Translations under genes and position numbers: made by a program
Assembly (NCBI GenBank): GCA_964528605.1
Contig: CAZGSV010000007.1
Location: 62-64,061 of the forward strand
DNA: 64,000 nucleotides
Reading direction: 5' to 3'
DNA from: an uncultured Armatimonadia bacterium
GTDB taxonomy: Bacteria; Armatimonadota; Zipacnadia; CAZGSV01
Part shown: positions 1 through 64,000 of the stretch, one piece after another
Layout: each line of letters opens with the position of its first letter
How positions within the stretch are numbered: position 1 is the first letter of the stretch
Notes under the pieces: model-generated
The model's input: the letters and a program-made list of their open reading frames with translations, nothing else
What the model was told of the DNA's origin: nothing
Databases searched by the model: none

Positions 1-213
1 TGCCGGCCTCCTCATGCGCCGCGGTCGTAGGTATCAGGGGAACATCTCCGCGCGCGAAATCCACGCTGGAGTTCGTAGCGCCGAGCGCAGCATCGCGTCC
101 CGCCCTGCTTACCGTACTCCCCCAACTTCCTCAACCCCCCTCCCGCGCGGTGCCTTTACCCGTGTAGGCACCGCAGGTTCACCTCGGCCCGCGACGCCGT
201 CAGGCGTCGAATG

Positions 214-237
214 GTAGGGGCGACCGGGCGGGTCGCC
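214..237 (+). repeat. GTAG-headed REP-like palindrome
   Basis: GTAGGGGCGACC-GGGCG-GGTCGCC, intergenic. Confidence 0.5.
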
Positions 238-313
238 TGCGGCTCGGGCGGCTCCCGAATCCCGGGCTTGCCGAACACCGCCTGCGCCCGATAACGTCAA
301 CCTGCCAGGAATA

Positions 314-2905
314 ATGGAGGCCTGTCCCATGCACGGATTCGAAACGCCGCTGTTTCTATGCCTGTGCTCCTGCATGCTGATCGCGTCGGCCACTTTCTGC
401 GCCGCCGGCACGCCCGAGCCCGCCCCCTTCATAAACACCTGGCTGCTCGCCGGCACCTTCGACAATGACGCGCAGAACTCAGGCTATGAGCGCGACTGGA
501 TTGACGAGGCCAATGTGGCGCCGCGCTTGGGGATGGTATCCGCCGGCAAGGCGTGGCGCTACTTCGACGACCGCCTCTTCTCGCGCAACTACGACGACTA
601 CCAAGACCTCTTCAGCTACTTTCGAGTCAAACGGGGAGAGTCCGTGGCGGCCAAGGTCGCCTACGCCCACATCTACGTTCACAGCGCCCGCGCACAGTCG
701 GCCCAACTCCGCGTTGGAGCCGACAACGAGTTCAAAGCCTGGCTCAACGGCTCGTTGGTGGCCTCAAGTGTGGAAGGCGCCCCTTACCGGGACACGATCA
801 AGGCTCCCGTGGTCCTGCAAGCCGGCTGGAACCGCCTGCTGCTCGAGGTCGCCAATCAAGAGAACGGCCGCTTCGGTTTCTACGCGCGCCTTTGCGACGA
901 GCACGGAGGTCGCCTTGCAGGTGTTACGCTGTCCCTCAACGGCGGCAACGGGCTGCTGAAGATCGCCACGGCAGACATGCCCGACGCGCCTAGCGGGAAC
1001 ATGCCGGTGGGTTACCGCGAGTGGCCCTACGTCGGCGCGAGCGCAGCCGAGAGCGCGAACCGGCACGAACACCAGGGCCTCTACCTGCGCAAGCCGGAAC
1101 TCGCCTTGCAGTCCTCCGACTTCGCCCTTCTCGCCGACGGCGGCGCGCCTCCTTATCGCTGGACGCTGGCCGAGGGCAACCTCCCTCAGGGGCTCAGGCT
1201 CGACGAGGACGGCACGATCAGAGGCACCATCGCCGGCGAAGCCGACCTGGGTGACTACGCACTGCGCGGGAAGGTGACCGACAGCGCCGGCGCCTCCGCC
1301 ACCAAGCGCCTCACGCTCACTGTCAACGAGAGGCCCAACAAGTGGTACGAAGAGGCGCGCCTGACCGCCCTCATTCACTCGCCCGAGAGCATGCCCGACG
1401 GCGAGTTCTCCCGCTTCGCCACACTGATGAAACGCCAAGGCTACGGCATCGGCATGGTCATCTCCTACAACAACGGCGACTACCGCTACCGCTGGCCCTC
1501 TGTATACGAATCCGACAACCCGCTCGGCGACCTGCTCGGAAAGTACAAGGCCGCCCTGGAGGCCGAAGGCATCAAGTTCGGCATGTACATCGGCAGCCTG
1601 AACGGCCCTAACCACGGTGGCGAGAACGGCACGATCCTGATGCTCGAGGACGCCATGCGCAGATACCGCCCGGCCGCCCTGTGGTTCGACTGGGCCGGGT
1701 GGGACGGCTTCTCCCTCGATGCCCTCTACAGCATGATCAGGTCCTACAGCCCCGAGACGGTGATCGTGCTCAATGGCCTGCCCACCATCAGCAACGGCGA
1801 CTGGGACGTCATCGTCCTGGAAGGGTGGGGCGCTTGGGGCGACCGCCGCTGGGACCTCTGGCCCTTCCCGGTCGCTTGGCCCAAGAGGCAGTCCGTGGAA
1901 ACGTGGCGACTCGTGGCCGACCCCGATTTCGAGTACTCCAAGGACGTCTGGCCAGACTGGCAGGAATACCTGCGCATCCAGATCTCGCTCATCGGCGAAG
2001 GCTATGTCGCCAACATTGACCACAGCCCCACCATCCGCCACCCCATCTCCACCCTGAGCGATTCCTACACGCTTCAGTGCCACGAGAAGATGGCCGACTG
2101 GGCCAATCCGCCTGGGGCGCCGCCACTGCACGAATCCTACACCAAGGTGGACCCCGGCCCGCTCCCGGAAGCCGATTGGGGCTACAACACCATCAACCTC
2201 AGCCGCGACGTCATCTACTTGCACATGCTGGAGAATCCCCACGGGAAGACGGGCAAGCCTGCTGGCGAGGTGCTTTCCCTCGGGCCGATCAAGCAGGCGG
2301 TGAGACGCGTCGTCTGGATGAACTCAAGCAAGCCCCTTCCATTTCACCAGCGTGGCAGCGATCTCACCATCCGCCTGAACGGCGTCACCGCCGACCTGGT
2401 TGACACCATCATCAAGATCGAGTTGGCGGGCCCGCATCCCTTCGTTGAAACCGCGAGTGCGCCGCCCAGGCAAGTCCCGCCCGGCAATCTCGCCACTCAC
2501 AAGCCCGCCCGCCTGCTCAGCTCGAGCGGCACCGCGCTGCTTCCTGCCGCCGGCTTCCAGTTCGCGCCCTACGGAGTTGACGGCGTCGCCTTCACCTACG
2601 CCGAGGCTGGCGACGAGTGGGCGTGGACCTACCAAGTGGACCTAGAGCAGGTCTATCCTCTCCATCGCGTCGTCATTCATTTCGGGCCGGGCTTCGCGAC
2701 CGAGTACAAGTTGCACCTCTCCGCCGACGGCACCCACTGGACGACAGTTGACCATATGGTGGGGTGCACCGGCGGTACCCGGCAACACGTGTTCTCGCCA
2801 GTCGAAGCCCGCTACGTCGGCGTTCAGGCCATCAAGCCGGACGCGCCCGACCAGGAAGGCGTCCAGATGTCCATCGCAGAACTTGAGGTGTACGGGGCGG
2901 AATGA
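314..2905 (+). CDS. Secreted multidomain GH29 (alpha-L-fucosidase)-like protein: jelly-roll module + putative Ig (He_PIG-like) repeat + TIM barrel + C-terminal F5/8 type C (discoidin) domain
   Basis: 863-aa ORF with an N-terminal hydrophobic signal. GH29-like motifs 'KAALEAEGIKFGMY' and 'ALWFDW'. Ig-like 'GGAPPYRWTLAEGNLPQGL'. Discoidin-like 'QVDLEQVYPLHRVVI...EARYVGVQ...SIAELEVY'. The start could also be ATG 329. Confidence 0.7.
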   Translation: MEACPMHGFETPLFLCLCSCMLIASATFCAAGTPEPAPFINTWLLAGTFDNDAQNSGYERDWIDEANVAPRLGMVSAGKAWRYFDDRLFSRNYDDYQDLFSYFRVKRGESVAAKVAYAHIYVHSARAQSAQLRVGADNEFKAWLNGSLVASSVEGAPYRDTIKAPVVLQAGWNRLLLEVANQENGRFGFYARLCDEHGGRLAGVTLSLNGGNGLLKIATADMPDAPSGNMPVGYREWPYVGASAAESANRHEHQGLYLRKPELALQSSDFALLADGGAPPYRWTLAEGNLPQGLRLDEDGTIRGTIAGEADLGDYALRGKVTDSAGASATKRLTLTVNERPNKWYEEARLTALIHSPESMPDGEFSRFATLMKRQGYGIGMVISYNNGDYRYRWPSVYESDNPLGDLLGKYKAALEAEGIKFGMYIGSLNGPNHGGENGTILMLEDAMRRYRPAALWFDWAGWDGFSLDALYSMIRSYSPETVIVLNGLPTISNGDWDVIVLEGWGAWGDRRWDLWPFPVAWPKRQSVETWRLVADPDFEYSKDVWPDWQEYLRIQISLIGEGYVANIDHSPTIRHPISTLSDSYTLQCHEKMADWANPPGAPPLHESYTKVDPGPLPEADWGYNTINLSRDVIYLHMLENPHGKTGKPAGEVLSLGPIKQAVRRVVWMNSSKPLPFHQRGSDLTIRLNGVTADLVDTIIKIELAGPHPFVETASAPPRQVPPGNLATHKPARLLSSSGTALLPAAGFQFAPYGVDGVAFTYAEAGDEWAWTYQVDLEQVYPLHRVVIHFGPGFATEYKLHLSADGTHWTTVDHMVGCTGGTRQHVFSPVEARYVGVQAIKPDAPDQEGVQMSIAELEVYGAE

Positions 2906-5211
2906 AGGCCGAGGCCGAGCCAATCTCGGCGATCAGCATGGCGAGGCCCAGGCGTGCCTGGCAGATGCCGACAGTCCTTGCGGTCTTGGCCGCGTTCTGT
3001 CCTGGCGCGCAGGGCATAGCCCACAGCGAGGTTGATTTCATGGATCGCTACAACGTTGTCTGGGACACGCCCAGCGCTGATTCCTCCGGCTCGATGCCGC
3101 TGGGGAATGGTGACATAGGGCTCAACGTCTGGGTTGAGGGAGGCGGCGACCTGCTCTGCTACCTGAGCAAGACCGACGCCTGGAGCGAGAACGTGCGGCC
3201 GCTCAAGTTGGGCCGCGTGCGGATTCGCCTCTCGCCAAACCCTTTTCTCGCGGGCGCGCCCTTCGCCCAGACGCTGCGGCTGAGACAGGGCGAGATCGAG
3301 ATTAGGGCCGGCGCAGCCCCGGCGGAGGTCGTCGCGAGGATCTGGGTGGACGCTAACCAACCGGTCGTCCGGGTCGAGGTCGAAGGGAACGGCCCTGTGG
3401 GCCTCACGGTCACGCTGGAATCATGGCGCACGGAACCTCGCACCCTATCCGGTCGGGAACTCCACAGCGCCTACGGCGCTGAGGACGGCCCCAAGCCGGT
3501 CGTTGTCATGCCCGACACCATCCTGCCGGCCAGCGACAATCGCATCGTCTGGTTTCACCGAAACGCCGAATCCATCTGGCCCGACACCATGACCCTCCAA
3601 GGCATGCCTTCCTGGGCTGAGTGCGCGTCGGACCTTCTCCTTAACCGCACCTTCGGCGGCGTCATCAAAGGCGAGGGCCTCGTCAGCGACGGCCCGTCGG
3701 CGCTCAGGTCCTCTGAGAGCCGCTCGCACCACCTCGTGTCCATCTACGTGTTGACCGCACCAACGCCGACGCCCGAAGAGTGGCTACGCGCCATGGACTC
3801 CCTGATGGCGCGGGTCGAGAACACCGATATCCAGCAGGCCCGCACGCTCCACCACAAGTGGTGGAATGACTTCTGGAACCGCAGTTGGATACGTGTTACC
3901 GGCGCGGAAGATGCCGAAGTCGTCACCCGCGGCTACATCCTTCAACGCTTCATCACCGCCTGCGCCGGCCGCGGCGCCTATCCCGTCAAGTTCAACGGTT
4001 CCATCTTCACCGTGGACGCGCGCGAGCCGGAGGAGAACTACGACGCCGACTATCGCCGCTGGGGCGGGCCGTATTGGCTCCAGAACACCCGCCTCATCTA
4101 CTGGCCACTGCTCGCCTCGGGAGACTTCGACATGATGCAGCCGCTCTTCCGCATGTTCGTCGAGGCCATGCCGCTGGCCCGCGAGCGCACGTGCATCTAC
4201 TTCGGCCACGAGGGCGTCTTCTTCCCCGAGACCATGTACTTCTGGGGCGCGTACGCTAACACCAACTACGGCTGGAACCGTGAAGGCAAACATGTCTCCG
4301 AAGTGGATAACACCTTCATCCGCTGCTATTGGTCGGGCGCGCTCGAACTCCTCGCCCTCGCCTTGGACTACTACGCCTACACCAGCGAGGAACACTTCGC
4401 GCGCGATACGCTGCTGCCGCTGGCCGATGGCATCATCCGTTTCTACGACCAGCATTATCCGCGCGACGAAGAGGGCAAGATCCTCTTCCAGCCCGCGCAG
4501 GCGCTCGAGACCTGGCACGAGGCGGTCAACCCTCTGCCGGAGATCGCCGGCCTGACGTTCGTGTTGCAGGGCCTGCTCTCGCTTCCGGACGCTCTCACCA
4601 CCTCGGAGGAACGCGCCCTCTGGCAGCGCCTGCTCACCGAACTGCCGCCTACGCCCACGACGACACTGGACAGCCAGCCCATCCTCGCGGCCGCGCAGCA
4701 GTTGATCGGCCCCATCCGCAACTCGGAAAACCCCGAACTCTACGCGGTTTTCCCCTACAGGCTCTACGGCGTTCTCAGGCCTGACCTCGAGATGGCGCGC
4801 CGCACCTTCGCTGCCCGGCGCGTCAAGGGCCATGTCGGGTGGCAACAGGATGACACCCAGGCGGCGCTGCTCGGCCTCGCGCAGGAGGCGCGAGAAGGCA
4901 TCGTCCAGCGCTTCTCAGCCAAGCATCCCGGCAGCCGGTTCCCCGCCTTCTGGGGGCCGAACTTCGATTGGATACCCGACCAAGACCATGGCTGTAACGG
5001 CGTCATGGCCCTCCAGACCATGCTGCTTCAGTCCGTGGGGAGCAAGATCGCGCTATTCCCCGCTTGGCCCAAGGACTGGGACGTGGAGTTCAAGTTGCAC
5101 GCCCCCGCCAACACTGCCGTCGAAGGCGTGTACCGCGCCAGCGAACTCGAATCCCTGGAGGTCACGCCGGAGCACAGAGCGCGCGACCTCGTTGTGCTTG
5201 GGCCCCAGTGA
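2902..5211 (+). CDS. GH95-like / DUF5703-type six-hairpin glycoside hydrolase
   Basis: 769 aa, ATGA overlap with the upstream gene. Motifs 'SMPLGNGDIGLNVW', 'KFNGSIF', 'WLQNTRLIYW', 'NSENPELYAVFPY', 'WIPDQDHG', 'LFPAWPKDWDVEFKLHAP'. Confidence 0.75.
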   Translation: MKAEAEPISAISMARPRRAWQMPTVLAVLAAFCPGAQGIAHSEVDFMDRYNVVWDTPSADSSGSMPLGNGDIGLNVWVEGGGDLLCYLSKTDAWSENVRPLKLGRVRIRLSPNPFLAGAPFAQTLRLRQGEIEIRAGAAPAEVVARIWVDANQPVVRVEVEGNGPVGLTVTLESWRTEPRTLSGRELHSAYGAEDGPKPVVVMPDTILPASDNRIVWFHRNAESIWPDTMTLQGMPSWAECASDLLLNRTFGGVIKGEGLVSDGPSALRSSESRSHHLVSIYVLTAPTPTPEEWLRAMDSLMARVENTDIQQARTLHHKWWNDFWNRSWIRVTGAEDAEVVTRGYILQRFITACAGRGAYPVKFNGSIFTVDAREPEENYDADYRRWGGPYWLQNTRLIYWPLLASGDFDMMQPLFRMFVEAMPLARERTCIYFGHEGVFFPETMYFWGAYANTNYGWNREGKHVSEVDNTFIRCYWSGALELLALALDYYAYTSEEHFARDTLLPLADGIIRFYDQHYPRDEEGKILFQPAQALETWHEAVNPLPEIAGLTFVLQGLLSLPDALTTSEERALWQRLLTELPPTPTTTLDSQPILAAAQQLIGPIRNSENPELYAVFPYRLYGVLRPDLEMARRTFAARRVKGHVGWQQDDTQAALLGLAQEAREGIVQRFSAKHPGSRFPAFWGPNFDWIPDQDHGCNGVMALQTMLLQSVGSKIALFPAWPKDWDVEFKLHAPANTAVEGVYRASELESLEVTPEHRARDLVVLGPQ

Positions 5212-5242
5212 CATCCAGAGATGCTGCCCTAGGAGGTCCGCG

Positions 5243-5404
5243 ATGGCCTACAAGATGATTCAGGTCGGCGCCGCTGGCTGGGGCGCGCGGCACGCGCCGC
5301 TCACTCGGACGCCGTTTCGGTATCCAGCGTGTGCGGGCTCACGATCGGCTCCTGCAAGTCGGCCGCTACTTGAGCCGGAACGGGTAGGGTGGGGCGACGC
5401 CTGA
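5243..5404 (+). pseudogene. Probable truncated remnant of a Gfo/Idh/MocA-type Rossmann oxidoreductase
   Basis: Perfect RBS AGGAGG (5231-5236) before ATG 5243. MAYKMIQVGAAGWGA resembles a Rossmann beta1/Gly loop, then the sequence degenerates and overlaps the convergent MATE 3' end. Confidence 0.4.
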
Positions 5405-6803
5405 CCACCGGCCGCTTCCAGCGCCCCGAGAAGTAGTACATCAGGCTGATGACCATCGAAGTGGCGAAACTCGCCGACATCGCGTACCACACGCCCACGA
5501 CATTCTGCAGGCTTCTCGAAAGGTAGGTGGCCAGCGGCACCCGCACGATCCACAGGCTGAAAACCGTGATCACCGTCGTGATGAACGTGTGCCCTGCGCC
5601 GTTGATGACCCCGTTGCTGGCGAACATCACCGCGAACAGCACGTAGCAGGCGCCCACGATGTGCAGGTACCGGACGCCCAGGGCGATCACCTCGGGATCG
5701 TTGATGAACAGGTGAAGCAGCGCCCCCGGCAGGCTCACCACCAACGCGGAACAGGCCAGGGTTATCCCCGCGCTCATCAACACCGCCGACGCGAAGACTC
5801 TGCGCACCCGCGCGTAGCGGTTGGCACCAATGTTCTGCCCCGCCACCGTCGCCACTGCCATCCCAATCGTCATCGCCGGCAGAAAGGCGACCTGGTCAAT
5901 CCGCATCGCCGCACCAAAGGCCGCCACCGCGGTCTCCCCGAAACCGTTCACCAGACCAATCACGAACAACTGCCCAAGCGAGACCACCGACTGCTGAATG
6001 GCAACGGGCAGGCCGATCTTGACGTTAAGCCAAACCGTCTCGGCATCCGCCCGTAGGTGCCTCCAGTCGGGCGCAACCGTGTGTTGCTTCCGCTGGATGT
6101 AGATCAGCAGCGCCGCCAGTGCCACCACTTGTGACACCACCGTGGCCACCGCGGTACCGTTCAGATCAAGCCTCGGCATCCCCAGCCATCCGAACATCAG
6201 GATGGGATCAAGCACCGCGTTGAGTCCCACGGATACCACCTGAAAGTACAGAGGCGTGGCCGAGTCGCCCACGCCGCGCAGCATCGCCGCGATAAGGAAG
6301 AACCCGAACGACGGCGGTATGCTGAAGAGGAAAATGCGCAGGTAGTGCGACGCCAGCGGCAGCACCTCGGCCGGCGTGTTCATCAGGCGCAGCAGCGACT
6401 CCGCGAACAGCAAGCCCATGCCCAGGATCACCAAGGCCAAGCCGCCGCTGAGCACCGTGGCCGACTGCACCACTCGCCGCATCCGCGCCCAATCGCGCGC
6501 GCCCGCCGCTTGCGAGATCAGTATGTTCGTGGCCATGGTGAGCCCGCCCGCTACCGCCACCAGCACGAACACCGTCGGAAAACTCACCGTCACCGCGGCC
6601 AGGGCCGTCGTGCCCAGAAACTTGCCCACCCAAACGGCGTTGATCAGGCTGTAGGCGGTCTGCAGCACGTTCCCAGCCAGCATGGGCAGCGAGAACGCCA
6701 CCAGGTGCCTGGGTATGCTACCGGTCGTCAGGTCACGGCCGTTTCTGAACGCGCCCTGCTTGAGCGTCGTCGAGGATTTCTTGTTGTCTGGAGGGTCCGC
6801 CAA
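5301..6803 (-). CDS. MATE family efflux transporter
   Basis: 500 aa, about 12 TM segments. Motifs 'DLTTGSIPRHLVAFSLPM', 'LRGVGDSATP', 'NAVLDPILMFG', 'GQNIGA'. Confidence 0.92.
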   Translation of the reverse strand: MADPPDNKKSSTTLKQGAFRNGRDLTTGSIPRHLVAFSLPMLAGNVLQTAYSLINAVWVGKFLGTTALAAVTVSFPTVFVLVAVAGGLTMATNILISQAAGARDWARMRRVVQSATVLSGGLALVILGMGLLFAESLLRLMNTPAEVLPLASHYLRIFLFSIPPSFGFFLIAAMLRGVGDSATPLYFQVVSVGLNAVLDPILMFGWLGMPRLDLNGTAVATVVSQVVALAALLIYIQRKQHTVAPDWRHLRADAETVWLNVKIGLPVAIQQSVVSLGQLFVIGLVNGFGETAVAAFGAAMRIDQVAFLPAMTIGMAVATVAGQNIGANRYARVRRVFASAVLMSAGITLACSALVVSLPGALLHLFINDPEVIALGVRYLHIVGACYVLFAVMFASNGVINGAGHTFITTVITVFSLWIVRVPLATYLSRSLQNVVGVWYAMSASFATSMVISLMYYFSGRWKRPVVRRRPTLPVPAQVAADLQEPIVSPHTLDTETASE

Positions 6804-6986
6804 TGCCTCTCGCCACCGACTGCGGAAAGGGTATCTTTAGCACCCGGACCGCCTAGGTGGCAAGCGCCCCGTTGTGCATCGTGGCCGCCCGGAAGCCTAC
6901 TAACTGATGACAACGAACGGCCCCCCGCCCGTTCCCACCTTGCCGCGCAACCGCCGCCCCGCTCGGGCGCGCTGCCCCCTCCCCCC

Positions 6987-8255
6987 CTAGAGCATCTCCA
7001 AGAACGCCTCGATCCGCGTTCTCAGTTGCCCGGTATCCTCCTGGGAATAGTCCGTCTCAATCTTCAGACTCGGAATGCCCTTTTGTTTCAGGGCTGATGC
7101 CACGCGAATGGCCTCCAGATTGTAGCCGTGGCAATACTGCAGCACGTATTGCACCGCACCGGCCACACGGTACTCCTCAGCCAGCCTGAGCACGCTCTCG
7201 ATGCGCTCGTCGTTCGGCGAGAAGCAGGCGCACTCGGTCTTGAGATACCGATCGGCGATGGCCCTGAGTTGCGCCTCCAGGTCTCCATCCGCCTCAGGCA
7301 CCAGGTTCTCAAAGTACCGCGTCCCGGTGCACGTCTCATCGCACACCACGAGCGCGCCGCTCGACTCAAGAAGGTGGTGCAGTTTCCAGTTCCCCGCCAC
7401 CGAAGGACAGCCGGTGATCATGATCCGCTTCGCGCCCTCGCGGCCCACGCTCAGGCCGCGCGCCACCCGCTCCTCCAGGTCCTGGTTCAGCCGCTCCAGG
7501 CTCACAGCGAAGCGCTCGGCATCGTCGGTGAAGGCCGCCTGCGTGACCACCAAAGTGTCCAGGCCGCTTAGTGGCGGCGCCGCCAGGTTGCGGAACGAGT
7601 GCAACCGCGCAAGCCCCCGTCGCCTGCGATTCAATAGCCTCACGGCCTCCGACAGGCTGTCGGCCTCCAGCCTCTTCCCGGTCAAGTCCTCGAGCCGCTC
7701 CTTGAAAGCAAGCACCTCCTCATACCAGAGCGCCGCGTCACGCGGCGACTTCTTCTGCGGCACCTCCATCACGTGGAAGTCGGCTCTCTCGGCCAAAACG
7801 TCCCACGTCTTCTTCTTCGCGTCGCACGTCGTCTCGCCTACGGACATGTCCTCGAGCGGCGCGTAAGGGCACGTCTTCGAAAACGCAAGCCCCAGCGTGG
7901 ATTTGACCAGCGGGCACATGTCCCGCGGAAAGACCCTCTCCGCGTAGGGGACGGAGAACGCCGTGCCCCCGCACAAGGCCAGCGGCAGCACCCCAAGCGC
8001 CACGGCTATCTCCTCGGGCACATACACGCAGAAGGTGCCGATGAACTTGCCCCCCGCCTCCTTGTGGGCGATTATCTCGCGCACCCGCCCGCTGTGCGCC
8101 CGATGGATGACCTCGTCAAAGTACCCCATCGCTCGCGGCCGGTTCTCCTGCCACAGGACCTGCTCGCGGAACTGGGCAGCCGTGTGTTCCGCCAGAGCCC
8201 TGTGACGCTCGACGTCCAGCCCCAGCCCCCGCCACATCTCCTCGTATTCGGTCAC
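6987..8255 (-). CDS. Double-cubane-cluster-containing anaerobic reductase (DCCP; 2-hydroxyacyl-CoA dehydratase HgdB/FldC superfamily)
   Basis: True start is GTG 8255 (RBS AAGGAGG, GTGA overlap with the activator gene), 422 aa. Six cluster-Cys contexts 'TFCVYVPEE', 'DMCPLVKS', 'GETTCDAKKK', 'DETCTG', 'ECACF', 'QYCHGY'. C-terminus 'QLRTRIEAFLEML'. Confidence 0.88.
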   Translation of the reverse strand: MTEYEEMWRGLGLDVERHRALAEHTAAQFREQVLWQENRPRAMGYFDEVIHRAHSGRVREIIAHKEAGGKFIGTFCVYVPEEIAVALGVLPLALCGGTAFSVPYAERVFPRDMCPLVKSTLGLAFSKTCPYAPLEDMSVGETTCDAKKKTWDVLAERADFHVMEVPQKKSPRDAALWYEEVLAFKERLEDLTGKRLEADSLSEAVRLLNRRRRGLARLHSFRNLAAPPLSGLDTLVVTQAAFTDDAERFAVSLERLNQDLEERVARGLSVGREGAKRIMITGCPSVAGNWKLHHLLESSGALVVCDETCTGTRYFENLVPEADGDLEAQLRAIADRYLKTECACFSPNDERIESVLRLAEEYRVAGAVQYVLQYCHGYNLEAIRVASALKQKGIPSLKIETDYSQEDTGQLRTRIEAFLEML

Positions 8256-9028
8256 GAGTCCCCCTCCTTGCCTCGCGCACTCTCGGCGGCAATCAACGCC
8301 GCCCCAATCGCGGGAACGATCTGCGGGTTCTCGGGCACGAACACAGGGATTCCGAGCCGCTCGCCCAGCAGACCAACGATGCATCCGTTCTTCGCTCCCC
8401 CGCCGACGAGGAGAATCTCGGCCCCAGGTTCGACTCTGGATATCAGGCTTTCCAGTCGCACGACTATCGCGTGATGCAGACCGAGAGCAATCCTTCTCCG
8501 ATCGCCGCCCGAGGTAACCAGGGAGACGACCTCCGACTCGGCGAACACCGTGCACATGCTGCTGATCGGAACCGCCGCGTCGGCAGCCAGCGCCTCGCGC
8601 CAGAACTGCTCAATCTCCCAACCCAGCGCGCGCGCCATCAACTCCATGAACCGCCCGGTGCCGGCCGCGCAGCGATCGTTCATCTCAAAGTCATCGAAGT
8701 CCCCGTCCGGTGCCACGCGAATCGCCTTGCAGTCCTGGCCCCCGATGTCCACCACGGTCGTGCAGCCCGGCCGCACGAATGCCGCGCCCCGCGCGCACGC
8801 CTTGATCTCGCTCACCACGCCGTCGGCGAACTCCACTTTCAGCAGGTGTCGCCCGTAGCCGGTCGCGGTCACGGCCTCGAACTTCAGTCCCTCCATGGCC
8901 TGGCGCACCTTGCGCATCGGATCGTGGTCGGTGTCGAAGATGCGAAAACTCTCAACCCGCTCGCCGTCCAGCGTCACCATCTTGGTGGTGCGGGAGCCTA
9001 GATCAATCCCAAGCACGAGGCCGTTCAT
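8252..9028 (-). CDS. ASKHA-family ATP-dependent [4Fe-4S] activator/reductase (DCCP-R; HgdC/BadG-like)
   Basis: Motifs 'GIDLGSRTTK', 'ATGYGR', 'DIGGQDCK', 'MNDRCAAGTGRF', 'SMCTVFAESEV', 'GGGAKN'. ATG 9028 overlaps the PAP2 stop (TGATG); GTG 9031 is an alternative start. Confidence 0.9.
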   Translation of the reverse strand: MNGLVLGIDLGSRTTKMVTLDGERVESFRIFDTDHDPMRKVRQAMEGLKFEAVTATGYGRHLLKVEFADGVVSEIKACARGAAFVRPGCTTVVDIGGQDCKAIRVAPDGDFDDFEMNDRCAAGTGRFMELMARALGWEIEQFWREALAADAAVPISSMCTVFAESEVVSLVTSGGDRRRIALGLHHAIVVRLESLISRVEPGAEILLVGGGAKNGCIVGLLGERLGIPVFVPENPQIVPAIGAALIAAESARGKEGDS

Positions 9029-9549
9029 CACGGCCGCTTCCAGCGCGCCTCAAGCAGGAGGACCACCGCCCCGGCCAGCATTCCGGTCCCCAGGCCGCCG
9101 AGCACGTCGGTGGGCCAGTGCATGCCCAGGTAAGGGCGAGACACGCACGAGAGCAATCCGTAAAAGCCTGCCGCTATCGCCGCCCTCCGGCTCAGCCGCG
9201 CCAACACGGTCGTGGCCGCCGCCGCCGAACTCGCGTGTCCCGACGGGAAAGACCCGTTCTGCCACACGCGCCCGATGACGTTCAGATGCTCCAAGAGCAT
9301 ATAGGGTCGCGGCCTGAACCAGAGATCTTCGATGGCGCCATCGAACGCTACTGAAACTACTATCGCCGCCACCACCCAGAAGGCGATGCGACGCCCCTCC
9401 CGTCCCCCGACCAACACCAGCCCCACGCAGATCAGCCACCACACCAGGCTCCAATCGCCCGCAGTGCTCGAGGCGACCATCAGTGAGTCAATGCCCCGCC
9501 CCCACGAGCGGCTCAGCCACTGGACAATGTGGGCCTCCGTCCCGTACAC
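9028..9549 (-). CDS. PAP2-family membrane phosphatase
   Basis: Catalytic motifs 'RPRPY', 'SFPSGHA', 'SRPYLGMHWPTDVLGG'. GTG 9549 is preferred over TTG 9600 because of its upstream purine-rich RBS. Confidence 0.85.
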   Translation of the reverse strand: MYGTEAHIVQWLSRSWGRGIDSLMVASSTAGDWSLVWWLICVGLVLVGGREGRRIAFWVVAAIVVSVAFDGAIEDLWFRPRPYMLLEHLNVIGRVWQNGSFPSGHASSAAAATTVLARLSRRAAIAAGFYGLLSCVSRPYLGMHWPTDVLGGLGTGMLAGAVVLLLEARWKRP

Positions 9550-9629
9550 CTTGCGACCCCCTGACCATTCCAATCTACCCGCTCCAAACGCTCCGCACAA
9601 GCCCCACAGCCATCCCGCAGACTCTCCCC

Positions 9630-9658
9630 TTGAGCGCCGCGTCGCCCGGTGCTAGCAT
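9630..9658 (+). promoter_or_regulatory. Putative sigma70 promoter of the selenoprotein/sel cluster
   Basis: TTGAGC (9630-9635), 17-nt spacer, TAGCAT (9653-9658) with an extended -10 TG at 9650-9651; 60 nt upstream of ATG 9718. Confidence 0.55.
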
Positions 9659-9717
9659 GGTCCTTGGGCCACCCGGCCTCTGAACACCGAGCTCCTTCCA
9701 CGCGCTGTGACACTGGA

Positions 9718-9969
9718 ATGACCAGAAAGAACAGGCTACGGCTCCTGCTGCTCATCGCCGCCGTCCTTCTCTCCGGCGCGCTCATAGCGTTCTCCACGCT
9801 CAAGGTCAGATACCCTGTTCAGGACACCGTCAAAACGGAGCCGGACATTACCCGCCTCAGCCTCACCCACAGTGTGGAGCGCGGCCCCGACGGCCGTCTG
9901 ACGATGCCTGCGGGAGCGCCCGCCGCTGGCGCCGGCGGGGCCGCCCAGCCGTGCCCTACCTGACTCTAG
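9718..9969 (+). CDS. Small membrane-anchored candidate selenoprotein ending C-P-T-U-L (CxxU)
   Basis: MTRKNRLRLLLLIAAVLLSGALIAFSTL...AAQPCPT, then TGA(9961-9963) CTC TAG(9967-9969). A 9-bp hairpin has its loop 23 nt after the TGA. If TGA is a stop the protein is 81 aa ending CPT. Confidence 0.55.
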
Positions 9970-9976
9970 GGCGAAC

Positions 9977-10762
9977 ATGATTATGGGTTCCATAATCAAG
10001 GCAAAACGAACGATCAGGGCGCGGGTGGTAACTCAGTGGGCAGCGTTGGGCCTCTTCAACTTGCACTTCCTCTCTCTGCGTTCGGTGTGCGCCCCCGTCC
10101 TCAACTGTCATTCCTGCCCTCTCGCCGTCTTCGCCTGCCCCGTCGGCGTCCTGGTCAACTTCTCCGTGCTGCGCCTGGTCCCGTTCATCACGCTAGGCGT
10201 GCTCGGCTTAGCCGGCGCGCTCGGCGGCCGCTTCGTCTGCGGCTGGCTCTGCCCCTTCGGCCTCCTTCAGGACTGGGCCAAGAAGATCAGAAGCAGGAAC
10301 GCCAGCCTGTCCCGCCGCTTCGTTTATCTGAAGTACGCCCTCCTTGCCGGCCTCGTCTTCGCCGTGCCGTTCTTCCTTCCTAAGTCAACCTACGCCTTCT
10401 GCAATCTGTGCCCGGCCGGAACCCTCGAGTCCGCCATACCCTGGGCCGTCATGGGCCTTTCGTCTCCGTGGCGCTGGAGTTTCGGCCTCAGGGCGGCCCT
10501 CCTCCTCGGCACGGTTGTCCTTGCCATCGCCGTCAGCAGGGGATTCTGTCGGACCCTCTGTCCCCTCGGCGCCATACTGGGCGTCTTCAACAAAGTCTCC
10601 TTGCTCAGGCTCAGGCTGACCAAGGAGGACTGCAACCACTGCGGCGCCTGCGCGCGCCGATGCCCTGTGGGCATTGACCCCGCCCGCCAGATCAACCACC
10701 CCGAGTGCATCCGCTGCCTTGAGTGCACCAGAACCGGCCACTTGCAGTTAGGGCCTAGATAG
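9977..10762 (+). CDS. Membrane 4Fe-4S binding protein (NapH/MauN/RdxA-like polyferredoxin)
   Basis: Motifs 'NCHSCPLAVFACPVG', 'CGWLCPFG', 'CNLCPAG', 'FCRTLCPLG', 'CNHCGACARRCP', 'ECIRCLEC', with TM segments between them. Confidence 0.88.
   Translation: MIMGSIIKAKRTIRARVVTQWAALGLFNLHFLSLRSVCAPVLNCHSCPLAVFACPVGVLVNFSVLRLVPFITLGVLGLAGALGGRFVCGWLCPFGLLQDWAKKIRSRNASLSRRFVYLKYALLAGLVFAVPFFLPKSTYAFCNLCPAGTLESAIPWAVMGLSSPWRWSFGLRAALLLGTVVLAIAVSRGFCRTLCPLGAILGVFNKVSLLRLRLTKEDCNHCGACARRCPVGIDPARQINHPECIRCLECTRTGHLQLGPR
9978..9998 (+). promoter_or_regulatory. SECIS-like hairpin 1
   Basis: TGATTATGG-GTT-CCATAATCA, a perfect 9-bp AU-rich stem with a G-first loop, inside the known 16-37 nt UGA-to-loop window. 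Confidence 0.55.
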
Positions 10763-10800
10763 GTCTGTCATGTAGCTAGTGGCGAGGAGGGGAGCGCCAA

Positions 10801-11616
10801 ATGTTGATCGTGACCATACTGGCCGCTATGCTCGCGGGGGTGTTGGGCCTGGGGTGGCTTGTCCCTTTGATCATGGGCATCGTCTACCTCAGGAGGAGGA
10901 CGGGCGGAACGGTCCTCACTGTTCTGGGAGGAGTCTGGCTCCTCGGAGTCGTCGCCATTGTCGCGCTCGGGGCCCTGAGTGCCCGCGAGTGGCACCGTAG
11001 TTACGACTACTCGCCGAAGATCGAGCAATTCGACGCAGCGAAGTACACTGGACCGACAGGGACTATCGCCCTGACCTACAAGGGCCGTTCGAGACTTGAG
11101 GTCTACCAGCACGAGCAGCGCAAGCGGTTGCGCCTCTCAACGGACGACGGCACGATCAAGGCGCCCGTCGGTATCTACTCCGTCCTGAGTTACGAGGCCA
11201 TCGCCAAGGACGCCAAGAGAGCCCAATGGGTCGCCACGTACCGCCCCGATTCTCTCAAAGCCGCCGTCAGCGCCGGCGCCACGACCAAACTCGACCTCGG
11301 CCCGCCACTCACCGCCTCAATCACCGTCAAGAAGGCGCCCAACGACAGCGTAACCATGGACTTCAGCCTTACCGGAGCCACCGCCGGGCAGTACACAATC
11401 ACCAAGGCCCACGGTGTCCAGGTAGCCCCCTCTTTCGTGGCCCTCGACCAGTCGGGCCGCACCGTCTGGCGCGGCCGGTTCGAGTATGGCTGAGGGGGCA
11501 CCTGTGGGTATTCCGGGCGAATACCAAAGGAAGTCAAGGGAAAGGTCACCATCCGTCCGGTCGTCGAGGCGGGGCCCTTTTCCATCAAGGCCAAAGACAC
11601 GATCTGGTCAAGGTGA
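10801..11616 (+). CDS. Membrane-anchored candidate selenoprotein (U231 in F-E-Y-G-U-G-G-T-C)
   Basis: RBS AGGAGG and two N-terminal TM helices. The in-frame TGA 11491-11493 is followed by 40 open codons (GGTCGYSGRIPKEVKGKVTIRPVVEAGPFSIKAKDTIWSR) to TGA-TAG at 11614-11619. A SECIS-like hairpin loop lies 20 nt after the TGA. Confidence 0.8.
11507..11525 (+). promoter_or_regulatory. SECIS-like hairpin 2
   Basis: GGTATTC-CGGGC-GAATACC, 7-bp perfect stem, G in the second loop position. Confidence 0.75.
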
Positions 11617-11677
11617 TAGAATTGGGTGGTGATGGCTGGGTTATGCCTGGCCGATCAAGAGATGGGGGTGCGCCAAC

Positions 11678-12616
11678 ATGACGCGCAGTAGGACACTGAA
11701 GGCTGCCGCTTTGGCGCTTGTCTTCCTAACGGGACTGGCGTGTGTCGCGTTCCTGGGCTCCTGCCGGCAACCACCGACCACCAGCCCTCCTCCGCGTACG
11801 GTCGTTACGCCACCTAGCACGTTTCCCCTCGCTCGGCCGGCCGCGGTCCGCGACGACGGCAAGCCGCGCTACGGCAAGATCGTTCTCAACCAGGACGCCT
11901 CGAAGGTCCTGCTGGTCTCCTTCGAGCGCTCGCCTGAGGCCCGCGCGGGCTACGACCTCATCCGCGCAGACACCAAGTTCACAGGCTCCCTCAAGAACGC
12001 CGAGCAGATACCAGGTACTCTCACCGCATCGGGTACTGTCTTCTCGGCCCGCTTCCCCATTATCAACCTGCAGGTGCCCTTCAACCAGAAGGGCAGCGGC
12101 ATCCCGAACCCTTCGTCCGTTCAGTTCAGGTACTACGGCTCCGGCTCGGACCCGCGGGTCAACGTATCCGTCAGAACTCGCCTCCGCGAGGGCGCTACCT
12201 ACTGGGACTACTCCTTCCGGGGCATGCTCAAACCCTCGGCTAGCCCGCAGACCGCTCCCGTGCTCGACCTGAGCCGTGCGGCCAAACCAAACATCGAGAT
12301 CACGACCCAGCCGGACCCCGCGAAGAAAGGGTACACAGGCATCGGCCTCCAGTTGGGCGTCGCGGACATGGAGGTGGATTTCTGGAAAGGAACGATGCCC
12401 TCCACCGCACCGTCCGCCACCATCGTGTTCACCGCTGAAGGCGGTCGCGTCGCGCACCGCAGTACCGCCTCACTCGACAAGTTTACCTTTGGCTGAAGCG
12501 GCTCATGTGGGTATTCCGTGCGAATACCAAAGGGCAAATACACCCTTACCGCCAGCGTGGACACGGGCCCGCTGGCCGGAGTGGTCAAGGGCACCAAGGC
12601 TGTTGTCCTCAACTAA
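11678..12616 (+). CDS. Lipoprotein candidate selenoprotein (U273 in F-T-F-G-U-S-G-S-C)
   Basis: Signal peptide with lipobox 'LGSC' and a Pro/Thr linker. The in-frame TGA 12494-12496 is followed by 39 open codons (SGSCGYSVRIPKGKYTLTASVDTGPLAGVVKGTKAVVLN) to TAA 12614-12616. A SECIS-like hairpin loop lies 20 nt after the TGA. Confidence 0.8.
12510..12528 (+). promoter_or_regulatory. SECIS-like hairpin 3
   Basis: GGTATTC-CGTGC-GAATACC, the same stem and spacing as hairpin 2 with one loop substitution. Confidence 0.75.
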
Positions 12617-12736
12617 TCCCTAACTTCGCGGTCTCCGCTCGCCGGCCTTGGGCGGCGCCTCGCCACAGCCCAACCTGCTGCGCCCTGACCACCTCCGTTT
12701 GGGCCAGACCTTGGCTTGTCGCGTGGGAGGCAGCGT

Positions 12737-14158
12737 TTGGATAGCGAGATCCTGCGGCAGCTGCCCTCCGTTGACCAACTCCTGAACGCCGCCGAACGCG
12801 CCGGCCTCATCGGCGAGCACGGCCGTGAGATGGTGCTCAATGCGGCGCGCGCCGTGCTCGACCAGGCCCGGGCCCAGATCGCGCACGGCTCAGCCGCGCT
12901 GCCCGATTCCCGGGAGCATGCTACCGACCTTATCGTCGGCCAGATCGCGGGCTATCTGCAAGAAGCGGCCAGTCGCTCCCTCGGTCGTGCCGTGAACGCA
13001 ACCGGCATCATCATCCACACCGGCCTAGGCCGAGCCCTGTTGCCCCGCACCGCCGCCGAGGCCGTAGCCGAGGTCCTGGGTGGCTACTGCAACCTCGCGG
13101 TTGACCCGGACACGGGCCAGCGCGGACACCGAGACTCGCACCTCGTCGGCCTCCTCTGTGAACTCACCGGCGCCGAGGCCGCCACCATGGTCAACAACAA
13201 CGCCGCCGCCACCATGATCATCCTCAACACGCTGGCCAAGGGGAAAGAGGTCATCGTCTCCCGTGGCCAACTGGTCGAGATCGGCGGCTCCTTCCGCATG
13301 CCGGAGGTCATGGAGGCCAGTGGCGCCATCCTCCGGGAAGTGGGCACTACCAACAAGACCTACCTGAGCGACTACCTCAACGCTATCGGCGACAACACCG
13401 GAGCCATCCTGCGCGTCCACCAGAGCAACTACCGCATCATCGGTTTCACCGAACAGCCGGCCCTCGAAGGCCTCGTGCGCGTCGGCCACGAGCACAACCT
13501 GCCCGTCATTGACGACCTCGGCAGCGGCGCGCTCCTCGACATGAAGGACTTCGGCCTGGCGCACGAGCCCATGGTGCAAGAGAGCATTCGCGCGGGCGCG
13601 GACGTCGTCTGCTTCAGCGGCGACAAACTTATCGGCGGCCCACAGGCCGGCGTCATCGTTGGCCAGGCCGCTGTCATCGAGAAGATCAAGAAGAACCCGC
13701 TGGCCCGCGCCCTGCGAGTCGGCAAGATGACCATAAGCGCCCTGGAAGCGACGCTGCGCCTGTTCCTCAGCCGCGACAGACTCCTCAGCGAGAATCCGAC
13801 CTATCGCATGTTGTCCCTCCCCCTCTCCGAACTCGACGAGCGGGCCAAGTCCGTCGCCGAGGCGCTGCGCGAAGTCCTCTCAGGCGTCGCCGAAATCGCC
13901 GTCATTGACGGCGCCTCCGAGGTCGGCAGCGGCTCCGTGCCCGCGGAGGCGATTCCCACGCGCCTCCTGAGCGTCAGGCCCACAGCGGTGTCCACTCAGA
14001 CCCTGGCCCGATCACTCCGCCACTACGCCCCCCCCATTTTCGCCCGCGTCCACAAGGACGCGGTGCTCTTCGACTTCCGCACCCTGCAAGCCGAGGAAGA
14101 TGCGATCGTCTGTGCCGCGCTGCGGGCGCTCCTGGCAAATGAGGCGACGTCCGAATGA
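12737..14158 (+). CDS. selA: L-seryl-tRNA(Sec) selenium transferase
   Basis: Motifs 'VNATGIIIHTGLGRA', 'VNNNAAA', 'SRGQLVEIGGSFRMPEVM', PLP-Lys 'FSGDKLIGGPQAG'. TTG 12737 has RBS GGGAGG; TTG 12716 is an alternative. Confidence 0.97.
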   Translation: MDSEILRQLPSVDQLLNAAERAGLIGEHGREMVLNAARAVLDQARAQIAHGSAALPDSREHATDLIVGQIAGYLQEAASRSLGRAVNATGIIIHTGLGRALLPRTAAEAVAEVLGGYCNLAVDPDTGQRGHRDSHLVGLLCELTGAEAATMVNNNAAATMIILNTLAKGKEVIVSRGQLVEIGGSFRMPEVMEASGAILREVGTTNKTYLSDYLNAIGDNTGAILRVHQSNYRIIGFTEQPALEGLVRVGHEHNLPVIDDLGSGALLDMKDFGLAHEPMVQESIRAGADVVCFSGDKLIGGPQAGVIVGQAAVIEKIKKNPLARALRVGKMTISALEATLRLFLSRDRLLSENPTYRMLSLPLSELDERAKSVAEALREVLSGVAEIAVIDGASEVGSGSVPAEAIPTRLLSVRPTAVSTQTLARSLRHYAPPIFARVHKDAVLFDFRTLQAEEDAIVCAALRALLANEATSE

Positions 14159-15741
14159 TAGACCCGGAGAAGAGACGGCGCGTGATGGAGCGGTCCATGA
14201 AGTTGGGCCACTGCATCTGCAACCCCAAGCAGGCCTGCCCGTGTGACCTTTTCAAGGAGCAAGACGTCTGCACCTGCGCCGGCGAGCGCCCTCACCATCT
14301 CTCCTCCGAGGTCCGACTCACCACCCTGGTCGAGAACCCCGGCTGCGCCTCGAAGATCAGCCAGCAGGACCTGAAGCAGATCCTCGTAGGCCTCCCGCAC
14401 GAGACCGACCCGAACGTCCTCGTGAGCGCAAGCACCTGCGACGACGCCGGCATATACCAACTGGACGAGGACCGTGCGCTCGTCCAATCCGTGGACGTCT
14501 TCGCGCCCAGCGTGGACGACCCCTATACCTTCGGCCAGATAGCCGCCGCCAACTCGCTCAGCGACATCTACGCCATGGGCGGCCGGCCCCAAACGGCCCT
14601 CGCCATCATCGGCTTCCCCACCGACAGTCTGAGCGCCGACATCATGACCGAGATCGTCCGCGGCGGCATTGACAAGATGCGCGAGGCCGGCGTCCCCGTC
14701 ATTGGCGGCCACAGCATCAACGACCGCGAGATCAAGTTTGGCTTCGCCGTCACCGGCGTCATCAACCCCTCCACAATCGTCACCAATGCCAATGCCCAGC
14801 CCGGCGACCTCCTGCTGCTAACCAAGCCCCTGGGTGTCGGCGCCATCGCCTTCGCCGCGCAACTGGGGAAGGCGTCGTCGCTCGCGCTCACGGCTTCGGC
14901 CCGCGCCATGAGCCAACTCAACAATACGGCCGCCGAAGTGATGCTCGAAATCGGTGTCAACTCCGCCACCGACGTCACCGGCTTCGGCCTCCTCGGCCAC
15001 CTCACCGAGATGGCCGTCCAGAGCGGCGTCACAGTCGAGGTCTACCCGGAACAGATCCCGACGTTCCCGGAAGCCCTCGATTACCTCTCCCAGGGCATCA
15101 TCTCTGGGGCGGCCGAGCGCAACAAAGAGTACGTCTCGCGCTACGTCACCTTCGCCCCGGGCGTGAGCGAAGCCATGCAGTATCTGCTCTGCGATCCTCA
15201 AACCTCGGGCGGCCTGCTCATGGCCGTCCCGGCCGAGAAGGCCCAGGCGCTGCTCGCCGCGCTTCGCAATCGCGGCGTGGAGGCTGCCTCGATCATCGGC
15301 GCAGTGAGCGCCAAGTCGGAGGCACATATCGTGATCAAGAACAACCAACCTTGCTGTGCGGAAGAAGCCTCGGCTGAGGAGGCAGCGGCCGCGCCGGAGG
15401 AATCCCCCGCCGCTTGCTGTGCCTCCGTCGCTCACGCGGAGTGCTGCGCCACTCCCGACGAGGCTCCCCCAGAGACCGCCGATACTCCCGCCAAGGAGAG
15501 CTTCATGGCCTTCATGGGTGAGGTCATGCGCGAGGGGGGCATCAGCCTCCACAACAAGGAACTCATGGCCATCGCGCTCTCCCTGCTCGCCAAGTGCGAG
15601 CCCTGCGCCAGAATCCACCTGAGCAAGGCCCGCGCCGCCGGCGCCCGCGAGGACGAGATCACCGAGGCCGTCTGGATGGCCGTCGCCTTCGGCGGCGCGC
15701 CCACGCTGATGTTCTATGAATCGCTCAAGGGAAGCGATTGA
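14155..15741 (+). CDS. selD: Selenide, water dikinase (Cys-type) fused to an N-terminal Cys-rich FTR-like domain and a C-terminal AhpD/CMD domain
   Basis: Core 'GCASKI', 'DDAGIY', 'QSVDVF', 'FGQIAAANSLSDIYAMGG', 'GGHS', 'TDVTGFGLLGHL', 'DPQTSGGLL'. Extra N-terminal CIC/CPC/CTC motifs and C-terminal 'KELMAIALSLLAKCEPCARIH'. Confidence 0.95.
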   Translation: MIDPEKRRRVMERSMKLGHCICNPKQACPCDLFKEQDVCTCAGERPHHLSSEVRLTTLVENPGCASKISQQDLKQILVGLPHETDPNVLVSASTCDDAGIYQLDEDRALVQSVDVFAPSVDDPYTFGQIAAANSLSDIYAMGGRPQTALAIIGFPTDSLSADIMTEIVRGGIDKMREAGVPVIGGHSINDREIKFGFAVTGVINPSTIVTNANAQPGDLLLLTKPLGVGAIAFAAQLGKASSLALTASARAMSQLNNTAAEVMLEIGVNSATDVTGFGLLGHLTEMAVQSGVTVEVYPEQIPTFPEALDYLSQGIISGAAERNKEYVSRYVTFAPGVSEAMQYLLCDPQTSGGLLMAVPAEKAQALLAALRNRGVEAASIIGAVSAKSEAHIVIKNNQPCCAEEASAEEAAAAPEESPAACCASVAHAECCATPDEAPPETADTPAKESFMAFMGEVMREGGISLHNKELMAIALSLLAKCEPCARIHLSKARAAGAREDEITEAVWMAVAFGGAPTLMFYESLKGSD

Positions 15742-17707
15742 GAGCGCCGCCGCGGACGCCGAGCAGATAATCGTCGGCACCGCAGGCCACATTGACCACG
15801 GCAAGACCGCGCTCGTCAAGGCCCTAACCGGCGTAGACGCCGACACCCTAGCCGAGGAAAAGCGCCGCGGCATCACCATCGAACTCGGCTTCGTCTTCAT
15901 GGAGACGCCCGACCCGCGCAAGCACCTGGTCTTCATTGACGTCCCGGGCCACGAGCGCCTTATCAAGACCATGGTGGCCGGCGCCAGCAGCATTGATGCC
16001 GCTCTGCTCGTGGTCGCCGCAGACGAAGGCGTCAGCGCCCAGACCCGAGAGCATCTCGACATCCTGCGTTTGCTCGAAGTGCCGGCAGGCGTCGTGGCGC
16101 TCACCAAGGCGGACCTGGTTGACGACGAGCGTCTCGCCTTCGTCGCGCAAGAGACCCGTGACTCCCTCGCCGACACCTTCCTCAGCGACGCGCCGATCAT
16201 ACCCGTATCCTCGGTCACGGGCTGCGGCGTCGAGGACATCAGGTCTGCCGTGCTGGCGTTGGCAGACCGCGTGCGCCCGCGGCCCGACAGTGGCATCTTC
16301 CGCATGCCCGTTGACCGCGTCTTCACCATGCACGGCTTCGGCACCGTCATCGCCGGCACCATCCTCTCAGGCTCAGTCGCGGTCGCTGACACCATCGAGT
16401 TGTTCCCCGACGGGATGCTCGCCCATGTGCGCGGCATACAGGTCCACCGCCAGAACACGAAGCGCTCCAACATCGGCAAGCGCACCGCAATCAACCTTCA
16501 GGACATTGAGAAGGAGAGACTGCGGCGTGGCCAGTGCGCCGCGGCACCCGGCTCGCTCACGCCGACGAACCGCCTCGACGTCCGGCTTCGGCTGATGGAG
16601 CATTGCCGTCAAAGCCTGAAGAACCGCGCCAGGCTCCGCCTCCACCTGGGCACGGACGAGGTCATCTGCCGTCTGGCGCTTCTCGACCGCGAAGACTTGG
16701 CGCCCGGTGCCGAAGCGCCGGTGCAACTCGTGCTCGAAAGCCCGACCGTGGCCGTCCGCAGCGAGCGTTTCCTCGTCCGCACCTTCTCGCCGCAAGTGAC
16801 TATCGGTGGTGGCGCCGTGCTCGACCCATTGCCCCCGCGACACAAACGCTTCGACCCGGCAACGGTCGAGGACCTCGCCCGCCTCGACCGCGGCCTCGAA
16901 GAGGCAGTTGAGCAGGCCTTCCTCAAGTCGGGCTTCATCCCTCGGACGCCGCAGCAGGTCGCCCTCGCCCTTGCGGAGCGAGAGGAAGAGGTCACGCCAG
17001 CCGTGGAGGGCCTCTGCCAGGCGCGACGGCTCGTCAAGATCGCCGCAAGTGGCGAGCCAAGTCCGCCCTCGGCCTCACCGCAACAAACGTACCTGCACGC
17101 CGACGCCTTCGCGTCGCTCGGTCAGCGCCTGCTCACCCTCATCGAAGAGTACTACGCGCGGCACCCGTATCGGCTCTTGATGCCGCTCGCGGACCTCCAG
17201 TCGCGCTTCCTCAGATGGGCCGAGCGGCCCCTGTTGGACGCGGCGCTCGCCGACCTGCGCAAAGCCGGGCGCATCTACTCCCAGGAAGGCGCCGTCGGCC
17301 TGAGCGGCTACGAGATACCGCTCAAGCCCTCCGAACGCCAGTTGGCCGAACGCATCGAGGCGGCCTTCAGCGGGGCCGGCCTTGCCGCGCCCCTGGAGGA
17401 GGAAGTGCGCCAGCACCTGGGCGCGCGCCCCGAGACCTTCCAGAGCATCCTCACAGGTTTGATTGACCAAGGGCGCTTGGTTAGACTCAGCGACAAGGTG
17501 ACCTATCACCGAGAGCATCTGGACGCGGCGCGCGCCATGGTGACCGACCACCTCAAGACCCATCAGCGCCTCTCCGTCGCCGAACTACGCGACCAACTCG
17601 GCGTCTCGCGCAAGTACGCCCTCGCGCTCATGGAGTACTTCGACAAGGTCGGCCTCACCCGGCGCGAAGGCGACGCCCACGTCCTCAAGCAGCCAGCGGG
17701 AAGGTGA
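15716..17707 (+). CDS. selB: Selenocysteine-specific translation elongation factor
   Basis: 'GTAGHIDHGKT', 'EEKRRGITIELGF', 'DVPGHE', 'TKAD', C-terminal winged helix 'RDQLGVSRKYALALMEYFD...TRREGD'. Confidence 0.97.
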   Translation: MNRSREAIESAAADAEQIIVGTAGHIDHGKTALVKALTGVDADTLAEEKRRGITIELGFVFMETPDPRKHLVFIDVPGHERLIKTMVAGASSIDAALLVVAADEGVSAQTREHLDILRLLEVPAGVVALTKADLVDDERLAFVAQETRDSLADTFLSDAPIIPVSSVTGCGVEDIRSAVLALADRVRPRPDSGIFRMPVDRVFTMHGFGTVIAGTILSGSVAVADTIELFPDGMLAHVRGIQVHRQNTKRSNIGKRTAINLQDIEKERLRRGQCAAAPGSLTPTNRLDVRLRLMEHCRQSLKNRARLRLHLGTDEVICRLALLDREDLAPGAEAPVQLVLESPTVAVRSERFLVRTFSPQVTIGGGAVLDPLPPRHKRFDPATVEDLARLDRGLEEAVEQAFLKSGFIPRTPQQVALALAEREEEVTPAVEGLCQARRLVKIAASGEPSPPSASPQQTYLHADAFASLGQRLLTLIEEYYARHPYRLLMPLADLQSRFLRWAERPLLDAALADLRKAGRIYSQEGAVGLSGYEIPLKPSERQLAERIEAAFSGAGLAAPLEEEVRQHLGARPETFQSILTGLIDQGRLVRLSDKVTYHREHLDAARAMVTDHLKTHQRLSVAELRDQLGVSRKYALALMEYFDKVGLTRREGDAHVLKQPAGR

Positions 17708-17794
17708 AGGTTCCGGTGAACCTTCTGGACTTCAAACCCAGTATGGGGCTTGGATAAAGTCCCGGGTGGGTTCGACTCCCACACCTTCCCGCCA
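17698..17794 (+). tRNA. selC: tRNA-Sec (anticodon TCA)
   Basis: 8-bp acceptor GGGAAGGT/ACCTTCCC, 6-bp D stem AGGTTC-CGGT-GAACCT, loop CTTCAAA with TCA at 17732-17734, long variable arm GGGGCTT/AAGTCCC, T arm GTGGG-TTCGACT-CCCAC, encoded GCCA end. Confidence 0.97.
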
Positions 17795-17829
17795 GGCCTG
17801 GCGCACGACATCGCCCAGGGGGCACTCTT

Positions 17830-19881
17830 ATGCCTTCGAATGACAGACTACCGCGAGTTTGGGTGCGGCCGGTTGAGCCGGAGGAGTATCCCGGCTTCGA
17901 GGAGCGCCGCCTCAAACCCGTCACCCGCGCCGACCTCGACCAGCAGTTCCACACCGTCGCCCTTCGCGGCTTCAGTTACGACCGCTCGCCCGCCGAGCCT
18001 CCCCACAAGTTCCGCGTCGTCAACCTCAAAGAGACCCTCGATCTCTACACCGTGGAGTACGACTTCGGCCGCGTGGTCTGGCCGATGTGGCCCTTCCTCT
18101 TCGCGGAGAACTGGCGCGAGGTCATCGATGAGTTGTTCGCGCGCCGACTCTACCTCTTCGACATCTGGGCCTACTGCCCCTCTGGCGTCTTCGAGCGCTT
18201 CGAGTGGTCCGAATACCGCGTGCCCGACGAGGTCCACCAGTACATCCTCCGGAAGCTGGGCCCGCGCTTCCTCGGCTACGACAACGGCGAGCAAGACGGG
18301 CGCTACATCGGCGGCTACGCTAAGTCAGTCTGCCCCGCGCCCGCGACTCGCCCGCAGGGGTTCGAGGCCTTCTGCCAGTACTTCCGCCAACTGGGCGACG
18401 ACCTCCAGAATCATCTGACGGCGCTCAACTCCCTCACCTTCTCCCACTACTTCGCCCACCTCGGCAACCACCGCCTGCTCGGCGCCGAGTGCGCCCAAGC
18501 CCTCCCCAGCGTCCCCATGTGGTACGCCTTCATCAGAGGCGCGGGCAGGCAATACGGCATCCTCTGGTTCGGCAACGCCAGTGTGTGGAACCGCTGGGGC
18601 GCTAAGTCGCTGGCCGATCCCAGCGCCGAGGACACCAACGCCCCCGGCTTCTTCTCCGGCCCCACCGCCGGCACCAGCCTCAGTCTCCTGCGCCGCCTCT
18701 GGTACGTGCTGACCATGTACGGCAGCGTCATCATGGGCTACGAAGCGGGGCAACTCGCCAGCGGCACGGTCGAGCGCACCGTCAACGGCCTCACCAAGCA
18801 GGTCCCGGACCTCACCGACATCGGCCGCGAGCATATGAGGGGCGCTCAATGGTGCGCCGATCATCCGGATCGCGGCGTGCAGCACACCCCTGTAGCCCTG
18901 CTCTGGGACTTCTACGCCGGCTGGGCGCCGCCGCGCCACCTCTACACCGGCGACACCTACCTCGTGTGGGGCAACATGCCCTACCAGAAGGGCGACCACC
19001 AGATTGACCTCCTGCTGCGCGAACTCTACCCCGACTACCCCGACGCCGGCTTCTTCCACAACGAGCGCGGCTTCCTCACCGCCACCCCCTGCGGCGACTC
19101 CTTCGATGTCATCCTCTCCAACGCGCCGCGCGAGGTCCTCGACCGCTACGCGTGCATCGTCGCGTTGGGCGAGACCGCTATCGAAGGCGAACTCCTCGAG
19201 AAGCTGTCCTGGTGCCTGCAAAGAGGCGCCCACGTGGTCGCGTGCGCAAACCAACTCTCGCCCGAGGCCGCTGCCCTCTTCGGCGTCACAGTAGGCGACC
19301 AAGGGGAAGCCTACCACGCCGTTATTGCCGACCATCCCTGGCCCATCAACGAGCCCCGCTTCACCTTCCACAGGCTGACCTGTCAGCCCGACGCCGAAGT
19401 GCTCGCCCACACGCGTCAAGGCTCGCCCCTGGTTGTGCGCCGCCAGCACCAAGCCGGCGGCTTCACGCTCCTCTTTGCTGCCGACTTCTTCCTCAGCGAG
19501 CGCCTGCTCTCGCCTGACAAGATCGCGAATGAGGTTGACGAACCGCTGGCCTCTCCCTTCGCGACGCTCGAGCATGCCAAAGCCATCCTCCTTCCCTACC
19601 TGCGCTCCTTCAACCTCGTTACTGTGGACGGCCCCCCCGTGCAGCTCCTCGTCAACGTCAGCTCGCGGACCGACCGACTCCTGGTCACCTTGTGCAACAA
19701 CAGCCCTCAACCCTGGGAGGGTACCGTCCGCCCGAAACGCGCCGGCCTCACCTCCGCGCGCAACTGGATGACGGGCGAGGAAATCCCCGGTAAGGAGTCC
19801 ATCCGCGTGCTCGTTCCGCCCCTCGATGTCGCAGTCGTGGAACTCCTGCTCGACGCCCCGGCATTCGAGGCCCGGCCATGA
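17830..19881 (+). CDS. Hypothetical protein, possibly glycoside-hydrolase-like (TIM barrel + class-I GATase-like C-terminal domain)
   Basis: 683-aa ORF with coding-like codon bias. 'YDNGEQD' and 'LGAECAQ' resemble clan-A acid/base and nucleophile contexts. 'PVALLWD...' C-terminal part is GH42-like. Confidence 0.5.
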   Translation: MPSNDRLPRVWVRPVEPEEYPGFEERRLKPVTRADLDQQFHTVALRGFSYDRSPAEPPHKFRVVNLKETLDLYTVEYDFGRVVWPMWPFLFAENWREVIDELFARRLYLFDIWAYCPSGVFERFEWSEYRVPDEVHQYILRKLGPRFLGYDNGEQDGRYIGGYAKSVCPAPATRPQGFEAFCQYFRQLGDDLQNHLTALNSLTFSHYFAHLGNHRLLGAECAQALPSVPMWYAFIRGAGRQYGILWFGNASVWNRWGAKSLADPSAEDTNAPGFFSGPTAGTSLSLLRRLWYVLTMYGSVIMGYEAGQLASGTVERTVNGLTKQVPDLTDIGREHMRGAQWCADHPDRGVQHTPVALLWDFYAGWAPPRHLYTGDTYLVWGNMPYQKGDHQIDLLLRELYPDYPDAGFFHNERGFLTATPCGDSFDVILSNAPREVLDRYACIVALGETAIEGELLEKLSWCLQRGAHVVACANQLSPEAAALFGVTVGDQGEAYHAVIADHPWPINEPRFTFHRLTCQPDAEVLAHTRQGSPLVVRRQHQAGGFTLLFAADFFLSERLLSPDKIANEVDEPLASPFATLEHAKAILLPYLRSFNLVTVDGPPVQLLVNVSSRTDRLLVTLCNNSPQPWEGTVRPKRAGLTSARNWMTGEEIPGKESIRVLVPPLDVAVVELLLDAPAFEARP

Positions 19882-20750
19882 GAATCAGCCGCCGACAGTT
19901 CATCTCCGCCGGAGGCGCGCTCTTGGGCGCCGCTGCTCTCGGCGTCAGGATCGGCGAGGCTCAGGAAGGAGACGACTCGATGTCACCCGCCATCAACCCC
20001 GAGTACCTCACTGGCTCCGCCGAAGATTGGCCGCTCAACGAACTGGCGAGCCTCGGTTACCGCGGCCTCGAAGTCTCTCCGCAGGCCATGGCCGACCTCG
20101 CGGCCTGGAAGCCCGCCGCCGATCGCGCACGCCTCCGCATCTTGTGCGTGAACGCGCTCCCCGAATTGCGCCCGTACCTGACAGGCAGCCTGTCGGACGC
20201 CGTCGAACGCCGCCGCCGCGACACGCTGCGCCGCCTGCTGGCGACGCTCGAACGTACCCGCCAGGAAGGGATTCCCTTTCTCGTCGTCGCCCCCAGCCGC
20301 CTGGCGGAGAACTACCAGACTCCTGACGAGGCGCGGGCACTCCTCGTGGCCGGCCTCCGAGAACTCGCCTCCGTCGGCGACACAACCATACTCCTCGAAG
20401 GCGCGCCGTTCCGCATGTTCTCCTCCTCTGAGGCGCTCGCCGGCATCGTGGACGAGGTCGCTTGCCCCAATGTGGCCGCGGCCCTCAACGTGGGCCATGC
20501 ACTCCTTAACGGGTCCAATCCTGCAGAGGCGGCCAAGGCGCTGGGCCCACGCCTCCGCTACCTCCAGGCGCACGACGCCGATCTGCGTCCTGGCGTCCCG
20601 CGCCTAGACCGCCACCTGCCGCTCGGCACTGGCATGGCGCAGAAAGAGGACGTGCGCAGCGCCCTGGGCGAACTGCCCTTCGCCGTGACCGTCACGGCTC
20701 CGGCCGATCCCCTCGCGGCCGCCCGCGACGCGCTCGAGTGGCTCTCCTAG
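19878..20750 (+). CDS. Sugar-phosphate isomerase/epimerase (xylose-isomerase-like TIM barrel) with Tat signal
   Basis: 'SRRQFISAGGALLGAAALG' twin-arginine leader; 'ILLEG', 'LNVGH', 'QAHDAD', 'HLPLGTG'. Confidence 0.75.
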   Translation: MRISRRQFISAGGALLGAAALGVRIGEAQEGDDSMSPAINPEYLTGSAEDWPLNELASLGYRGLEVSPQAMADLAAWKPAADRARLRILCVNALPELRPYLTGSLSDAVERRRRDTLRRLLATLERTRQEGIPFLVVAPSRLAENYQTPDEARALLVAGLRELASVGDTTILLEGAPFRMFSSSEALAGIVDEVACPNVAAALNVGHALLNGSNPAEAAKALGPRLRYLQAHDADLRPGVPRLDRHLPLGTGMAQKEDVRSALGELPFAVTVTAPADPLAAARDALEWLS

Positions 20751-20825
20751 CCCGCGCTGATTGCATTGCGCCGCGCAATCGTGTATCCCACTCCCGCGGC
20801 GCATCTCTTACCAGGAGGAACGCAA

Positions 20826-21833
20826 ATGCCAAGCAAGGTCAAACTGGGTTTCATTGGCTCCGGCGGCATCGTCCACGGCCACCTCGAACACGGCCTCAAG
20901 AACTTCCCTGACGTCGTCTTCGCGGGCTGGTGCGACCTCAATGCCCAAACGGCGGAAGCCCGTCGCCAGGAGGTCGGCGGCCACGGCAAGGTCTACACCG
21001 ATGCCGAGAAGATGCTCGACGAGGCCAAGCCTGACGCCGTGTATATCATGCTCCCTCCCTTCGCCCACGGCCCGGCCGAGGACCTGGTCCTCGCCCACAA
21101 ACTCCCGTTCTTCATTGAGAAGCCCGTCGCCATAGATATGAAGACCGCCACCAGAGTCGCCGAGGGCATCAAGAAGCACAAACTCATCACCTCGGTCGGC
21201 TACATGACGCGCTACCGCAATTCCGTCCAGCGCGTTAAGCAACTGCTCGCGAAGCAGACTCCCGTGCTCATGCACGGCGGCTGGATAGGCGGCGGGCCCT
21301 CCAACTACGAGGGCATCTGGGGTTGGTGGGTGCAAAAGGACAAGTCCGGAGGCCAGTTCCTGGAGCAGACCACCCACACCATTGACCTTGCCCGCTATCT
21401 CTACGGCGACGCCGTCAGCGTTTACGCCGTCGCTGTGAAGGGGCGCCGCAAGCGTCCCGACTTCTACACCATCGAGGACGCCTCCATGGTCCAACTCAAG
21501 TTCGCCAACGGCGCCGCGGCCAACCTCTACAGTTCCTGCAGCACCTCCGTGGGCGGCGGTGTCCTCCTTACCCTGTGGGCCACCGACATGAGGGCCGACT
21601 TCACCGGCTGGGAAGCCAGCGTCAAGATCCAACTCCCCGGCGGCGAAGAGATCGTCGTCCCCGGCGAACAGAACATCTTCGCGCGCGAAGACCGTGCCTT
21701 CATTGACTCCGTTAAGGCGGGCAAGAACAAGGGCATCCTCGCCACCTACGAGGAGGACGGCCTTAAGGCCACCGCCATCGCCTGCGCCGCGAACGAGTCC
21801 ATGGCAACCGGCAAGGTGATCCCTCTGGCCTAG
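20826..21833 (+). CDS. Gfo/Idh/MocA family oxidoreductase
   Basis: RBS AGGAGG before ATG 20826. 'LGFIGSGGI', 'LPPFAH', 'FIEKPVA', 'VGYMTRY', 'GGQFLEQTTHTID'. Confidence 0.9.
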   Translation: MPSKVKLGFIGSGGIVHGHLEHGLKNFPDVVFAGWCDLNAQTAEARRQEVGGHGKVYTDAEKMLDEAKPDAVYIMLPPFAHGPAEDLVLAHKLPFFIEKPVAIDMKTATRVAEGIKKHKLITSVGYMTRYRNSVQRVKQLLAKQTPVLMHGGWIGGGPSNYEGIWGWWVQKDKSGGQFLEQTTHTIDLARYLYGDAVSVYAVAVKGRRKRPDFYTIEDASMVQLKFANGAAANLYSSCSTSVGGGVLLTLWATDMRADFTGWEASVKIQLPGGEEIVVPGEQNIFAREDRAFIDSVKAGKNKGILATYEEDGLKATAIACAANESMATGKVIPLA

Positions 21834-21872
21834 TGCCACGCCCGCGTTCCCCAGCGTCCCCTGGTACATAAT

Positions 21873-21906
21873 CTTGCCCCGGATCGAAGCCTCGGCCCGG
21901 GGCAAG
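21873..21906. terminator. Hairpin between convergent genes, possible bidirectional terminator
   Basis: CTTGCCCCGG...CCGGGGCAAG 10-bp outer stem plus an inner stem, between stops at 21833 and 21946; no clear U-tract. Confidence 0.45.
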
Positions 21907-21945
21907 TCGTTCTCCCGACATTCTAGCCAGACGGCCTAAGCGCTG

Positions 21946-23661
21946 CTACCTACGCGCCAGTGCGATCTTCGTCGCCGTCTCTCCGCCGTTGAGCAGATAG
22001 AGCAGCGGCGTCGGCCGGTCGGTGCCCTCAATGTACGCAGGACGCGCCTGCCAAGGCGCGACCGAGAGCACGTTCCCCAAGTCCATCCAGTACTGGAGCC
22101 GCGCAGGCGCCAAGTCCCAGATCATGTGGAAGTGATTGGCGGGCGCGAACTGCTTGTACTCGCCCATGGTCGCGTACTTGGGCACCACAAAGGTGTGCGG
22201 CCAGGTGGGGTTGGAAGTCGCGCAGACTGCATCGGACAGTCTCTTGGGGAGCGACACTGTCGTCGCCTCGTCCCACACGAGCGAGAACATGCCGCTGACC
22301 GAACTATACGCCATCCGCGCCGCGATGCCGTCAATGCCCGCGGGCGACACGAAGGTCACCGAGTTCCCCCCCCCGGGGAAGTAGAATGCGTCGGCCAAGG
22401 GGAGATTGACGTTGGCCATGATCTCCTCGACGCTCGCGCCCGGCTTGGCCGCCCAGTCCAGAGCCGCGCTGCCGGAGTTGTCCCCGTCAACCAAGCCCTT
22501 CTTCCGCCAGAGCGCGTTGGGCTGCACCTTGCCCATGCCAATGCTCTCCGCCTTCGCGCTAATCTCCCACGGCTCCCACACCTTGCGGAAGTCCATGAAC
22601 AGCGGCGGGTTGCCGGCCGTCAGCCAGGTGAACACCAGCATCGTCAGCAACCCCTGCACGTCGGCCTCTGTCGCGTAGGGCATCGGCGCCTTCCTGCCCT
22701 TGTGGTCGAAGGTGGAGTTGAAGAGCGACTCCATCACGTCGGCTACCGGTGACGGCACGCCGCGCAAGTCCGAGCCCCACTCTAACTGGCTCATGAAGCC
22801 GCCACCGACGGCGTTCAGGTCCGCCAGCAAGTCGCGCACGATCAGGTACATCGCCAGGCTCTGATTGCAGCGCTCGCTGTCCGCCTCATCCCGCAACTCA
22901 ATGCGCTTCCCACACAATCTGTCGAGCCACCCGCGCAGCGCCCTCAGTTCCCTCTGGTCATAGGCCCTCTTCGCCAGCATGTCCGCCAGCAGTTTCATGT
23001 CGAGCCGCGTGATCTCGATCCCCAACGCATTGCGGGTCGGGATGATGTGCGCCAGCGCCGTCTCCATGCCCATGCTGTCGTGGCCGAAGATGACCACCCG
23101 CCGCCCTTTGAGCCCCACCTTGGTCACCGCCGCGTAGGCCCAGTCGACCAGCGCCTCCGCCGTCGCCTCCGTCATCACCGGCTTCATCCCGGTGTCCGGC
23201 CAAGTGCCCACGTTGATGTGCACCAGTTTCCCGTACTGGCTGATGGCGCCGCTGGCCGCGTGCGTGAAAACCACGCCCGGCTTGGGCCCGGCGTTGCCGC
23301 AGGTCAGGTTGATCGGCGTGTCCGCCGGAAACTGCGACAGCAGCGAAATCAGCCCCAACTGCGGAAACGCCCAGGTGTCGGGCACGCATACCAGAAGGTT
23401 CACGCCCTCGGCCTGAAACTGCCGGGCCACCATGTCCGCCTGCTTCTCCCCGTCCACGAGAATCGGCGAGTACACCACCCTCACCGCTTTGCCGCCCGGC
23501 AACTTCATCCTATCGGCCAGCATGTCCGCCGCCATCTTGACGATGTTGACGCCGCGGGCGCGCGTCGGCTTATCCACGCGAGGGTCGCCCGTGGCAAACA
23601 CCCCTATGGTCGGGAGGCTGGCTACTGCCGGCTGATCACCAGCAAGTCTCTTTGCATTCAT
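21946..23661 (-). CDS. L-fucose/D-arabinose isomerase-like protein
   Basis: 571 aa. 'ATEADVQG' and 'FMDFRKVW' align with the FucI metal/catalytic Glu and Asp contexts; 'PTWPHTF' and 'ANHFH' are also present. Confidence 0.75.
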   Translation of the reverse strand: MNAKRLAGDQPAVASLPTIGVFATGDPRVDKPTRARGVNIVKMAADMLADRMKLPGGKAVRVVYSPILVDGEKQADMVARQFQAEGVNLLVCVPDTWAFPQLGLISLLSQFPADTPINLTCGNAGPKPGVVFTHAASGAISQYGKLVHINVGTWPDTGMKPVMTEATAEALVDWAYAAVTKVGLKGRRVVIFGHDSMGMETALAHIIPTRNALGIEITRLDMKLLADMLAKRAYDQRELRALRGWLDRLCGKRIELRDEADSERCNQSLAMYLIVRDLLADLNAVGGGFMSQLEWGSDLRGVPSPVADVMESLFNSTFDHKGRKAPMPYATEADVQGLLTMLVFTWLTAGNPPLFMDFRKVWEPWEISAKAESIGMGKVQPNALWRKKGLVDGDNSGSAALDWAAKPGASVEEIMANVNLPLADAFYFPGGGNSVTFVSPAGIDGIAARMAYSSVSGMFSLVWDEATTVSLPKRLSDAVCATSNPTWPHTFVVPKYATMGEYKQFAPANHFHMIWDLAPARLQYWMDLGNVLSVAPWQARPAYIEGTDRPTPLLYLLNGGETATKIALARR

Positions 23662-23793
23662 TCCGCGACGCTCCTTTCTCAGCGCCAGGCGGCGCCACGT
23701 GACAGCGCCAGGGGGCTAGTCTGCACGCTCCCTCGGACCGCCACTCCCCCGGCGTGTCCATCCTCTTTAGCACTTGCGCGGGGCCTCAGGCAA

Positions 23794-25287
23794 CTACCCT
23801 TGCCCCCGTTGCCTGTCCTCACAAATGCACGCGCCCTCCCAAGCCCAGCACCTCGGGCAAACAGGCACGTTGTCCCCCGCTGGGTAACCCTTAGCCTCCT
23901 CGGGGCCGAGCACCGTGAAGGAAGCCTTGTACGACCGACCCGAGGCCCGACCCGAGACCACAATCGTGTTGCGCGCGGGCACCTTCTGTGCCTGCACCTC
24001 AAACCGGTGCCTCGCGCCCTCCTTCTTCACGGGAGACACTTGCCAGCCCTTCGGCGCCTGCACCTTGGCCGTGCCCTCCACTGACGTTTCTCCCGACCTC
24101 AGGGAAACGCTCCACGTGCGCGCTATCCCCGGCCATAGGACCGGCTCCCCGCCGTAGTGCAGAATCACCTCTAAGTCGCCATCGGCCATCACCGCCGCGT
24201 GTACGTCCTGCGACAGCGCCGCCGTCGCCCCCTCGTTGCGGAACAGCAGCGAGGACACCTCAGGCGGTGTCTTGCTCCTCTGCCCCAGAGCCACCGTATC
24301 GGACCTGTCCGCGAGGCAGCGCTCACCTAGCGCCACCGTCCGCTTCGTCAGTTCCCCAATCGTCTTGGGCGCGTTGAACTTGCCCGTGAACTTGTGCAGC
24401 ACGATGGCCTCGCCTATCGGCTCCACCCACTTCTTGGGGATCGCCTTCGTCCCGCCGCAGATGCCCAGGACGGAACCCAGCGTCGCGCCCGTGCAGTCGG
24501 TGTCGTAGCCGCAGTTCACCGCCTTGCACAGGCGGTCGCCGTAGTCCTTCCCATACAGCCAGCCCAGAATCATGAAACCGTGATTCGGGATCGCGTTGCA
24601 CGGCTGCAAGTGCCCGAACCGCGTTGCGATGCGTTCGCGCGCCTCGGCCCAGCAGAGCCCGTTCTGCCAACACCACATCGCCTCCCGAATCACACGCGAA
24701 ATGTGACTCGGCACCGAAATCATCCGCAGCCCTATCCGGATCAGCGTTGCTGGGTCGTCAATCACGAACGCCGCGCTCTCCACCGCCGCCCAGAACATCT
24801 CCCCGTACATCCCCTCGCCGCCCGCGTGGTCCATCGCGGCGTCATTCCACGCCATCGCTGCGGCCAGTTGCGGATCGCCAGGCGCAATGCACGCCCAGAT
24901 CTCGCTGCGAATCGGCGCTCCCATCTCGTCCACAAAGTAGTTCTCAAAGCATCCGGAAATCGGCGGCATGAGCCCGCGCCCAAGGTTCCTGCGGCAGAAG
25001 CCGTACTCGTTCCACGGATACGCCGACAGGTATCGGACCCAGTACTCGGCGAAATCGGGCAGCCTCGGACGCACTCCCTTGTCCTCAAGCATCTTCAGCC
25101 ACACCAACTGGAGGTCCAGGTCGTCGTTCGCGGCCGCCTCTTTCGGCACGGGGTGGTAGAAGTCCAGGTCGTTCACATACTTCCGCCCCTCATACGGCGC
25201 GCCCAGTGTTCCCCCGATGTTCTTCCCCAGCCAGCAGGCAAAGACCTTGTCCCGATACTCCGCCTTGCTCAATACGATGGCACGCAT
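23794..25287 (-). CDS. ADP-ribosylglycohydrolase family protein with C-terminal extension
   Basis: 'WLGKNIGGTLGAP', 'NDDLD', 'GAPIRSEIW', 'GYDTDCTGAT'. RBS AAGGAGG before ATG 25287. Confidence 0.85.
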   Translation of the reverse strand: MRAIVLSKAEYRDKVFACWLGKNIGGTLGAPYEGRKYVNDLDFYHPVPKEAAANDDLDLQLVWLKMLEDKGVRPRLPDFAEYWVRYLSAYPWNEYGFCRRNLGRGLMPPISGCFENYFVDEMGAPIRSEIWACIAPGDPQLAAAMAWNDAAMDHAGGEGMYGEMFWAAVESAAFVIDDPATLIRIGLRMISVPSHISRVIREAMWCWQNGLCWAEARERIATRFGHLQPCNAIPNHGFMILGWLYGKDYGDRLCKAVNCGYDTDCTGATLGSVLGICGGTKAIPKKWVEPIGEAIVLHKFTGKFNAPKTIGELTKRTVALGERCLADRSDTVALGQRSKTPPEVSSLLFRNEGATAALSQDVHAAVMADGDLEVILHYGGEPVLWPGIARTWSVSLRSGETSVEGTAKVQAPKGWQVSPVKKEGARHRFEVQAQKVPARNTIVVSGRASGRSYKASFTVLGPEEAKGYPAGDNVPVCPRCWAWEGACICEDRQRGQG

Positions 25288-25442
25288 CTCGTATTCCTCC
25301 TTGAACCGCGGCACACTCTATCCGACACCCGCAGGTGCGGCAACTGAAGCCGGTGACGGCGGCTAGCGGAGACTTCGCCACGGCATGCGTGGTAGAGTAG
25401 CAGGCCGTTGGTGGTAGCCCCACTCCGAAGGAGGCCGGCCTC

Positions 25443-26828
25443 ATGAATTGCGTCCTCATCATCGTCGACTCTTGGCGCAAGGACCATTGCGGCTGCTACG
25501 GCAACGAATGGATCCACACTCCCAACCTCGACGCCCTGGCCTCGGAGTCCGTTCTCTTCACCCGCGCCTACCCCGAATCGCTGCCCACTCTTCCCGTCCG
25601 TCGCGCCCTTCAGACCGGCAAGCGCGTTTACCCCTTCCACAGCCACTCGCAGTACAAGGGCGACTTCCAAGGTTCTCCAGGCTGGGGCCCGGTCGAAGAG
25701 GAACTCGACACCATGGCCGAACTCGTGCGCGCCCAGGGCTACCGCACCGCCTTCTTCACGGACACCTACCACCAGTTCAAGCCTTCGAAGAACTTCCACC
25801 GCGGCTTCGACGAGTGGGCCTGGATCCGCGGCCAGGAGCACGACCCCTATCGCTCCGGCCCCCCCGTCTCGGATGAGGAGATCAACAGGCATCTGCCCGC
25901 CGATGCCCGCGTCGCCTGGCGCCGCGAAAGCCACCGCAAGTACCTTATCAACGTCTCCGGCCGCCGAAGCGAAGAGGACTACTTCCCCGCCCAGGTGTTC
26001 CGGGGCGGAGCCGACTGGCTTGCCCGCAACCAGGACGCCGAGCGCTTCTTCCTGGTTCTCGATTCCTTCGATCCCCACGAGCCTTGGGACCCGCCCGTTT
26101 ACTACCGCAAGATGTACGACCCTGACGACGACGTGGCTGACGTCATCTGGAGCAACTACGGCGCGGCGGACGAGTACAGTCCTCGCGAACTACAGCGCAT
26201 GAGAGCCAACTACGCCGGCGAGTGTACCCTCGTGGACCGCTGGCTCGGCCATTTCCTCAACGCCCTCTCGACCTCAGGCCGCCTGGAAGACACCGTGGTT
26301 GCCCTCATCTCCGACCACGGCCACAACCTCGGCGACCACAACCTCACCGGCAAGCAGGGACACCCTCTCACCCGCGCCGTCGCCGACCTCGTCATGATGA
26401 TCCGCCACCCCGGCGCCGAAGCCACGGGCGCCACGTGCGACGCCCTCTGCTACAACTTCGACCTCACCACTACGCTGATGACGATGCTGGGCGAGCAAGT
26501 GCCCGCGCAGATGGAGGGCATTGATCTCTGGCCCGTGGTCCGCGGCGAACGTCCAGGCCGCGACCATGTCACTGTCGCCTGGGGACCTGAGGTCACTCTG
26601 ATAGACGACCGCTGGTGGTGCAACGCCACCTTCTGGGGCGCCAAGCCGCTGCTCTACGACCTCACCCGCGACCCCGACCTCACCACCGACCTCGCGGCCG
26701 AGCATCCCGACCTTGTCGAGCGCGCGGTCGCCACCTTCCACGCCGACGCCGGCGGCGACATCCCCGAATGGCTCCGCAATCAGCCCGGCGCGCCCGGCTG
26801 CACCCCCATCTTGTCCGAGGAGGAGTGA
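25443..26828 (+). CDS. Sulfatase-like hydrolase (alkaline phosphatase superfamily)
   Basis: 'IIVDSWRKDH', 'TPNLDALA', 'PTLPVRRALQTG', 'FDPHEPWDPP', 'SDHG', 'LYDLTRDP'. Confidence 0.85.
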   Translation: MNCVLIIVDSWRKDHCGCYGNEWIHTPNLDALASESVLFTRAYPESLPTLPVRRALQTGKRVYPFHSHSQYKGDFQGSPGWGPVEEELDTMAELVRAQGYRTAFFTDTYHQFKPSKNFHRGFDEWAWIRGQEHDPYRSGPPVSDEEINRHLPADARVAWRRESHRKYLINVSGRRSEEDYFPAQVFRGGADWLARNQDAERFFLVLDSFDPHEPWDPPVYYRKMYDPDDDVADVIWSNYGAADEYSPRELQRMRANYAGECTLVDRWLGHFLNALSTSGRLEDTVVALISDHGHNLGDHNLTGKQGHPLTRAVADLVMMIRHPGAEATGATCDALCYNFDLTTTLMTMLGEQVPAQMEGIDLWPVVRGERPGRDHVTVAWGPEVTLIDDRWWCNATFWGAKPLLYDLTRDPDLTTDLAAEHPDLVERAVATFHADAGGDIPEWLRNQPGAPGCTPILSEEE

Positions 26829-26889
26829 CCCGGCCTCACCTGTCCGGCGGAGACCAAGCCACCCGACTCGCCTAAGGACAGCGCGTCCC

Positions 26890-26915
26890 GTAGGGGCGGC
26901 CCCCCGTAGCCGCCC
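26890..26915 (+). repeat. GTAG-headed REP-like palindrome
   Basis: GTAG-GGGCGGC-CCCCCGTA-GCCGCCC between convergent genes. Confidence 0.55.
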
Positions 26916-26939
26916 GCGCCGCGAGCACCCGAGGCGCCG

Positions 26940-29432
26940 CTACGCGTGCGAGTGCCCGTGCAGTCGGCCCTGCAGTTCGCGGCGTGCCTTGTCGAAGATC
27001 GCCTTCATCTGGCGGTGCCGGTCCTCCTGGTAGCGAACCGAGAGCGTGTCCAGGTAGGTCAGGCCGCCGTCAATCAGCGTCAGCATGTAGGTCGCATCGC
27101 CCGGGCTGAACATCTCCTCGCCGCCCACCACCACGTACACCGGCGAGGTGTGCGCGCCCAGCCGAATCGGCCAGCAGTGGTTCACCCGCAGCCTGCTGCC
27201 GCACCGCGCCGTAATCCAGGAACTCTTCTTCACCGGAACCTTCGCCTTGAGTGTCAGTCTGTTCGCGCCTCTCTCGTCCGCCGCCTTCGCCACCACCTGG
27301 CCGTTCACCACCAGTTCCAACAGGTGTATCGGCCACTGGCACGCAGCCTCGGAGACGACCTCCAGTGTGCCTCCCGTGCTGGGCAGCGAGATCTCGTCCC
27401 CGATGTCATGCCCCTCGGCCTTGAGGGTTATGAGAGGCCCCGAAGTCGTGAAGGTGCGCCCGGCGCGCACCGCCTTCCCCCAGTTCTCAAACGTGAACTC
27501 ATCGTTCGGATCGAGCAACGCGTAGGTGCGCGCCCCCCCCACCGGCATCCCGGCGCTCATCTTGTCCGTCCCGCCTACGGCGGCCACCCGGTAGCCGCAG
27601 TTCAGGTAGCGATACCACTCCCGGTAGCAGAACTCGTCCAACGAGCCCGAGTCTGGGTCTCCGTAGTTGCGCAGTTCCGTCCCGTCCAACTGCCCCAGCA
27701 CGAAGTAGACCGGCTCCTCGCAGATGGGGTGGGGGAAGTGAGGTCGCACCACCACGCCCTCCCGCTTGCGACACGTCTCCGCCCACTCCGTCAGCGTGGT
27801 CACATCGGGATCGCCGATATAGGCTTCGAACGGCCCACCCGCGCACATGGGGAACACCGGATCGCCGTGCGTCCCCAGCATCGAGATGTGGCCCAGCAGA
27901 TGATGGCGGTTCTCCGTGCCGACCCACACGATGGTGTCGTCCCGCGAGCAGCCTGATGCCTCTCCCGTGATGTCAGCCGCGTTCGTGAATAGCCTGCCCC
28001 ACTGCGACGCGAGCAGGTTTATCAGATTCAGCCCCTCCGCCTGTCCCTCCAGCCACGCCGTCTGCGGGCTGATGAAGTGGACGTGCGTGTCAGCGGTCAC
28101 CCAGCCCTGCCGGCGCCAATCCGCCCCGCGCTGCACCCGAATCTCCAGTTCCCGCTGCCCAGGCCTTATCTCCAGCCTGCGCCGCAGCGGCGCGTACTCG
28201 AATCCCTTCGTGATTTCGCAATAGGCCTCTCCCACCGGCAACTCTATCTGGAACCGCCCGGGCACATACGCGTAACTCGTGCCGCCCAGTTGCAGGTCCC
28301 CCGCGTAGTCCTCGAACCACCGATCGTTCACTACCTCGTGGTGCCCATAGGGCGGCAGGTACTCTCCGTGAGAGCCACAGAAATGCACGCGAGTCGGCGT
28401 CGGCTTGCCCGTCGCCTCGTCAACCACCGTGACGTGCAGCCACGTAGTCCGCGGCTGGAGCAACTCCAGTCGCGCCTCTCCCTTCGCGCTCTTCGCCTTC
28501 CCCTTCGCGAACGCCTCGCCGAAAGGAATCTGGTAGGACCTCTTTGCGGCCTTCACGTGCAGCGTGGCGCCCTCGGCGCCGGTTGCGTGCAGCAAGAAGT
28601 CGCGGCTCGGCTTGTCCTGCGCCCGGGGCGTGCCCAGGCCGCGCTCCTCGTCCTGCACCCACTTCTCCCCAATGTTCGCCGGCACTGCATACGCCCGCGT
28701 CACAAAGCCCATGTCCAGCGTCGCCTTGAGTTCCGAGGGCTTCACTTTCCCCGCGGCCGGTAGCACCAGGCGATAGACGCGCCGCGGAACGTGCCGCAAC
28801 GGGTGTCCCGGCCCCTCATACAGCGTCACCCCAAGGACTGCCACGGGCATCTTGCCGCTCGCCCTCAGTGCGATTGCCGCCAACGGCGCCTCTGGACGCG
28901 GGTTCTCCAAAGCGTACACCCAAGTCGCACACGGCACCCATTCCCCGATGATGCCCGTCTGGTACATGCCCCAGGCCTCCGCCGCGAACTTGGGCTCCGG
29001 TATCTGCGGCATGTGGGCCTCCATCGCCGCGTAGGGATACGACCCCCAGTCCACTCGGAACGGGTTGATCTCGAACCGCAGGCGGATCGGCTGCGAGTGC
29101 TCCGTGCCGTCCGCGTATCGCAGCGTGTACTCGGCCAGGCGTTCGCCGACTGCCTCCGGGAATCTCGCGCGGTCACAGAAGTGCAGCACGCACACGTGCG
29201 TGGCCTGGCCCCCCAGGGGAATCACCGCCTCCTTCGCCGCACCCGCGAGCACGATCAGCCCTTTTTTGCTGGCGTCCTTCGGCCCGAGCCGGAAGGGAAT
29301 TCCCCAAAACTGCTGCGAACCGCGGGGCAAGTGCTGCCAGCGCTCGCGCGCCGAAGCGTCCCATCTCCTCGCAACAGGCTTGGCATTGGCGTTGAAGTGA
29401 CGGCTCAGACTGACTGCGCGAAACTTGGGCAT
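26940..29432 (-). CDS. CehA/McbA-type (PHP-like) metallohydrolase with N-terminal beta domains
   Basis: 'WVTADTHVH', 'GTENRH', 'RPHFP', 'WYRYLNCGYR..AVGGTD', 'AVRAGRTFTTSGP'. Confidence 0.75.
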   Translation of the reverse strand: MPKFRAVSLSRHFNANAKPVARRWDASARERWQHLPRGSQQFWGIPFRLGPKDASKKGLIVLAGAAKEAVIPLGGQATHVCVLHFCDRARFPEAVGERLAEYTLRYADGTEHSQPIRLRFEINPFRVDWGSYPYAAMEAHMPQIPEPKFAAEAWGMYQTGIIGEWVPCATWVYALENPRPEAPLAAIALRASGKMPVAVLGVTLYEGPGHPLRHVPRRVYRLVLPAAGKVKPSELKATLDMGFVTRAYAVPANIGEKWVQDEERGLGTPRAQDKPSRDFLLHATGAEGATLHVKAAKRSYQIPFGEAFAKGKAKSAKGEARLELLQPRTTWLHVTVVDEATGKPTPTRVHFCGSHGEYLPPYGHHEVVNDRWFEDYAGDLQLGGTSYAYVPGRFQIELPVGEAYCEITKGFEYAPLRRRLEIRPGQRELEIRVQRGADWRRQGWVTADTHVHFISPQTAWLEGQAEGLNLINLLASQWGRLFTNAADITGEASGCSRDDTIVWVGTENRHHLLGHISMLGTHGDPVFPMCAGGPFEAYIGDPDVTTLTEWAETCRKREGVVVRPHFPHPICEEPVYFVLGQLDGTELRNYGDPDSGSLDEFCYREWYRYLNCGYRVAAVGGTDKMSAGMPVGGARTYALLDPNDEFTFENWGKAVRAGRTFTTSGPLITLKAEGHDIGDEISLPSTGGTLEVVSEAACQWPIHLLELVVNGQVVAKAADERGANRLTLKAKVPVKKSSWITARCGSRLRVNHCWPIRLGAHTSPVYVVVGGEEMFSPGDATYMLTLIDGGLTYLDTLSVRYQEDRHRQMKAIFDKARRELQGRLHGHSHA

Positions 29433-29666
29433 TCCTAGCCCCCCTGTCCAGTGAAGTGGGCGCTGATGACCACGCTTCCTGCGGCCATCGTCTCTCGGGC
29501 CGAAGTATGCACACGTGGACCGCGCATTGGCAACCTCACGCCGACCCGCTCTGCGTACCCTCCGGTTTGCGCCTGTGCCCGGTTAGTGTACCCTTGACAC
29601 CATGGTCGCGCTCGCGCCTGCTCCCAGCGGCCCGGCGACGAGAGTCCGGGCAAAGGAGGGCCTCGC

Positions 29667-30146
29667 ATGACTCCGCTTCGCTCATTCCTCGGGCTAGTAG
29701 TGTGGCTCGCCGTCTGCTTCGGCGCTGCCGCCATCGGCTCGCTCTTCACCGGCGCCTCTGTGGGCAGTTGGTACCAGAGCCTCAAGAGACCGGCCTGGAC
29801 GCCCCCTAACTGGCTCTTCGGCCCCGTCTGGACGCTGCTCTACGCCATGATGGCAGTGGCCGCCTGGCTGGTCTGGCGGCGTGCGGGCCTGGCGGCCGCC
29901 CCACTGCCCATCGCTCTCTTCGCCCTCCAACTCGCCTTCAACGTCGGCTGGTCCGCCCTCTTCTTCGGCCTACACCGGCCCGGCCCCGCCTTCGCCGAGA
30001 TAGTTGCCCTATGGGCGCTCATACTGGCCACGCTGCTCACCTTCTGGCGCGTCAGTGCTCCCGCCGGCGCACTCCTCGTGCCTTACCTCCTTTGGGTCAC
30101 CTTCGCCGCCTGCCTCAACTTCGCCATCTGGCGCATGAACGCCTGA
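29667..30146 (+). CDS. tspO: TspO/MBR family protein
   Basis: 'WYQSLKRPAWTPPNWLFGPVWT', 'LAFNVGWSALFFG', 'LLVPYLLWVTFA..LN'. Confidence 0.93.
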   Translation: MTPLRSFLGLVVWLAVCFGAAAIGSLFTGASVGSWYQSLKRPAWTPPNWLFGPVWTLLYAMMAVAAWLVWRRAGLAAAPLPIALFALQLAFNVGWSALFFGLHRPGPAFAEIVALWALILATLLTFWRVSAPAGALLVPYLLWVTFAACLNFAIWRMNA

Positions 30147-30233
30147 GCCGCGGCGCGACCAACCTCAATATGCCCGTAGTCCGGGCACCTAGTCCTCTCT
30201 GCCAGCGTTACTAGCAGTAGAGGTCCATAAGCA

Positions 30234-32249
30234 ATGCCCCGCCGCTACGACGTCAGGCGCTCGATTCTCCTCCTGCTGGCAGTGGGCCTCGTCACCTGGG
30301 CGGCCTCGTCCCTGAAGCCGTGGCTGGGGCATGACAAGGAGGTCAGCGGCGTGTTCGCATTCGGCGATACCGTGCGCGCACCCGATTTCCCCGCCGGGCT
30401 CGAGTGGCTCAACACCGACCGGCCTCTTTCCCTCTCCGCCCTCCGGGGCAAGGTGGTGCTGCTCGACTTCTGGACTTACTGCTGCATCAACTGCATGCAC
30501 GTCATCCCCGACCTGAAGCGGCTCGAAGCCAAGTACGGGGACGCGCTCGTCGTCATCGGCGTCCACTCCGCCAAGTTTACCGGCGAGAAGGACACCGACA
30601 ACATTCGCCAGGCCATCCTGCGCTACGAGATCGGACACCCGGTCGTCAATGATCGCGACATGGTCGTCTGGAACCTCTACGGCGTCCGCGCCTGGCCTAC
30701 TGCCGTTCTCATTGACCCCACCGGCAAGATCGTCGAGACCAGGCCGGGCGAGGGCGTCTATGAGGCGTTCGACCAGGGGATTGCGCGCCTCATCTCCGAG
30801 TTCGAGGGGAAAGGCCTCGTCTCCAGAGAGCCGCTGAACCTGGTCCTCGAGCGCGAACGCGCGCCCGAAGGAGTGCTGTCCTTTCCCGGCAAGGTGCTGG
30901 CGGACGGATCATCCGGCCGCCTCTTCATCGCCGACTCCAACCACAATCGCATACTCGTCGCCGACCTGGCCACCAGCGCCGTGACGCAGATCGTCGGCAG
31001 CGGAGAGGTCGGCTTGGCGGACGGTCCCTTCGCCCAGGTCCGCCTCAACCACCCACAGGGCATGGCATTCGACGGCGAGAGCCTCTACATTGCCGACACC
31101 GAGAACCATGCCATCCGCAAGGCCAACCTCACCTCCGGCCAACTCACGACCATAGCAGGCACCGGCCGCCAAGCCTCGTTCGTGCGTTCCGGCAGGATAG
31201 GCGCCAAGCCCGACCTGAGTTCGCCCTGGGACGTAACCCTCGTGCAGGGCAAACTCTACGTCGCCATGGCCGCTGTGCATCAGTTGTGGGTCCTCGACCT
31301 GCAAACCGGTGGCATCGGCCCCTACGCCGGCAGCGGCGCCGAGGGCAGGCTCGACGGTCCTTTGATGAGCGCCGCGCTCGCCCAACCGAGCGGCCTCACT
31401 AGCGACGGCCGCCGCCTCTACTTCGCGGACAGCGAAAGCAGTTCCATCCGCTACGCCGACCTTGACCCCAGCGGAAGGGTAGGGACCATCGTCGGCCTCG
31501 ACCTCTTCGAGTTCGGCGACCACGACGGAGTCGGGGACAAGGCGCGGCTCCAGCACCCCTTGGGTGTCGTGAGCCACCGAGGCGTGGTCTACGTGGCGGA
31601 CACCTACAACAACAAGATCAAGCGCATAGACCCGAACACCCGCCGCGCCGAGACCGTCTTCGGCTCGCACCAGGCCGGCTATCGCGACGGCGCCCAAGCG
31701 CTCTTCGACGAGCCGGGAGGCATCTCCGCGGCCGGAGATCTCCTCTACATCGCCGACACCAACAACCACGCCATCCGCGTCGCGGACCTGGTTACTGGAG
31801 AGGTCACCACGCTCGAGTTAACCGGCCTAGGCGCATTGCAGGCCGAGCGGCCGTCGCCGGCGCCGCGCGCGGAGGTCGTAAGGCTTGCACGACAGGTAGT
31901 CGCGCCAGGGGCCGCGAGCCTGGTGGTGAGACTGGTCTTGCCAGAAGGCTACGCACTGACCCCAGGCGCCCCCTCCAAGGTAACCGCCTTCAGCGACAAC
32001 ACTAACGTGGCTGACTTTGGCCAGGGCCTGGACCGTGCGACCGCGCAGGTTGAAGAGCCCACGCTCTCTATCCCGCTTTCACTGAGCGAGGGCAAGGCCA
32101 CGCTTACCCTGGAATTGTCCGTCTACTACTGCCGCGGCGGCCCACAAGGGCTCTGCTTCTTCAAAGACGTCCGCGTGCTCGTCCCACTGGCCGTCGAGGC
32201 AGAGGCGCGACGGAAGAACGTCAGCGTCGAATACAGAGTGCCCGGCTAG
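30234..32249 (+). CDS. Thioredoxin-like + NHL-repeat beta-propeller protein (NHLRC2/SOQ1-like)
   Basis: 'LLDFWTYCCINCMH', 'IGVHSAKF', repeated 'YIADTENHAIR/YVADTYNNKIK/YIADTNNHAIR'; N-terminal TM/signal. Confidence 0.88.
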   Translation: MPRRYDVRRSILLLLAVGLVTWAASSLKPWLGHDKEVSGVFAFGDTVRAPDFPAGLEWLNTDRPLSLSALRGKVVLLDFWTYCCINCMHVIPDLKRLEAKYGDALVVIGVHSAKFTGEKDTDNIRQAILRYEIGHPVVNDRDMVVWNLYGVRAWPTAVLIDPTGKIVETRPGEGVYEAFDQGIARLISEFEGKGLVSREPLNLVLERERAPEGVLSFPGKVLADGSSGRLFIADSNHNRILVADLATSAVTQIVGSGEVGLADGPFAQVRLNHPQGMAFDGESLYIADTENHAIRKANLTSGQLTTIAGTGRQASFVRSGRIGAKPDLSSPWDVTLVQGKLYVAMAAVHQLWVLDLQTGGIGPYAGSGAEGRLDGPLMSAALAQPSGLTSDGRRLYFADSESSSIRYADLDPSGRVGTIVGLDLFEFGDHDGVGDKARLQHPLGVVSHRGVVYVADTYNNKIKRIDPNTRRAETVFGSHQAGYRDGAQALFDEPGGISAAGDLLYIADTNNHAIRVADLVTGEVTTLELTGLGALQAERPSPAPRAEVVRLARQVVAPGAASLVVRLVLPEGYALTPGAPSKVTAFSDNTNVADFGQGLDRATAQVEEPTLSIPLSLSEGKATLTLELSVYYCRGGPQGLCFFKDVRVLVPLAVEAEARRKNVSVEYRVPG

Positions 32250-32301
32250 CCGTGACAGCAGGCGAGCGCCGGCCCTGTCCCCGGCGCCGCCTCGCGCCTC
32301 G

Positions 32302-33336
32302 TCACTCCTCCGCCGAGATTATGCCGGCCGCCCGCGCGCGCCAGTAACACCAGAGGAACCAGTCCTTCTCTATGCCGCTCTTGCCCTCGATGGTCCACTC
32401 TTGCAGGTACTGGCGCACCTTGTCCTCGCCGCCGAGACCAAGCACCGCCGTGCACAGGTGGCTGTGGAAGGTCGTGTCGGGCGCGGCCGCCATCTCAAAC
32501 AGCCCCTCCCTCAGTGCCTCGCGCCGGCGCGGGTCCCTGTCGTACTTGATGAGCAGTTCAAACTCAGGCGCGGCCAACTCCCAGTCATAGGCCGCAGCCC
32601 AAGCCCGCCGCTCCACTCCTAGCCTGTGACAGTGTACCGCTTGGTAGAAGTACTCCTCATCGCGCACATACTCATCGTACGCGTCCGCGAAGCGCTCGTC
32701 GCACGCGTACAACTCCCCGCGCTTGAGGTATCCCAAGCCGTGCAAGCAGAAGAGCGGCTCCTTTGGCGTGGCTCGCGAGCAGTCACCCCAGGTCGTCGTC
32801 GTGCCGTCCGCGTACACGATGCGCATCCCATGGTCGAGCATGCGTCCCAACGCCCGCCGCAACGCCCCGGCTGCCCGCCGCCGATGCTCCCCCTCCGCGC
32901 ACAGCGCGATGTACTCCCCAAGGGTGTGCAGGTAGTAAGTCATCTCGTCAGTACTTAGGTTGTCTTGCCAGCGGTAGAAGCGGCACTGGTGCCACTTGTC
33001 CTCCAGCCAACCCGCCTCGTCGTGCCCTGGCCCTTGCATGAACTTGTACTGCCGGCATGTCATCCCGGGCACCCCGGCCACCTGCTCCAGCATCTCAACC
33101 GCGGCCGCGATCTGATGCGCCCGCTGGCGAGCCGCCAGATCGCCCGTCGCGGTCCACTTGTTGACCATTGAGGACATCACGATGGCCGTATAGGACCCGG
33201 CGTTCTCGTTCGTGTAGCGCACCTTGCCCGTCGGGTCCGCCTTCTGCGAGATCAGCAGCCCATCCTGAAAATGAAACTGGAAGATCTCCTGCTCACACTC
33301 TTGCGCCTTCTGTGCCACTGTCATTGCGTCCATCAC
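32302..33336 (-). CDS. Uncharacterised protein, paralog 1 of tandem triplet A
   Basis: 344 aa; shares 'QDGL', 'RYTNEN', 'STDEMT', 'WGDCS', 'YDWELAAP', 'ARAAGI' with the next two genes. Confidence 0.7.
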   Translation of the reverse strand: MMDAMTVAQKAQECEQEIFQFHFQDGLLISQKADPTGKVRYTNENAGSYTAIVMSSMVNKWTATGDLAARQRAHQIAAAVEMLEQVAGVPGMTCRQYKFMQGPGHDEAGWLEDKWHQCRFYRWQDNLSTDEMTYYLHTLGEYIALCAEGEHRRRAAGALRRALGRMLDHGMRIVYADGTTTTWGDCSRATPKEPLFCLHGLGYLKRGELYACDERFADAYDEYVRDEEYFYQAVHCHRLGVERRAWAAAYDWELAAPEFELLIKYDRDPRRREALREGLFEMAAAPDTTFHSHLCTAVLGLGGEDKVRQYLQEWTIEGKSGIEKDWFLWCYWRARAAGIISAEE

Positions 33337-33393
33337 CTCTTCACTCTCCGCAGTTCAACTTGACCGGGGCCCGTCATCCAGGCCGCCTCGAAT

Positions 33394-34641
33394 CTACTCG
33401 CCCTCGCCCACGATCCCCGCCGCCCGGGCCTTCCAATACACCCACACGTACCAGCCCTTGCTCACGCCGTCCGCGCCTTCCGCGTCAAAGCCTACCAGCC
33501 AGTCGCGCACCTTCTCATCGCCGCCCAGCCGGAGCACCGCCGTGCACAGGTGCGAGAAGACGTTGGTGTGCCGCGCCTGCGCCATCTCCAGCAGGCCCTC
33601 TTTCAGCGCCGCCCGCCGCTGGGGGTCTTTGTCGAACTTGATGAGCAACTCATATCCCGGCGCCGCCAATTCCCAGTCGTAGTCGGCCCAGGTGTGCTCC
33701 GCCACGCCCAACCTGCAACAGTGAACCGACCGGTAGAGGTAATCCTGGTCGCTGGCGTGCTGCTCGTACGCGTCCGCAAAGCGCTCGTCAAAGGCGCACA
33801 ACTCGCCAACCTTCAAGTAGTGCAGGCCGTGCAGAGAGAAAAGCGGCTCCCGTGAGGACTCCAGAGAGCAATCGCCCCAATCAGTGACCGTGCCGTCAGC
33901 CTCTGTGATGCGCATTCCGTACTTCAACATGCGGCCCAACACGCGCCGTACCAGGGCAGAGGCAAGACGGCGATCCTCGCCCTCGGCGCACAGCATCACG
34001 TAGTCCCCCAGGCCGGTTAGGTACCACGTCATCTCGTCCGTGCTCACATTGCCGAGCCACCGATACTCCTCGCCCTGGTGCCAGTAGTCCTGGAGCCAAT
34101 CGTTCTCGTCGTCACCGGGCCCTTGCATCCGCTTGTACTGCCGTGAAGTAAGGCCGGGAACCCCCGTTACTCGCTCCAGCATCTCCAGCGCGCCCGTAAC
34201 CTGTCGTGCCCGCTCGCGTGCATTTGCCTCGCCCGTGACCGCCCACCGATGCGCAAGCGCCGACAGCAGGCAGCCGGTGCGATACCCGGCGTTGTCGTTC
34301 GTGTAACGCGCCTGCCCCGTGGGGTCCACCCGCTGAAAGATCACCAGGCCGTCCTGCAGGTGATAGGTGAATACCTGCTCCTCGCAGTACCGCGCCTTCT
34401 GCTCCAGGGGGCCGGGCCCGCTCGCGCCGGCGCCCGGCTGACTGTTGCCGGTCGCCACGCCGGACCGCGCGCAACACAGGCACATGCCCGCTATCAGCAG
34501 CAGGGATGTCGCCACCAGAATCCGTCCTCGCCTCAACCGCGCCGCCTCCACAAGCCGGGCGATCACGGTAATGCCCCGTCTCGGGCGCCGAGCGGGTCTC
34601 CACGCCCACCATACGCCAGGGGGCGACATGCGAAGCGCCAA
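33394..34641 (-). CDS. Uncharacterised protein, paralog 2 of tandem triplet A (with signal peptide)
   Basis: Same motifs as paralog 1. Likely start GTG 34566 ahead of 'RRGRILVATSLLLIAGMCLCCA'. Confidence 0.7.
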   Translation of the reverse strand: MALRMSPPGVWWAWRPARRPRRGITVIARLVEAARLRRGRILVATSLLLIAGMCLCCARSGVATGNSQPGAGASGPGPLEQKARYCEEQVFTYHLQDGLVIFQRVDPTGQARYTNDNAGYRTGCLLSALAHRWAVTGEANARERARQVTGALEMLERVTGVPGLTSRQYKRMQGPGDDENDWLQDYWHQGEEYRWLGNVSTDEMTWYLTGLGDYVMLCAEGEDRRLASALVRRVLGRMLKYGMRITEADGTVTDWGDCSLESSREPLFSLHGLHYLKVGELCAFDERFADAYEQHASDQDYLYRSVHCCRLGVAEHTWADYDWELAAPGYELLIKFDKDPQRRAALKEGLLEMAQARHTNVFSHLCTAVLRLGGDEKVRDWLVGFDAEGADGVSKGWYVWVYWKARAAGIVGEGE

Positions 34642-34701
34642 TCTCCTAAACCGGTGCGAAGCACTTACCCTACGACCACAGGCAGCGAGGGCCAGGGGGG
34701 C

Positions 34702-35805
34702 CTAGTCGTTCTCCGTAATGATGCCGGCCGCGCGCGCCTTCCAGTAGACCCAGTGATACCAGCCCTTGTCTATGCCGTTATCCCGCGTGTCGAAGTTGGT
34801 CAGCCACTCGCGCACCTTGTCCGCGCCGCCCAGACCAAGAATCGCCGCGCACAAGTGAGGAAACACGTTGCAGTCAGGGGCCGCCGTCATCTCCAGCACG
34901 CCCTGCTTCAGCGTGTCGCGCCGACGTGGGTCCTTATCGAACTTGATGACCCTCTCGAAATCCGGCGCCGCCAGTTGCCAGTCATAGGTGGCCCACTGTC
35001 TCGCGGCCGCACCCAACTTGTAGCAGTGCACCGCCGTGTCCAGATACACTTCGTCGGCCACATACTCCTCATAGGCGTCCGCAAACCGCTCCTCCAGGCC
35101 AAACGCCTCGCCGGCCTTCAGGTAGGCGAGCCCGTGCAGGCAGAAGATGGGCTCCTTCGGGGTCGAGCGCGAGCAGTCACCCCAGGTAGTCGTGGTGCCG
35201 TCCGCGTAGCAGATTCGCATCCCGTGATCGAGCATGCGCCCAACGACGCGCCGTACCGTGCCCGAGGCGCGGCGCCGGTGCTCTCCCTCCGCGCACAAGC
35301 CCACGTAGTCGCCCAGCCCGGTCAGATACCAGGTCATCTCGTCCGTGCTAACGTTGTCCTGCCAGCGGTATAGGCCCACCTGATGCCACTTGTCCTCCAG
35401 CCATCCCGCCTCGTCCTGTCCGGGGCCCTGCATCATCTTGTACTGCCGCGTGGTCATCCCCGGAACACCGGTGATCTGCTCCAGCATCCCCACCGCCGCC
35501 GCCACCTGATGCGCGCGCTGACGCACCTTCAAGTCCGCCGTCAGGCTCCACTTGTGCGCGAGCGAGGACAGCAAGCAACCGGTGCGGTAACCCGAGTTCT
35601 CGTTCGTGTAGCGGACCTTCCCGGTCGGGTCCACTCGCTGCCCAATCAGCAGCCCGTCCTGCAAGTGATAGGCGAAGATGTCATCCTCGCACTGCTCCGC
35701 CTTGTCGCGAAAGGCCGGCACCTCGCTCACCTCTCTTGTAGTCCATCCCGCACTTCCAGTCTTGCGGGGCGCCTGAGTCTGCACGAAAGGGGCGCCACGC
35801 GTCAA
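34702..35805 (-). CDS. Uncharacterised protein, paralog 3 of tandem triplet A
   Basis: Same motifs; the start is uncertain and probably shorter than the track ORF. Confidence 0.7.
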   Translation of the reverse strand: MTRGAPFVQTQAPRKTGSAGWTTREVSEVPAFRDKAEQCEDDIFAYHLQDGLLIGQRVDPTGKVRYTNENSGYRTGCLLSSLAHKWSLTADLKVRQRAHQVAAAVGMLEQITGVPGMTTRQYKMMQGPGQDEAGWLEDKWHQVGLYRWQDNVSTDEMTWYLTGLGDYVGLCAEGEHRRRASGTVRRVVGRMLDHGMRICYADGTTTTWGDCSRSTPKEPIFCLHGLAYLKAGEAFGLEERFADAYEEYVADEVYLDTAVHCYKLGAAARQWATYDWQLAAPDFERVIKFDKDPRRRDTLKQGVLEMTAAPDCNVFPHLCAAILGLGGADKVREWLTNFDTRDNGIDKGWYHWVYWKARAAGIITEND

Positions 35806-35835
35806 ACGGCCCGCCGACCTGCGCGCGCGCCGCGC

Positions 35836-35864
35836 TGGTCAAGGCGCTCGCCTAACGGTACACT
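35836..35864 (+). promoter_or_regulatory. Putative sigma70 promoter for the lyase-like pair
   Basis: TGGTCA-N17-TACACT upstream of RBS GGAGG and ATG 35892. Confidence 0.35.
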
Positions 35865-35891
35865 GCCTGCCGCTCGACGGAGGTACACACG

Positions 35892-37118
35892 ATGGCATTG
35901 CGCGTTGCCTTGCTGACCCTGTGCGCCACCCTCGCGGGCCTCGGGCCCGCCTCGGCCGACAGCGTTTACCCGCTCACCGTTCTGCCGCCCGAACACAAGA
36001 CCATCACCGACCCTCTCACGGGCGCCCAGTTGCTCTTCGTGACCACCCACCCGGCCGAGGACCGCGCGCTCTACTTCCATCAGCGCTCCTTCCTCGCCGA
36101 CAACTCGGCAGTCATCTTTCACTCCTGGCGTCCCGACGGCGGCCTGTTCGCCTACCTGTTCGCCACCGGAGAACTCGTGCGCCTCGTCGGCCCCGAGGGC
36201 CGCCCCATGGGCCCAACCGCAGCCCGCGACGGCAGCCGCATTCTCGGCTACATCGGCCGCAAGGTCATCGAGTGGACGCTGGACGTCCAGTTGTCACCCG
36301 ACCTCAGCGCCGCGCCCTCCAAGGCCACAGCCACTGAGCGCGTCATCGCCACGCTGCCCGACTTCATGGGGCCGCACATGGAGGTCAACGAAAACTCCGA
36401 CGGCACGCTCCTCGCCGTCCCCGTGGACCTGAACGACAAGCCCCAACCTGACCGCGGCATAGCCATCGTCAACATTCGCACCGGTGACGTCCGCCTCCTC
36501 CGCGGCATCTGGCACGCCGGCCACATCCAGTTCAGCCGCCAAAGCCCCTATCTCCTCAGTTACGCGGGCATGAAGGAGCGGCTCTGGGTCATTGACCTCC
36601 GCGACGGCGAGCCGCGCCTCATCCATCCGGAGGCGCCGCGCGAACTGGTCGCGCATGAGTGCTGGTGGATCAACGACACCCTGACTTTCTGCGGCGGCTA
36701 CCGCAAGGGCGAGTCTCACGTGAAAGTCATTGACCCTCGGACGGGCGAGGTCCGCATCGTGGGACCGGGAGTCTGGGTTCCCTGGCGCGATCCCGGCGAC
36801 GACGTGCTCAACCGCTGGAACTGGTGGCACGCCGCTGGCTACCAGGGCGGCGCCTGGATCGTCGCCGACAACTGGTACGGCGACCTCGTCCTCTTCGACG
36901 GCCACACCACCCAGATGCGGCGCCTCACGCTAGGCCATCGCAAGTACGGCCTGGGGCAGCACCCCGAGCCCGGCTGGGATCGCACGGGCAGAAAGATCGT
37001 ATTCTCCTCGCAGATGCTCGGGCCCTCCGACGTCTGCGTGGCCACCATCCCCGACTCCTGGCAGCCTGATGCCGCCGACGAAGGCTTCTTCGTGCAATCC
37101 CTCTCTCGCCAGTGGTGA
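35892..37118 (+). CDS. Secreted oligogalacturonate lyase (PL22/Ogl)-like beta-propeller, paralog 1
   Basis: Signal peptide; 'TDPLTGAQLLFVT', 'LYFHQRSF', 'GHIQFS', 'HECW', 'WHA', 'HPEPGWD..G.KIVFSS'. Confidence 0.7.
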   Translation: MALRVALLTLCATLAGLGPASADSVYPLTVLPPEHKTITDPLTGAQLLFVTTHPAEDRALYFHQRSFLADNSAVIFHSWRPDGGLFAYLFATGELVRLVGPEGRPMGPTAARDGSRILGYIGRKVIEWTLDVQLSPDLSAAPSKATATERVIATLPDFMGPHMEVNENSDGTLLAVPVDLNDKPQPDRGIAIVNIRTGDVRLLRGIWHAGHIQFSRQSPYLLSYAGMKERLWVIDLRDGEPRLIHPEAPRELVAHECWWINDTLTFCGGYRKGESHVKVIDPRTGEVRIVGPGVWVPWRDPGDDVLNRWNWWHAAGYQGGAWIVADNWYGDLVLFDGHTTQMRRLTLGHRKYGLGQHPEPGWDRTGRKIVFSSQMLGPSDVCVATIPDSWQPDAADEGFFVQSLSRQW

Positions 37119-37123
37119 GCCAT

Positions 37124-38326
37124 ATGAGGGCACTTCAGGCGATCCTGCTTGTGGGCATCTCGCTCGCCCTTGGCGCCGCGGCATTGGCACAAACCACTTA
37201 TCCTCTGGCCGTCTTTCCGCCCGAGCACAAGTTCGTCACGGACCCTCTGACCGGCGCCCAGTTGCTCTTCATAACCACCGATCCCGCCGAGGACCATAAT
37301 CTCTACTTTCACGAACGGTCCTTCCTGTCGGACAACTCCGCCGTCCTCTTCTACTCCAAACGCGCTCATGGCGGACTGATGGCCTACCTCTTCCAGACAG
37401 GGGAACTCGTGCGCCTCGTGACCCCACAGGGAGGGGTAGGGGGGGCGACCGCCGCCCGTGAGGGCAACCGCGTCTACGGCGTGCGCGGCGACCAGGTAAT
37501 CGAACTCACCCTTCATCTCGAACCTTCACCCGACCCAAGCCGCGGCCCCTCGAAGGTCACCGCCACCGAGCGCGTGATCTGCACCTTGCCCCAGGGGATG
37601 GGGCTGGGCACCGCCCTCAACGAAAACTCGGACGGCACCTTGCTCGCGGCCTCCGCCGGCCCTGCCATCGTCGTCATCAACACTCGCACCGGGGAGATTC
37701 GCGAAGTCTGTCAGGTCGAGCACGCCGGCCACGTCCAATTCTCGCGCCAGTCTCCGTACCTGCTGAGTTTCGCCGGTAGGAACGACCGTCTCTGGGTCGT
37801 GGACGTCCGCCGGGGCAAGCCCCGCTGCATCCACCACCAAGCGCCGGACGAACTGGTGACGCACGAGTGCTGGTGGATCAACGACACGCTCACCTTCTGC
37901 GGCGGCTATCGCGACAAGGAGTCCGACGTCAAGGTCATTGACCCGCGCACCGGCGAGATCCGCATTGTAGGCGTGGGCGCCTGGGTGCCCTTTCGCTCCC
38001 CGGGCGAGGATGTGCTCGACCGCTGGAACTGGTGGCACGCCGCTGGCTTCGAAGGCGGCGGCTGGATAGTCGCCGACAACTGGTACGGCGACCTCGTGCT
38101 GTTCGATCCTCTCACCACCCAGATGCACCGCCTCACCTTGGGCCATCGCAAGTATGGCGCCGGCACCCACCCCGAGCCCGGCTGGGACCGAACCGGCACC
38201 AAGATAGTGTTTAACTCCCAGATGCTCGGCCCTGCGGACGTCTGCGTCGTGACCGTACCGGACACCTGGCAGGCCGATCCGGGAGACGAGGGCTTCGTCG
38301 TCAAATCTCTCTCCCGCGACTGGTAA
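37124..38326 (+). CDS. Secreted oligogalacturonate lyase (PL22/Ogl)-like beta-propeller, paralog 2
   Basis: Signal peptide and the same motifs; shares the C-terminal 'EGF.V.SLSR.W'. Confidence 0.7.
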   Translation: MRALQAILLVGISLALGAAALAQTTYPLAVFPPEHKFVTDPLTGAQLLFITTDPAEDHNLYFHERSFLSDNSAVLFYSKRAHGGLMAYLFQTGELVRLVTPQGGVGGATAAREGNRVYGVRGDQVIELTLHLEPSPDPSRGPSKVTATERVICTLPQGMGLGTALNENSDGTLLAASAGPAIVVINTRTGEIREVCQVEHAGHVQFSRQSPYLLSFAGRNDRLWVVDVRRGKPRCIHHQAPDELVTHECWWINDTLTFCGGYRDKESDVKVIDPRTGEIRIVGVGAWVPFRSPGEDVLDRWNWWHAAGFEGGGWIVADNWYGDLVLFDPLTTQMHRLTLGHRKYGAGTHPEPGWDRTGTKIVFNSQMLGPADVCVVTVPDTWQADPGDEGFVVKSLSRDW

Positions 38327-38340
38327 CCATTCCCCGGACC

Positions 38341-38399
38341 CGTAGGGGACGGCCGCCTGGTTTACCCGCCGAAGGAGGGCCGTCCCGCAATCCTGTACG
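38341..38399 (+). repeat. GTAG-headed palindromic (REP-like) element, copy A
   Basis: CGTAGGGGACGGCCGCCTGG + 19-nt insert + CCGTCCCGCAATCCTGTACG; matches 41217-41256 with one substitution apart from the insert. Confidence 0.7.
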
Positions 38400-38563
38400 T
38401 GCCCCGCCTTTGGCGGGGCGACACACTCGATCACCCGGCCAACGGCCGGGCGACACCCGCCCATCCGGCCCCACTCCGACCTCGCACCTGCCCACTCCGC
38501 GCGCTACAATCGCGGCCAGTGCCCGGTCGCCCGGCTTTGCCCGACGACAAGGGGTGAATGGTC

Positions 38564-39628
38564 ATGCCCAGGATGCTGCAGAAGAGGTCCGCCAAGGCCG
38601 GCCTGCCGCCGGGAGCCCTGATTCACATCGGCGAGAAGAAGAGCGACACCACCAAGATCACCGTCATGGCCTACGACGCCGAGCGCCTCGAGCAGGCGCA
38701 CCTACAGACCGCCGACGAGTGTCTGCTCTTTCGCAAGCCCGGCAGGGTCACCTGGACCAACGTGGACGGCCTCCACGAGGTCGCGCTGCTCGGGAAACTA
38801 GGCGAGTGCTTCGGCCTGCACCCGCTGGTCCTGGAAGACATCCTCAACACCGATCAGCGCCCCAAGGTGGAGGACTTCGGGGACTACGTGTACATCGTGC
38901 TCAAGATGCTCTACCAGGACAAGGCCGAGAACGAGATTGTCGCCGAGCAAGTCAGCCTGGTGCTGGGCGCTGATTTCCTGCTCTGCTTTCAGGAGGCGGA
39001 GGGCGATGTCTTCGACCTCATCAGGGAACGCATCAGGACCGGCAAAGGCCGCCTGCGGGAGTTCGGCGCCGACTACCTGATGCATGCGCTGCTTGACGCC
39101 GTCGTGGACGGCTACTACAGCGTGCTCGAGGAGCTGGGAGAGGAGATCGAACTGCTCCAAGAAAGCGTGGTCGCCAGTCCTACTCGCGAGACGCTGGAGG
39201 CCATTCACCAGTTGAAGACGGAGATGCTGTTCGTCCGCCGGTGCATCTGGCCCCTGCGCGAGGTGGTCGCGAGCCTCGAGCGCAGAGAGTCACCGCTGAT
39301 TCAGGAAGCCACCGACGCCTACCTCAGGGACGTCTTCGACCACGTCGTGCAGGTGGTCGACACCATAGAGACATTCCGCGAGATGCTCTCCGGCATGCTC
39401 GACATCTATCTCTCCAGCGTCAGCAACCGCATGAACGAGGTGATGAAGGTCCTCACCATTATCGCTACCATCTTCATGCCGCTGACGTTCCTGGCCGGCC
39501 TCTACGGCATGAACTTCGACTACATGCCCGAACTGAGGTGGCGTTACGGCTATCCGCTGCTCTTGATCGTCATGGCCTCCGTTGCCGCCGGCATGGTCGC
39601 CTACTTCCGAAAGCGGCAATGGATATAG
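38564..39628 (+). CDS. corA: Magnesium/cobalt transporter CorA
   Basis: 'GLPPGALIHIG', 'LHPLVLEDILNTDQRPK', 'MNEVMKVLTII', 'YGMNF..MPEL'. Confidence 0.96.
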   Translation: MPRMLQKRSAKAGLPPGALIHIGEKKSDTTKITVMAYDAERLEQAHLQTADECLLFRKPGRVTWTNVDGLHEVALLGKLGECFGLHPLVLEDILNTDQRPKVEDFGDYVYIVLKMLYQDKAENEIVAEQVSLVLGADFLLCFQEAEGDVFDLIRERIRTGKGRLREFGADYLMHALLDAVVDGYYSVLEELGEEIELLQESVVASPTRETLEAIHQLKTEMLFVRRCIWPLREVVASLERRESPLIQEATDAYLRDVFDHVVQVVDTIETFREMLSGMLDIYLSSVSNRMNEVMKVLTIIATIFMPLTFLAGLYGMNFDYMPELRWRYGYPLLLIVMASVAAGMVAYFRKRQWI

Positions 39629-39736
39629 CGGGGCAGCGAGCGAGCATCGCTGCGCTTGAATCCATCTGCCGTGCCTCGCCGCTGCACGGTGCGAGCGGAG
39701 ACGCGCACTCTCATCGCCTAATCTCGGGCGCCCGCG

Positions 39737-41170
39737 TTGTCTAACCTCGACCTCGCCATCATTCTGGCCTACATCGGGCTGCTCGCGGTCCTGGGCACCG
39801 CCGCCCGCTCCAAAAGCGTCTCCGTGGAGGAATACGCCCTCGCCGGGCGCAACGTGCGTTGGTGGATGGCGGCCATCACCATCTTCACCGCGGACCTGTC
39901 CGCCATTAGCCTGCTCGGTTCTCCCGCTTGGACCTTCCAGAAGGACCTGGGCCTCGCGTTCGGCCTGGTCATCTTCCCCTTTGCCGCCGTTGCGGTGGCA
40001 ATGACCCTAATCCCGGCCATCGTGCGCCGCGGCACCGTGTCCGTCTATGAGTACTTGGAGCGGCGGTTCAACCGATCCGCACGGCGCTTCGGCGCGGCCA
40101 TCTTCCTCCTTCTCAGAGGCGGCTGGGCGGCGACCGCGGTCTACGCCACGGCGCTCGCGCTCGCGGAAACCACCTCCTTGCCGCGTCCGGCGGCCACGCT
40201 GCTCTTGGGCGCGGCAACCACGGGATACGTCTTCCTGGGCGGCGCGCGCAGCGTCGTGTGGGTGGGGATTGCGCAGTTCGCCGTCATGCTCATGGCCCTC
40301 ACCTCGATCGCAGGGGCCGTCACGCACGTGAGCAACGGCAATCTGCACGCGCTCTGGCAGGCTGCAGCCCTGGGCGGACATACCCGCTTCGCCGACCTGA
40401 GCCTGTCGCCTTTCCAAGAGGTCACCATATGGGGCGTCACCGTCTACATCATGGTCTACTCCGTCACCGCCTTCGGCACCGACCAGGCTCTGGCGCAGCG
40501 GTATCTGGCGACACCCTCGAGACCCGCGATGCTCAAGGCGATGTTGGGCAACGCCGCCTTGAGCCTGCCTCTCGGCGGCGCGATGTACCTTCTCGGCACG
40601 CTGCTGGCCGGCTACTATGCCTTGCAGCCGGCTCTGAGCGCGTCTCTGACCGAACCGTCGCGTGTGCTGCCACACTTCGTGGCGCACGCGCTGCCGAGTG
40701 GGCTGCGCGGTATGGTGATGGCGGGCGTGTTCGGGGCCACGCTCGCGAGTGTCTCAGCAGGCCTGAACGCGCTCGCCACCTCCACCATCGTGGACTTCAC
40801 CCGGGGCGGAGCGGAGCAGCGCCGCGTCTCTCTCATTCGCCTGGCGACCGTAGCCTGGGGCATCGGCGTCTCAGCCGCCGCGCTTTCCCTCGGACGCCTG
40901 GGCGCCATTCTGGAGATCGCCGGCAAGATCAACGGCTACTTCGCAGGCCCGCTGGCGGGCCTCTTCCTGCTCGGACTCACCTGCCGTCGCGCGCATGCCT
41001 GGCACGCCATTCTGGCCTGCCTGCTCGGCGCGGCCACCACCTTCTCTATCGCCTACCTGCGCGTATCCTGGCTCTGGTACGGCGCGGTCGGCTGCACCGC
41101 CACCCTGTCGCTGGGCTGGGCCCTGGCCCTCCTCTTCCCAGGCCAGCGTGACGCCCCGGATCATCCCTGA
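39737..41170 (+). CDS. Sodium:solute symporter (SSS) family transporter
   Basis: 'EEYALAGRNV.WW', 'SAISLLG.P', 'SVYEYLERRF', 'FGTDQ..AQRYL', 'SAGLNALAT'. TTG start. Confidence 0.9.
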   Translation: MSNLDLAIILAYIGLLAVLGTAARSKSVSVEEYALAGRNVRWWMAAITIFTADLSAISLLGSPAWTFQKDLGLAFGLVIFPFAAVAVAMTLIPAIVRRGTVSVYEYLERRFNRSARRFGAAIFLLLRGGWAATAVYATALALAETTSLPRPAATLLLGAATTGYVFLGGARSVVWVGIAQFAVMLMALTSIAGAVTHVSNGNLHALWQAAALGGHTRFADLSLSPFQEVTIWGVTVYIMVYSVTAFGTDQALAQRYLATPSRPAMLKAMLGNAALSLPLGGAMYLLGTLLAGYYALQPALSASLTEPSRVLPHFVAHALPSGLRGMVMAGVFGATLASVSAGLNALATSTIVDFTRGGAEQRRVSLIRLATVAWGIGVSAAALSLGRLGAILEIAGKINGYFAGPLAGLFLLGLTCRRAHAWHAILACLLGAATTFSIAYLRVSWLWYGAVGCTATLSLGWALALLFPGQRDAPDHP

Positions 41171-41198
41171 CCTCCCGCCCCGCCACCGACGGGCCGAC

Positions 41199-41277
41199 GT
41201 AGGGGCACTCGGCCTCCGTAGGGGACGGCCGCCTGGCCGTCCCGCAGTCCTGTACGGGCGGCCCCGTGTGGTCGCCC
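41199..41277 (+). repeat. Cluster of GTAG/GTAC-headed REP-like palindromes, including copy B
   Basis: GTAGGGGCAC..., CGTAGGGGACGGCCGCCTGGCCGTCCCGCAGTCCTGTACG, GTACGGGCGGCC-CCGTGT-GGTCGCCC between convergent genes. Confidence 0.65.
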
Positions 41278-41340
41278 TCGCTTGCGCATCCTCCCTGACC
41301 GTGGTCGGGCGGCGGTGCTGCTTCTGGCGCCTTCCCTGCC

Positions 41341-41976
41341 TCAGACCGGCCGCTTCACCGTCACGCGAATGATGCGCACGCAATGGTGCGCGTCGTGGCG
41401 CCCGTTGACGAAGTCCGACTGGTCCATGATCATCTGACTGCCGGCCATGAGGGTTATCTTCTTGGCCTCCGGCACCTTGAAGGAGGCGCAACTCATCCCG
41501 GCGTCGAGGTAACCCTCGTCAATCCCCTTCCGCCACGGCTCGATCCGAATGTGCTTGCCCCACAGGCCGTCTATGCGCATCTTCACGCCGCTGCGCGGAT
41601 ACTTCCACTCCAGCGGCTCCGCGAACAGGAGCACGAAGCCGGGCGGCACGCACGCGCTGCCGATGACGTCCACGCCCACGATGGGCTCGTCCTCGACGAA
41701 GGTAATGGCGCCGTAAGGTGGCACGTCCAACTCCACACCGTCGGTGTTGAACTCCGCACCTACGTACGGGTCGGTGCGGCCGAGTTCCACGCAGAAGTTG
41801 GGGTAGTTGAAGGGCGCCCAATACTCGTAGACCACCGGCGTGTAGGCGGTGCGCGTCTGCGGCGTGCCCGCCTCCGCCATGGTCTCTACCTCTTGCTCGA
41901 CCTCCGTCATCTCCCGGGGGTGATCCACGCGGAACGGGTTCTTGAGGATGGTCCTTTCGATCTTCGCCATACCCAT
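41341..41976 (-). CDS. Hypothetical protein (about 210 aa)
   Basis: Strong GC3 codon bias from ATG 41976/41970 (RBS AAGGGAG); no family recognised. Confidence 0.65.
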   Translation of the reverse strand: MGMAKIERTILKNPFRVDHPREMTEVEQEVETMAEAGTPQTRTAYTPVVYEYWAPFNYPNFCVELGRTDPYVGAEFNTDGVELDVPPYGAITFVEDEPIVGVDVIGSACVPPGFVLLFAEPLEWKYPRSGVKMRIDGLWGKHIRIEPWRKGIDEGYLDAGMSCASFKVPEAKKITLMAGSQMIMDQSDFVNGRHDAHHCVRIIRVTVKRPV

Positions 41977-42205
41977 GTCACGCTCCCTTGATTGGATTGG
42001 CCCTCCCTTATACTTCCGCGCCCACCCGCCGTCCAGTGTGATGTTTCCGTTGTTCGCCGCCATGACAACCCGACTGTTGACCGCCCCCACGCGAACGATT
42101 ACCTTAGCGCCCGTCCTCGCGGCCCTCTGCGCGAGGCGCAAGCGCTGCGGGTTCCGACACGCGGGCCCAGGCGGCGTTGGGCCCGGATAGACGGAGGTTG
42201 CTGGT

Positions 42206-42925
42206 ATGCGCAGGCAGAAGCCTTTGATAACAGCCCACCGGGGCCTTTCGGGACGTTACCCGGAGAACACGCTGCTGGCCTTCAGCCAGGCGCTCGAGTT
42301 CGGCCCGGACTTCATCGAGACCGACCTCTGGCGCACTAAGGACGGCGTGCTCGTCTGCATACACGATGAGAACCTGAAGCGAACCACCGATCGTGAGGGC
42401 GACGTGCCCGAGATGCTCTTCGAGGAAGTGCGGCAAGCGCGCTGCGCTGAAGGGGAGAAGGTTCCCAGCCTGCAAGAGGCCCTGGACGTGATAGGCGGCG
42501 CCGCCACCCTGAGCATCGAGATCAAGATGGCCGGCGTTGAAGATCAGGTCCTGGCCACCGTGCGGGCGCACCCGACCATGCGCCTCCGCTGCACGATAGA
42601 CTCCTTCAACTCCGATGTCGTGCGGCGCGCGCGCAGCCTGGCGCCCGAGTTGGCGGGAGAGTGGATCACTTCGCCGGGGCAGCCTCTGGAGGGGCAGTCT
42701 GCGCTGGAAGCAGTCCTGCGCGCGCTCCAGGTTAACGCGACGGTGCTCTCGGTCGCTCACGGTGCGACCACAGAGGAGCTCGTCTATCAAGCGCACCTGC
42801 GCGGCCTTGCGGTGTGCGCCTGGACCGTTAACGACGAGGCGCGCATGTTGGAGTTGGCAGGGATGGGTGTGGACCGCATCACGACCAACCGCTGCGACCT
42901 GGCGGCCTCACTGTTGCGCCGGTAG
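42206..42925 (+). CDS. Glycerophosphodiester phosphodiesterase (GDPD) family
   Basis: 'AHRG', 'PENT', 'IETD', 'IHD', 'IEIK', 'WTVND', 'ITTN'. Confidence 0.92.
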   Translation: MRRQKPLITAHRGLSGRYPENTLLAFSQALEFGPDFIETDLWRTKDGVLVCIHDENLKRTTDREGDVPEMLFEEVRQARCAEGEKVPSLQEALDVIGGAATLSIEIKMAGVEDQVLATVRAHPTMRLRCTIDSFNSDVVRRARSLAPELAGEWITSPGQPLEGQSALEAVLRALQVNATVLSVAHGATTEELVYQAHLRGLAVCAWTVNDEARMLELAGMGVDRITTNRCDLAASLLRR

Positions 42926-42937
42926 CGGTCGCCTTGC

Positions 42938-45538
42938 TTGCCGCATAGAAGGAGGCTGCCGATGCTCGCCGCCCTCTGCTTCTGTCTGCTCGCCACCGCC
43001 CTGCCGCCGGCGGCGCAGATGCCCTTGAACGTCGTCTGGCGCGCGCCGGGGGCGATCGAGATTCCTATCGGAGAGAGGCCGGAGAGCAAATCGGTGGAAT
43101 TGCCTCCGGTGGGGGCGGCTCGCGACGGCGTGCTCTGCCTGCGCTTCGCCGCGCGACTGTACACCGCCGAGCCGGGCGGCTGGAACCAGTATCTTGCCCT
43201 TACCATCAACGGCACGCCGCTAGGGCCAGTGACGCCAGCCGGCCAGTGGCGCGTGCTCAACTGGCCCCGCTTGGTCAGGTCCACCTGGCCGACTGAGCCC
43301 AAGGTGGCGACCATGCGCTCCCGCAGCGGCTTCGATTGCCTGCTCGTCTTCTTCTCTCCGGACGACTCCGCCGGCGACCCTCGCGTGCTCGACAACCAGG
43401 AGCAGGGATGCTGGTATCTGCTTGACGTCTCGGACCTGCTGAGGACCGACGCGCCTAACACGCTCAAGTTGACCAACACGGCCGTGAAGGCCTACTGGCC
43501 GGGTGGGCCCCCGGCGGATTGCCGCCTCATCGTTGGCCTCCTCCAGGCCGGTTACCTTCCAGCCTCGCAGGCACGGCAACTGCGGCGCAGCGAGTGGAAA
43601 GAGAGAAGCCAAGTGCGCGGACCGAGCCTTAGCGAGGGCGCCAGTGCGGTCACGGTGGCCGCAGGCGGCGGCGGGCAAGTGGCCGTGGGCAACGAACTCT
43701 ACTTCCTCGAATCCTCCTACACGTGCCTCAAAAAGCCTCGCAGCCTGTTGTGCGCCGGCGGCGCGGAGGGCTGGTCGCCGAGCGTGAGGCTTCGGGCAGA
43801 TGGCGAACTCGGACTGACGGCGAAATGCGATCAGTTCAGGCTCCGGCGAACCATCCGGCTAAACGGCGGCCGGGTCGAGGTCACTGACGCGCTCACCAAC
43901 ACCGCCGACCGCGTCATCGGAGTCATCATTCGTCACGAGATCATTCTGCCGTCGGGCATTCAGTCCTTCCGGCTGGGAGGCACGCGTGAGGTCGCGCTGG
44001 GGCCGCGCACAACACCCGAAAACCCCACCATCTTCGCGGCGCAGCAGAACACCGGCCTTGGCCTGGTCGCGGAAGACGACATTATGAGGCTCCAGATGGG
44101 CAGCGAGATGACGGGCAACCGGGTCGCCGCTTACCTGGAGAACTTCGGCCTAGCGCCCGGCGCCACCTATCGCCTCAAGTTCGCCCTCTACCCCTGCACC
44201 ACGGACTACTTCGACTTCATCAACCAGGTCCGGCGCGACTGGAACGTCAACTTCACCGTCCTTGGGCCCTTCGAGTTCGTCTCCGCGCGCGAGTACCAGC
44301 AGCCTGCGGACGAGGGCAAACTGCGCGCGCTCCTCGCGCGCAAGAACATCCGCCTCTTCGCGCTCACGCCCTGGTTTGAGTACTACGACCGCGCCAACAT
44401 GACGCGGGATGAGTTCAAGTCCCTCCTCCAGCCGGCGATCCGCCTCATCAAGTCCGTCGAACCCGACGCTTTGTGCCTCGGCCTACTGGAGACCAACCTC
44501 AGCCCCGTGCCCTTGGCCTTCTTCCGCGACACGCTGCCGCAGGACTTGCCCTTCGGCAGGCCGGGTTCTACTTACCCCGTCGGCAAGGTTCCCGGCCAGT
44601 ACGGCTACCCAGCGCCCCCGGCGGCCACCGCCATCGTCAACGAGTCCGTGTGGCGCGACTCGTGCCTGCGCAACGAGCGGGGCAACGTGCTGCTCGACAC
44701 CTGGTACGTGCGCCACTACATAGACCCGCCAGCGCTGAACCTCATGGTCTATCCGGCGGACGGCAACCACCGCTACCGGCTTGGCCTCGACCAACTGGCC
44801 TTCTTGCTCGACGACGTTGGGCTCGACGGCGTCTACATTGACCAGTTCAGCCTCGCCTACGGCTCCACCGACCGCTACACCTACGACTACTGGGACGGTC
44901 ACACGGTGGACATTGATGCGGCGACCGGCGAGGTGGCGCGCAAGTGCGCGGACCTGGGCTGGGTGAGCGCGGGCGCGCGCAAGCAATGGGTGGAGTTCGC
45001 GCTCCAGCGTGGCAAAGTGGTGGTGGCGAACTCGATGCCGGCGGTGATGGAACTCCAGTCGCTCCCCATCTTCCGCTTCATGGAGACGCAGGGGTATGAC
45101 CCGCTGGCTGAGGGCATCCCGGATCAGCCCGGCTGCGCGAAAGGGCAACTCGGAAGCCCGATCGGCCTGGGCCACCAGTGGAACCATCAGGGCGCAGAGT
45201 TCTACCTGCGAACCGTGTGCGCCCACCTGCGCTACGGGCTGCTCTACTATTACTACGCCACCGACTTCTCGGCGGAGGACGGAGAGTATGGGCCGGTGAA
45301 CCACATGTTCCCGTTCACGCCGGTGGCGCTCCACGAGGGCTGGGTCGAGGGGAAGGAGAGGACGATAACGTGCGTGTCTGGCGCCTTCACGCGCCCGGCC
45401 GAGCCCGAGCCGGTGATCCACCTCTTCGACAGCCACGGCCGCGAGAAGCAGAGCGGGGTCAGCGTTGAGCACAGCGGTGACGGTTACCGGGTGCAAGTCC
45501 GACTGGACGACTGGCGAGAGATAGCGGTCATTGAGTAG
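42938..45538 (+). CDS. Large secreted hypothetical protein, glycoside-hydrolase-like
   Basis: 866 aa, signal peptide, beta-rich N-terminal half, then a TIM-barrel-like half with 'LDGVYIDQF'. Confidence 0.6.
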   Translation: MPHRRRLPMLAALCFCLLATALPPAAQMPLNVVWRAPGAIEIPIGERPESKSVELPPVGAARDGVLCLRFAARLYTAEPGGWNQYLALTINGTPLGPVTPAGQWRVLNWPRLVRSTWPTEPKVATMRSRSGFDCLLVFFSPDDSAGDPRVLDNQEQGCWYLLDVSDLLRTDAPNTLKLTNTAVKAYWPGGPPADCRLIVGLLQAGYLPASQARQLRRSEWKERSQVRGPSLSEGASAVTVAAGGGGQVAVGNELYFLESSYTCLKKPRSLLCAGGAEGWSPSVRLRADGELGLTAKCDQFRLRRTIRLNGGRVEVTDALTNTADRVIGVIIRHEIILPSGIQSFRLGGTREVALGPRTTPENPTIFAAQQNTGLGLVAEDDIMRLQMGSEMTGNRVAAYLENFGLAPGATYRLKFALYPCTTDYFDFINQVRRDWNVNFTVLGPFEFVSAREYQQPADEGKLRALLARKNIRLFALTPWFEYYDRANMTRDEFKSLLQPAIRLIKSVEPDALCLGLLETNLSPVPLAFFRDTLPQDLPFGRPGSTYPVGKVPGQYGYPAPPAATAIVNESVWRDSCLRNERGNVLLDTWYVRHYIDPPALNLMVYPADGNHRYRLGLDQLAFLLDDVGLDGVYIDQFSLAYGSTDRYTYDYWDGHTVDIDAATGEVARKCADLGWVSAGARKQWVEFALQRGKVVVANSMPAVMELQSLPIFRFMETQGYDPLAEGIPDQPGCAKGQLGSPIGLGHQWNHQGAEFYLRTVCAHLRYGLLYYYYATDFSAEDGEYGPVNHMFPFTPVALHEGWVEGKERTITCVSGAFTRPAEPEPVIHLFDSHGREKQSGVSVEHSGDGYRVQVRLDDWREIAVIE

Positions 45539-45574
45539 GACCAGGTGCGCCCCACGTGGGGGAAAGGATCGGCC

Positions 45575-46906
45575 ATGAAAGCAGGCTGGAGCGAGATTGA
45601 CATCACGCCCCCCCTGGGCACGGCGCTAGGCGGAGACCCCGGGCGCGACCATGGCTACCAAGTCGTGTACGACCCGGCGATGGCGCAGGTGCTCGCGCTC
45701 GAGGACCAGGCCGGCGCGCGGCTTGAGGTCGTCACCCTCGACGTGACCGGCATAGTGTGGCGCGATCGAGAGAGGATCGCGGCGGCGGTCGAGGAGAGGT
45801 GCGGACTGCCTCCTCATCACCTGCTGCTCAACTGCTCCCACTCGCACAGCGCGCCCGCGCTCGAAGTGGACACCCACAACCATCCCCCCCGCGATCTCTA
45901 CGCGTGCCGCGGCCGCCTCGCGGAGTATCGAACCTGGTTCCTCGAAGCGGTGGCGGGCGCGGTGGGGCAGGCGCTCCGGAGCCTCCGGCCCGCGAAACTG
46001 TTCTTCGGCAAGGGCCAATCCGGCGTGGGCATCAGTCGGCGCTTGGTCGTGGACGGCAAGGCGCAGTTCATGCCCAGCCCTGAAGGCTTCTACGACCGCG
46101 ACCTAGCGGTGGTCGCGGTCGGGCCGTCCGCGGATGACCTGCGCGCGCTCTTGTTCGTCCACGGCTGCCATGCGACCACGCGCTACGGCGGCGAGCACCG
46201 CTATGCTCTATCAGCGGACTACCCGGGCGCGGCCAGGCGTCACCTCAACCAGGCGCTGGGGCAGCGCGTGCTGACAATGTTTGGGCAAGGCGCAGGAGCG
46301 GACATCCGGCCGCCGGCCATTGACGAGAACGGCCGCTTCCGCGCGGGTACCCACGAGGACGTGGAGAAGATGGGCGCGCAGCTGGCGCAGGACGTCGTCT
46401 CGGTGCTCAGAGGGCACCTGCGCGAGATCGAGAACCCTCGTTTCGCCGCCACCCTCTCCTTCGCCGGCATTCCGTTGCAGCCTCCCCCCGCGCCCCAAGA
46501 ACTCGAGCGGCTGAGTCAGGACCCCGAGGCGTATTCCTACCGCCGCCTTTGGGCGGACCGCCTACTGGCGTTTCTCGGACGCGGGGAGTGCGTGCCGGCT
46601 TACCTTCCGCTGCCCATTCAGGTGCTGCGGCTGGACTCGGAGCATCTGGTGGTTGGGCTGGGGCACGAGGTGGTCAGTAAGTTGGGCGCGATGGTCAAGG
46701 AGGCCCTCGCGCCCGCGGAGACGGCTCTGATGGCCTACTGCAACGCCGCGGAGGTTTACATCCCGACGGCTCAGATGCTGAGCGAGGGCGGCTACGAGCC
46801 CGAGGGCTACATGTGGGGCGTCTATCCCGCGCCCGTCGCCGAGTGCGTGGACGAGGTCATACTAGCCAAGGTGCGCGAGATAGTGCGCAAGACCGAGGCA
46901 ACCTGA
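45575..46906 (+). CDS. Neutral/alkaline ceramidase-like metallo-amidohydrolase
   Basis: 'AGWSEIDITP', 'CSHSHSAP', 'GCHATT', 'LSADYPG', 'QGAGADI', 'EGGYEP'. Confidence 0.75.
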   Translation: MKAGWSEIDITPPLGTALGGDPGRDHGYQVVYDPAMAQVLALEDQAGARLEVVTLDVTGIVWRDRERIAAAVEERCGLPPHHLLLNCSHSHSAPALEVDTHNHPPRDLYACRGRLAEYRTWFLEAVAGAVGQALRSLRPAKLFFGKGQSGVGISRRLVVDGKAQFMPSPEGFYDRDLAVVAVGPSADDLRALLFVHGCHATTRYGGEHRYALSADYPGAARRHLNQALGQRVLTMFGQGAGADIRPPAIDENGRFRAGTHEDVEKMGAQLAQDVVSVLRGHLREIENPRFAATLSFAGIPLQPPPAPQELERLSQDPEAYSYRRLWADRLLAFLGRGECVPAYLPLPIQVLRLDSEHLVVGLGHEVVSKLGAMVKEALAPAETALMAYCNAAEVYIPTAQMLSEGGYEPEGYMWGVYPAPVAECVDEVILAKVREIVRKTEAT

Positions 46907-46930
46907 GGACACGGCTGCAAGGAGGCCGCG

Positions 46931-47737
46931 ATGAGCGAAGCAGGAAAGCGGATATGCGTGTTGTGCGATCTGGAGGGCGTGAGCGGGGTAGTCAGCTGGG
47001 ACACGGACACCGGCCGCGGCCAACCGTACTATCAGCGTTCTCTCCGGCTGGCGACTAACGAGTTGGACGCGTTGCTCCGCGGGCTGCGGTGGGGAGGTGC
47101 GACGGAGATACTCGTCCTCGACGGGCACGGCGACGGCGGCCTCGAGTTGGAACTCATCAGCGAGGACGCGGACGTGCTCATCGGACGCCCCATCCAGTAC
47201 CCCTACGGTTTGGATGCCGGCTGGGATGGCGTGGCGTACTTCGCCCATCACTCGATGGCCGGAACGCCTAGCGGCAACCTGGCCCACAGTTGGTCGCACG
47301 AGTCCGTGGTCGAGGTGCGGCTCAATGACCACCCCATTGGCGAGATCGGCTGGTACATCTACACCGCGGGCGACTTCAACTCGCCTGCCATTCTCGTGAC
47401 CGGCGACGACCAGGCCTGCGCCGAGGCGAAGCGGCTGGCGCCGGCGATCGAGACCGCCGTGGTGAAGACCGGCCTCAACGCCACGACCGCCGTCTGCAAG
47501 CCGCCGCGCATCGCGCAGGACATCATCGGTCGGGCGGCGGGACGGGCGATGCAGCGACTGCCCGAGATGGCTCCAGTCGCGCCGCCCGGGCCGCCTTTCC
47601 GGGTGACCTGCACCTACAGCAAGGCGGAGATGGCCGAGGGCTTTTGCAGGGCGAGGGCCTGGGCCCAGAGAGTGGACGAGTGCACCGTCGCCTGCGAGTC
47701 GGACGACTACGCAGAGCTCTCGCGCAAGTTCCTATAA
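46931..47737 (+). CDS. M55 family (DppA-like) D-aminopeptidase
   Basis: 'DLEGVSGV', 'DGHG', 'HHSMAG', 'LAHSWS', 'GEIG', 'VTGDD.AC.EA', 'AVVK'. Confidence 0.88.
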   Translation: MSEAGKRICVLCDLEGVSGVVSWDTDTGRGQPYYQRSLRLATNELDALLRGLRWGGATEILVLDGHGDGGLELELISEDADVLIGRPIQYPYGLDAGWDGVAYFAHHSMAGTPSGNLAHSWSHESVVEVRLNDHPIGEIGWYIYTAGDFNSPAILVTGDDQACAEAKRLAPAIETAVVKTGLNATTAVCKPPRIAQDIIGRAAGRAMQRLPEMAPVAPPGPPFRVTCTYSKAEMAEGFCRARAWAQRVDECTVACESDDYAELSRKFL

Positions 47738-47753
47738 GGGCTGGTCGCGCGGC

Positions 47754-50700
47754 CTACTCCGGGAAGTACGGCTGCACCTCCACGAAGTTGAACATCAGTT
47801 CCTGTCCGATGGGCCCGCCGGGGTCAGTGTCGCTGACCCAGTCGGAGATGCGCAGCGTGGCTTCCGCGCCGGTCGCGCGCAAGACGCGCCAGTGGAAGTT
47901 CATCCAGGCGGGGCGCTGGGAACTGTAGCCTCCCCACGGCGGTGAGACGCCGTTGGCGAACGGCTCTTGGAAGGACCTGTCCGGCAGGGTCTCCGCGCCC
48001 TCCACCTCAACTGACACCGCATGCTTCACCTTCTCCGACATATCGCGGTGGTCACCGGTGATCATCCTCAGGGAGTAGAGACGCCCGGGCTCCAGATTCC
48101 TGATGGTCTGCCGGACCACATTCGGCTTGCGCGCGCTGCGGCGCATGAGCAGGAAGGTATCGCCCTCTTGGTGGCTCGAGAAGCGGCCCTCCAGCCAGGA
48201 GTAGCCGGTCATCGGCGCGGAACCAGGCCAACTGTCCGCGGTCACGGAGTCCGGTTCCGCCGCCTCGACGTTCCAGCCCTTCAGGCCGTCCGCGAAGTCA
48301 GGGTTCTCCAGATGAGTAAGGAGGTACGGGTCCTTGGTCAAGGGTTCCGTGTTGCCCTCGATGCAGTAGTGCCGGTAGAGGCGGGCCCCCCAGCGCACGG
48401 TCTCTTCGTCCGCCCAGCCGGCGCTCCATTCCTGCACGCCATAGAGGCCCCAGAACTGGGGCGAGTTGGCCACCAAGCGGAACTGCATGTCCATCGCGGT
48501 CTTGTAGTCCACCCCCGGGTTCACGTCCATCATCCCCGGCGGCACGTCGAAGTATCCCAAGACCACGACCGTCCGCTGCGTAACGCCCGGCTGCACCTTC
48601 TCCCAGCCGGTGTTCTCGTCGTAGAGCCAGTGCCGGAACTCGCGCCGCGCTTGGGCCTCCGTCGGCTGCTCCGCGAGGTAGCGTATCCACGCGGCGTAGC
48701 CGTCCCCCTCGAAGACAGCGCGCATGAACTCGGTGCTCTGTTCGCCGAAGTACATCGAGTTGCAGTAGGGATAGAAGGTGACTCCCCGGAAGGCGGGGTT
48801 ATCCTTCAGCCGGCGCACGGCGCCCGTCCACCCGGGGTAGTTGCGATTGTAGTCGGAGAAGAACTCGTCAATGATAATGCCGTCCGCCAGGTAGCCGCCC
48901 AGGCGCGCGGTCTGCAGCCAGTGCTCCTCGGCGTCCTCGGCCGCGATGTCGGGGCCGTGCATGCCCGGGACGCCGCCGTGGATGATCCAGCGGCCGCCGT
49001 TCTTCCGCCAGGCCTGCAAGCGATCCATGTCCTCTCCAGCAGGCTCGCCGATGATGGTGCTGATCTGCGGGAGCACGTGCCGACTGAGGAACTGCCAATC
49101 ATAAGGCCCGAACTCGGGATACGGCGTGTTGATGGGGAAGGCGAAGTACTGCAGTTCCGGCACCGCGCGCACGACGATGCGGTCCAGCCGGCACGGCCCG
49201 GCGCGCCTCAGGCGCAGCGTATGCGGCCCTTCCGGTAGGCGGCGCATGGCCTCAGCGACCGGTGGACCGTCGCTGCGGCTGACGATCACCGGCTCCCCGC
49301 CGTCGTCGAGCGTTACCCGGACCTCAGCCCCGCGCTCAGCCTGGGAAGTCAGGGCCAGGAAAACCCAGCCCTCCCGGGGGTTGAAGAACCGGTACTCCTG
49401 TTCGGCAGCCGCGGACGGCTCCACGTTGAGCAGTTCGCTGACGAAGTTGTTGAGCACCTTGATGCCCTGAGGGGCGCTGGGCCACGAGGGCGATTGCGGC
49501 CAGTTGATCGCCTGCCGCAGCGGGGCGCCAATGGATGCGCCGCCGCGCCCCTTGGCAACGGCGCGCACCTCGTAATCCCCGGCGGGCAGATCGCCGACCT
49601 TGAGCACCGCGCTGGCGAGGCTCTCCTTGGGCATTACCGTGGCCGTAGCCCGCGCAAGGGCTTTGCGCCCCTGACTTGCCACGAGTTCGACTTCAACCCT
49701 CGTCCCGCTGGGCAACTCGCCCCAGGGGGTCGTGTCAACGTCCGCGACAATCTCCCTGCTGTGGTAGAAGAGGTCGGCCTCGATGGCCTTCTTGGTCTTG
49801 AACAGGCGCTGGAGCGAATAGAGCGTGGCGCCCGTTGCCTGGTCGCGTATCACCCAGCGGTGCAGGCGCTCGCCGCCCATCTCCACCGGGAAGTCCAAGT
49901 CCAGGCGAGCGCCTTGCCGCGCGCGGAGAGTAACCTCGGCGCTCGCGAGCTCTCTCCCCCCGGTCATGTCGGTCACCTCGATCTTGAGGTCCCGCGGAGT
50001 GGCAGACCGGTTGGAGAGCCGGGCAAAGGCGCCACTCCTGAACCCCGCCTTCAGCAGTGCATGGCCCACCCCTTCGACCACTAGCGGCCGGCCGGGGATG
50101 ATGAGCGTTCCGTAGTTGTCAGGATTCGCCCACTCTCCCGTGGTGTCCTGCCAGTAGTCGTCCTCCTCGCCGCCGGCGGTGCGCAGCCGTTCGAAGTTCA
50201 CCCGCCAGTGCATCTCCACTCCGGGCGAGCGGTCAATCCCCACCGCCGCGAACGGCAGCACCAACTCCGCGGTCCACTCGCGCTCGCCCACTCGGGCGGC
50301 CGCCCGCACTCCCTGCAGGCTCTGATGCCCATACTCCCGCGTGTCCAGTTCCACAGTGCCGATGGAGTTCACCGTAAACTGGTAGATGTCGCCCATTCCG
50401 CCGGCAGGGTCGAAGTTCATCTCGATGCAGTCGTCGCCCCAGATGCTGGCGTTACTGAGGCCGATGTTGGCCTTGAGTTGTCCGGGCTCGGGCTCGGCGC
50501 AGCGAAAGGCGAGGTAGAGATGGTCCGCGTCACTCAGCGCATAGACCAGGCTCGGCTGCGTCGCCGGCGCGCCGTTGGCGTCGTTGCGGAAGCCGCCGCT
50601 GACGCCGGCTTGCCGCCAGACGGGGTCGGAAAGATCGCCGTCCACGACCGGCGGGCTGGCAACGGCAGTGGCCCGGATCACTCTCCGCTCTGTCGAACAC

Positions 50701-50771
50701 AGCGCCGGCTCGACCGCCGCCACAAGCCCCAAAAGGGCAAGAATGAGACACAGCAATCTGCGCATAAGCAC
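47754..50771 (-). CDS. Large secreted protein with N-terminal CBM9-like domain, paralog 1 of tandem triplet B
   Basis: Signal peptide; 'PPVVDGDLSDPVW', 'LYLAFRC', 'DCIEMNFDP', 'WTAEL.LPF', 'WRVNFER'; C-terminus 'FNFVEVQPYF'. Confidence 0.7.
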   Translation of the reverse strand: MLMRRLLCLILALLGLVAAVEPALCSTERRVIRATAVASPPVVDGDLSDPVWRQAGVSGGFRNDANGAPATQPSLVYALSDADHLYLAFRCAEPEPGQLKANIGLSNASIWGDDCIEMNFDPAGGMGDIYQFTVNSIGTVELDTREYGHQSLQGVRAAARVGEREWTAELVLPFAAVGIDRSPGVEMHWRVNFERLRTAGGEEDDYWQDTTGEWANPDNYGTLIIPGRPLVVEGVGHALLKAGFRSGAFARLSNRSATPRDLKIEVTDMTGGRELASAEVTLRARQGARLDLDFPVEMGGERLHRWVIRDQATGATLYSLQRLFKTKKAIEADLFYHSREIVADVDTTPWGELPSGTRVEVELVASQGRKALARATATVMPKESLASAVLKVGDLPAGDYEVRAVAKGRGGASIGAPLRQAINWPQSPSWPSAPQGIKVLNNFVSELLNVEPSAAAEQEYRFFNPREGWVFLALTSQAERGAEVRVTLDDGGEPVIVSRSDGPPVAEAMRRLPEGPHTLRLRRAGPCRLDRIVVRAVPELQYFAFPINTPYPEFGPYDWQFLSRHVLPQISTIIGEPAGEDMDRLQAWRKNGGRWIIHGGVPGMHGPDIAAEDAEEHWLQTARLGGYLADGIIIDEFFSDYNRNYPGWTGAVRRLKDNPAFRGVTFYPYCNSMYFGEQSTEFMRAVFEGDGYAAWIRYLAEQPTEAQARREFRHWLYDENTGWEKVQPGVTQRTVVVLGYFDVPPGMMDVNPGVDYKTAMDMQFRLVANSPQFWGLYGVQEWSAGWADEETVRWGARLYRHYCIEGNTEPLTKDPYLLTHLENPDFADGLKGWNVEAAEPDSVTADSWPGSAPMTGYSWLEGRFSSHQEGDTFLLMRRSARKPNVVRQTIRNLEPGRLYSLRMITGDHRDMSEKVKHAVSVEVEGAETLPDRSFQEPFANGVSPPWGGYSSQRPAWMNFHWRVLRATGAEATLRISDWVSDTDPGGPIGQELMFNFVEVQPYFPE

Positions 50772-50804
50772 TGCCTCCGCAATGCGAGGCTGCCCTTGAT
50801 ACCG

Positions 50805-53800
50805 CTACTCTGAGTAGTAGGGCTGCACCTCGACGAAGTTGCACATCAACTCTTGTCCGATGGGCCCACCCGGGTCCGTGTCGCTCCCCCAGTCGGAGAT
50901 GCGGATCACCGCCTGCTCGCCGGTGGCCCGGAAGACGCGCCAGTGGAAGTTCATCCACGCCGGGTGCTCACGGCTGTAGCCGCCCCAGATGTGGCTGTAG
51001 CAACTGGGGAAGACATGCTGGAACGATTTCTCCGGCAGGACCTCCACTCCCTCGAGTTGGATGGAGACGGCATGTCGCTGCTCGGTCGCGAGGTCCCGGT
51101 AGTCGCCGGTGTACATCTTGAGCGAGTAGAGGCGCCCCGGCTCGAGATCGCGCATGGTCTGCCATACCACATTCGGGCGCTCGGCGCTCCTGCGCATCAA
51201 CAGGAACTTGTCGCCCTCGTGCCGGTCGGCGAGCCGCCCCTCAAGGAAACCATAGCCTGTCATAGGCCCCTCAGCGGTCATGACGCCCGTGCTTACGGAG
51301 CCCTCCTCGGCCGGCTCCACATTCCAGCCTTCAAGGCCGTTCGCAAAGTCGGGGTTCTGGAGATGCGTCAGCACATACGGGTCACGCGTGAGCGGCTCGG
51401 TGTTGCCCTCGATGCAGTAGTGGCGAATCAGACGGGCGGCCCAGCGGACCGACTCCTCGTCGGCATAGCCGGTCGAGTACTCCTCGACACCGTAGATGCC
51501 GCGGAAGGCGGGATCGTTCGCCACCCAGCGGAACTGCATGTCCATCCAGGTCCTGTAGTCCACGCTGGGGTTGACGTTCAGCGTCTCAGGGGGGGCGCAG
51601 AGCCAGTGGCCGAACACCACTATCAGGTGGTTCTCCGATCCCGGCGCCGTCTGGCGCCACTGGAGCATCTCCTCGGTCAAGAACGAGCGCAGGAACCGGC
51701 GCGCCAGGTACTCGCTGGGCTGCTCGGACATATACCGCTCCCAGGCGAAGCGCCAGCCGGCCTGCGTCACGGCGCGCACGAACGCGCTGCTGCGCGCGCC
51801 GACTGAGGTGGAGCCGCAATACGGGTAAAAGGTCTTGCCCTGGAACGCGGGGCTGTTCCGCAGGATGCGAACCGCCTCCGTCCAGGCGGGGTAGTTCGGA
51901 TTGGCGTCGTCGTAGAACTCGTCCACGATGATGCCGCCGAGGGTGTCGTCCGGCGGTGAGAAGGGCTTGAGCCACTCGCCCGCGGCATACTCGGGGGTGA
52001 CGAGCGGCTCGCCGTAGAAGCCCGGCACGCCGGTGTTCAGGATTCGCTTGCCGCCGCGGTGCTCCCACACTTCCCGATAGTCACGGTCGTAACCCATGCC
52101 ACCGATGACGGTGTTGAAGTTGGGCGCCGCGTACCGGGAGAAGAAGGCCCAGTCGAAGGGACCATACGCCGTCACCTGCGGATTGCCCGCAAAGCCGCAA
52201 TAGATGAGCTCCGGCACCGCCCGCACGACCAGCCGTTCTGCCCGAGCTCGACCTCGGCAGGAGAGGTGCAGGGCGTGCTCGCCACTCGGCAGCAGTCGCA
52301 TGGTCTCGCCAACCCTGGGCCCGTCGGCCGACTGCGCCATGACCGCGGACTCAGGGGGTCCGCCGTCGAGGCAGACGCGCATCTCGCCCTCGGCCGCAAC
52401 TGAGGCCGTCGAGGCGATGAAGACCCAACCGTCGCGCGGATTGAAGAAGCGGAAGCCCTGCTCCCCCTCCGCCGTTGGCGCGACGTTGAGCAATTCGGTA
52501 ACGAAGTTGTTGAGCACCTTGAGGCCAGCGGGTGCCCCGGCCCAGGAGGGAGCCTCCGGCCAGGTGACGGGCTGCGTGAACTCGCCCTGCAGGCCCTTGC
52601 CCCCCCTAGTCGTGGCGCGCGCGTTGAGAACATACTCGCCGGGCGGCAGGTCGCCCACCTTGATGACCGTTTCGGCGGTCTTGTCCGCGGGCACGATCTT
52701 CGCTGGCGCCGAACACACCGGCAATCGCTCTCCGGCGCGGAGCAGGCGTGCCTCAACGCGCGCGCCTGCCGGCAGTTCGCCCCAGGCCGAAATGTCCACA
52801 TCCACCTGCAACTCGTGGCTGTGGTACAGAACGGAGGCTGCGATGGCCCTGGCGACCTTCACCGGCCGCTCCAGACAGTAGAGTCGGGTGCCCGTCCGTC
52901 CGTCCCGTAGCGTCCAGCGGAGTTCACGCTCTCCGCCGATGCTGACCGGAAACGCCGCTCTTACAGAGCCTTTGCCGCGTGGCCGCAGCGAGGCGGAACG
53001 GCGGAACAGCGCCGTCCCAAAGGTCAAGTCCTCCGCGACCACTTCAACCTGGCGCTGTACCGCCGAGCGGTTCCACAGGGACACGGAACCTTGGCCCAGC
53101 ACCCCGTCCCGCAATGGCGACAGCCCCAACGCCTCGAGCACCAGCGATCCGCCAGGGATGACGAGCGTGCCATAGCCGGCGGGATCGGCCCAGTCGCCTT
53201 GCACGTGCTGCCAGTAATCATCTTCCTCGCCGCCGATCGTGCGCAAGCGCTCGAAGTTGACCCGCCAATGCATCTCCACCTCCGGCGACCGCTTGATGCC
53301 CACCCCGGCGAACGGAAGTGCCAACTCAGCCGTCCACTCTCGCTTCCCCGCGCGCGCGGCGGCTTGGACGCCGGTCAGGTCTTGATGGCCATAGCCGCGC
53401 AGTTCCAGTTCCTTGGTGCCGATGGAGTTGACGGTGAACTGGTAGATGTCCTGCATGCCGCCCGTGGGGTCGAAGTTCATCTCCGCGCAGTCGTCGCCCC
53501 AGATGTTGGCGTTGTCCACGTCCACCTTTGCCTTTATGAGCGAAGGCTCCGGCTCGGCGCAGCGGAACGCGAGGTAGAGGTGCTCCACGTCACTCAGGAC
53601 ATAGACGACCGTCTGGTTGCGCGCGGCCTTGCCGTCCGCCTCATTGGTCAAGCCTGAGGTGACCCCTGCCTGCCGCCACGCGCCCTCGGACAGGTCCCCG
53701 TCTATCACGGGAGGCGAAGAGACGGGCGTGGCGCGCAGGGTCCGCTGGGCCGCGAAGGAGAGTGCGGGCGCGCAGGCGCACAGCAGCGCCAATGCGGCCG

Positions 53801-53873
53801 TCGCCAGGCAAATGCGTTGTCTCACCGCAATCACCTCAGAGGTGTAGCACAAACCACGAGTGCGCGAGCACAA
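50805..53873 (-). CDS. Large secreted CBM9-like protein, paralog 2 of triplet B
   Basis: Collinear with paralogs 1 and 3; the true start is probably a GTG just before 'RQRICLATAALALLCACAPALS'. Confidence 0.7.
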   Translation of the reverse strand: MCSRTRGLCYTSEVIAVRQRICLATAALALLCACAPALSFAAQRTLRATPVSSPPVIDGDLSEGAWRQAGVTSGLTNEADGKAARNQTVVYVLSDVEHLYLAFRCAEPEPSLIKAKVDVDNANIWGDDCAEMNFDPTGGMQDIYQFTVNSIGTKELELRGYGHQDLTGVQAAARAGKREWTAELALPFAGVGIKRSPEVEMHWRVNFERLRTIGGEEDDYWQHVQGDWADPAGYGTLVIPGGSLVLEALGLSPLRDGVLGQGSVSLWNRSAVQRQVEVVAEDLTFGTALFRRSASLRPRGKGSVRAAFPVSIGGERELRWTLRDGRTGTRLYCLERPVKVARAIAASVLYHSHELQVDVDISAWGELPAGARVEARLLRAGERLPVCSAPAKIVPADKTAETVIKVGDLPPGEYVLNARATTRGGKGLQGEFTQPVTWPEAPSWAGAPAGLKVLNNFVTELLNVAPTAEGEQGFRFFNPRDGWVFIASTASVAAEGEMRVCLDGGPPESAVMAQSADGPRVGETMRLLPSGEHALHLSCRGRARAERLVVRAVPELIYCGFAGNPQVTAYGPFDWAFFSRYAAPNFNTVIGGMGYDRDYREVWEHRGGKRILNTGVPGFYGEPLVTPEYAAGEWLKPFSPPDDTLGGIIVDEFYDDANPNYPAWTEAVRILRNSPAFQGKTFYPYCGSTSVGARSSAFVRAVTQAGWRFAWERYMSEQPSEYLARRFLRSFLTEEMLQWRQTAPGSENHLIVVFGHWLCAPPETLNVNPSVDYRTWMDMQFRWVANDPAFRGIYGVEEYSTGYADEESVRWAARLIRHYCIEGNTEPLTRDPYVLTHLQNPDFANGLEGWNVEPAEEGSVSTGVMTAEGPMTGYGFLEGRLADRHEGDKFLLMRRSAERPNVVWQTMRDLEPGRLYSLKMYTGDYRDLATEQRHAVSIQLEGVEVLPEKSFQHVFPSCYSHIWGGYSREHPAWMNFHWRVFRATGEQAVIRISDWGSDTDPGGPIGQELMCNFVEVQPYYSE

Positions 53874-53901
53874 GGCGACAGGAAGCGGGCGGCTCCCTGA
53901 G

Positions 53902-56900
53902 TCACTCCGCGAAGTAAGGCTCCACCTCCACGAAGTTGAACATCAACTCCTGGCCGATGGGGGCTCCCGGTTCGTTCTCGCTCGCCCAGTCGGAGATGCG
54001 GACGACCGCCTCCTCGTTCTTCGCGCGAAAGACGCGCCAGTAGAAGTTCATCCATGCCGCCCGATTCTCATCGTACTGGCCCACGTAGTGGCCATAGCAG
54101 TTGTTGAAGACGTACTGGAAGCACTTCTCAGGCATCAGTTCGACGCCATCCAACTGGATGGACACCGCGTGCTGTTCTTGCGCCGACAGGTCCTTGTGGT
54201 CGCCAGTGAACATCTTGAGCGAGTACAGCCGTCCCTGCTCCAAGCCCGTTATCCTCTGCGAGACCACGTTGGGTCGCTGTGCGCTCCGCCGCATCACCAG
54301 GAAGGTGTCGCCCTCTTTGGTCTGGGGATAACGGCCCTCTAGGTAACTGTAGCCCTCCATGGCGCCGGTGCTGATGCTGCCCTTCTCGGCCGGCTCGACG
54401 TTCCAACCATTGAGGCCGTCCTCAAAGTCCGGATTGCGAAGGTGCGTGAGGCGGTAGGGGTCCTTGATGAACGGTTCGGTGTTGCCCTCGATGAAGTAGT
54501 GCCGGTACAGGCGCGCGGCCAGTCGCACCGACTCCTCGTCCGCGTAGCCGGAGGTGTACTCCATCACGCCGTAGAGCCCGAAGAAGGTGGGGTCGTTGGC
54601 GATCCAGCGGAACTGCATGTCCATCCAGGTGCGGTAGTCCACCCTCGGATTCACGTTCAGGCTCTCCGGCGGGGCGCACAAGTAGCCGAAGCACATGATC
54701 ATGTGGCGGACGGCGCCCGGGAGCGCCTTTTCCCATTGCACCGTCTCGTCGGTCAGCGTGCTTTGCAGGGACTTCCTCGCCTTTGATTCCGTCGGCTCTT
54801 CCCTCAGGTAACGCTCCCAGGCGAAGCGACTGCCCAGGTCCATGACCTTGCGGATGAACTCCGTGCTGCGGCGCCCTTCGTACATCGAACCGCAGTAGGG
54901 ATAGTAGTTGAAGTTCTGAAGCCGCGGATGCTGGTAAAGGCGCAGCATCGCCTCCTGCCAGGCGGGGTAGTTCTCCGACTCGCCTCCGAAGTACTCATCC
55001 ACGATGGCCCCATCGAAGGCATGGTCAGGGAGCAGCACGCGCTCCAGCCAGAAATCGTAAACCTCGTCGGCGGTGACCTTGTCGCCTTCCAGGCCCTTCA
55101 GGTAGCACTCGATGATGAACCTGCCGCCTTTCTCCCTCCACTCGCGCGCGTTCTTAACCTGCTCCTCGCCGCCGCCGCCCACGATCGTGTTGGCGTGCGG
55201 CAGCACGTAGCGGGACAGGAAGTCCCAGTCGTACGGCCCGTAAGGGGCCACGTGCGGGTTGTACTGGTAGTGGCAGAAGATCAGTTCGGGCACGGCGCGC
55301 ACGACCAAACGCTGCAGGCTGTAGGGCTGCGTGCATAAGAGGCGCAGCACGTGGTCGCCCTTCTTCAGGTAGCGCATGGTCTCAGCCACGCCAGGAGAGG
55401 TCTCAGATTGGACAAGGGTGGGAGCCTGCGCTGGGTGTCCGTCCACGGAGATGCGAATTTCGCCGCCGGAGCCCACGTTCGCGGTGGAGGCGAGGTAGAC
55501 CCAACCGTCGCGCGGGTTGTAGAAGGCCAGGTCCTGTGACGCGGCCGAGCCGGGCTGGACGTTGAGGAGCTCCGTCACCAGGTTGTTGAGCACCTTGAGG
55601 CCCTTGGGCGCGCCAGGCCAGGAGAGTTCCTTGGGCCAGGTCACGGACTCGCTAAGCGCCGACCCGACGGACTTGCCGGATCGGTCCCTCGCTTGGGCGC
55701 GGACCTCGTAATCTCCGCCTTCGAGCCCCTCGCACTTGAAGGTGGCTACAGCGACGGGCTCGTCGGGTGACTGCCTGCCGTGGACCGTCAGCACGGGTGA
55801 CTGGGTGCCCGCACGTATCAGGTCGAACTGCACTGTCGCGTCCGGCGGCAGTTCGCCCAAGACGCCGGTGTCGGCCTCAACCAGAAGTTGGCGGCTGTGG
55901 TAGTAGACGTAGGCGCGGATGGTCTTCTCCACCTGAACCACCCTTTCGTAGGAGTAAAGGAGCGCGCCCGTAGCCAGGTCGCGCACAAGCCATCTGTAGC
56001 GGCGCTCACCGCCAGTGCGGAAAGAGAAGTCAACCGGCACGCGCGCGGTCTGTCTCGGGCTCAGCGTCACCCGATCGCAGGCCAGTTGCGCGCCAACGGT
56101 AACGTCCGTGACCGCCACCTCGAGGTCCAGAGGTTCGCTGGAGTGGTTTGACAGACTCGCAAAGCCCCCGCTCGGCAGGCCGGCGGCCAGGGGGGGATGC
56201 CCGAAAGCCTCCAAGGTCAGCGGGGCGCCCGGAATGACCACCTGACCGTAGACGTTCGGGTTGGCCCAATCCCCGGCCGTGTATTGCCAGTCGAGGTCCT
56301 CGTCCTTGCCCTCCACGGTGCGGAGGCGCTCGAAGTTGACGCGCCAGTGCATCTCCACTTGCGGCGAGCGCGAAATGCCGACCGCGGCGAAGGGCAGGGC
56401 TATCTCGAGGGTCCACTGGTCTGCTGTCACGCGCGCCCCGGCCCGTATGTCCTTGACCTCGAGATGGCTGGCCCCGCGCAAGCGGAACTCCTTGGTGCCG
56501 ATGGAGTTGACCAGCAACTGATGGATTTGCTCGCTGCCGCCCGTGGGGTCGAAGTTCATCTCCAGGCAATCATCTTCCCAGACCGAGGCGTTGTCAGTGG
56601 TTGCGCCGGCGTGCATCTTCTCCGGGTTGGGCTCGGCACACCGGAAGCCCAGATACAAGTGGTCGGCGTCGCTCAAAGCGTACACCAGGGTCGGCTGCGA
56701 GGGTGCCGCCCCCGTGTCCTCATTCCGAAAGCCGCCTGACACACCCGCGGAGCGCCACACGGAGTCGGACAGGTCGCCGTCAATCACCGGGGCCGAGGAG
56801 ACCGCCGTTGCCCTAAGTGACTTCTTCTCCTCCGCGCCCCACGCGCAAGCGCATCCACACCCCACAATCAGGCAAAGCACAAGCAGAACCCAGCGCACTC

Positions 56901-56913
56901 TCATCCTTATCAC
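53902..56913 (-). CDS. Large secreted CBM9-like protein, paralog 3 of triplet B
   Basis: Collinear; signal 'MRVRWVLLVLCLIVGCGCACAWG'. Confidence 0.7.
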   Translation of the reverse strand: MIRMRVRWVLLVLCLIVGCGCACAWGAEEKKSLRATAVSSAPVIDGDLSDSVWRSAGVSGGFRNEDTGAAPSQPTLVYALSDADHLYLGFRCAEPNPEKMHAGATTDNASVWEDDCLEMNFDPTGGSEQIHQLLVNSIGTKEFRLRGASHLEVKDIRAGARVTADQWTLEIALPFAAVGISRSPQVEMHWRVNFERLRTVEGKDEDLDWQYTAGDWANPNVYGQVVIPGAPLTLEAFGHPPLAAGLPSGGFASLSNHSSEPLDLEVAVTDVTVGAQLACDRVTLSPRQTARVPVDFSFRTGGERRYRWLVRDLATGALLYSYERVVQVEKTIRAYVYYHSRQLLVEADTGVLGELPPDATVQFDLIRAGTQSPVLTVHGRQSPDEPVAVATFKCEGLEGGDYEVRAQARDRSGKSVGSALSESVTWPKELSWPGAPKGLKVLNNLVTELLNVQPGSAASQDLAFYNPRDGWVYLASTANVGSGGEIRISVDGHPAQAPTLVQSETSPGVAETMRYLKKGDHVLRLLCTQPYSLQRLVVRAVPELIFCHYQYNPHVAPYGPYDWDFLSRYVLPHANTIVGGGGEEQVKNAREWREKGGRFIIECYLKGLEGDKVTADEVYDFWLERVLLPDHAFDGAIVDEYFGGESENYPAWQEAMLRLYQHPRLQNFNYYPYCGSMYEGRRSTEFIRKVMDLGSRFAWERYLREEPTESKARKSLQSTLTDETVQWEKALPGAVRHMIMCFGYLCAPPESLNVNPRVDYRTWMDMQFRWIANDPTFFGLYGVMEYTSGYADEESVRLAARLYRHYFIEGNTEPFIKDPYRLTHLRNPDFEDGLNGWNVEPAEKGSISTGAMEGYSYLEGRYPQTKEGDTFLVMRRSAQRPNVVSQRITGLEQGRLYSLKMFTGDHKDLSAQEQHAVSIQLDGVELMPEKCFQYVFNNCYGHYVGQYDENRAAWMNFYWRVFRAKNEEAVVRISDWASENEPGAPIGQELMFNFVEVEPYFAE

Positions 56914-57050
56914 CTCTAGCCGGTGTGGTCTTCCGGGGCGTTCTTAGATAACGCTACGCCTTGCGCTTCGCCTCGGGCAAGTGCCCGGATACAGCCTCCG
57001 TGCGCGCGGCCGGCGGAGCAGACCGCGCAGGGAGCGACACCGGCCCTCCG

Positions 57051-60000
57051 CTAGGACTTCTTTCTCGTTCGGCCGGCGCGGATGTCCTCCCACATCATGC
57101 CGGAGCGCCAGACGTGGGGACGACCGCGCTCCTCGACCATGCGCAGGTAGAGGCGGCCGTTGGTCATCAACTTGCCCACGGCCCACCACGAGGCCAGCAC
57201 GGGCAGCGAACGGCGGCTGATGTCGAAGACCACCTGGCGCCGTTCGCCCGGCGCCAGCGAAACGCCGACCGTCCGCGGCGAGATCTCCAGCAGCGCTACG
57301 CCCCACATGTCCGCCTCGGGCCAAGTCTCGACGGGGGAAGCGATCGCCAACTCCGCCTCGAGCGACTCGGAGGAAGGATTGCCGAGCGTGGCGACGATTG
57401 CTCCGCCCTCGATCTTCAGAGTGAAGTCAGGCTCCACCGCCTTGCCCACTTCCAGGATGTCTTGGAACTCCTGCTCGCCGTGACCGAAGCGCAGTTTGAT
57501 CTGGCCCACCGCGTCGGGCGCAAGCGGGCGGACGGTGACGGGGAACACTTGATGCCCCAGGGCCGACAGCCGGTAGTGCAGCAGCGCCTGGTCGCAGTGC
57601 CAGCCTTCCGGCAGCACGAGCCGCAGGTCGCCCTCGGCCTCCGCGTCGAGAGAGTCGTTGACCACGTTGACCTTCAGGCGGAGCGCGCCGCCATTCAGCG
57701 TCTCGATGTCGCGCCCAATCGAAGCCACCACCGCTTCGTAGCCCAACGGCATCGTGCCGGCGTCGTGCTCCCACGAGCGCACGAACACCGGCTGCGCCGC
57801 CTCGGCCTGCGCGCCCAACGGCGTGGGCCGCCCGGCTGCCAAGCCCTCGGTCAAGAGGCCAATGGTCTCCACGGAGAACGGGCCCGCTTCGAATGGCACG
57901 CTGTTGCCGCTGATGGGAAGCGTTGAGCCGCGCTCCTCCAAGAGATCGGTCTTGAAGGCCTCGCGCACCTTGACCGGAAGCGACAGGGCCCCGGAGACGC
58001 GCCGTCCGCATGGCTCGTAGAAGCGCACCGCGATCCCGCGCTCGGGCAATTCCTTGCGCTCCGCACGCAGGCCGGCGAGCGGATTGCCGAGCCCTTTGAC
58101 TGCGGTCACGGCCACGGGGCCGCCTTCGACGCGCAGCAGCGAGAACTCCTCCGGCACTGCCTCGCCCGCCTCCTCCGCGGGAACCGCCATCAGAGGATCG
58201 TTGACCTCAAAGGCCACGCGGTAGGACTCGGCCTCGCGCCACGAGCCCGCGTGCGGGTACAGCGAGTAGGCGTAGGCGTGCGTGCGCTGCTCGGGAACGT
58301 AGTTGCGGCCTTCGATGTTCCCGGTGGCGCCGTACCAGCGCGCGGTGTGGAAGAGCAGCATCGTGGGCACGCCGCCCCTCTCCACGCTGCACGCGATGTT
58401 GCCGGTGTTGACTAGCGTCACGCCGTAGTCGTCAACGGCGCCGGGATCCGCGGCCCTCAGCGCGCAAGAGGCGTCCAGTGTCTCGCCCGTCGCCAGTTGT
58501 GCCTCGATCTCCGACACCAGGGCCTGCATGCCCGCGACGTCACGCGCGCCGAGCACTACCACCTTCATCGGCTTGCGCTCGTCGTTGTCGTCGTCAATGG
58601 CGAAGAGGATCGCGGTGCCTTCCTGGCTGACTTGCCGCTTGAAGGCCGCGCCTGCCGCGCCGTACGGCGGGCCTGCCCCCCCCGCCGCCTCCAGCACGCG
58701 CGTGGCATAGGCGTTGGGGATGTCCTCGGTGGTCAGCGCGACGCGCGTGTCCGTGTAGAGCAAGTCATCATTGAGGTCCTCGAGCAGGCTGCCGATGGCC
58801 GGATTCTTGCTGTCGCTCCACGGGGTCACGGGCACGCCCTTCTTGGTGAGCGCCAGTAGCAGTTGCTCGGCCACGGGGCGCAGGCGCTCGTTCTCGGGCG
58901 CGACCAAGGCCGTCATCCCGATGCAGAACGCACGCCCCTGCCCGAAGTCAACCTTCACCGTCGGGCCGAAGTCCATCCACCGCTCCGTCGGGTAGACCGC
59001 GCAGCCGCTGAACATGAAGGTCTGGTGGGTACGGAAGTCCAGCAGCCGCTTGCTCTGCCGCCGAACGATGGCGGCAAAGCGATCATCGAAGGTGGGCACG
59101 GCGCCCTGCAAAGCCGTCGGCAAAGTGACCGCAAACAGGTCGTCTTCGCCCTGGTAATCCACGATGTAGACGCGGCAGTCAATGCGCTCGAGCCCGTTGA
59201 CGAGCACGGCCTCTTGCCGCGTCGGGCAGATGTCGCCCAACTCGTTCTCCACTACGAGGCGTGTGAGCACCTCGCCTCTCTCCACGCTGACGCGAGCCGG
59301 GTAGTCGCGGGCGTAGAGGCCCTGCCCGGTGGTGTACATCTCGTGCTGCGTCTCGGCGCGGTTCGCCACCTCGCGATGGATCGAGATCTCGTTCCCGACC
59401 ATTCCCTTGCTGGTGTCCAGCAGTTCGCGCTTCTGCCGCTTGTCGAAGAGGGATACCAGGCCGCCGCCGCGCTGGGGGTCGGCCTCGAGGCGGAAGAACT
59501 CGTTCTCTACCACGTTGCCGGGCGCCTGCTCGCCCGGGCGCGCGGGCTTCTCCGGGTTAGGCGTCAGGTAGTAGGTCGTGTAACCGAGCGAGGGCACCTG
59601 AGCTAGGAAGGCGATCTCCTTCCGCTTGCCCTCCTGGCTCAGAATCTGGCAGGCCACCGCCCTGCCCTCGCGGTCGCGCACGCCGAACTGGGCCCAGCCT
59701 TCGGGCACCTCAACCCAAGTGCGGCAGAGGTCCCTGCGATCCCAGGCATGGGGGTTGAACACACGCAGAGGAATCTCTCCGGCCTTGGCGTTCGCCTTGG
59801 CGGCGCGGCTGATATAGCGCATCGCGTCGCGCAGCGCGCCGGCGCCTAGTTCCGCGGCCTCGCGGTAACCGGTCATCAAGTCCGCGAAGGAAATCTCGTT
59901 GTGCGTGCCGGTGAGGGAGTCGTGGTGCTGGCCGCAGAGGAGTTGGCGCCAGCCTTTGTCCACCGCCAACTCGGGGTATTTCGCGCCCAGCAGCCCGGCG

Positions 60001-61724
60001 AGCACCGAAAACTTCTCCGCGCTGATGAGCAGGTTCTCGGCCAGCCGGTTCCCTATCTTCAGTTCGATGCGGCTGAGCGCGGTGCCGGCGTGATAGAGGG
60101 ACATGTCGCGGGAGGTCAGCGGCAAGTGCACCTCCGGTTTCTTGCTCTCCTCCTCGACCGCGCGATGGAAGTCGCTGGGCACCGCCAGCCGCAGTTGCGG
60201 CTCGAGCGACCACAGCCATTCCGTGGGCGCCGTCTTGTCCGCTCCCGCCAGGAAGCAAGACAGCCCCATCGCGCGCGCCTCGTACCGGTGCACGCTCCCT
60301 CGGCGGTGAATGAGCACGGTGCCGTCGGGCGAGGCGTAGCGGAAGAGCGGCGGGAAGCCGAGTATGTGCTTGTCCCAGGCACAGGCGATACATCCGCCCT
60401 TCGAGGTCAACTGGGACAACTGCGCCGGGTGGCCGAAGACGTCGCCGGGAGTGTAGACGTAGCACTTCCTGCCGAGCACGTCGCCGTGGAAGAGTTGCCC
60501 GTAGACCAGGTTGCGCACGAAGCCTTCGCCGGAGGCGTTGACTTCCTGCGGCTGGTTGTAAAGCACGTCCGATTCCGCGCGCCCGGAAGAGAACGCCTGC
60601 CGCAGCGTCTCCCGATCCGCGGGGAACATGTCGAAGTAGGGCTTGAGGTAGTCCACCTCGGAGATGGTGGCCTTGAAGTACGGGTCCGCCCGCAACTGCT
60701 CGCAATAGCGCCGGCAGATGTCGAGCGCGCCCATGGCATACACCCGCTGCTCTTCGTGATACGTAGTGTCGAAGTGGAAGTCGGTGTACACGTAGCCGAC
60801 GGCTGGAGCGTCGGGCGGCGCCTCGCCCTGATAGGCGAAACTCGCCTGCGCGCTCTGCGCACCCACCTCCACCCTAACTACGCCTTGGCCCTCGCGCGGG
60901 CCGCAGGGAGGAGCGCCGACTCGTATCAACTGGGCCTGCCCCGGCTGCAGGTCCTCCACCTGACTCGCCTCCGCCCCCAGGCTCACTTTGGCCTTCGCCG
61001 GCGCGCGACCCCAGTTGCCGACGCGCACGGCGAAAGCCTCGCTTGGGGCCGAGACGGGCCCGAAGAACCCGTCCTGCTTTTGCGGCGGCGAAACATAGAC
61101 CTCCGCGACCCCGACCAAGGCAGGAACCACTCGGAAGGCGCCAAACTGGAAGTCAATGCCATCCGCGATGAAGCCCGGGCGCACCTTGACCATGAGCAGG
61201 TTCACGCCCTTGCGGAGCAGAAGCGGCAGATTCACCTGCCGCACCCACAACCCCTTGGTGAGCCCATAGGGCTGCGCCAACACCGACTCGCCATTGAGCA
61301 ACAGTTGCGCGCCCGAGTGATAGAAATCAACAAATACGGGGGTGTCTTCCTCGGCCTCGACGTAGGTGGCCGCGTACCAGACGGCGTTGCGCTGCACGGT
61401 CCGGTAGAGCAGCGGGCCGCTCGGGCCCGTGAAACCGAAATGATTGCCTGTGCGCCGCTGCCAGCGCAGACGGTCAGGACCCAGGAACGGATTAGGCTGC
61501 TCCGCGCCCTCGAGGGGTTTGACCGCCCTCTCCCCGCCAGTGCTCTCGAGATAGTCAATCGCGAGTATCTTCTCGCGCTCGAAGAAGTGCTCCTTCTCGA
61601 ACGAGGCGCCGGTCTCAACAACCCACGGGCCCAGCACCAGCCAGTCCTCAATCACGGGATGGGCGCGCAGCGCCTGCACGGTCGCAATCGGCATAAGTTC
61701 TCTTTCGCGCGGGCTCGGGTTCAT
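57051..61724 (-). CDS. Large GH38 alpha-mannosidase-like protein
   Basis: RBS GGAGG before ATG 61724. Zn/catalytic motifs 'DFHFDTTY', 'PGDVFGHP', 'QHHDSLTGT'; 'RAYEVN.PL'-like 'RVAFEVNDPL'. Confidence 0.85.
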   Translation of the reverse strand: MNPSPRERELMPIATVQALRAHPVIEDWLVLGPWVVETGASFEKEHFFEREKILAIDYLESTGGERAVKPLEGAEQPNPFLGPDRLRWQRRTGNHFGFTGPSGPLLYRTVQRNAVWYAATYVEAEEDTPVFVDFYHSGAQLLLNGESVLAQPYGLTKGLWVRQVNLPLLLRKGVNLLMVKVRPGFIADGIDFQFGAFRVVPALVGVAEVYVSPPQKQDGFFGPVSAPSEAFAVRVGNWGRAPAKAKVSLGAEASQVEDLQPGQAQLIRVGAPPCGPREGQGVVRVEVGAQSAQASFAYQGEAPPDAPAVGYVYTDFHFDTTYHEEQRVYAMGALDICRRYCEQLRADPYFKATISEVDYLKPYFDMFPADRETLRQAFSSGRAESDVLYNQPQEVNASGEGFVRNLVYGQLFHGDVLGRKCYVYTPGDVFGHPAQLSQLTSKGGCIACAWDKHILGFPPLFRYASPDGTVLIHRRGSVHRYEARAMGLSCFLAGADKTAPTEWLWSLEPQLRLAVPSDFHRAVEEESKKPEVHLPLTSRDMSLYHAGTALSRIELKIGNRLAENLLISAEKFSVLAGLLGAKYPELAVDKGWRQLLCGQHHDSLTGTHNEISFADLMTGYREAAELGAGALRDAMRYISRAAKANAKAGEIPLRVFNPHAWDRRDLCRTWVEVPEGWAQFGVRDREGRAVACQILSQEGKRKEIAFLAQVPSLGYTTYYLTPNPEKPARPGEQAPGNVVENEFFRLEADPQRGGGLVSLFDKRQKRELLDTSKGMVGNEISIHREVANRAETQHEMYTTGQGLYARDYPARVSVERGEVLTRLVVENELGDICPTRQEAVLVNGLERIDCRVYIVDYQGEDDLFAVTLPTALQGAVPTFDDRFAAIVRRQSKRLLDFRTHQTFMFSGCAVYPTERWMDFGPTVKVDFGQGRAFCIGMTALVAPENERLRPVAEQLLLALTKKGVPVTPWSDSKNPAIGSLLEDLNDDLLYTDTRVALTTEDIPNAYATRVLEAAGGAGPPYGAAGAAFKRQVSQEGTAILFAIDDDNDERKPMKVVVLGARDVAGMQALVSEIEAQLATGETLDASCALRAADPGAVDDYGVTLVNTGNIACSVERGGVPTMLLFHTARWYGATGNIEGRNYVPEQRTHAYAYSLYPHAGSWREAESYRVAFEVNDPLMAVPAEEAGEAVPEEFSLLRVEGGPVAVTAVKGLGNPLAGLRAERKELPERGIAVRFYEPCGRRVSGALSLPVKVREAFKTDLLEERGSTLPISGNSVPFEAGPFSVETIGLLTEGLAAGRPTPLGAQAEAAQPVFVRSWEHDAGTMPLGYEAVVASIGRDIETLNGGALRLKVNVVNDSLDAEAEGDLRLVLPEGWHCDQALLHYRLSALGHQVFPVTVRPLAPDAVGQIKLRFGHGEQEFQDILEVGKAVEPDFTLKIEGGAIVATLGNPSSESLEAELAIASPVETWPEADMWGVALLEISPRTVGVSLAPGERRQVVFDISRRSLPVLASWWAVGKLMTNGRLYLRMVEERGRPHVWRSGMMWEDIRAGRTRKKS

Positions 61725-61912
61725 CGTGACCTCCAGATACACATCGGCGGCCACGCTTCGTGCCCGTGGCCGCGTCAGTAGGACTTTGCCCAAAACGGGC
61801 GTGCCCGTCAAGCACCACGCAGCCACCTGCCCAGGGCGGATGCGCGCCGTCGTGACTTGGCTCCTAGCCTGTGCTAGTCTCCGCCAAACCTGCCGAAAGC
61901 AGAATCTGTGTC

Positions 61913-64000
61913 ATGCGTAGGAAACCGAGAAACATCGGCAAGCGCGACGCCATCACCCGCCGCCGCTTCCTAGGCCTTTCGGCGGCAGCGTTGGGGGGCG
62001 CGCTCACCGGCCTCCGCTGGGCCGACCAGCCGGGCTATGGCCAGCCTATTGTGGAACAGAGGGATGAACGAGAGATGCAGATCAAGCGCGTTGACACCGC
62101 GGAACTGATAGGGCTGGAAAGCGAGGAGGCCCGCATAGCCTTCGACCGAGCCACCGGGCGGCTGGTCAGCCTGCGCAACAACATCGTCCAGGATGAGTAC
62201 CTGAAGGAGTTCCAGGAGGCCGGCAACCCCTTCCGCGTTTACACCGACTTCGTTCGGCCCTTCGAGTTGGCCGACGACCCCGCGGACATTGCCCGGACCG
62301 CGCTGGATCCGTTCTGCTGCCGCCTGGTTTCTGCGGCTTGCGAGCAGCGCCAGGGTGGGCAGGCGGTGGTGCTGATCTACAGGGACCGGGCCGAGAAGTG
62401 GGAGCTTCGGCTTGAGGTGGCGTTGGCCGCGGGTGGCTCGTCCGAATGGAATCTACAGGTCACCAATGTAGGCACAGAGGCGGGCCAGGTCATCGTTGAG
62501 TTCCCCTACCTCGACCGGGTTTGTCTGGGCGCCTCGCGACGGAAGAACCTCGCCACCGTACTTGAACAGGCGGGCTACATCGCGCCCTCGTACCATCACC
62601 CCGGCGGCATCCACGGCAACGGCGGGGAGTGGTCCATGCAGTGGCACTGCGTCTACGACCCGGACTCGGGGGGGGCACTGGGGCTCATCGTGAAGGACTC
62701 CGAGGTGCGCAACAAGCAGCTGCGCGCCGACTCGCCTTCCCTCCGCATCAGCACCTTCCCCGAGCAAGAAGTCAAGCCTGGGGACGGGCTCGCGCTGCCG
62801 CCGGTGCAGTTGCTCGTTTACCGGGGCGACTGGCGCGCCACCGCGCGCGCCTACCGCGCCTGGTTTGCGGTGGCGATGCAACCGGTGGCGCCGGCGGAGT
62901 GGCTGCGCCGCTGCGACGGCTGGGCCGGCCGGTGGTTCGGCAAGCGCGGCGGCGCGGCGATGGGCGGCTCCACCCAGATGGACAGTTTCCGCGACCTGCC
63001 CAACGCCTACCTGGACTCACCCATTGATAACCAGGAGTACGCGTTCCACGACCGCGGCTGCCAGTTCCCCGTCTCCCCGCCGGGTGTCACGCCGCTCCAC
63101 TACATTCACACCACGGGAGACAACATTCTGCGCGAGGACTTGGGCGGCGCGGAGGCGCTGCGCGAGGGCGTGGCGGCGGTGCACGCTCTCGGGTTTCACT
63201 TCACCTTCTACGTCGAGGGCTACATCGTCCACGAGACCAGCGAGTTGGCCCAGGACGGCCGCGCCCAGCGCTGGTCAGTGATGCACAAGAATGGGACCAT
63301 CAGCGGCAACTACACCCGCGAGGGCTTCTTCCACATGTGTCCCGCCTGCGAGGAGTGGCAGGACCATCTCGCGAGCGTCTGTGCTCGCCTCCTCCGCGAG
63401 ACGGGCGCCGACGGCGTGCGCCTCGACTCCCTCGGCTTCTACTTCCTTCCCTGCTACAACCCTGCCCACAACCACCCTCATCCCTTCGTCTACAACGATG
63501 GCGTGCGCCGACTGCTCGCCAAGGTCAGCAAGGCCGTGCGCGAGGCGAACCCGAACGCGGTCCTCACCACCGAGGGCGCCGTGGACTTCTACGCCCGCTA
63601 TATGAATGGCGCCCTGACCAGCGTCTGCTCGCGGCAGGCGCCGCCGATGCGCATGGCGCTGCCTAACTACCGCTGCTACGTGTACGGGGCGTTGGGGCCG
63701 GTGTGGGAGTCGCTCAGCGGCTACGCAGGGGGGGGCGACGTCAACTGGCGTTGCGTGCGCTTCCCGATCGAAGAGACCTTCATCTGGGGCGAAGTCGAGG
63801 AGGACCCAGAGGCCCCTGAGAGTCGCGTGATCTGCCGCCTCTTCCGGAGCGAGGACCACTGGGCTCTGGTGGGCGCTTGGGTGGATTCTGACGAGCCCTG
63901 GCTGCTGCCCAGGGGACTCGACGGCCAGCCCACGCTTGGGCTGGACCCCAACGCGGGGCCCGTGCAGGTCCGCGTGCGTGGGCTCGCGCCGCTGGTCGAG
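61913..64000 (+). CDS. Tat-exported hypothetical glycoside-hydrolase-like protein (DUF6259-like), truncated by the window end
   Basis: Absent from the ORF track because no stop lies in the window. MRRKPRNIGKRDAITRRRFLGLSAAALGG twin-arginine leader; later in the same frame 'FTFYVEG', 'HMCP', 'DGVRLDSLG'. Confidence 0.7.
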   Translation, partial: MRRKPRNIGKRDAITRRRFLGLSAAALGGALTGLRWADQPGYGQPIVEQRDEREMQIKRVDTAELIGLESEEARIAFDRATGRLVSLRNNIVQDEYLKEFQEAGNPFRVYTDFVRPFELADDPADIARTALDPFCCRLVSAACEQRQGGQAVVLIYRDRAEKWELRLEVALAAGGSSEWNLQVTNVGTEAGQVIVEFPYLDRVCLGASRRKNLATVLEQAGYIAPSYHHPGGIHGNGGEWSMQWHCVYDPDSGGALGLIVKDSEVRNKQLRADSPSLRISTFPEQEVKPGDGLALPPVQLLVYRGDWRATARAYRAWFAVAMQPVAPAEWLRRCDGWAGRWFGKRGGAAMGGSTQMDSFRDLPNAYLDSPIDNQEYAFHDRGCQFPVSPPGVTPLHYIHTTGDNILREDLGGAEALREGVAAVHALGFHFTFYVEGYIVHETSELAQDGRAQRWSVMHKNGTISGNYTREGFFHMCPACEEWQDHLASVCARLLRETGADGVRLDSLGFYFLPCYNPAHNHPHPFVYNDGVRRLLAKVSKAVREANPNAVLTTEGAVDFYARYMNGALTSVCSRQAPPMRMALPNYRCYVYGALGPVWESLSGYAGGGDVNWRCVRFPIEETFIWGEVEEDPEAPESRVICRLFRSEDHWALVGAWVDSDEPWLLPRGLDGQPTLGLDPNAGPVQVRVRGLAPLVE

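What the first reader, a model, noticed from the sequence alone, without database searches (positions are those of the whole stretch)
11503..12533. 27/28-nt identical element at the same offset after two UGAs: a conserved in-CDS SECIS
TGTGGGTATTCCG[G/T]GCGAATACCAAAGG occurs at 11503-11530 and 12506-12533, each starting 9 nt after a TGA. The single difference is in the loop and changes the codon (Gly vs Val), while the 7-bp stem GGTATTC/GAATACC is untouched. It uses AT-rich codons (TAT, CGA, ATA, CCA) that are rare in this GC-rich DNA, which suggests selection on RNA structure and not only on protein.
Basis: seen in the sequence. Interest (0 to 1): 0.8.

Follow-up and report, generated by a model that had tools for sequence, protein, structure and literature searches.

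The report
Selenocysteine insertion hairpins in two genes
Two neighbouring genes each have an internal UGA followed 13 bases later by the same small RNA hairpin, which comparison with about 340 relatives shows is a conserved selenocysteine-insertion signal (SECIS) of a widespread, apparently uncatalogued family of mostly exported proteins in Planctomycetota and their relatives.

Summary
The 28-mer occurs only at 11503-11530 and 12506-12533 (27/28 identical), 9 nt after in-frame TGAs at 11491 and 12494. Each contains a 7-bp stem (GGUAUUC/GAAUACC) with a 5-nt loop (CGGGC or CGUGC), built from codons rare in this 66% GC genome.

Reading through the UGAs gives proteins of 271 and 312 aa that share only a C-terminal motif, [FY]-G-U-x-G-x-C-[GR]-Y-S-x-R-I-P. 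selA, a selD fusion, selB and tRNA-Sec lie directly downstream, and TGA is otherwise an ordinary stop here.

An HMM census of fetched loci found 349 distinct module copies, mostly in PVC-group bacteria. Of these, 344 carry TGA. In 330 analysable copies, 87% have all 7 pairs intact. Five of 7 pairs covary, including paired amino-acid replacements (YSWRVP to YLWQVP, CSWRAP, LSWREP). The loop codon is G/U-only in 329/330.

Of 11 non-UGA relatives with DNA, 8 have at least 2 broken pairs, against 4/330 UGA copies. All four published bSECIS criteria are met.

The hairpin is an ordinary kind of SECIS. What looks new is the selenoprotein family: it has no Pfam or NCBIfam model, almost never uses Cys, and is strongly linked to the sel operon. 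SelB binding and Sec insertion remain untested.

The parts
10801..11616 (+). Gene 1: selenoprotein of 271 aa (U at residue 231) with two N-terminal transmembrane helices and a C-terminal U-x3-C module. The true stop is TGA at 11614-11616, followed by TAG.
   Evidence: ORF and read-through translation. Relatives at 55-94% identity keep the UGA and the downstream frame. No Pfam or NCBIfam family.
11491..11493 (+). In-frame UGA of gene 1, read as selenocysteine.
   Evidence: Conserved as TGA in all gene-1 relatives and in 344 of 349 family modules.
11507..11525 (+). SECIS hairpin 1: 5' arm 11507-11513 (GGUAUUC), loop 11514-11518 (CGGGC), 3' arm 11519-11525 (GAAUACC). There are 13 nt from the UGA to the stem and 20 nt from the UGA to the loop.
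   Evidence: Folds alone at -8.0 kcal/mol. Covariation. RNAalifold recovers the same helix.
11678..12616 (+). Gene 2: selenoprotein of 312 aa (U at residue 273), with a lipoprotein-type signal (…FLGSC) and the same C-terminal U-x3-C module.
   Evidence: Relatives at 95% identity (P0001) and in the more distant L006 group keep the UGA and the frame.
12494..12496 (+). In-frame UGA of gene 2, read as selenocysteine.
12510..12528 (+). SECIS hairpin 2: 5' arm 12510-12516, loop 12517-12521 (CGUGC), 3' arm 12522-12528.
   Evidence: Folds alone at -8.0 kcal/mol. Same covariation evidence as hairpin 1.
9977..10762 (+). Membrane polyferredoxin gene (Pfam Fer4_5; NapH/NosR-like in my reading) immediately upstream. 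It is conserved next to gene 1 and gene 2 in relatives.
   Evidence: Pfam Fer4_5 at 2.4e-16. Synteny. Found in 22 of 256 family loci.
12716..14158 (+). selA (selenocysteine synthase).
   Evidence: Pfam SelA at 4e-146.
14155..15741 (+). selD (Cys type, …PGCASK…) fused to an N-terminal Cys-rich segment and a C-terminal AhpD/CMD-like CxxC domain.
   Evidence: AIRS, AIRS_C and CMD Pfam hits. Translation.
15716..17707 (+). selB, the Sec-specific elongation factor, with C-terminal winged-helix SECIS-binding domains.
   Evidence: GTP_EFTU, SelB-wing_2 and SelB-wing_3 (1.4e-19).
17698..17794 (+). tRNA-Sec (anticodon UCA).
   Evidence: ARAGORN. Rfam RF01852, 75 bits.

Best explanation
Each 28-mer encodes a bacterial SECIS element. 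This is a 6-7-bp hairpin with a 5-nt G/U-rich loop, lying inside the coding sequence 13 nt downstream of an in-frame UGA. Inferred mechanism: when the ribosome reaches the UGA, the hairpin sits at the mRNA entrance and its loop is bound by the C-terminal winged-helix domain of the SelB encoded 3 kb downstream. SelB then delivers Sec-tRNA(Sec) (gene at 17698) so that selenocysteine is inserted instead of termination. Translation continues for about 40 more codons and completes a C-terminal Ig-like domain in which Sec and a Cys four residues later (U-x-x-x-C) sit in a loop. The same nucleotides also encode the conserved peptide C-[GR]-Y-S-x-R-[IV]-P, so the sequence is under double constraint, which explains the near-identity of the two copies. 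Shown here: UGA conservation, an open and conserved downstream frame, hairpin conservation with covariation, fit to the bSECIS criteria, and the presence of the machinery. Inferred: SelB binding and actual Sec insertion.
For: The repeat is unique and built from rare codons. The UGA and the downstream frame are conserved in relatives. tRNA-Sec, selA, selD and selB with SECIS-binding domains are adjacent. TGA is otherwise a stop in this window.

A motif-level DNA scan with synonymous sites left free found 251 TGA and no real Cys copies among 252 distinct matches, and each stem pair was paired in at least 98%. Internal control: Gly codons flanking the stem are 67-75% GGC, whereas the codon inside the stem ends in G in 98%. 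Arg is CGA in 83% and Val is never GTC.

Formal counts: 99.2% of cells paired against 25-58% for slid partners, and no shuffle out of 500 reaches the observed covariation. The set that the DNA pattern did not shape has 5 of 7 pairs with double-sided changes (1 of 500 shuffles) and a covariation score of 0.285 against 0.143. The switches recur in at least 5 subfamilies defined from flanking sequence only. Paired nonsynonymous compensation is seen: YSWRVP to YLWQVP, CSWRAP, LSWREP and YAWRVP.

The loop codon is G/U-only in 329 of 330 copies although it encodes Trp, Val, Gly or Cys. Of 11 non-UGA relatives, 8 have at least 2 broken pairs, against 4 of 330 UGA copies (Fisher 2e-11). All four bSECIS criteria from PMC13188914 are met. 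Sec machinery is found in 34% of genome loci carrying the family.
Against: There is no experimental evidence. The window hairpins are only marginally stable (-8.0 kcal/mol). In their 40-80-nt context they are not more stable than shuffled sequence (z between -1.0 and +1.65).

The stem overlaps a conserved peptide motif, so part of the conservation is protein-level. Three non-UGA copies (TGC, GGA, TCA) keep a perfect hairpin. They are each one nucleotide from TGA and look recent or decaying, but they show that the stem can persist without a UGA.

About 5% of family loops (AUGGC) lack a G in the first two loop positions. No Rfam family matches the hairpin.
Confidence: 0.9

Rival explanations
1. 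The near-identity reflects only protein-level constraint on the C-G-Y-S-x-R-I-P peptide, or recent gene conversion between the two paralogues. On this view the hairpin is incidental.
For: The stem lies entirely within a conserved peptide motif. A related Y-x-W-T-V-P strand motif exists in unrelated Ig/PKD-like repeat proteins that have no UGA. Three non-UGA copies keep the stem.
Against: Synonymous positions are fixed to rare, pairing-competent codons while neighbouring Gly codons follow genome bias. Compensatory double changes occur in 5 of 7 pairs, including changes that replace two amino acids together. Diverged non-UGA relatives that keep the peptide ([YF]-x-W-[RQK]-V-P) use non-pairing codons. 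Gene conversion within one genome cannot explain conservation across phyla.
Confidence: 0.03
2. The hairpin is a real RNA structure but acts independently of SelB. It might stimulate near-cognate read-through of UGA, pause the ribosome for folding or export, or protect the mRNA.
For: Downstream structures can stimulate stop-codon read-through in other systems (general knowledge). The proteins are mostly exported or membrane-anchored, so a translational pause is conceivable. Binding by SelB has not been tested.
Against: The spacing, stem length and G/U loop fit the bSECIS model. The family genes are strongly linked to selA, selB, selD and tRNA-Sec. The recoded residue sits in a U-x3-C pair, and the partner Cys is replaced in five of the six degraded non-UGA copies in which that position can be aligned, which is typical of a functional Sec. 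The loop is restricted to G/U; G and U loop bases are the ones SelB is known to contact (my own recollection of the SelB-SECIS literature, not checked here).
Confidence: 0.05
3. The UGAs are true stops. The genes end at 11493 and 12496, and the downstream conserved frames are not translated or are separate small genes.
For: Public gene callers annotate the genes in exactly this way: 230-aa and 272-aa products, plus many 35-43-aa downstream fragments.
Against: The downstream 40 codons are conserved at the amino-acid level in frame with the upstream part across hundreds of copies. Together the two parts form one domain that exists uninterrupted in non-Sec relatives. The downstream parts have no consistent start codon or ribosome-binding site of their own (inference from the sequences).
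Confidence: 0.02

Closest known systems
Bacterial SECIS (bSECIS) elements: the E. coli fdhF/fdnG type and the consensus model of Zhang and Gladyshev, as summarised in PMC13188914
   Same: It lies inside the coding sequence just downstream of the Sec UGA. It has a simple upper stem of 6-7 bp (allowed range 4-16) and a small apical loop of 5 nt (allowed 3-9), with a G followed by G or U near the start of the loop. There are 20 nt between the UGA and the loop (allowed 16-37), and the MFE is at or below -7.5 kcal/mol. A SelB with C-terminal winged-helix domains is encoded nearby.
   Different: There is no sequence resemblance to characterised SECIS elements and no Rfam match. There is no bulged U and no extended lower stem that includes the UGA, because flanking positions do not pair. 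The three central loop bases are restricted to G/U and the fifth is C in 99% of copies. The spacing is fixed because the element is locked to a peptide motif.
Catalogued prokaryotic selenoprotein families (Table 1 of PMC13188914; NCBIfam selenoprotein models), for example 'Hypothetical protein DG' (GUxG), the UGSC-containing protein and the DUF1573 (UGC) protein
   Same: There is a single Sec in a short Cys-containing motif (here U-x-x-x-C, preceded by Gly). The proteins are mis-annotated as truncated. The genes lie in a sel-gene neighbourhood, as fdhA does in Proteobacteria.
   Different: No NCBIfam or Pfam model hits any tested member. Term searches of the review found no UxxxC motif and no mention of Planctomycetes, PVC or Verrucomicrobia. 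'Hypothetical protein DG' comes from Desulfosediminicola and has many Cys homologues, whereas this family is almost never Cys (2 Cys forms against about 344 Sec). Most family proteins have an N-terminal hydrophobic or signal-like segment, and the module is a C-terminal Ig-like β-sandwich rather than a thioredoxin-like fold.
Macroglobulin (MG2/MG4) and PKD/FN3-type Ig-like β-sandwich domains
   Same: There are sub-threshold Pfam MG2 hits across the Sec region. The moderate-confidence AF2 model is an all-β domain, and its best (non-significant) Foldseek hits are MG4 of complement C5, FN3 and GH2 Ig-like domains. A Y-x-W-x-V-P strand motif is shared with PKD-like repeats.
   Different: None of these matches reaches significance. 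Those domains carry no Sec and no U-x3-C loop. Membership is not established.

Membership tests
Bacterial SECIS (bSECIS consensus model, PMC13188914 Fig. 2A) | [quoted passage not shown] | tested here: met
   The hairpins start 13 nt after the in-frame TGAs at 11491 and 12494. The frame continues for 40 and 39 more codons.
Bacterial SECIS (bSECIS consensus model, PMC13188914 Fig. 2A) | Apical loop of 3-9 nt on an upper stem of 4-16 bp | tested here: met
   7-bp stem (6-bp core across the family) with a 5-nt loop.
Bacterial SECIS (bSECIS consensus model, PMC13188914 Fig. 2A) | At least one G in the first two loop positions, usually followed by G or U | tested here: met
   The window loops are CGGGC and CGUGC, with G at position 2 followed by G or U. 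Across the family 313 of 330 copies meet this; the AUGGC loops do not.
Bacterial SECIS (bSECIS consensus model, PMC13188914 Fig. 2A) | 16-37 nt between the UGA and the apical loop | tested here: met
   20 nt (11494-11513 and 12497-12516). The UGA-to-Cys-codon spacing is 9 nt in all 330 contiguous copies.
Bacterial SECIS (bSECIS consensus model, PMC13188914 Fig. 2A) | Minimum free energy of -7.5 kcal/mol or lower | tested here: met
   -8.0 kcal/mol for each window hairpin, which is marginal. The family median is -11.9 and 97% are at or below -7.5.
Bacterial SECIS (functional definition) | Structure conserved by selection (covariation) in orthologues and paralogues | tested here: met
   Five of 7 pairs show double-sided changes, and the controls are far lower.
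Bacterial SECIS (functional definition) | [quoted passage not shown] | not testable with these tools
   This needs a gel shift or a reporter assay. Only the presence of selB with SelB-wing_2 and SelB-wing_3 domains is shown.
Bacterial SECIS (functional definition) | The host genome carries the Sec-decoding trait (selA, selB, selD, tRNA-Sec) | tested here: met
   All four lie at 12716-17794. They are also found beside family genes in 41 of 119 genome loci.
Rfam-curated RNA families (including any SECIS models in Rfam 15) | Covariance-model match | tested here: not met
   No match over the hairpins even at E up to 10. At gathering thresholds only tRNA-Sec is found in the window.
Selenoprotein (general computational criteria) | Sec/Cys pair: homologues with Cys aligned to the UGA | tested here: met
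   Met, but such homologues are rare: L253 (TGC) and L257/P0136 (TGT), against about 344 TGA copies.
Known selenoprotein families with NCBIfam or Pfam models | Significant HMM match to a curated family | tested here: not met
   No NCBIfam hit for the two window proteins or for six diverse full-length members. Pfam gives only sub-threshold MG2.

The most novel reading that the evidence does not exclude
The U-x3-C Ig-like module defines a previously uncatalogued, essentially Sec-obligate family of exported or membrane-anchored selenoproteins. It would be the main user of selenocysteine in Planctomycetota and other PVC bacteria. Together with the co-located membrane polyferredoxin (Pfam Fer4_5) and the sel operon, it would form an extracytoplasmic redox or chalcogen/metal-handling system, possibly one that captures or reduces selenium to feed SelD. 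The sel-operon linkage would then reflect function and not only co-regulation.
Probability: 0.2. Interest if true: 0.8.

Novelty: new member of a known kind. Interest (0 to 1): 0.62.

Why it matters
The hairpin is a clean, statistically strong example of an RNA signal written on top of a protein motif. Its stem is preserved even by coordinated replacement of two amino acids, and its loop codon is restricted to G/U regardless of the residue encoded. That makes it a useful natural data set on what SelB of PVC bacteria recognises, and a ready descriptor for re-annotation.

In public databases these genes are systematically split into a truncated protein plus a 35-43-aa fragment, or are translated with the wrong genetic code. 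The element therefore points to hundreds of mis-annotated genes.

It also flags a selenoprotein family that appears to be missing from current catalogues. Unusually, the family almost never uses Cys in place of Sec, most members carry an N-terminal export-type signal, and it is tightly linked to the sel operon. That makes the question of why Planctomycetota keep the Sec trait directly testable.

Tried and rejected
1. Thermodynamic significance. In 40-80-nt contexts the fold is not better than shuffles (z between -1.0 and +1.65), so I did not use energy as evidence.
2. Rfam. There is no match to the hairpins at E up to 10.
3. An extended lower stem that would include the UGA. Flanking positions do not pair, and RNAalifold finds only the short helix.
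4. "Stem lost when UGA is lost" as a decisive test. The result is only partly clean, because 3 of 11 non-UGA copies keep a perfect stem. I report it as supporting evidence only.
5. Other hidden selenoprotein genes in the window. The interrupted frame at 46904 is two adjacent genes, since the downstream part is a complete Peptidase_M55 domain. The candidates at 49468 and 56519 have no homology support in the frame tested.
6. Identity with "Hypothetical protein DG" (GUxG motif). Rejected: it comes from a different phylum, has many Cys homologues, and NCBIfam gave no match for our proteins.
7. Structure-based function. The AF2 model reaches only pLDDT 60 with a 5-sequence alignment, and Foldseek finds nothing significant.
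8. Sequence search of the PDB. Nothing was found.
9. Organism identity. This remains unresolved. The closest named genome locus is an uncultured Verrucomicrobiota MAG (L137; SelA 64% identical), while nearly all other hits are Planctomycetota.
Full report
**Observation.** The 28-mer TGTGGGTATTCCG[G/T]GCGAATACCAAAGG occurs exactly twice in the window, at 11503-11530 and 12506-12533. With up to 3 mismatches allowed there is no further match, and shuffled sequence gives none. Each copy begins 9 nt after a TGA (11491-11493 and 12494-12496) that is in frame with a long upstream ORF. The only difference (11516 G, 12519 T) is in the loop. The stem GGTATTC/GAATACC is identical in both copies. The codons in the element are rare in this 66% GC genome: TAT 0.17, CGA 0.07, ATA 0.11 and CCA 0.07 of their synonymous sets. 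The chance that one gene uses exactly these codons is about 6e-7.

**What surrounds it.** Translating through the UGAs gives gene 1 (10801-11616, 271 aa, two N-terminal TM helices) and gene 2 (11678-12616, 312 aa, lipoprotein-type signal). The two proteins are alignable only over about 36 residues around the UGA. They share F-x-[FY]-G-U-x-G-x-C-G-Y-S-x-R-I-P-K plus a short tail, so the DNA identity is not a remnant of a recent duplication.

Directly downstream lie selA (12716-14158), a selD fusion (14155-15741), selB with SelB winged-helix domains (15716-17707) and tRNA-Sec (17698-17794). Upstream is a Fer4_5 membrane polyferredoxin gene (9977-10762). TGA is the normal stop of selA, selD, selB, BcrAD and MatE in this window. 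The two internal UGAs are therefore context-specific events and not a reassigned codon.

**Close relatives.** Protein searches returned only UGA-truncated products (230, 272, 229 and 237 aa). Their contigs (L001-L013) show the same gene order. In both genes at 55-95% identity they show a conserved TGA, an open and conserved downstream frame, and an unchanged hairpin. L012 carries a single A-to-G change that turns a U-A pair into U-G while changing Ile to Val.

**Unbiased wider sampling.** I scanned the metagenome and species-genome collections with a degenerate pattern that fixes only the peptide motif ([FY]-G-[U/C]-x-G-x-C-x-Y-[ST]-x-R-[IV]-P). Synonymous sites were left free and TGC and TGT were allowed at the Sec position.

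- Of 252 distinct matches, 251 have TGA. The single TGC match (L142) is an unrelated chance hit with four broken pairs.
- Organisms are almost all Planctomycetota (Pirellulales, Planctomycetales, Phycisphaerae, Sedimentisphaerales, Thermoguttaceae), with some Verrucomicrobiota and Lentisphaerota.
- Every stem pair is intact in at least 98% of copies.
- The pair formed by Tyr codon position 3 and Ile/Val codon position 1 is C-G in 219 copies, U-A in 27, U-G in 4 and C-A in 2.
- The pair formed by Ser/Thr codon position 1 and Arg codon position 3 is U-A in 211, A-U in 20, U-G in 19 and other in 2.
- Internal control: the two Gly codons outside the stem are GGC in 67-75% of copies, while the codon inside the stem ends in G in 98%. 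Arg is CGA in 83% and CGC only once. Val is GTA or GTG and never GTC.

**Formal tests.** On 150 maximally diverse copies (A2), the named 7-bp helix is paired in 99.2% of cells, against 25-58% when the partner is slid. There are 34 cells with double-sided change against 5.1 in shuffles (0 of 500), and the covariation score is 0.202 against 0.126 (0 of 500). RNAalifold independently predicts this helix and nothing else. The C-G to U-A switch occurs inside at least 5 subfamilies defined from flanking peptide only, so the events are independent.

**Census without the DNA pattern.** I built an HMM of the C-terminal module and ran it on six-frame translations (TGA read through) of all 253 loci held at that point. 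It found 349 distinct modules, of which 344 have TGA. Of 330 copies with a contiguous motif, 288 have no broken pair, 38 have one (mostly the outermost pair, so the core stem is 6 bp) and 4 have two or more.

The copies that failed my DNA pattern preserve the helix through coordinated amino-acid replacement:

- Y-S-W-R-V-P to Y-L-W-Q-V-P (C-G to U-A);
- to C-S-W-R-A-P (A-U to G-C);
- to L-S-W-R-E-P (two pairs switched);
- to Y-A-W-R-V-P with CGC (U-A to G-C);
- to Y-P-W-R-V-P with CGG.

On the 61 pattern-failing copies plus the two window elements (A3), 5 of 7 pairs show double-sided change (1 of 500 shuffles). There are 27 such cells (0 of 500), the covariation score is 0.285 against 0.143 (0 of 500), and the slid controls are far lower.

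**Loop.** The three central loop bases are the codon between Ser and Arg. In 329 of 330 copies this codon is UGG, GUG, GGG, UGU or GGU. It is made only of G and U although it encodes Trp, Val, Gly or Cys, which points to constraint on the nucleotides rather than the residue.

**Non-UGA relatives as controls.** These are rare. The word-indexed search with a module alignment found five proteins. The exhaustive HMMER search found 176, mostly UGA-truncated N-terminal parts ending exactly at the Sec column or 35-43-aa downstream fragments.

I examined DNA for 11 non-UGA copies.

- Eight have 2-5 of 7 pairs broken and no hairpin: L179, L137, L030, L216, L257, L258, L259 and L260. L257 is a real Cys form (TGT).
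- Five of these eight have also replaced the partner Cys (L137, L030, L216, L258, L259). L257 and L260 retain it, and L179 cannot be aligned at that position. Their codons have drifted to GTC, GTT, GGA and AAG.
- Three keep a perfect stem: L253 (TGC), L254 (GGA) and L256 (TCA). Each is one nucleotide from TGA with the consensus peptide. L254 and L256 have shortened ORFs. These look like recent conversions, decaying copies or read errors.

Overall, 8 of 11 non-UGA copies have at least 2 broken pairs, against 4 of 330 UGA copies (Fisher 2e-11). I treat this as supporting rather than decisive evidence. P0007, which shows "Trp" at the site, is simply a TGA translated under another genetic code.

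**Comparison with what is known.** The 2026 review of the prokaryotic selenoproteome gives four bSECIS criteria: a loop of 3-9 nt on a stem of 4-16 bp; a G in the first two loop positions, usually followed by G or U; 16-37 nt from the UGA to the loop; and an MFE of -7.5 kcal/mol or lower (PMC13188914). The window elements meet all four: 7 bp with a 5-nt loop; CGGGC and CGUGC; 20 nt; and -8.0 kcal/mol. Across the family, 95% meet the loop rule and 97% the energy rule. No Rfam model matches.

The element is therefore an ordinary kind of bacterial SECIS. What looks new is the protein family it serves.

- No Pfam or NCBIfam model matches any member.
- Term searches of the review found no UxxxC motif and no mention of Planctomycetes, PVC or Verrucomicrobia. 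I did not read the whole table.
- The superficially similar "Hypothetical protein DG" (GUxG) is a Desulfobacterota protein with many Cys homologues.
- A planctomycete genome paper lists other selenoprotein candidates (PMC4807772).

**Family properties.**
- There is one Sec per protein, always about 42 residues from the C-terminus, in proteins of 62-1259 aa.
- About 85% have an N-terminal hydrophobic segment.
- The module is probably an Ig-like β-sandwich with the U-x3-C motif in a loop. This rests on a sub-threshold MG2 hit, an AF2 model at pLDDT 60 and non-significant Foldseek hits to MG, FN3 and GH2 Ig-like domains, so it is a hint only.
- The Y-x-W-x-V-P stretch resembles a strand motif of unrelated PKD/Ig-like repeats. 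This suggests that the hairpin was overlaid on a pre-existing structural motif.
- The family is strikingly linked to Sec machinery. selA, selB, selD or tRNA-Sec lie within the fetched few kb in 41 of 119 genome loci and 24 of 120 metagenome loci. The same long selD fusion recurs in most of the 29 loci that contain selD.

**Verdict.** The finding is real and the SECIS interpretation is strongly supported by comparative evidence, with confidence about 0.9. Binding by SelB and actual Sec insertion are inferred. The RNA element is a new member of a known kind. The interest lies in the quality of the covariation and in the widespread, nearly Sec-obligate, apparently uncatalogued, sel-operon-linked family of PVC bacteria that it exposes.

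Noticed in passing
window 14155-15741: selD is a three-part fusion. It has an N-terminal Cys-rich segment (HCICNPKQACPC…CTCAGE), a Cys-type SelD core (…PGCASK…) and a C-terminal AhpD/CMD-like domain with CEPC, joined by a CC-rich linker. Alignments of 525-560 aa at 43-62% identity in 17 other family loci indicate that the fusion is conserved across PVC bacteria.
   Followed up: partly
window 9718-10762 and loci L001-L013: A small 81-aa membrane protein gene and a Fer4_5 polyferredoxin gene always precede gene 1 and gene 2. Fer4_5 homologues occur in 22 of 256 family loci. This suggests an electron-transfer partner for the exported selenoproteins.
   Followed up: partly
loci L014-L252: Family genes lie within a few kb of selA, selB, selD or tRNA-Sec in 34% of species-level genome loci. 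Many contigs carry 2-4 tandem paralogues, for example L137 with 4, and L029 and L163 with 3 each.
   Followed up: partly
window 17698-17707: The 3' end of the selB ORF overlaps the first 10 nt of the tRNA-Sec gene.
   Followed up: no
window 11614-11619: Gene 1 ends in tandem stops, TGA then TAG. The real terminator is therefore also a UGA, but without a downstream hairpin.
   Followed up: no
L116, minus strand, motif at about 146: One family copy has the loop GUAGC, which puts an in-frame TAG at the loop codon (R-Y-S-*-R-V-P). It could be a pseudogene, a sequencing error or something else. It is a single case.
   Followed up: no
public protein databases: There is systematic mis-annotation. Family genes appear as products truncated at the UGA plus separate ORFs of 35-43 aa. 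At least one MAG record (L255/P0007) shows Trp at the UGA, implying translation under a code in which UGA is a sense codon.
   Followed up: yes
window 46904 and 49468: Two other frames interrupted by TGA. 46904 is two adjacent same-frame genes, since the downstream part is a complete Peptidase_M55 domain. 49468 has a -10.5 kcal/mol hairpin starting 17 nt after the TGA but no homology support in that frame; from its composition I suspect it is antisense to a minus-strand gene, which I did not check.
   Followed up: partly
window 6987-9031 (minus strand): A pair of genes for the 2-hydroxyacyl-CoA dehydratase D-component (HGD-D) and its BcrAD/BadFG-type activator ATPase lies divergently upstream. 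The pair is syntenic in all close relatives.
   Followed up: no
proteins P0023, P0030, P0034, P0047: Giant multi-repeat proteins (900-5200 aa) match the module profile 5-14 times through an S-Y-x-W-T-V-P-x-G strand motif of PKD/Ig-like repeats. They have no Cys or Sec there. This hints at the structural ancestry of the peptide on which the SECIS stem is encoded.
   Followed up: partly

What the first reader, a model, noticed from the sequence alone, without database searches (positions are those of the whole stretch)
11678..12616. Lipoprotein with in-frame UGA in F-T-F-G-U-S-G-S-C, sharing the C-terminal Sec module
Lipobox LGSC predicts a membrane-tethered exported protein. After TGA 12494 the frame reads SGSCGYSVRIPKGKYTLTASVDTGPLAGVVKGTKAVVLN. 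This aligns with the extension of the upstream gene (C-G-Y-S-x-R-I-P-K ... V-[ED]-x-G-P). The N-terminal 230-270 aa of the two proteins look dissimilar, suggesting a portable C-terminal Sec module on different scaffolds.
Basis: partly seen in the sequence, partly recalled or inferred. Interest (0 to 1): 0.88.

Follow-up and report, generated by a model that had tools for sequence, protein, structure and literature searches.

The report
New exported selenoprotein family in PVC bacteria
The flagged gene is very probably a real selenocysteine-containing exported protein, one of two (probably three) in an operon with the selenocysteine machinery, and it belongs to a large, uncurated family found almost only in Planctomycetes, Verrucomicrobia and their relatives, with no cysteine-containing counterparts found.

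Summary
Gene 11678-12616 has an in-frame TGA at 12494-12496, followed by 39 open codons. The upstream gene (10801-11616, TGA 11491) has the same layout.

In relatives only 55% identical, both TGAs and both extensions are kept, in frame and under purifying selection. A hairpin 13 nt after each UGA is conserved across 174 distinct family members. It shows compensatory changes at five base pairs, so it is a bacterial SECIS. selA, selD, selB and tRNA-Sec follow directly.

The "module" is real and portable. [quoted passage not shown]

- The module is a domain of about 110 aa, and a relative's model shows a beta-sandwich. About 70 aa lie before U, not just the last 55.
- The striking shared peptide [GR]-Y-S-x-R-[IV]-P is mostly the coding footprint of the SECIS stem.

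No Pfam or NCBIfam family matches. No Cys-for-Sec homologue was found.

Function is inferred, not shown. I favour an exposed U-x-x-x-C selenol/thiol site outside the cytoplasm, possibly fed by the adjacent NapH-like ferredoxin and a small protein ending in C-P-T-U.

The parts
11678..12616 (+). Gene 2 (the finding): exported two-domain beta-sandwich selenoprotein, 312 aa with Sec at codon 273; possible lipobox L-G-S-C at residues 26-29
   Evidence: Homologues keep the TGA and the extension. 112 homologue clusters mostly end exactly at the UGA. A relative models as two beta-sandwiches, pLDDT 91.
12494..12496 (+). Sec codon (UGA) of gene 2, in F-T-F-G-U-S-G-S-C
   Evidence: TGA is otherwise the commonest true stop in this window (11 of 20 genes).
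12510..12528 (+). SECIS hairpin of gene 2: GGUAUUC-CGUGC-GAAUACC, 13 nt after the UGA
   Evidence: Family-wide covariation.
10801..11616 (+). Gene 1: selenoprotein anchored by two TM helices, carrying the same Sec domain; Sec codon at 11491-11493
   Evidence: Homologues at 55% identity keep the TGA and a 40-codon extension.
11507..11525 (+). SECIS hairpin of gene 1: GGUAUUC-CGGGC-GAAUACC
9720..9969 (+). Small single-TM protein ending ...Q-P-C-P-T-UGA-L-stop; probable third selenoprotein with a C-terminal CxxU motif (TGA 9961-9963, TAG 9967-9969)
   Evidence: The C-[PS]-T-U-(1-2 aa)-stop ending is kept in six lineages, always just upstream of a NapH-like gene.
9978..9998 (+). Hairpin UGAUUAUGG-GUU-CCAUAAUCA, 14 nt after that UGA, overlapping the NapH-like start codon; candidate SECIS
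   Evidence: It is identical in L006. Analogous hairpins in L027, L120 and L126 were read by eye; RNAfold returned another fold for L027 and L120. Not tested statistically.
9977..10762 (+). NapH/MauN-family membrane polyferredoxin (Fer4_5, CX3CP motifs, 4Fe-4S motif)
   Evidence: Found next to module genes in the window, in the L006 lineage, and in L027, L097, L108, L120 and L126.
12716..14158 (+). selA (selenocysteine synthase)
   Evidence: Adjacent to module genes in 27 loci.
14155..15741 (+). selD fused to a Cys-rich N-terminus and a C-terminal AhpD/CMD domain with CxxC
15716..17707 (+). selB (Sec-specific elongation factor)
17698..17794 (+). tRNA-Sec (anticodon UCA)
   Evidence: ARAGORN; Rfam RF01852, 75 bits.
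6990..9031 (-). Double-cubane-cluster reductase (6990-8255) and BcrAD/BadFG-type activase (8252-9031), a recurrent neighbour of the family
   Evidence: NF040772, 452.9 bits against cutoff 350. Synteny.

Best explanation
Supported by sequence evidence (no protein-level evidence): gene 11678-12616 encodes a selenoprotein. The UGA at 12494 is decoded as selenocysteine by the SelB / tRNA-Sec system encoded immediately downstream. Decoding is directed by a 7-8 bp hairpin that starts 13 nt after the UGA, inside the coding sequence.

Sec lies about two-thirds of the way through a domain of about 110 aa. In the model of a non-Sec relative this domain is a beta-sandwich, and the equivalent position lies in a loop between strands. 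The motif is [FY]-G-U-G-G-x-C. The same domain closes the upstream gene on an unrelated N-terminal scaffold anchored by two TM helices.

The domain defines a large, uncurated family of signal-peptide, lipobox or TM-bearing proteins. It occurs almost only in Planctomycetota, Verrucomicrobiota and Lentisphaerota. Genomes often carry several copies, and the genes often sit next to selA, selB and selD. The peptide after Sec, [GR]-Y-[ST]-x-R-[VI]-P, is largely the translation of the SECIS stem.

Inferred (about 0.4-0.45): the U...C pair, four residues apart on a glycine-rich loop, works outside the cytoplasm as a selenol/thiol (selenenylsulfide) redox or soft-ligand site. In this operon it would be recharged through the NapH-like membrane polyferredoxin and the small membrane-anchored protein ending in C-P-T-U. 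Sec appears obligatory, since no Cys substitute was found.

The confidence value given (0.85) is for the identity part: a genuine selenoprotein of a new PVC-wide family with a SECIS footprint. The functional part stands at about 0.4-0.45.
For: - **UGA and extension are conserved.** Both genes keep them in lineages 55% identical, with the same stop position.
- **The extension is under purifying selection.** dN/dS is 0.20-0.36 for the extension. Family-wide, codons beyond the hairpin have pS 0.63-0.70, pN 0.32 and dN/dS 0.21-0.31. The hairpin codons have depressed synonymous change, pS 0.29-0.37.
- **The hairpin is a conserved RNA structure.** 96.7% of cells pair over 8 bp in 174 distinct sequences. 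Slid registers give 25-59%, and 0 of 1000 column shuffles reach the observed value. Pair types alternate at five positions, including swaps visible at the amino-acid level.
- **The Sec machinery is present.** selA, selD, selB and tRNA-Sec are adjacent. TGA is the normal stop for 11 of 20 window genes.
- **The family is widespread.** More than 119 loci from a degenerate DNA scan, nearly all PVC MAGs. 112 clusters of gene-2-type homologues, most ending exactly at the UGA.
- **Fold.** The AF2 model of a non-Sec homologue has pLDDT 91.4 and shows two beta-sandwiches, with the Sec-equivalent position in a 14-residue inter-strand loop.
- **U and C are coupled.** The +4 Cys is kept in about 98% of U-containing copies. 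The non-Sec copies seen in the loci have also lost it.
- **No Cys form was found.** 0 of about 180 copies in the loci. None of the non-Sec full-length homologues read has Cys there. The TGY version of the motif gives only 13 chance hits in the metagenome collection.
- **Redox context.** A NapH-like gene and a CxxU small protein lie directly upstream, a pairing repeated in six lineages.
- **Export.** Signal peptides, lipobox-like motifs or TM anchors are seen throughout the family.
Against: - There is no protein-level evidence: no 75Se labelling and no mass spectrometry. All family members found are from MAGs or metagenomes.
- Function rests on context and motif chemistry only. A NapH-like neighbour was seen in only about 7 lineages, although loci are 8-kb blocks, so neighbours are under-sampled.
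- Most type-B members sit instead beside double-cubane reductases, an activase and, in the one operon examined (L104), a methyltransferase. This could point to metalloid chemistry rather than a simple redox relay.
- The Cys search depended on the downstream motif, which a Cys form would be free to lose.
Confidence: 0.85

Rival explanations
1. Functional rival. The protein is a real selenoprotein, but the Sec/Cys loop is a binding and hand-over site for selenium or a soft metal(loid) (Se, As, Hg, Cu) at the cell surface. It would feed or cooperate with the co-located double-cubane reductases, SAM methyltransferase and SelD-AhpD fusion, rather than act as a catalytic redox centre.
For: - Module genes lie within 8 kb of selA (27 loci), selB (26), selD (15), HGD-D/double-cubane genes (24) and BcrAD activase (10).
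- The L104 operon runs: module gene, methyltransferase, three HGD-D genes, BcrAD, SelD-CMD.
- The methyltransferase has weak ArsM-like hits, and the SelD C-terminus matches AhpD domains of arsenic/selenium-associated families.
- Haft's preprint reports enrichment of double-cubane proteins in genomes carrying another selenoprotein system, SAO (10.1101/2022.07.06.499078).
- Absence of Cys forms fits a requirement for a selenolate ligand.
Against: - No binding or transport component (ABC transporter, TonB receptor) was identified next to the genes.
- The CxxU small protein and the NapH-like polyferredoxin in this window are classical electron-transfer features.
- Co-location with sel genes may only mean this is the main client of the machinery, as proposed for fdhA in Proteobacteria (PMC4807772).
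Confidence: 0.3
2. The C-terminal resemblance between the two window genes is only a by-product of both carrying the same SECIS RNA. On this view there is no shared protein domain.
For: The 36 nt around the UGA and hairpin are nearly identical between the two genes. Residues in the stem-encoded peptide swap freely as long as base pairing is kept.
Against: - One HMM aligns about 70 aa upstream of U and about 28 aa downstream of the hairpin across all types.
- Conserved features include G-P-P at the first strand, P-x-x-x-I-x-D-x-x-G-x-x-V, and D-x-G-P-[FL] after the hairpin.
- Non-Sec homologues without the hairpin constraint keep the same strands.
- Codons beyond the hairpin are under protein-level selection.
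Confidence: 0.04
3. TGA 12494 is an ordinary stop. The protein is 272 aa, and the downstream conserved sequence is a regulatory hairpin, a terminator or a separate element.
For: All public gene calls end at the TGA. TGA is a normal stop in this genome.
Against: - 39-50 further codons stay open, with a conserved length and stop position. dN/dS is about 0.2-0.3 while synonymous sites are saturated.
- There is no start codon for a separate ORF.
- On the homologue-based model, a stop at that position would cut a beta-sandwich before its last two strands.
- The genes are tightly linked to selABD and tRNA-Sec.
Confidence: 0.03
4. The UGA is read through by a near-cognate or suppressor tRNA (Trp, Cys or Arg), or TGA is reassigned in this lineage. 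No selenocysteine would be involved.
For: One non-Sec homologue has Arg at the position (P0100). This could be one base change from TGA (CGA or AGA); its codon was not examined.
Against: - TGA terminates 11 of 20 genes in the window, including gene 1 itself at 11614.
- A dedicated tRNA-Sec, SelA, SelB and SelD are in the same operon.
- The covarying hairpin sits at the distance expected for SelB recruitment.
- No TGY (Cys) variants exist, although they would be one mutation away.
Confidence: 0.02

Closest known systems
Bacterial SelB-dependent selenoproteins with an intragenic SECIS (model: E. coli FdhF)
   Same: There is an in-frame UGA with a stem-loop immediately 3' of it inside the ORF (as described in PMC9312934). 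The apical loop contains G/U. selA, selB, selD and selC are present and adjacent.
   Different: The protein is unrelated: an exported Ig-like domain, not a molybdopterin enzyme. The hairpin is a short 8-bp stem, mostly with a UGG triloop (CGKGC in the window). No Cys-containing homologues were found, whereas published prediction methods state that almost all selenoproteins have them (PMC12013277).
Thioredoxin-fold redox selenoproteins with CxxU/UxxC, including exported thiol:disulfide oxidoreductase-like forms
   Same: Sec is paired with a nearby Cys. An extracytoplasmic location is plausible. A redox role is the default expectation.
   Different: The fold is a beta-sandwich, not thioredoxin-like. 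The spacing is U-x-x-x-C on a Gly-rich loop. There are no Pfam or NCBIfam hits.
C-terminal Gly-Cys-Sec-Gly redox tail of animal thioredoxin reductase (from my own knowledge)
   Same: A selenol/thiol pair sits on a flexible, glycine-flanked, solvent-exposed segment and could shuttle electrons to a substrate.
   Different: In TrxR the residues are adjacent, at the extreme C-terminus of a cytosolic flavoenzyme. Here they are four apart, in an internal loop of an exported, cofactor-less domain. The small C-P-T-U-L protein upstream resembles the tail idea more closely.
SAO system selenoproteins of Clostridioides difficile and other anaerobes (Haft preprint 10.1101/2022.07.06.499078)
   Same: Exported or lipoprotein components carry Cys/Sec motifs. 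They are typically truncated at the UGA in databases. That paper also reports genomic association with double-cubane-cluster reductases.
   Different: The protein families differ (MerB-like, ABC transporter parts, CU dipeptides), as do the taxa. No sequence relationship was detected.
NapH/NosR/CcoG-type membrane polyferredoxins with periplasmic partner domains
   Same: The adjacent gene is a NapH/MauN-family protein. From my own knowledge, such proteins pass electrons to partners outside the cytoplasm, and CcoG carries an Ig-like C-terminal domain.
   Different: Here the partners would be separate selenoproteins. No nitrate, nitrous-oxide or cytochrome-oxidase genes are nearby. The link is by gene order only.

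Membership tests
Bacterial selenoprotein (UGA decoded as Sec) | In-frame UGA conserved at the same position in homologues | tested here: met
   TGA is kept in lineages 55% identical and in 174 distinct family copies.
Bacterial selenoprotein (UGA decoded as Sec) | Reading frame continues after the UGA under protein-coding constraint | tested here: met
   dN/dS is 0.2-0.36. There are no frameshifts and the stop position is conserved.
Bacterial selenoprotein (UGA decoded as Sec) | SECIS stem-loop immediately 3' of the UGA | tested here: met
   the hairpin starts 13 nt after the UGA, 96.7% of cells pair, and compensatory changes occur at five pairs.
Bacterial selenoprotein (UGA decoded as Sec) | Sec machinery (selA, selB, selD, tRNA-Sec) in the genome | tested here: met
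   all four lie directly downstream in the window.
Bacterial selenoprotein (UGA decoded as Sec) | Cys-containing homologues aligned to the Sec position (a criterion used by current predictors) | tested here: not met
   none were found. Non-Sec homologues carry R, P or other residues at the position. This is a usual property of selenoprotein families, not a requirement for being one.
Bacterial selenoprotein (UGA decoded as Sec) | Selenium shown in the protein | not testable with these tools
   Needs 75Se labelling or mass spectrometry.
Bacterial lipoprotein | Signal peptide ending in a lipobox [LVI][ASTVI][GAS]C | tested here: inconclusive
   The sequence has ...VAFLGSC at residues 23-29, with Gly at position -2. 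No lipoprotein predictor was available. Only about 12 of 99 homologues have such a motif.
Thioredoxin-fold CxxU/UxxC oxidoreductases | Thioredoxin fold with two-residue spacing between Sec and Cys | tested here: not met
   all-beta tandem sandwiches. The motif is U-x-x-x-C.
Any curated Pfam or NCBIfam family | Score above the family cutoff | tested here: not met
   nothing for gene 1, gene 2 or the family representatives scanned (10 against Pfam, 4 against NCBIfam). Only sub-threshold Ig-like hits (FlgD_ig, MG2, PKD_6).

The most novel reading that the evidence does not exclude
This exported Sec-loop domain, together with the C-P-T-U small protein, is the principal client of the selenocysteine machinery in many PVC bacteria, and the reason they keep it. 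On this reading it forms a previously unrecognised selenium-obligate chemistry outside the cytoplasm. That could be a selenol-based electron relay or a chalcogen/metalloid hand-over system, coupled to NapH-like polyferredoxins, double-cubane reductases and SelD-AhpD fusions, which cysteine cannot replace.
Probability: 0.25. Interest if true: 0.9.

Novelty: new variant of a known kind. Interest (0 to 1): 0.78.

Why it matters
- **A missing family.** It adds a large, phylum-spanning selenoprotein family. Pfam and NCBIfam do not match it. Two recent selenoproteome overviews, a 2025 prediction-method paper and a 2022 preprint on new selenoprotein families, checked here by keyword, never mention its host phyla.
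- **Systematic mis-annotation.** Family members are recorded as truncated hypothetical proteins. Of 112 homologue clusters, most end exactly at the UGA.
- **A blind spot in prediction.** Current predictors require Cys homologues, which this family appears to lack. That absence also argues that Sec is chemically indispensable here, which is rare and informative for the question "why selenium?".
- **A clean natural case of RNA constraining protein.** Amino-acid pairs covary because the SECIS stem must pair. This also yields a compact, well-defined SECIS that could help in engineering Sec insertion.
- **A testable link.** Co-location with selABD, double-cubane reductases, a SelD-AhpD fusion, a NapH-like protein and a CxxU mini-protein connects the Sec machinery to extracytoplasmic chemistry in a poorly studied group of bacteria.

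Tried and rejected
- **Pfam and NCBIfam scans** of both window proteins and of family representatives found no family.
- **Word-indexed protein searches** with each full read-through protein gave only 1 and 3 close hits. The 53-sequence domain profile gave one truncated hit. This is uninformative for distant or Cys forms, because database entries stop at the UGA.
- A sequence with U replaced by C, or with an internal stop, was rejected by the exhaustive search. The same input rule applies to structure prediction. So the Sec loop itself could not be modelled, and a non-Sec homologue was used instead.
- **Foldseek against the PDB** gave only generic tandem Ig/FnIII matches, TM at most 0.27. No functional lead.
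- **Rfam at gathering thresholds** found only tRNA-Sec. No curated family matched the hairpin.
- **A search for the same hairpin outside the family** returned reverse-strand copies of the palindrome plus one hit in L106. That hit lies in a low-complexity, Arg-rich frame and was judged chance.
- **Two pattern matches were chance** (L022 Oscillospiraceae, L099 Bacteroidales). Three have only short ORFs before the TGA and may be decayed copies (L072, L095, L103).
- **Literature.** Four full-text searches and keyword checks in five papers (PMC4807772, PMC13188914, PMC12013277, PMC13326102, 10.1101/2022.07.06.499078) found no description of this family. The library is incomplete, so prior description cannot be excluded.
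- **Stop-codon reassignment** was considered and rejected.
Full report
**1. The observation**

- An ORF starts at ATG 11678 and encodes 272 aa ending ...LDKFTFG.
- It meets TGA at 12494-12496.
- The same frame stays open for 39 more codons (SGSCGYSVRIPKGKYTLTASVDTGPLAGVVKGTKAVVLN) to TAA at 12614-12616.
- The N-terminus (MTRSRTLKAAALALVFLTGLACVAFLGSC) is a hydrophobic signal-like segment ending in L-G-S-C.

The upstream gene has the same design. It runs from ATG 10801, with two predicted TM helices, to ...RGRFEYG. TGA follows at 11491-11493, then 40 open codons to 11616.

BLASTP of the two read-through products finds only the C-terminal match. A 19-nt inverted repeat, GGTATTC-CGKGC-GAATACC, occurs exactly twice in the window. 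Each copy lies 13 nt after one of these TGAs, where shuffles give 0.01 matches on average.

**2. Is the UGA decoded?**

*Machinery.* selA (12716-14158), a long selD (14155-15741), selB (15716-17707) and tRNA-Sec (17698-17794; ARAGORN, and Rfam at 75 bits) follow directly.

*Conservation.* Close relatives (94-95% identical) and a lineage only about 55% identical (L006-L012) were recovered from metagenomes with the same gene order. In every one, both genes carry TGA at the same position, followed by an extension of the same length.

*Selection on the extensions.* Against the 55% lineage they show dN/dS of 0.20-0.36. Across the wider family:

| Region after the UGA | pS | pN | dN/dS |
|---|---|---|---|
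| Codons beyond the hairpin | 0.63-0.70 (saturated) | 0.32 | 0.21-0.31 |
| First 12 codons (hairpin) | 0.29-0.37 | 0.08-0.10 | 0.19-0.28 |

The suppressed synonymous change in the first 12 codons is as expected if an RNA structure constrains silent sites.

*Not a reassigned codon.* TGA is not reassigned in this organism. It terminates 11 of 20 genes checked, including gene 1 itself.

**3. The hairpin is a SECIS, and it writes part of the protein**

I analysed 174 distinct family sequences. Eight stacked pairs are formed in 96.7% of cells. Slid registers give 25-59%, and 0 of 1000 column shuffles reach the observed value.

Free wobble positions are fixed by pairing:
- Third base of the Gly/Arg codon: G in 137 of 141.
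- Third base of the Val/Ile codon: A or G in 140 of 141.
- Arg codon: CGA in 123 of 141, which is not the Arg codon expected from the G+C-rich make-up of this window (from my own knowledge of codon bias).

Changes are compensated, even when this alters amino acids on both arms:

| Residue pair | 5' codon / 3' codon |
|---|---|
| Tyr / Val | UAC / GUA |
| Tyr / Ile | UAU / AUA |
| Cys / Ala | UGC / GCG |
| Leu / Glu | CUC / GAG |
| His / Val | CAC / GUG |
| Ser / Arg | UCG / CGA |
| Thr / Arg | ACG / CGU |
| Leu / Gln | UUG / CAA |
| Ala / Arg | GCG / CGC |
| Pro / Arg | CCG / CGG |

The loop is UGG in 151 of 174. The window's lineage uses CGKGC.

The protein-level invariants are [FY]-G-U-G-G-x-C and the following Pro. 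The position and form fit the described bacterial SECIS, a stem-loop immediately 3' of the UGA (PMC9312934).

**4. The module is real, larger than thought, and widespread**

- Of 139 matches, about 135 lie at the end of long ORFs (about 140-1238 codons where the contig holds the whole ORF).
- The in-frame extensions are mostly 38-60 codons.
- By my estimate, only a handful of matches would arise by chance. The Cys-codon version of the pattern gave 13 matches in the much larger metagenome collection, all in frames full of stops.

*Extra copies.* An HMM of the region, run on six-frame translations of the fetched loci, found 43 further copies with variant motifs.

*Domain size.* The alignable unit is about 110 aa: about 70 aa before U and 40-50 after.

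*Fold.* An AlphaFold model of a full-length non-Sec homologue (P0079, 85-sequence alignment) has pLDDT 91.4 and pTM 0.83. It shows two tandem beta-sandwiches. The Sec-equivalent position lies in a 14-residue loop between strands, and the last two strands are encoded after the UGA. Foldseek finds only generic Ig/FnIII tandems.

*Taxa.* All hits are MAGs: Pirellulales, Planctomycetales, Phycisphaerae/Sedimentisphaerales, Verrucomicrobiota and Lentisphaerae/Victivallales. Outliers are Armatimonadota (2), Anaerolineales (2) and Hydrogenedentota (1).

*Copy number.* Copies are often multiple and tandem. L017 has four plus one non-Sec copy. L056 has four on a 6-kb contig.

**5. Scaffolds**

Four architecture types carry the domain:

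| Type | Description | Pattern matches |
|---|---|---|
| A | N-terminal part about 500 aa, ...MPFGU..., 49-aa tail | 57 |
| B | Pre-U part about 130-715 aa, commonly 150-200 or 420-520, ...F-x-Y-G-U-G-G-x-C-R-Y-S-W-R-V-P-x-x-F-K-G-K | 63 |
| C | Like gene 1, anchored by two TM helices | 6 |
| D | Like gene 2 | 7 |

Another 6 matches fit none of the four types.

- Three members continue into a multi-pass membrane domain of about 290 aa (L041, L108, L126). One continues into a PDZ domain (L121).
- After the domain is removed, N-terminal regions of type C have no detectable similarity to A, B or D. Type D shares an N-terminal domain with type A, with a P-x-Y-A-K...F-D-E-S-x-G-T-G-x-G-Y-D-x-x-Y-A-D-x-N-x-N-G-D-L-T-D-D signature.
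- So the two window genes do carry one domain on unrelated scaffolds.
- An exhaustive HMMER search with the 272-aa pre-UGA part of gene 2 found 112 clusters at 50% identity. Most alignments end exactly at the database protein's last residue, which means the entries are truncated at the UGA.

**6. No cysteine forms**

- None of about 180 copies in the loci has Cys at the Sec position. The four or so copies without U have lost the +4 Cys as well.
- The full-length non-Sec homologues examined carry Arg, Pro or unrelated residues there. One (P0040) keeps a single Cys in the region.
- Conversely, the +4 Cys is kept in about 98% of U-containing copies.
- The TGY pattern scan of 241 million metagenome records gave no genuine hit.

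Caveat: a Cys form would be free to lose the SECIS-encoded motif that my pattern used. The conclusion is therefore "none detected", not "none exist". Published predictors say almost all selenoproteins have Cys homologues, and that families without them may be filtered out (PMC12013277). That could explain why this family has gone unnoticed.

**7. Genomic context and mechanism**

*Across the family.* Within the 8-kb blocks fetched, these genes lie next to module genes:

| Neighbour | Loci |
|---|---|
| selA | 27 |
| selB | 26 |
| selD | 15 |
| HGD-D-type genes | 24 |
| BcrAD-type activase | 10 |
| NapH-like genes | 5 |

- The window's HGD-D copy meets NCBIfam NF040772, double-cubane-cluster reductase (452.9 bits against a cutoff of 350).
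- NapH-like genes also flank module genes in the window and in the L006 lineage.
- One operon (L104) runs: module gene, SAM methyltransferase, three HGD-D genes, activase, SelD-CMD fusion.

*In the window.* The order is: small TM protein, NapH/MauN-family polyferredoxin, gene 1, gene 2, selA, selD, selB, tRNA-Sec. The double-cubane reductase and its activase are divergent upstream.

*The small protein (9720-9969).* It ends ...Q-P-C-P-T, then TGA, Leu, TAG.
- The ending C-[PS]-T-U-(1-2 aa)-stop recurs upstream of NapH-like genes in six lineages: the window, L006, L027, L097, L120 and L126.
- In the window and L006 an identical hairpin follows about 14-15 nt after the UGA and overlaps the NapH-like start codon. 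I read analogous hairpins by eye in L027, L120 and L126.
- This is probably a third selenoprotein, with a classical CxxU motif.
- By the positive-inside rule (my inference), its tail and the Sec domains of genes 1 and 2 face the periplasm.

*Preferred mechanism.* I commit to this reading at about 0.4-0.45. Electrons pass from the NapH-like protein, through the CxxU tail, to the U-x-x-x-C loop, which cycles between selenol/thiol and selenenylsulfide and acts on an extracytoplasmic substrate.

*Main rival.* At about 0.3, the loop captures and hands over selenium or a soft metal(loid). That would tie in with the double-cubane reductases, the methyltransferase and the SelD-AhpD fusion. A preprint reports that double-cubane proteins are enriched in genomes with another selenoprotein system (10.1101/2022.07.06.499078).

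Decoding as Sec and domain homology rest on sequence and comparative evidence. Everything about chemistry is inferred.

**8. Comparison with known systems and novelty**

*How it works.* Mechanistically it resembles any bacterial SelB/SECIS selenoprotein, and it meets every sequence-testable criterion for one except the customary Cys homologues.

*What it is not.* It is not a member of any curated family. It is not a thioredoxin-fold CxxU protein.

*Literature.* Four full-text searches, plus keyword checks in five papers (a Planctomycetes genome paper, a 2026 review, the BSepDB database paper, the deep-Sep paper and the preprint on eight unexpected selenoprotein families), found no description of it. 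The last four never mention Planctomycetes or Verrucomicrobia. The library is incomplete, so I rate the finding as a new variant of a known kind rather than asserting absolute novelty.

**9. Verdict**

Interest is high for three reasons:
- The family is large and lineage-wide, and it appears to depend on Sec.
- It shows amino-acid covariation forced by an RNA structure.
- It sits in an operon with two further probable selenoproteins and the full Sec machinery.

Noticed in passing
window 9720-9998 (+): A small single-TM ORF ends Q-P-C-P-T-TGA-CTC-TAG. A 9-bp hairpin (9978-9998) lies 14 nt after the TGA and overlaps the NapH-like start codon. The C-[PS]-T-U-(1-2 aa)-stop ending recurs upstream of NapH-like genes in L006, L027, L097, L120 and L126. 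This is probably a third selenoprotein with a C-terminal CxxU motif.
   Followed up: partly
window 14155-15741 (+): SelD is a 528-aa fusion. It has a Cys-rich N-terminus (HCICNPKQACPC...CTC), the SelD core (Cys form, GCASK), and a C-terminal AhpD/CMD domain with CxxC. At least nine other loci align to nearly the whole 528 aa, and L104's SelD shows the same Pfam architecture.
   Followed up: partly
window 6990-9031 (-); L104 2066-7314: A double-cubane-cluster reductase (NF040772) and a BcrAD-type activase sit next to the Sec operon. Related HGD-D genes lie within 8 kb of module genes in 24 loci. L104 also has a SAM methyltransferase with weak ArsM-like hits. This hints at a link between double-cubane reductases and selenium or metalloid chemistry.
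   Followed up: partly
L041, L108, L126 (module genes); L121: Three family members continue after the Sec domain into a multi-pass membrane domain of about 290 aa with no Pfam match. One continues into a PDZ domain. L108 and L126 are also adjacent to NapH-like genes.
   Followed up: no
L096 (minus-strand position 2590); P0100: Some non-Sec paralogues look like recent losses. L096 keeps a recognisable remnant of the hairpin (CCTATTCCGTGCGAATACC) without the UGA. P0100 has Arg at the Sec position and Ala at the +4 Cys position, with identical spacing.
   Followed up: no
window 17830-32249: The rest of the region examined encodes sugar metabolism typical of PVC heterotrophs: a xylose-isomerase-like TIM barrel, a GFO/IDH oxidoreductase, fucose isomerase, a sulfatase and an ADP-ribosylglycohydrolase. 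There is also a thioredoxin-like/AhpC-NHL repeat protein (30234-32249). No link to the Sec operon is evident.
   Followed up: no
L072, L095, L103: Three pattern matches have only 24-49 codons open before the TGA. They may be decayed or frameshifted copies of the family, or assembly errors.
   Followed up: no
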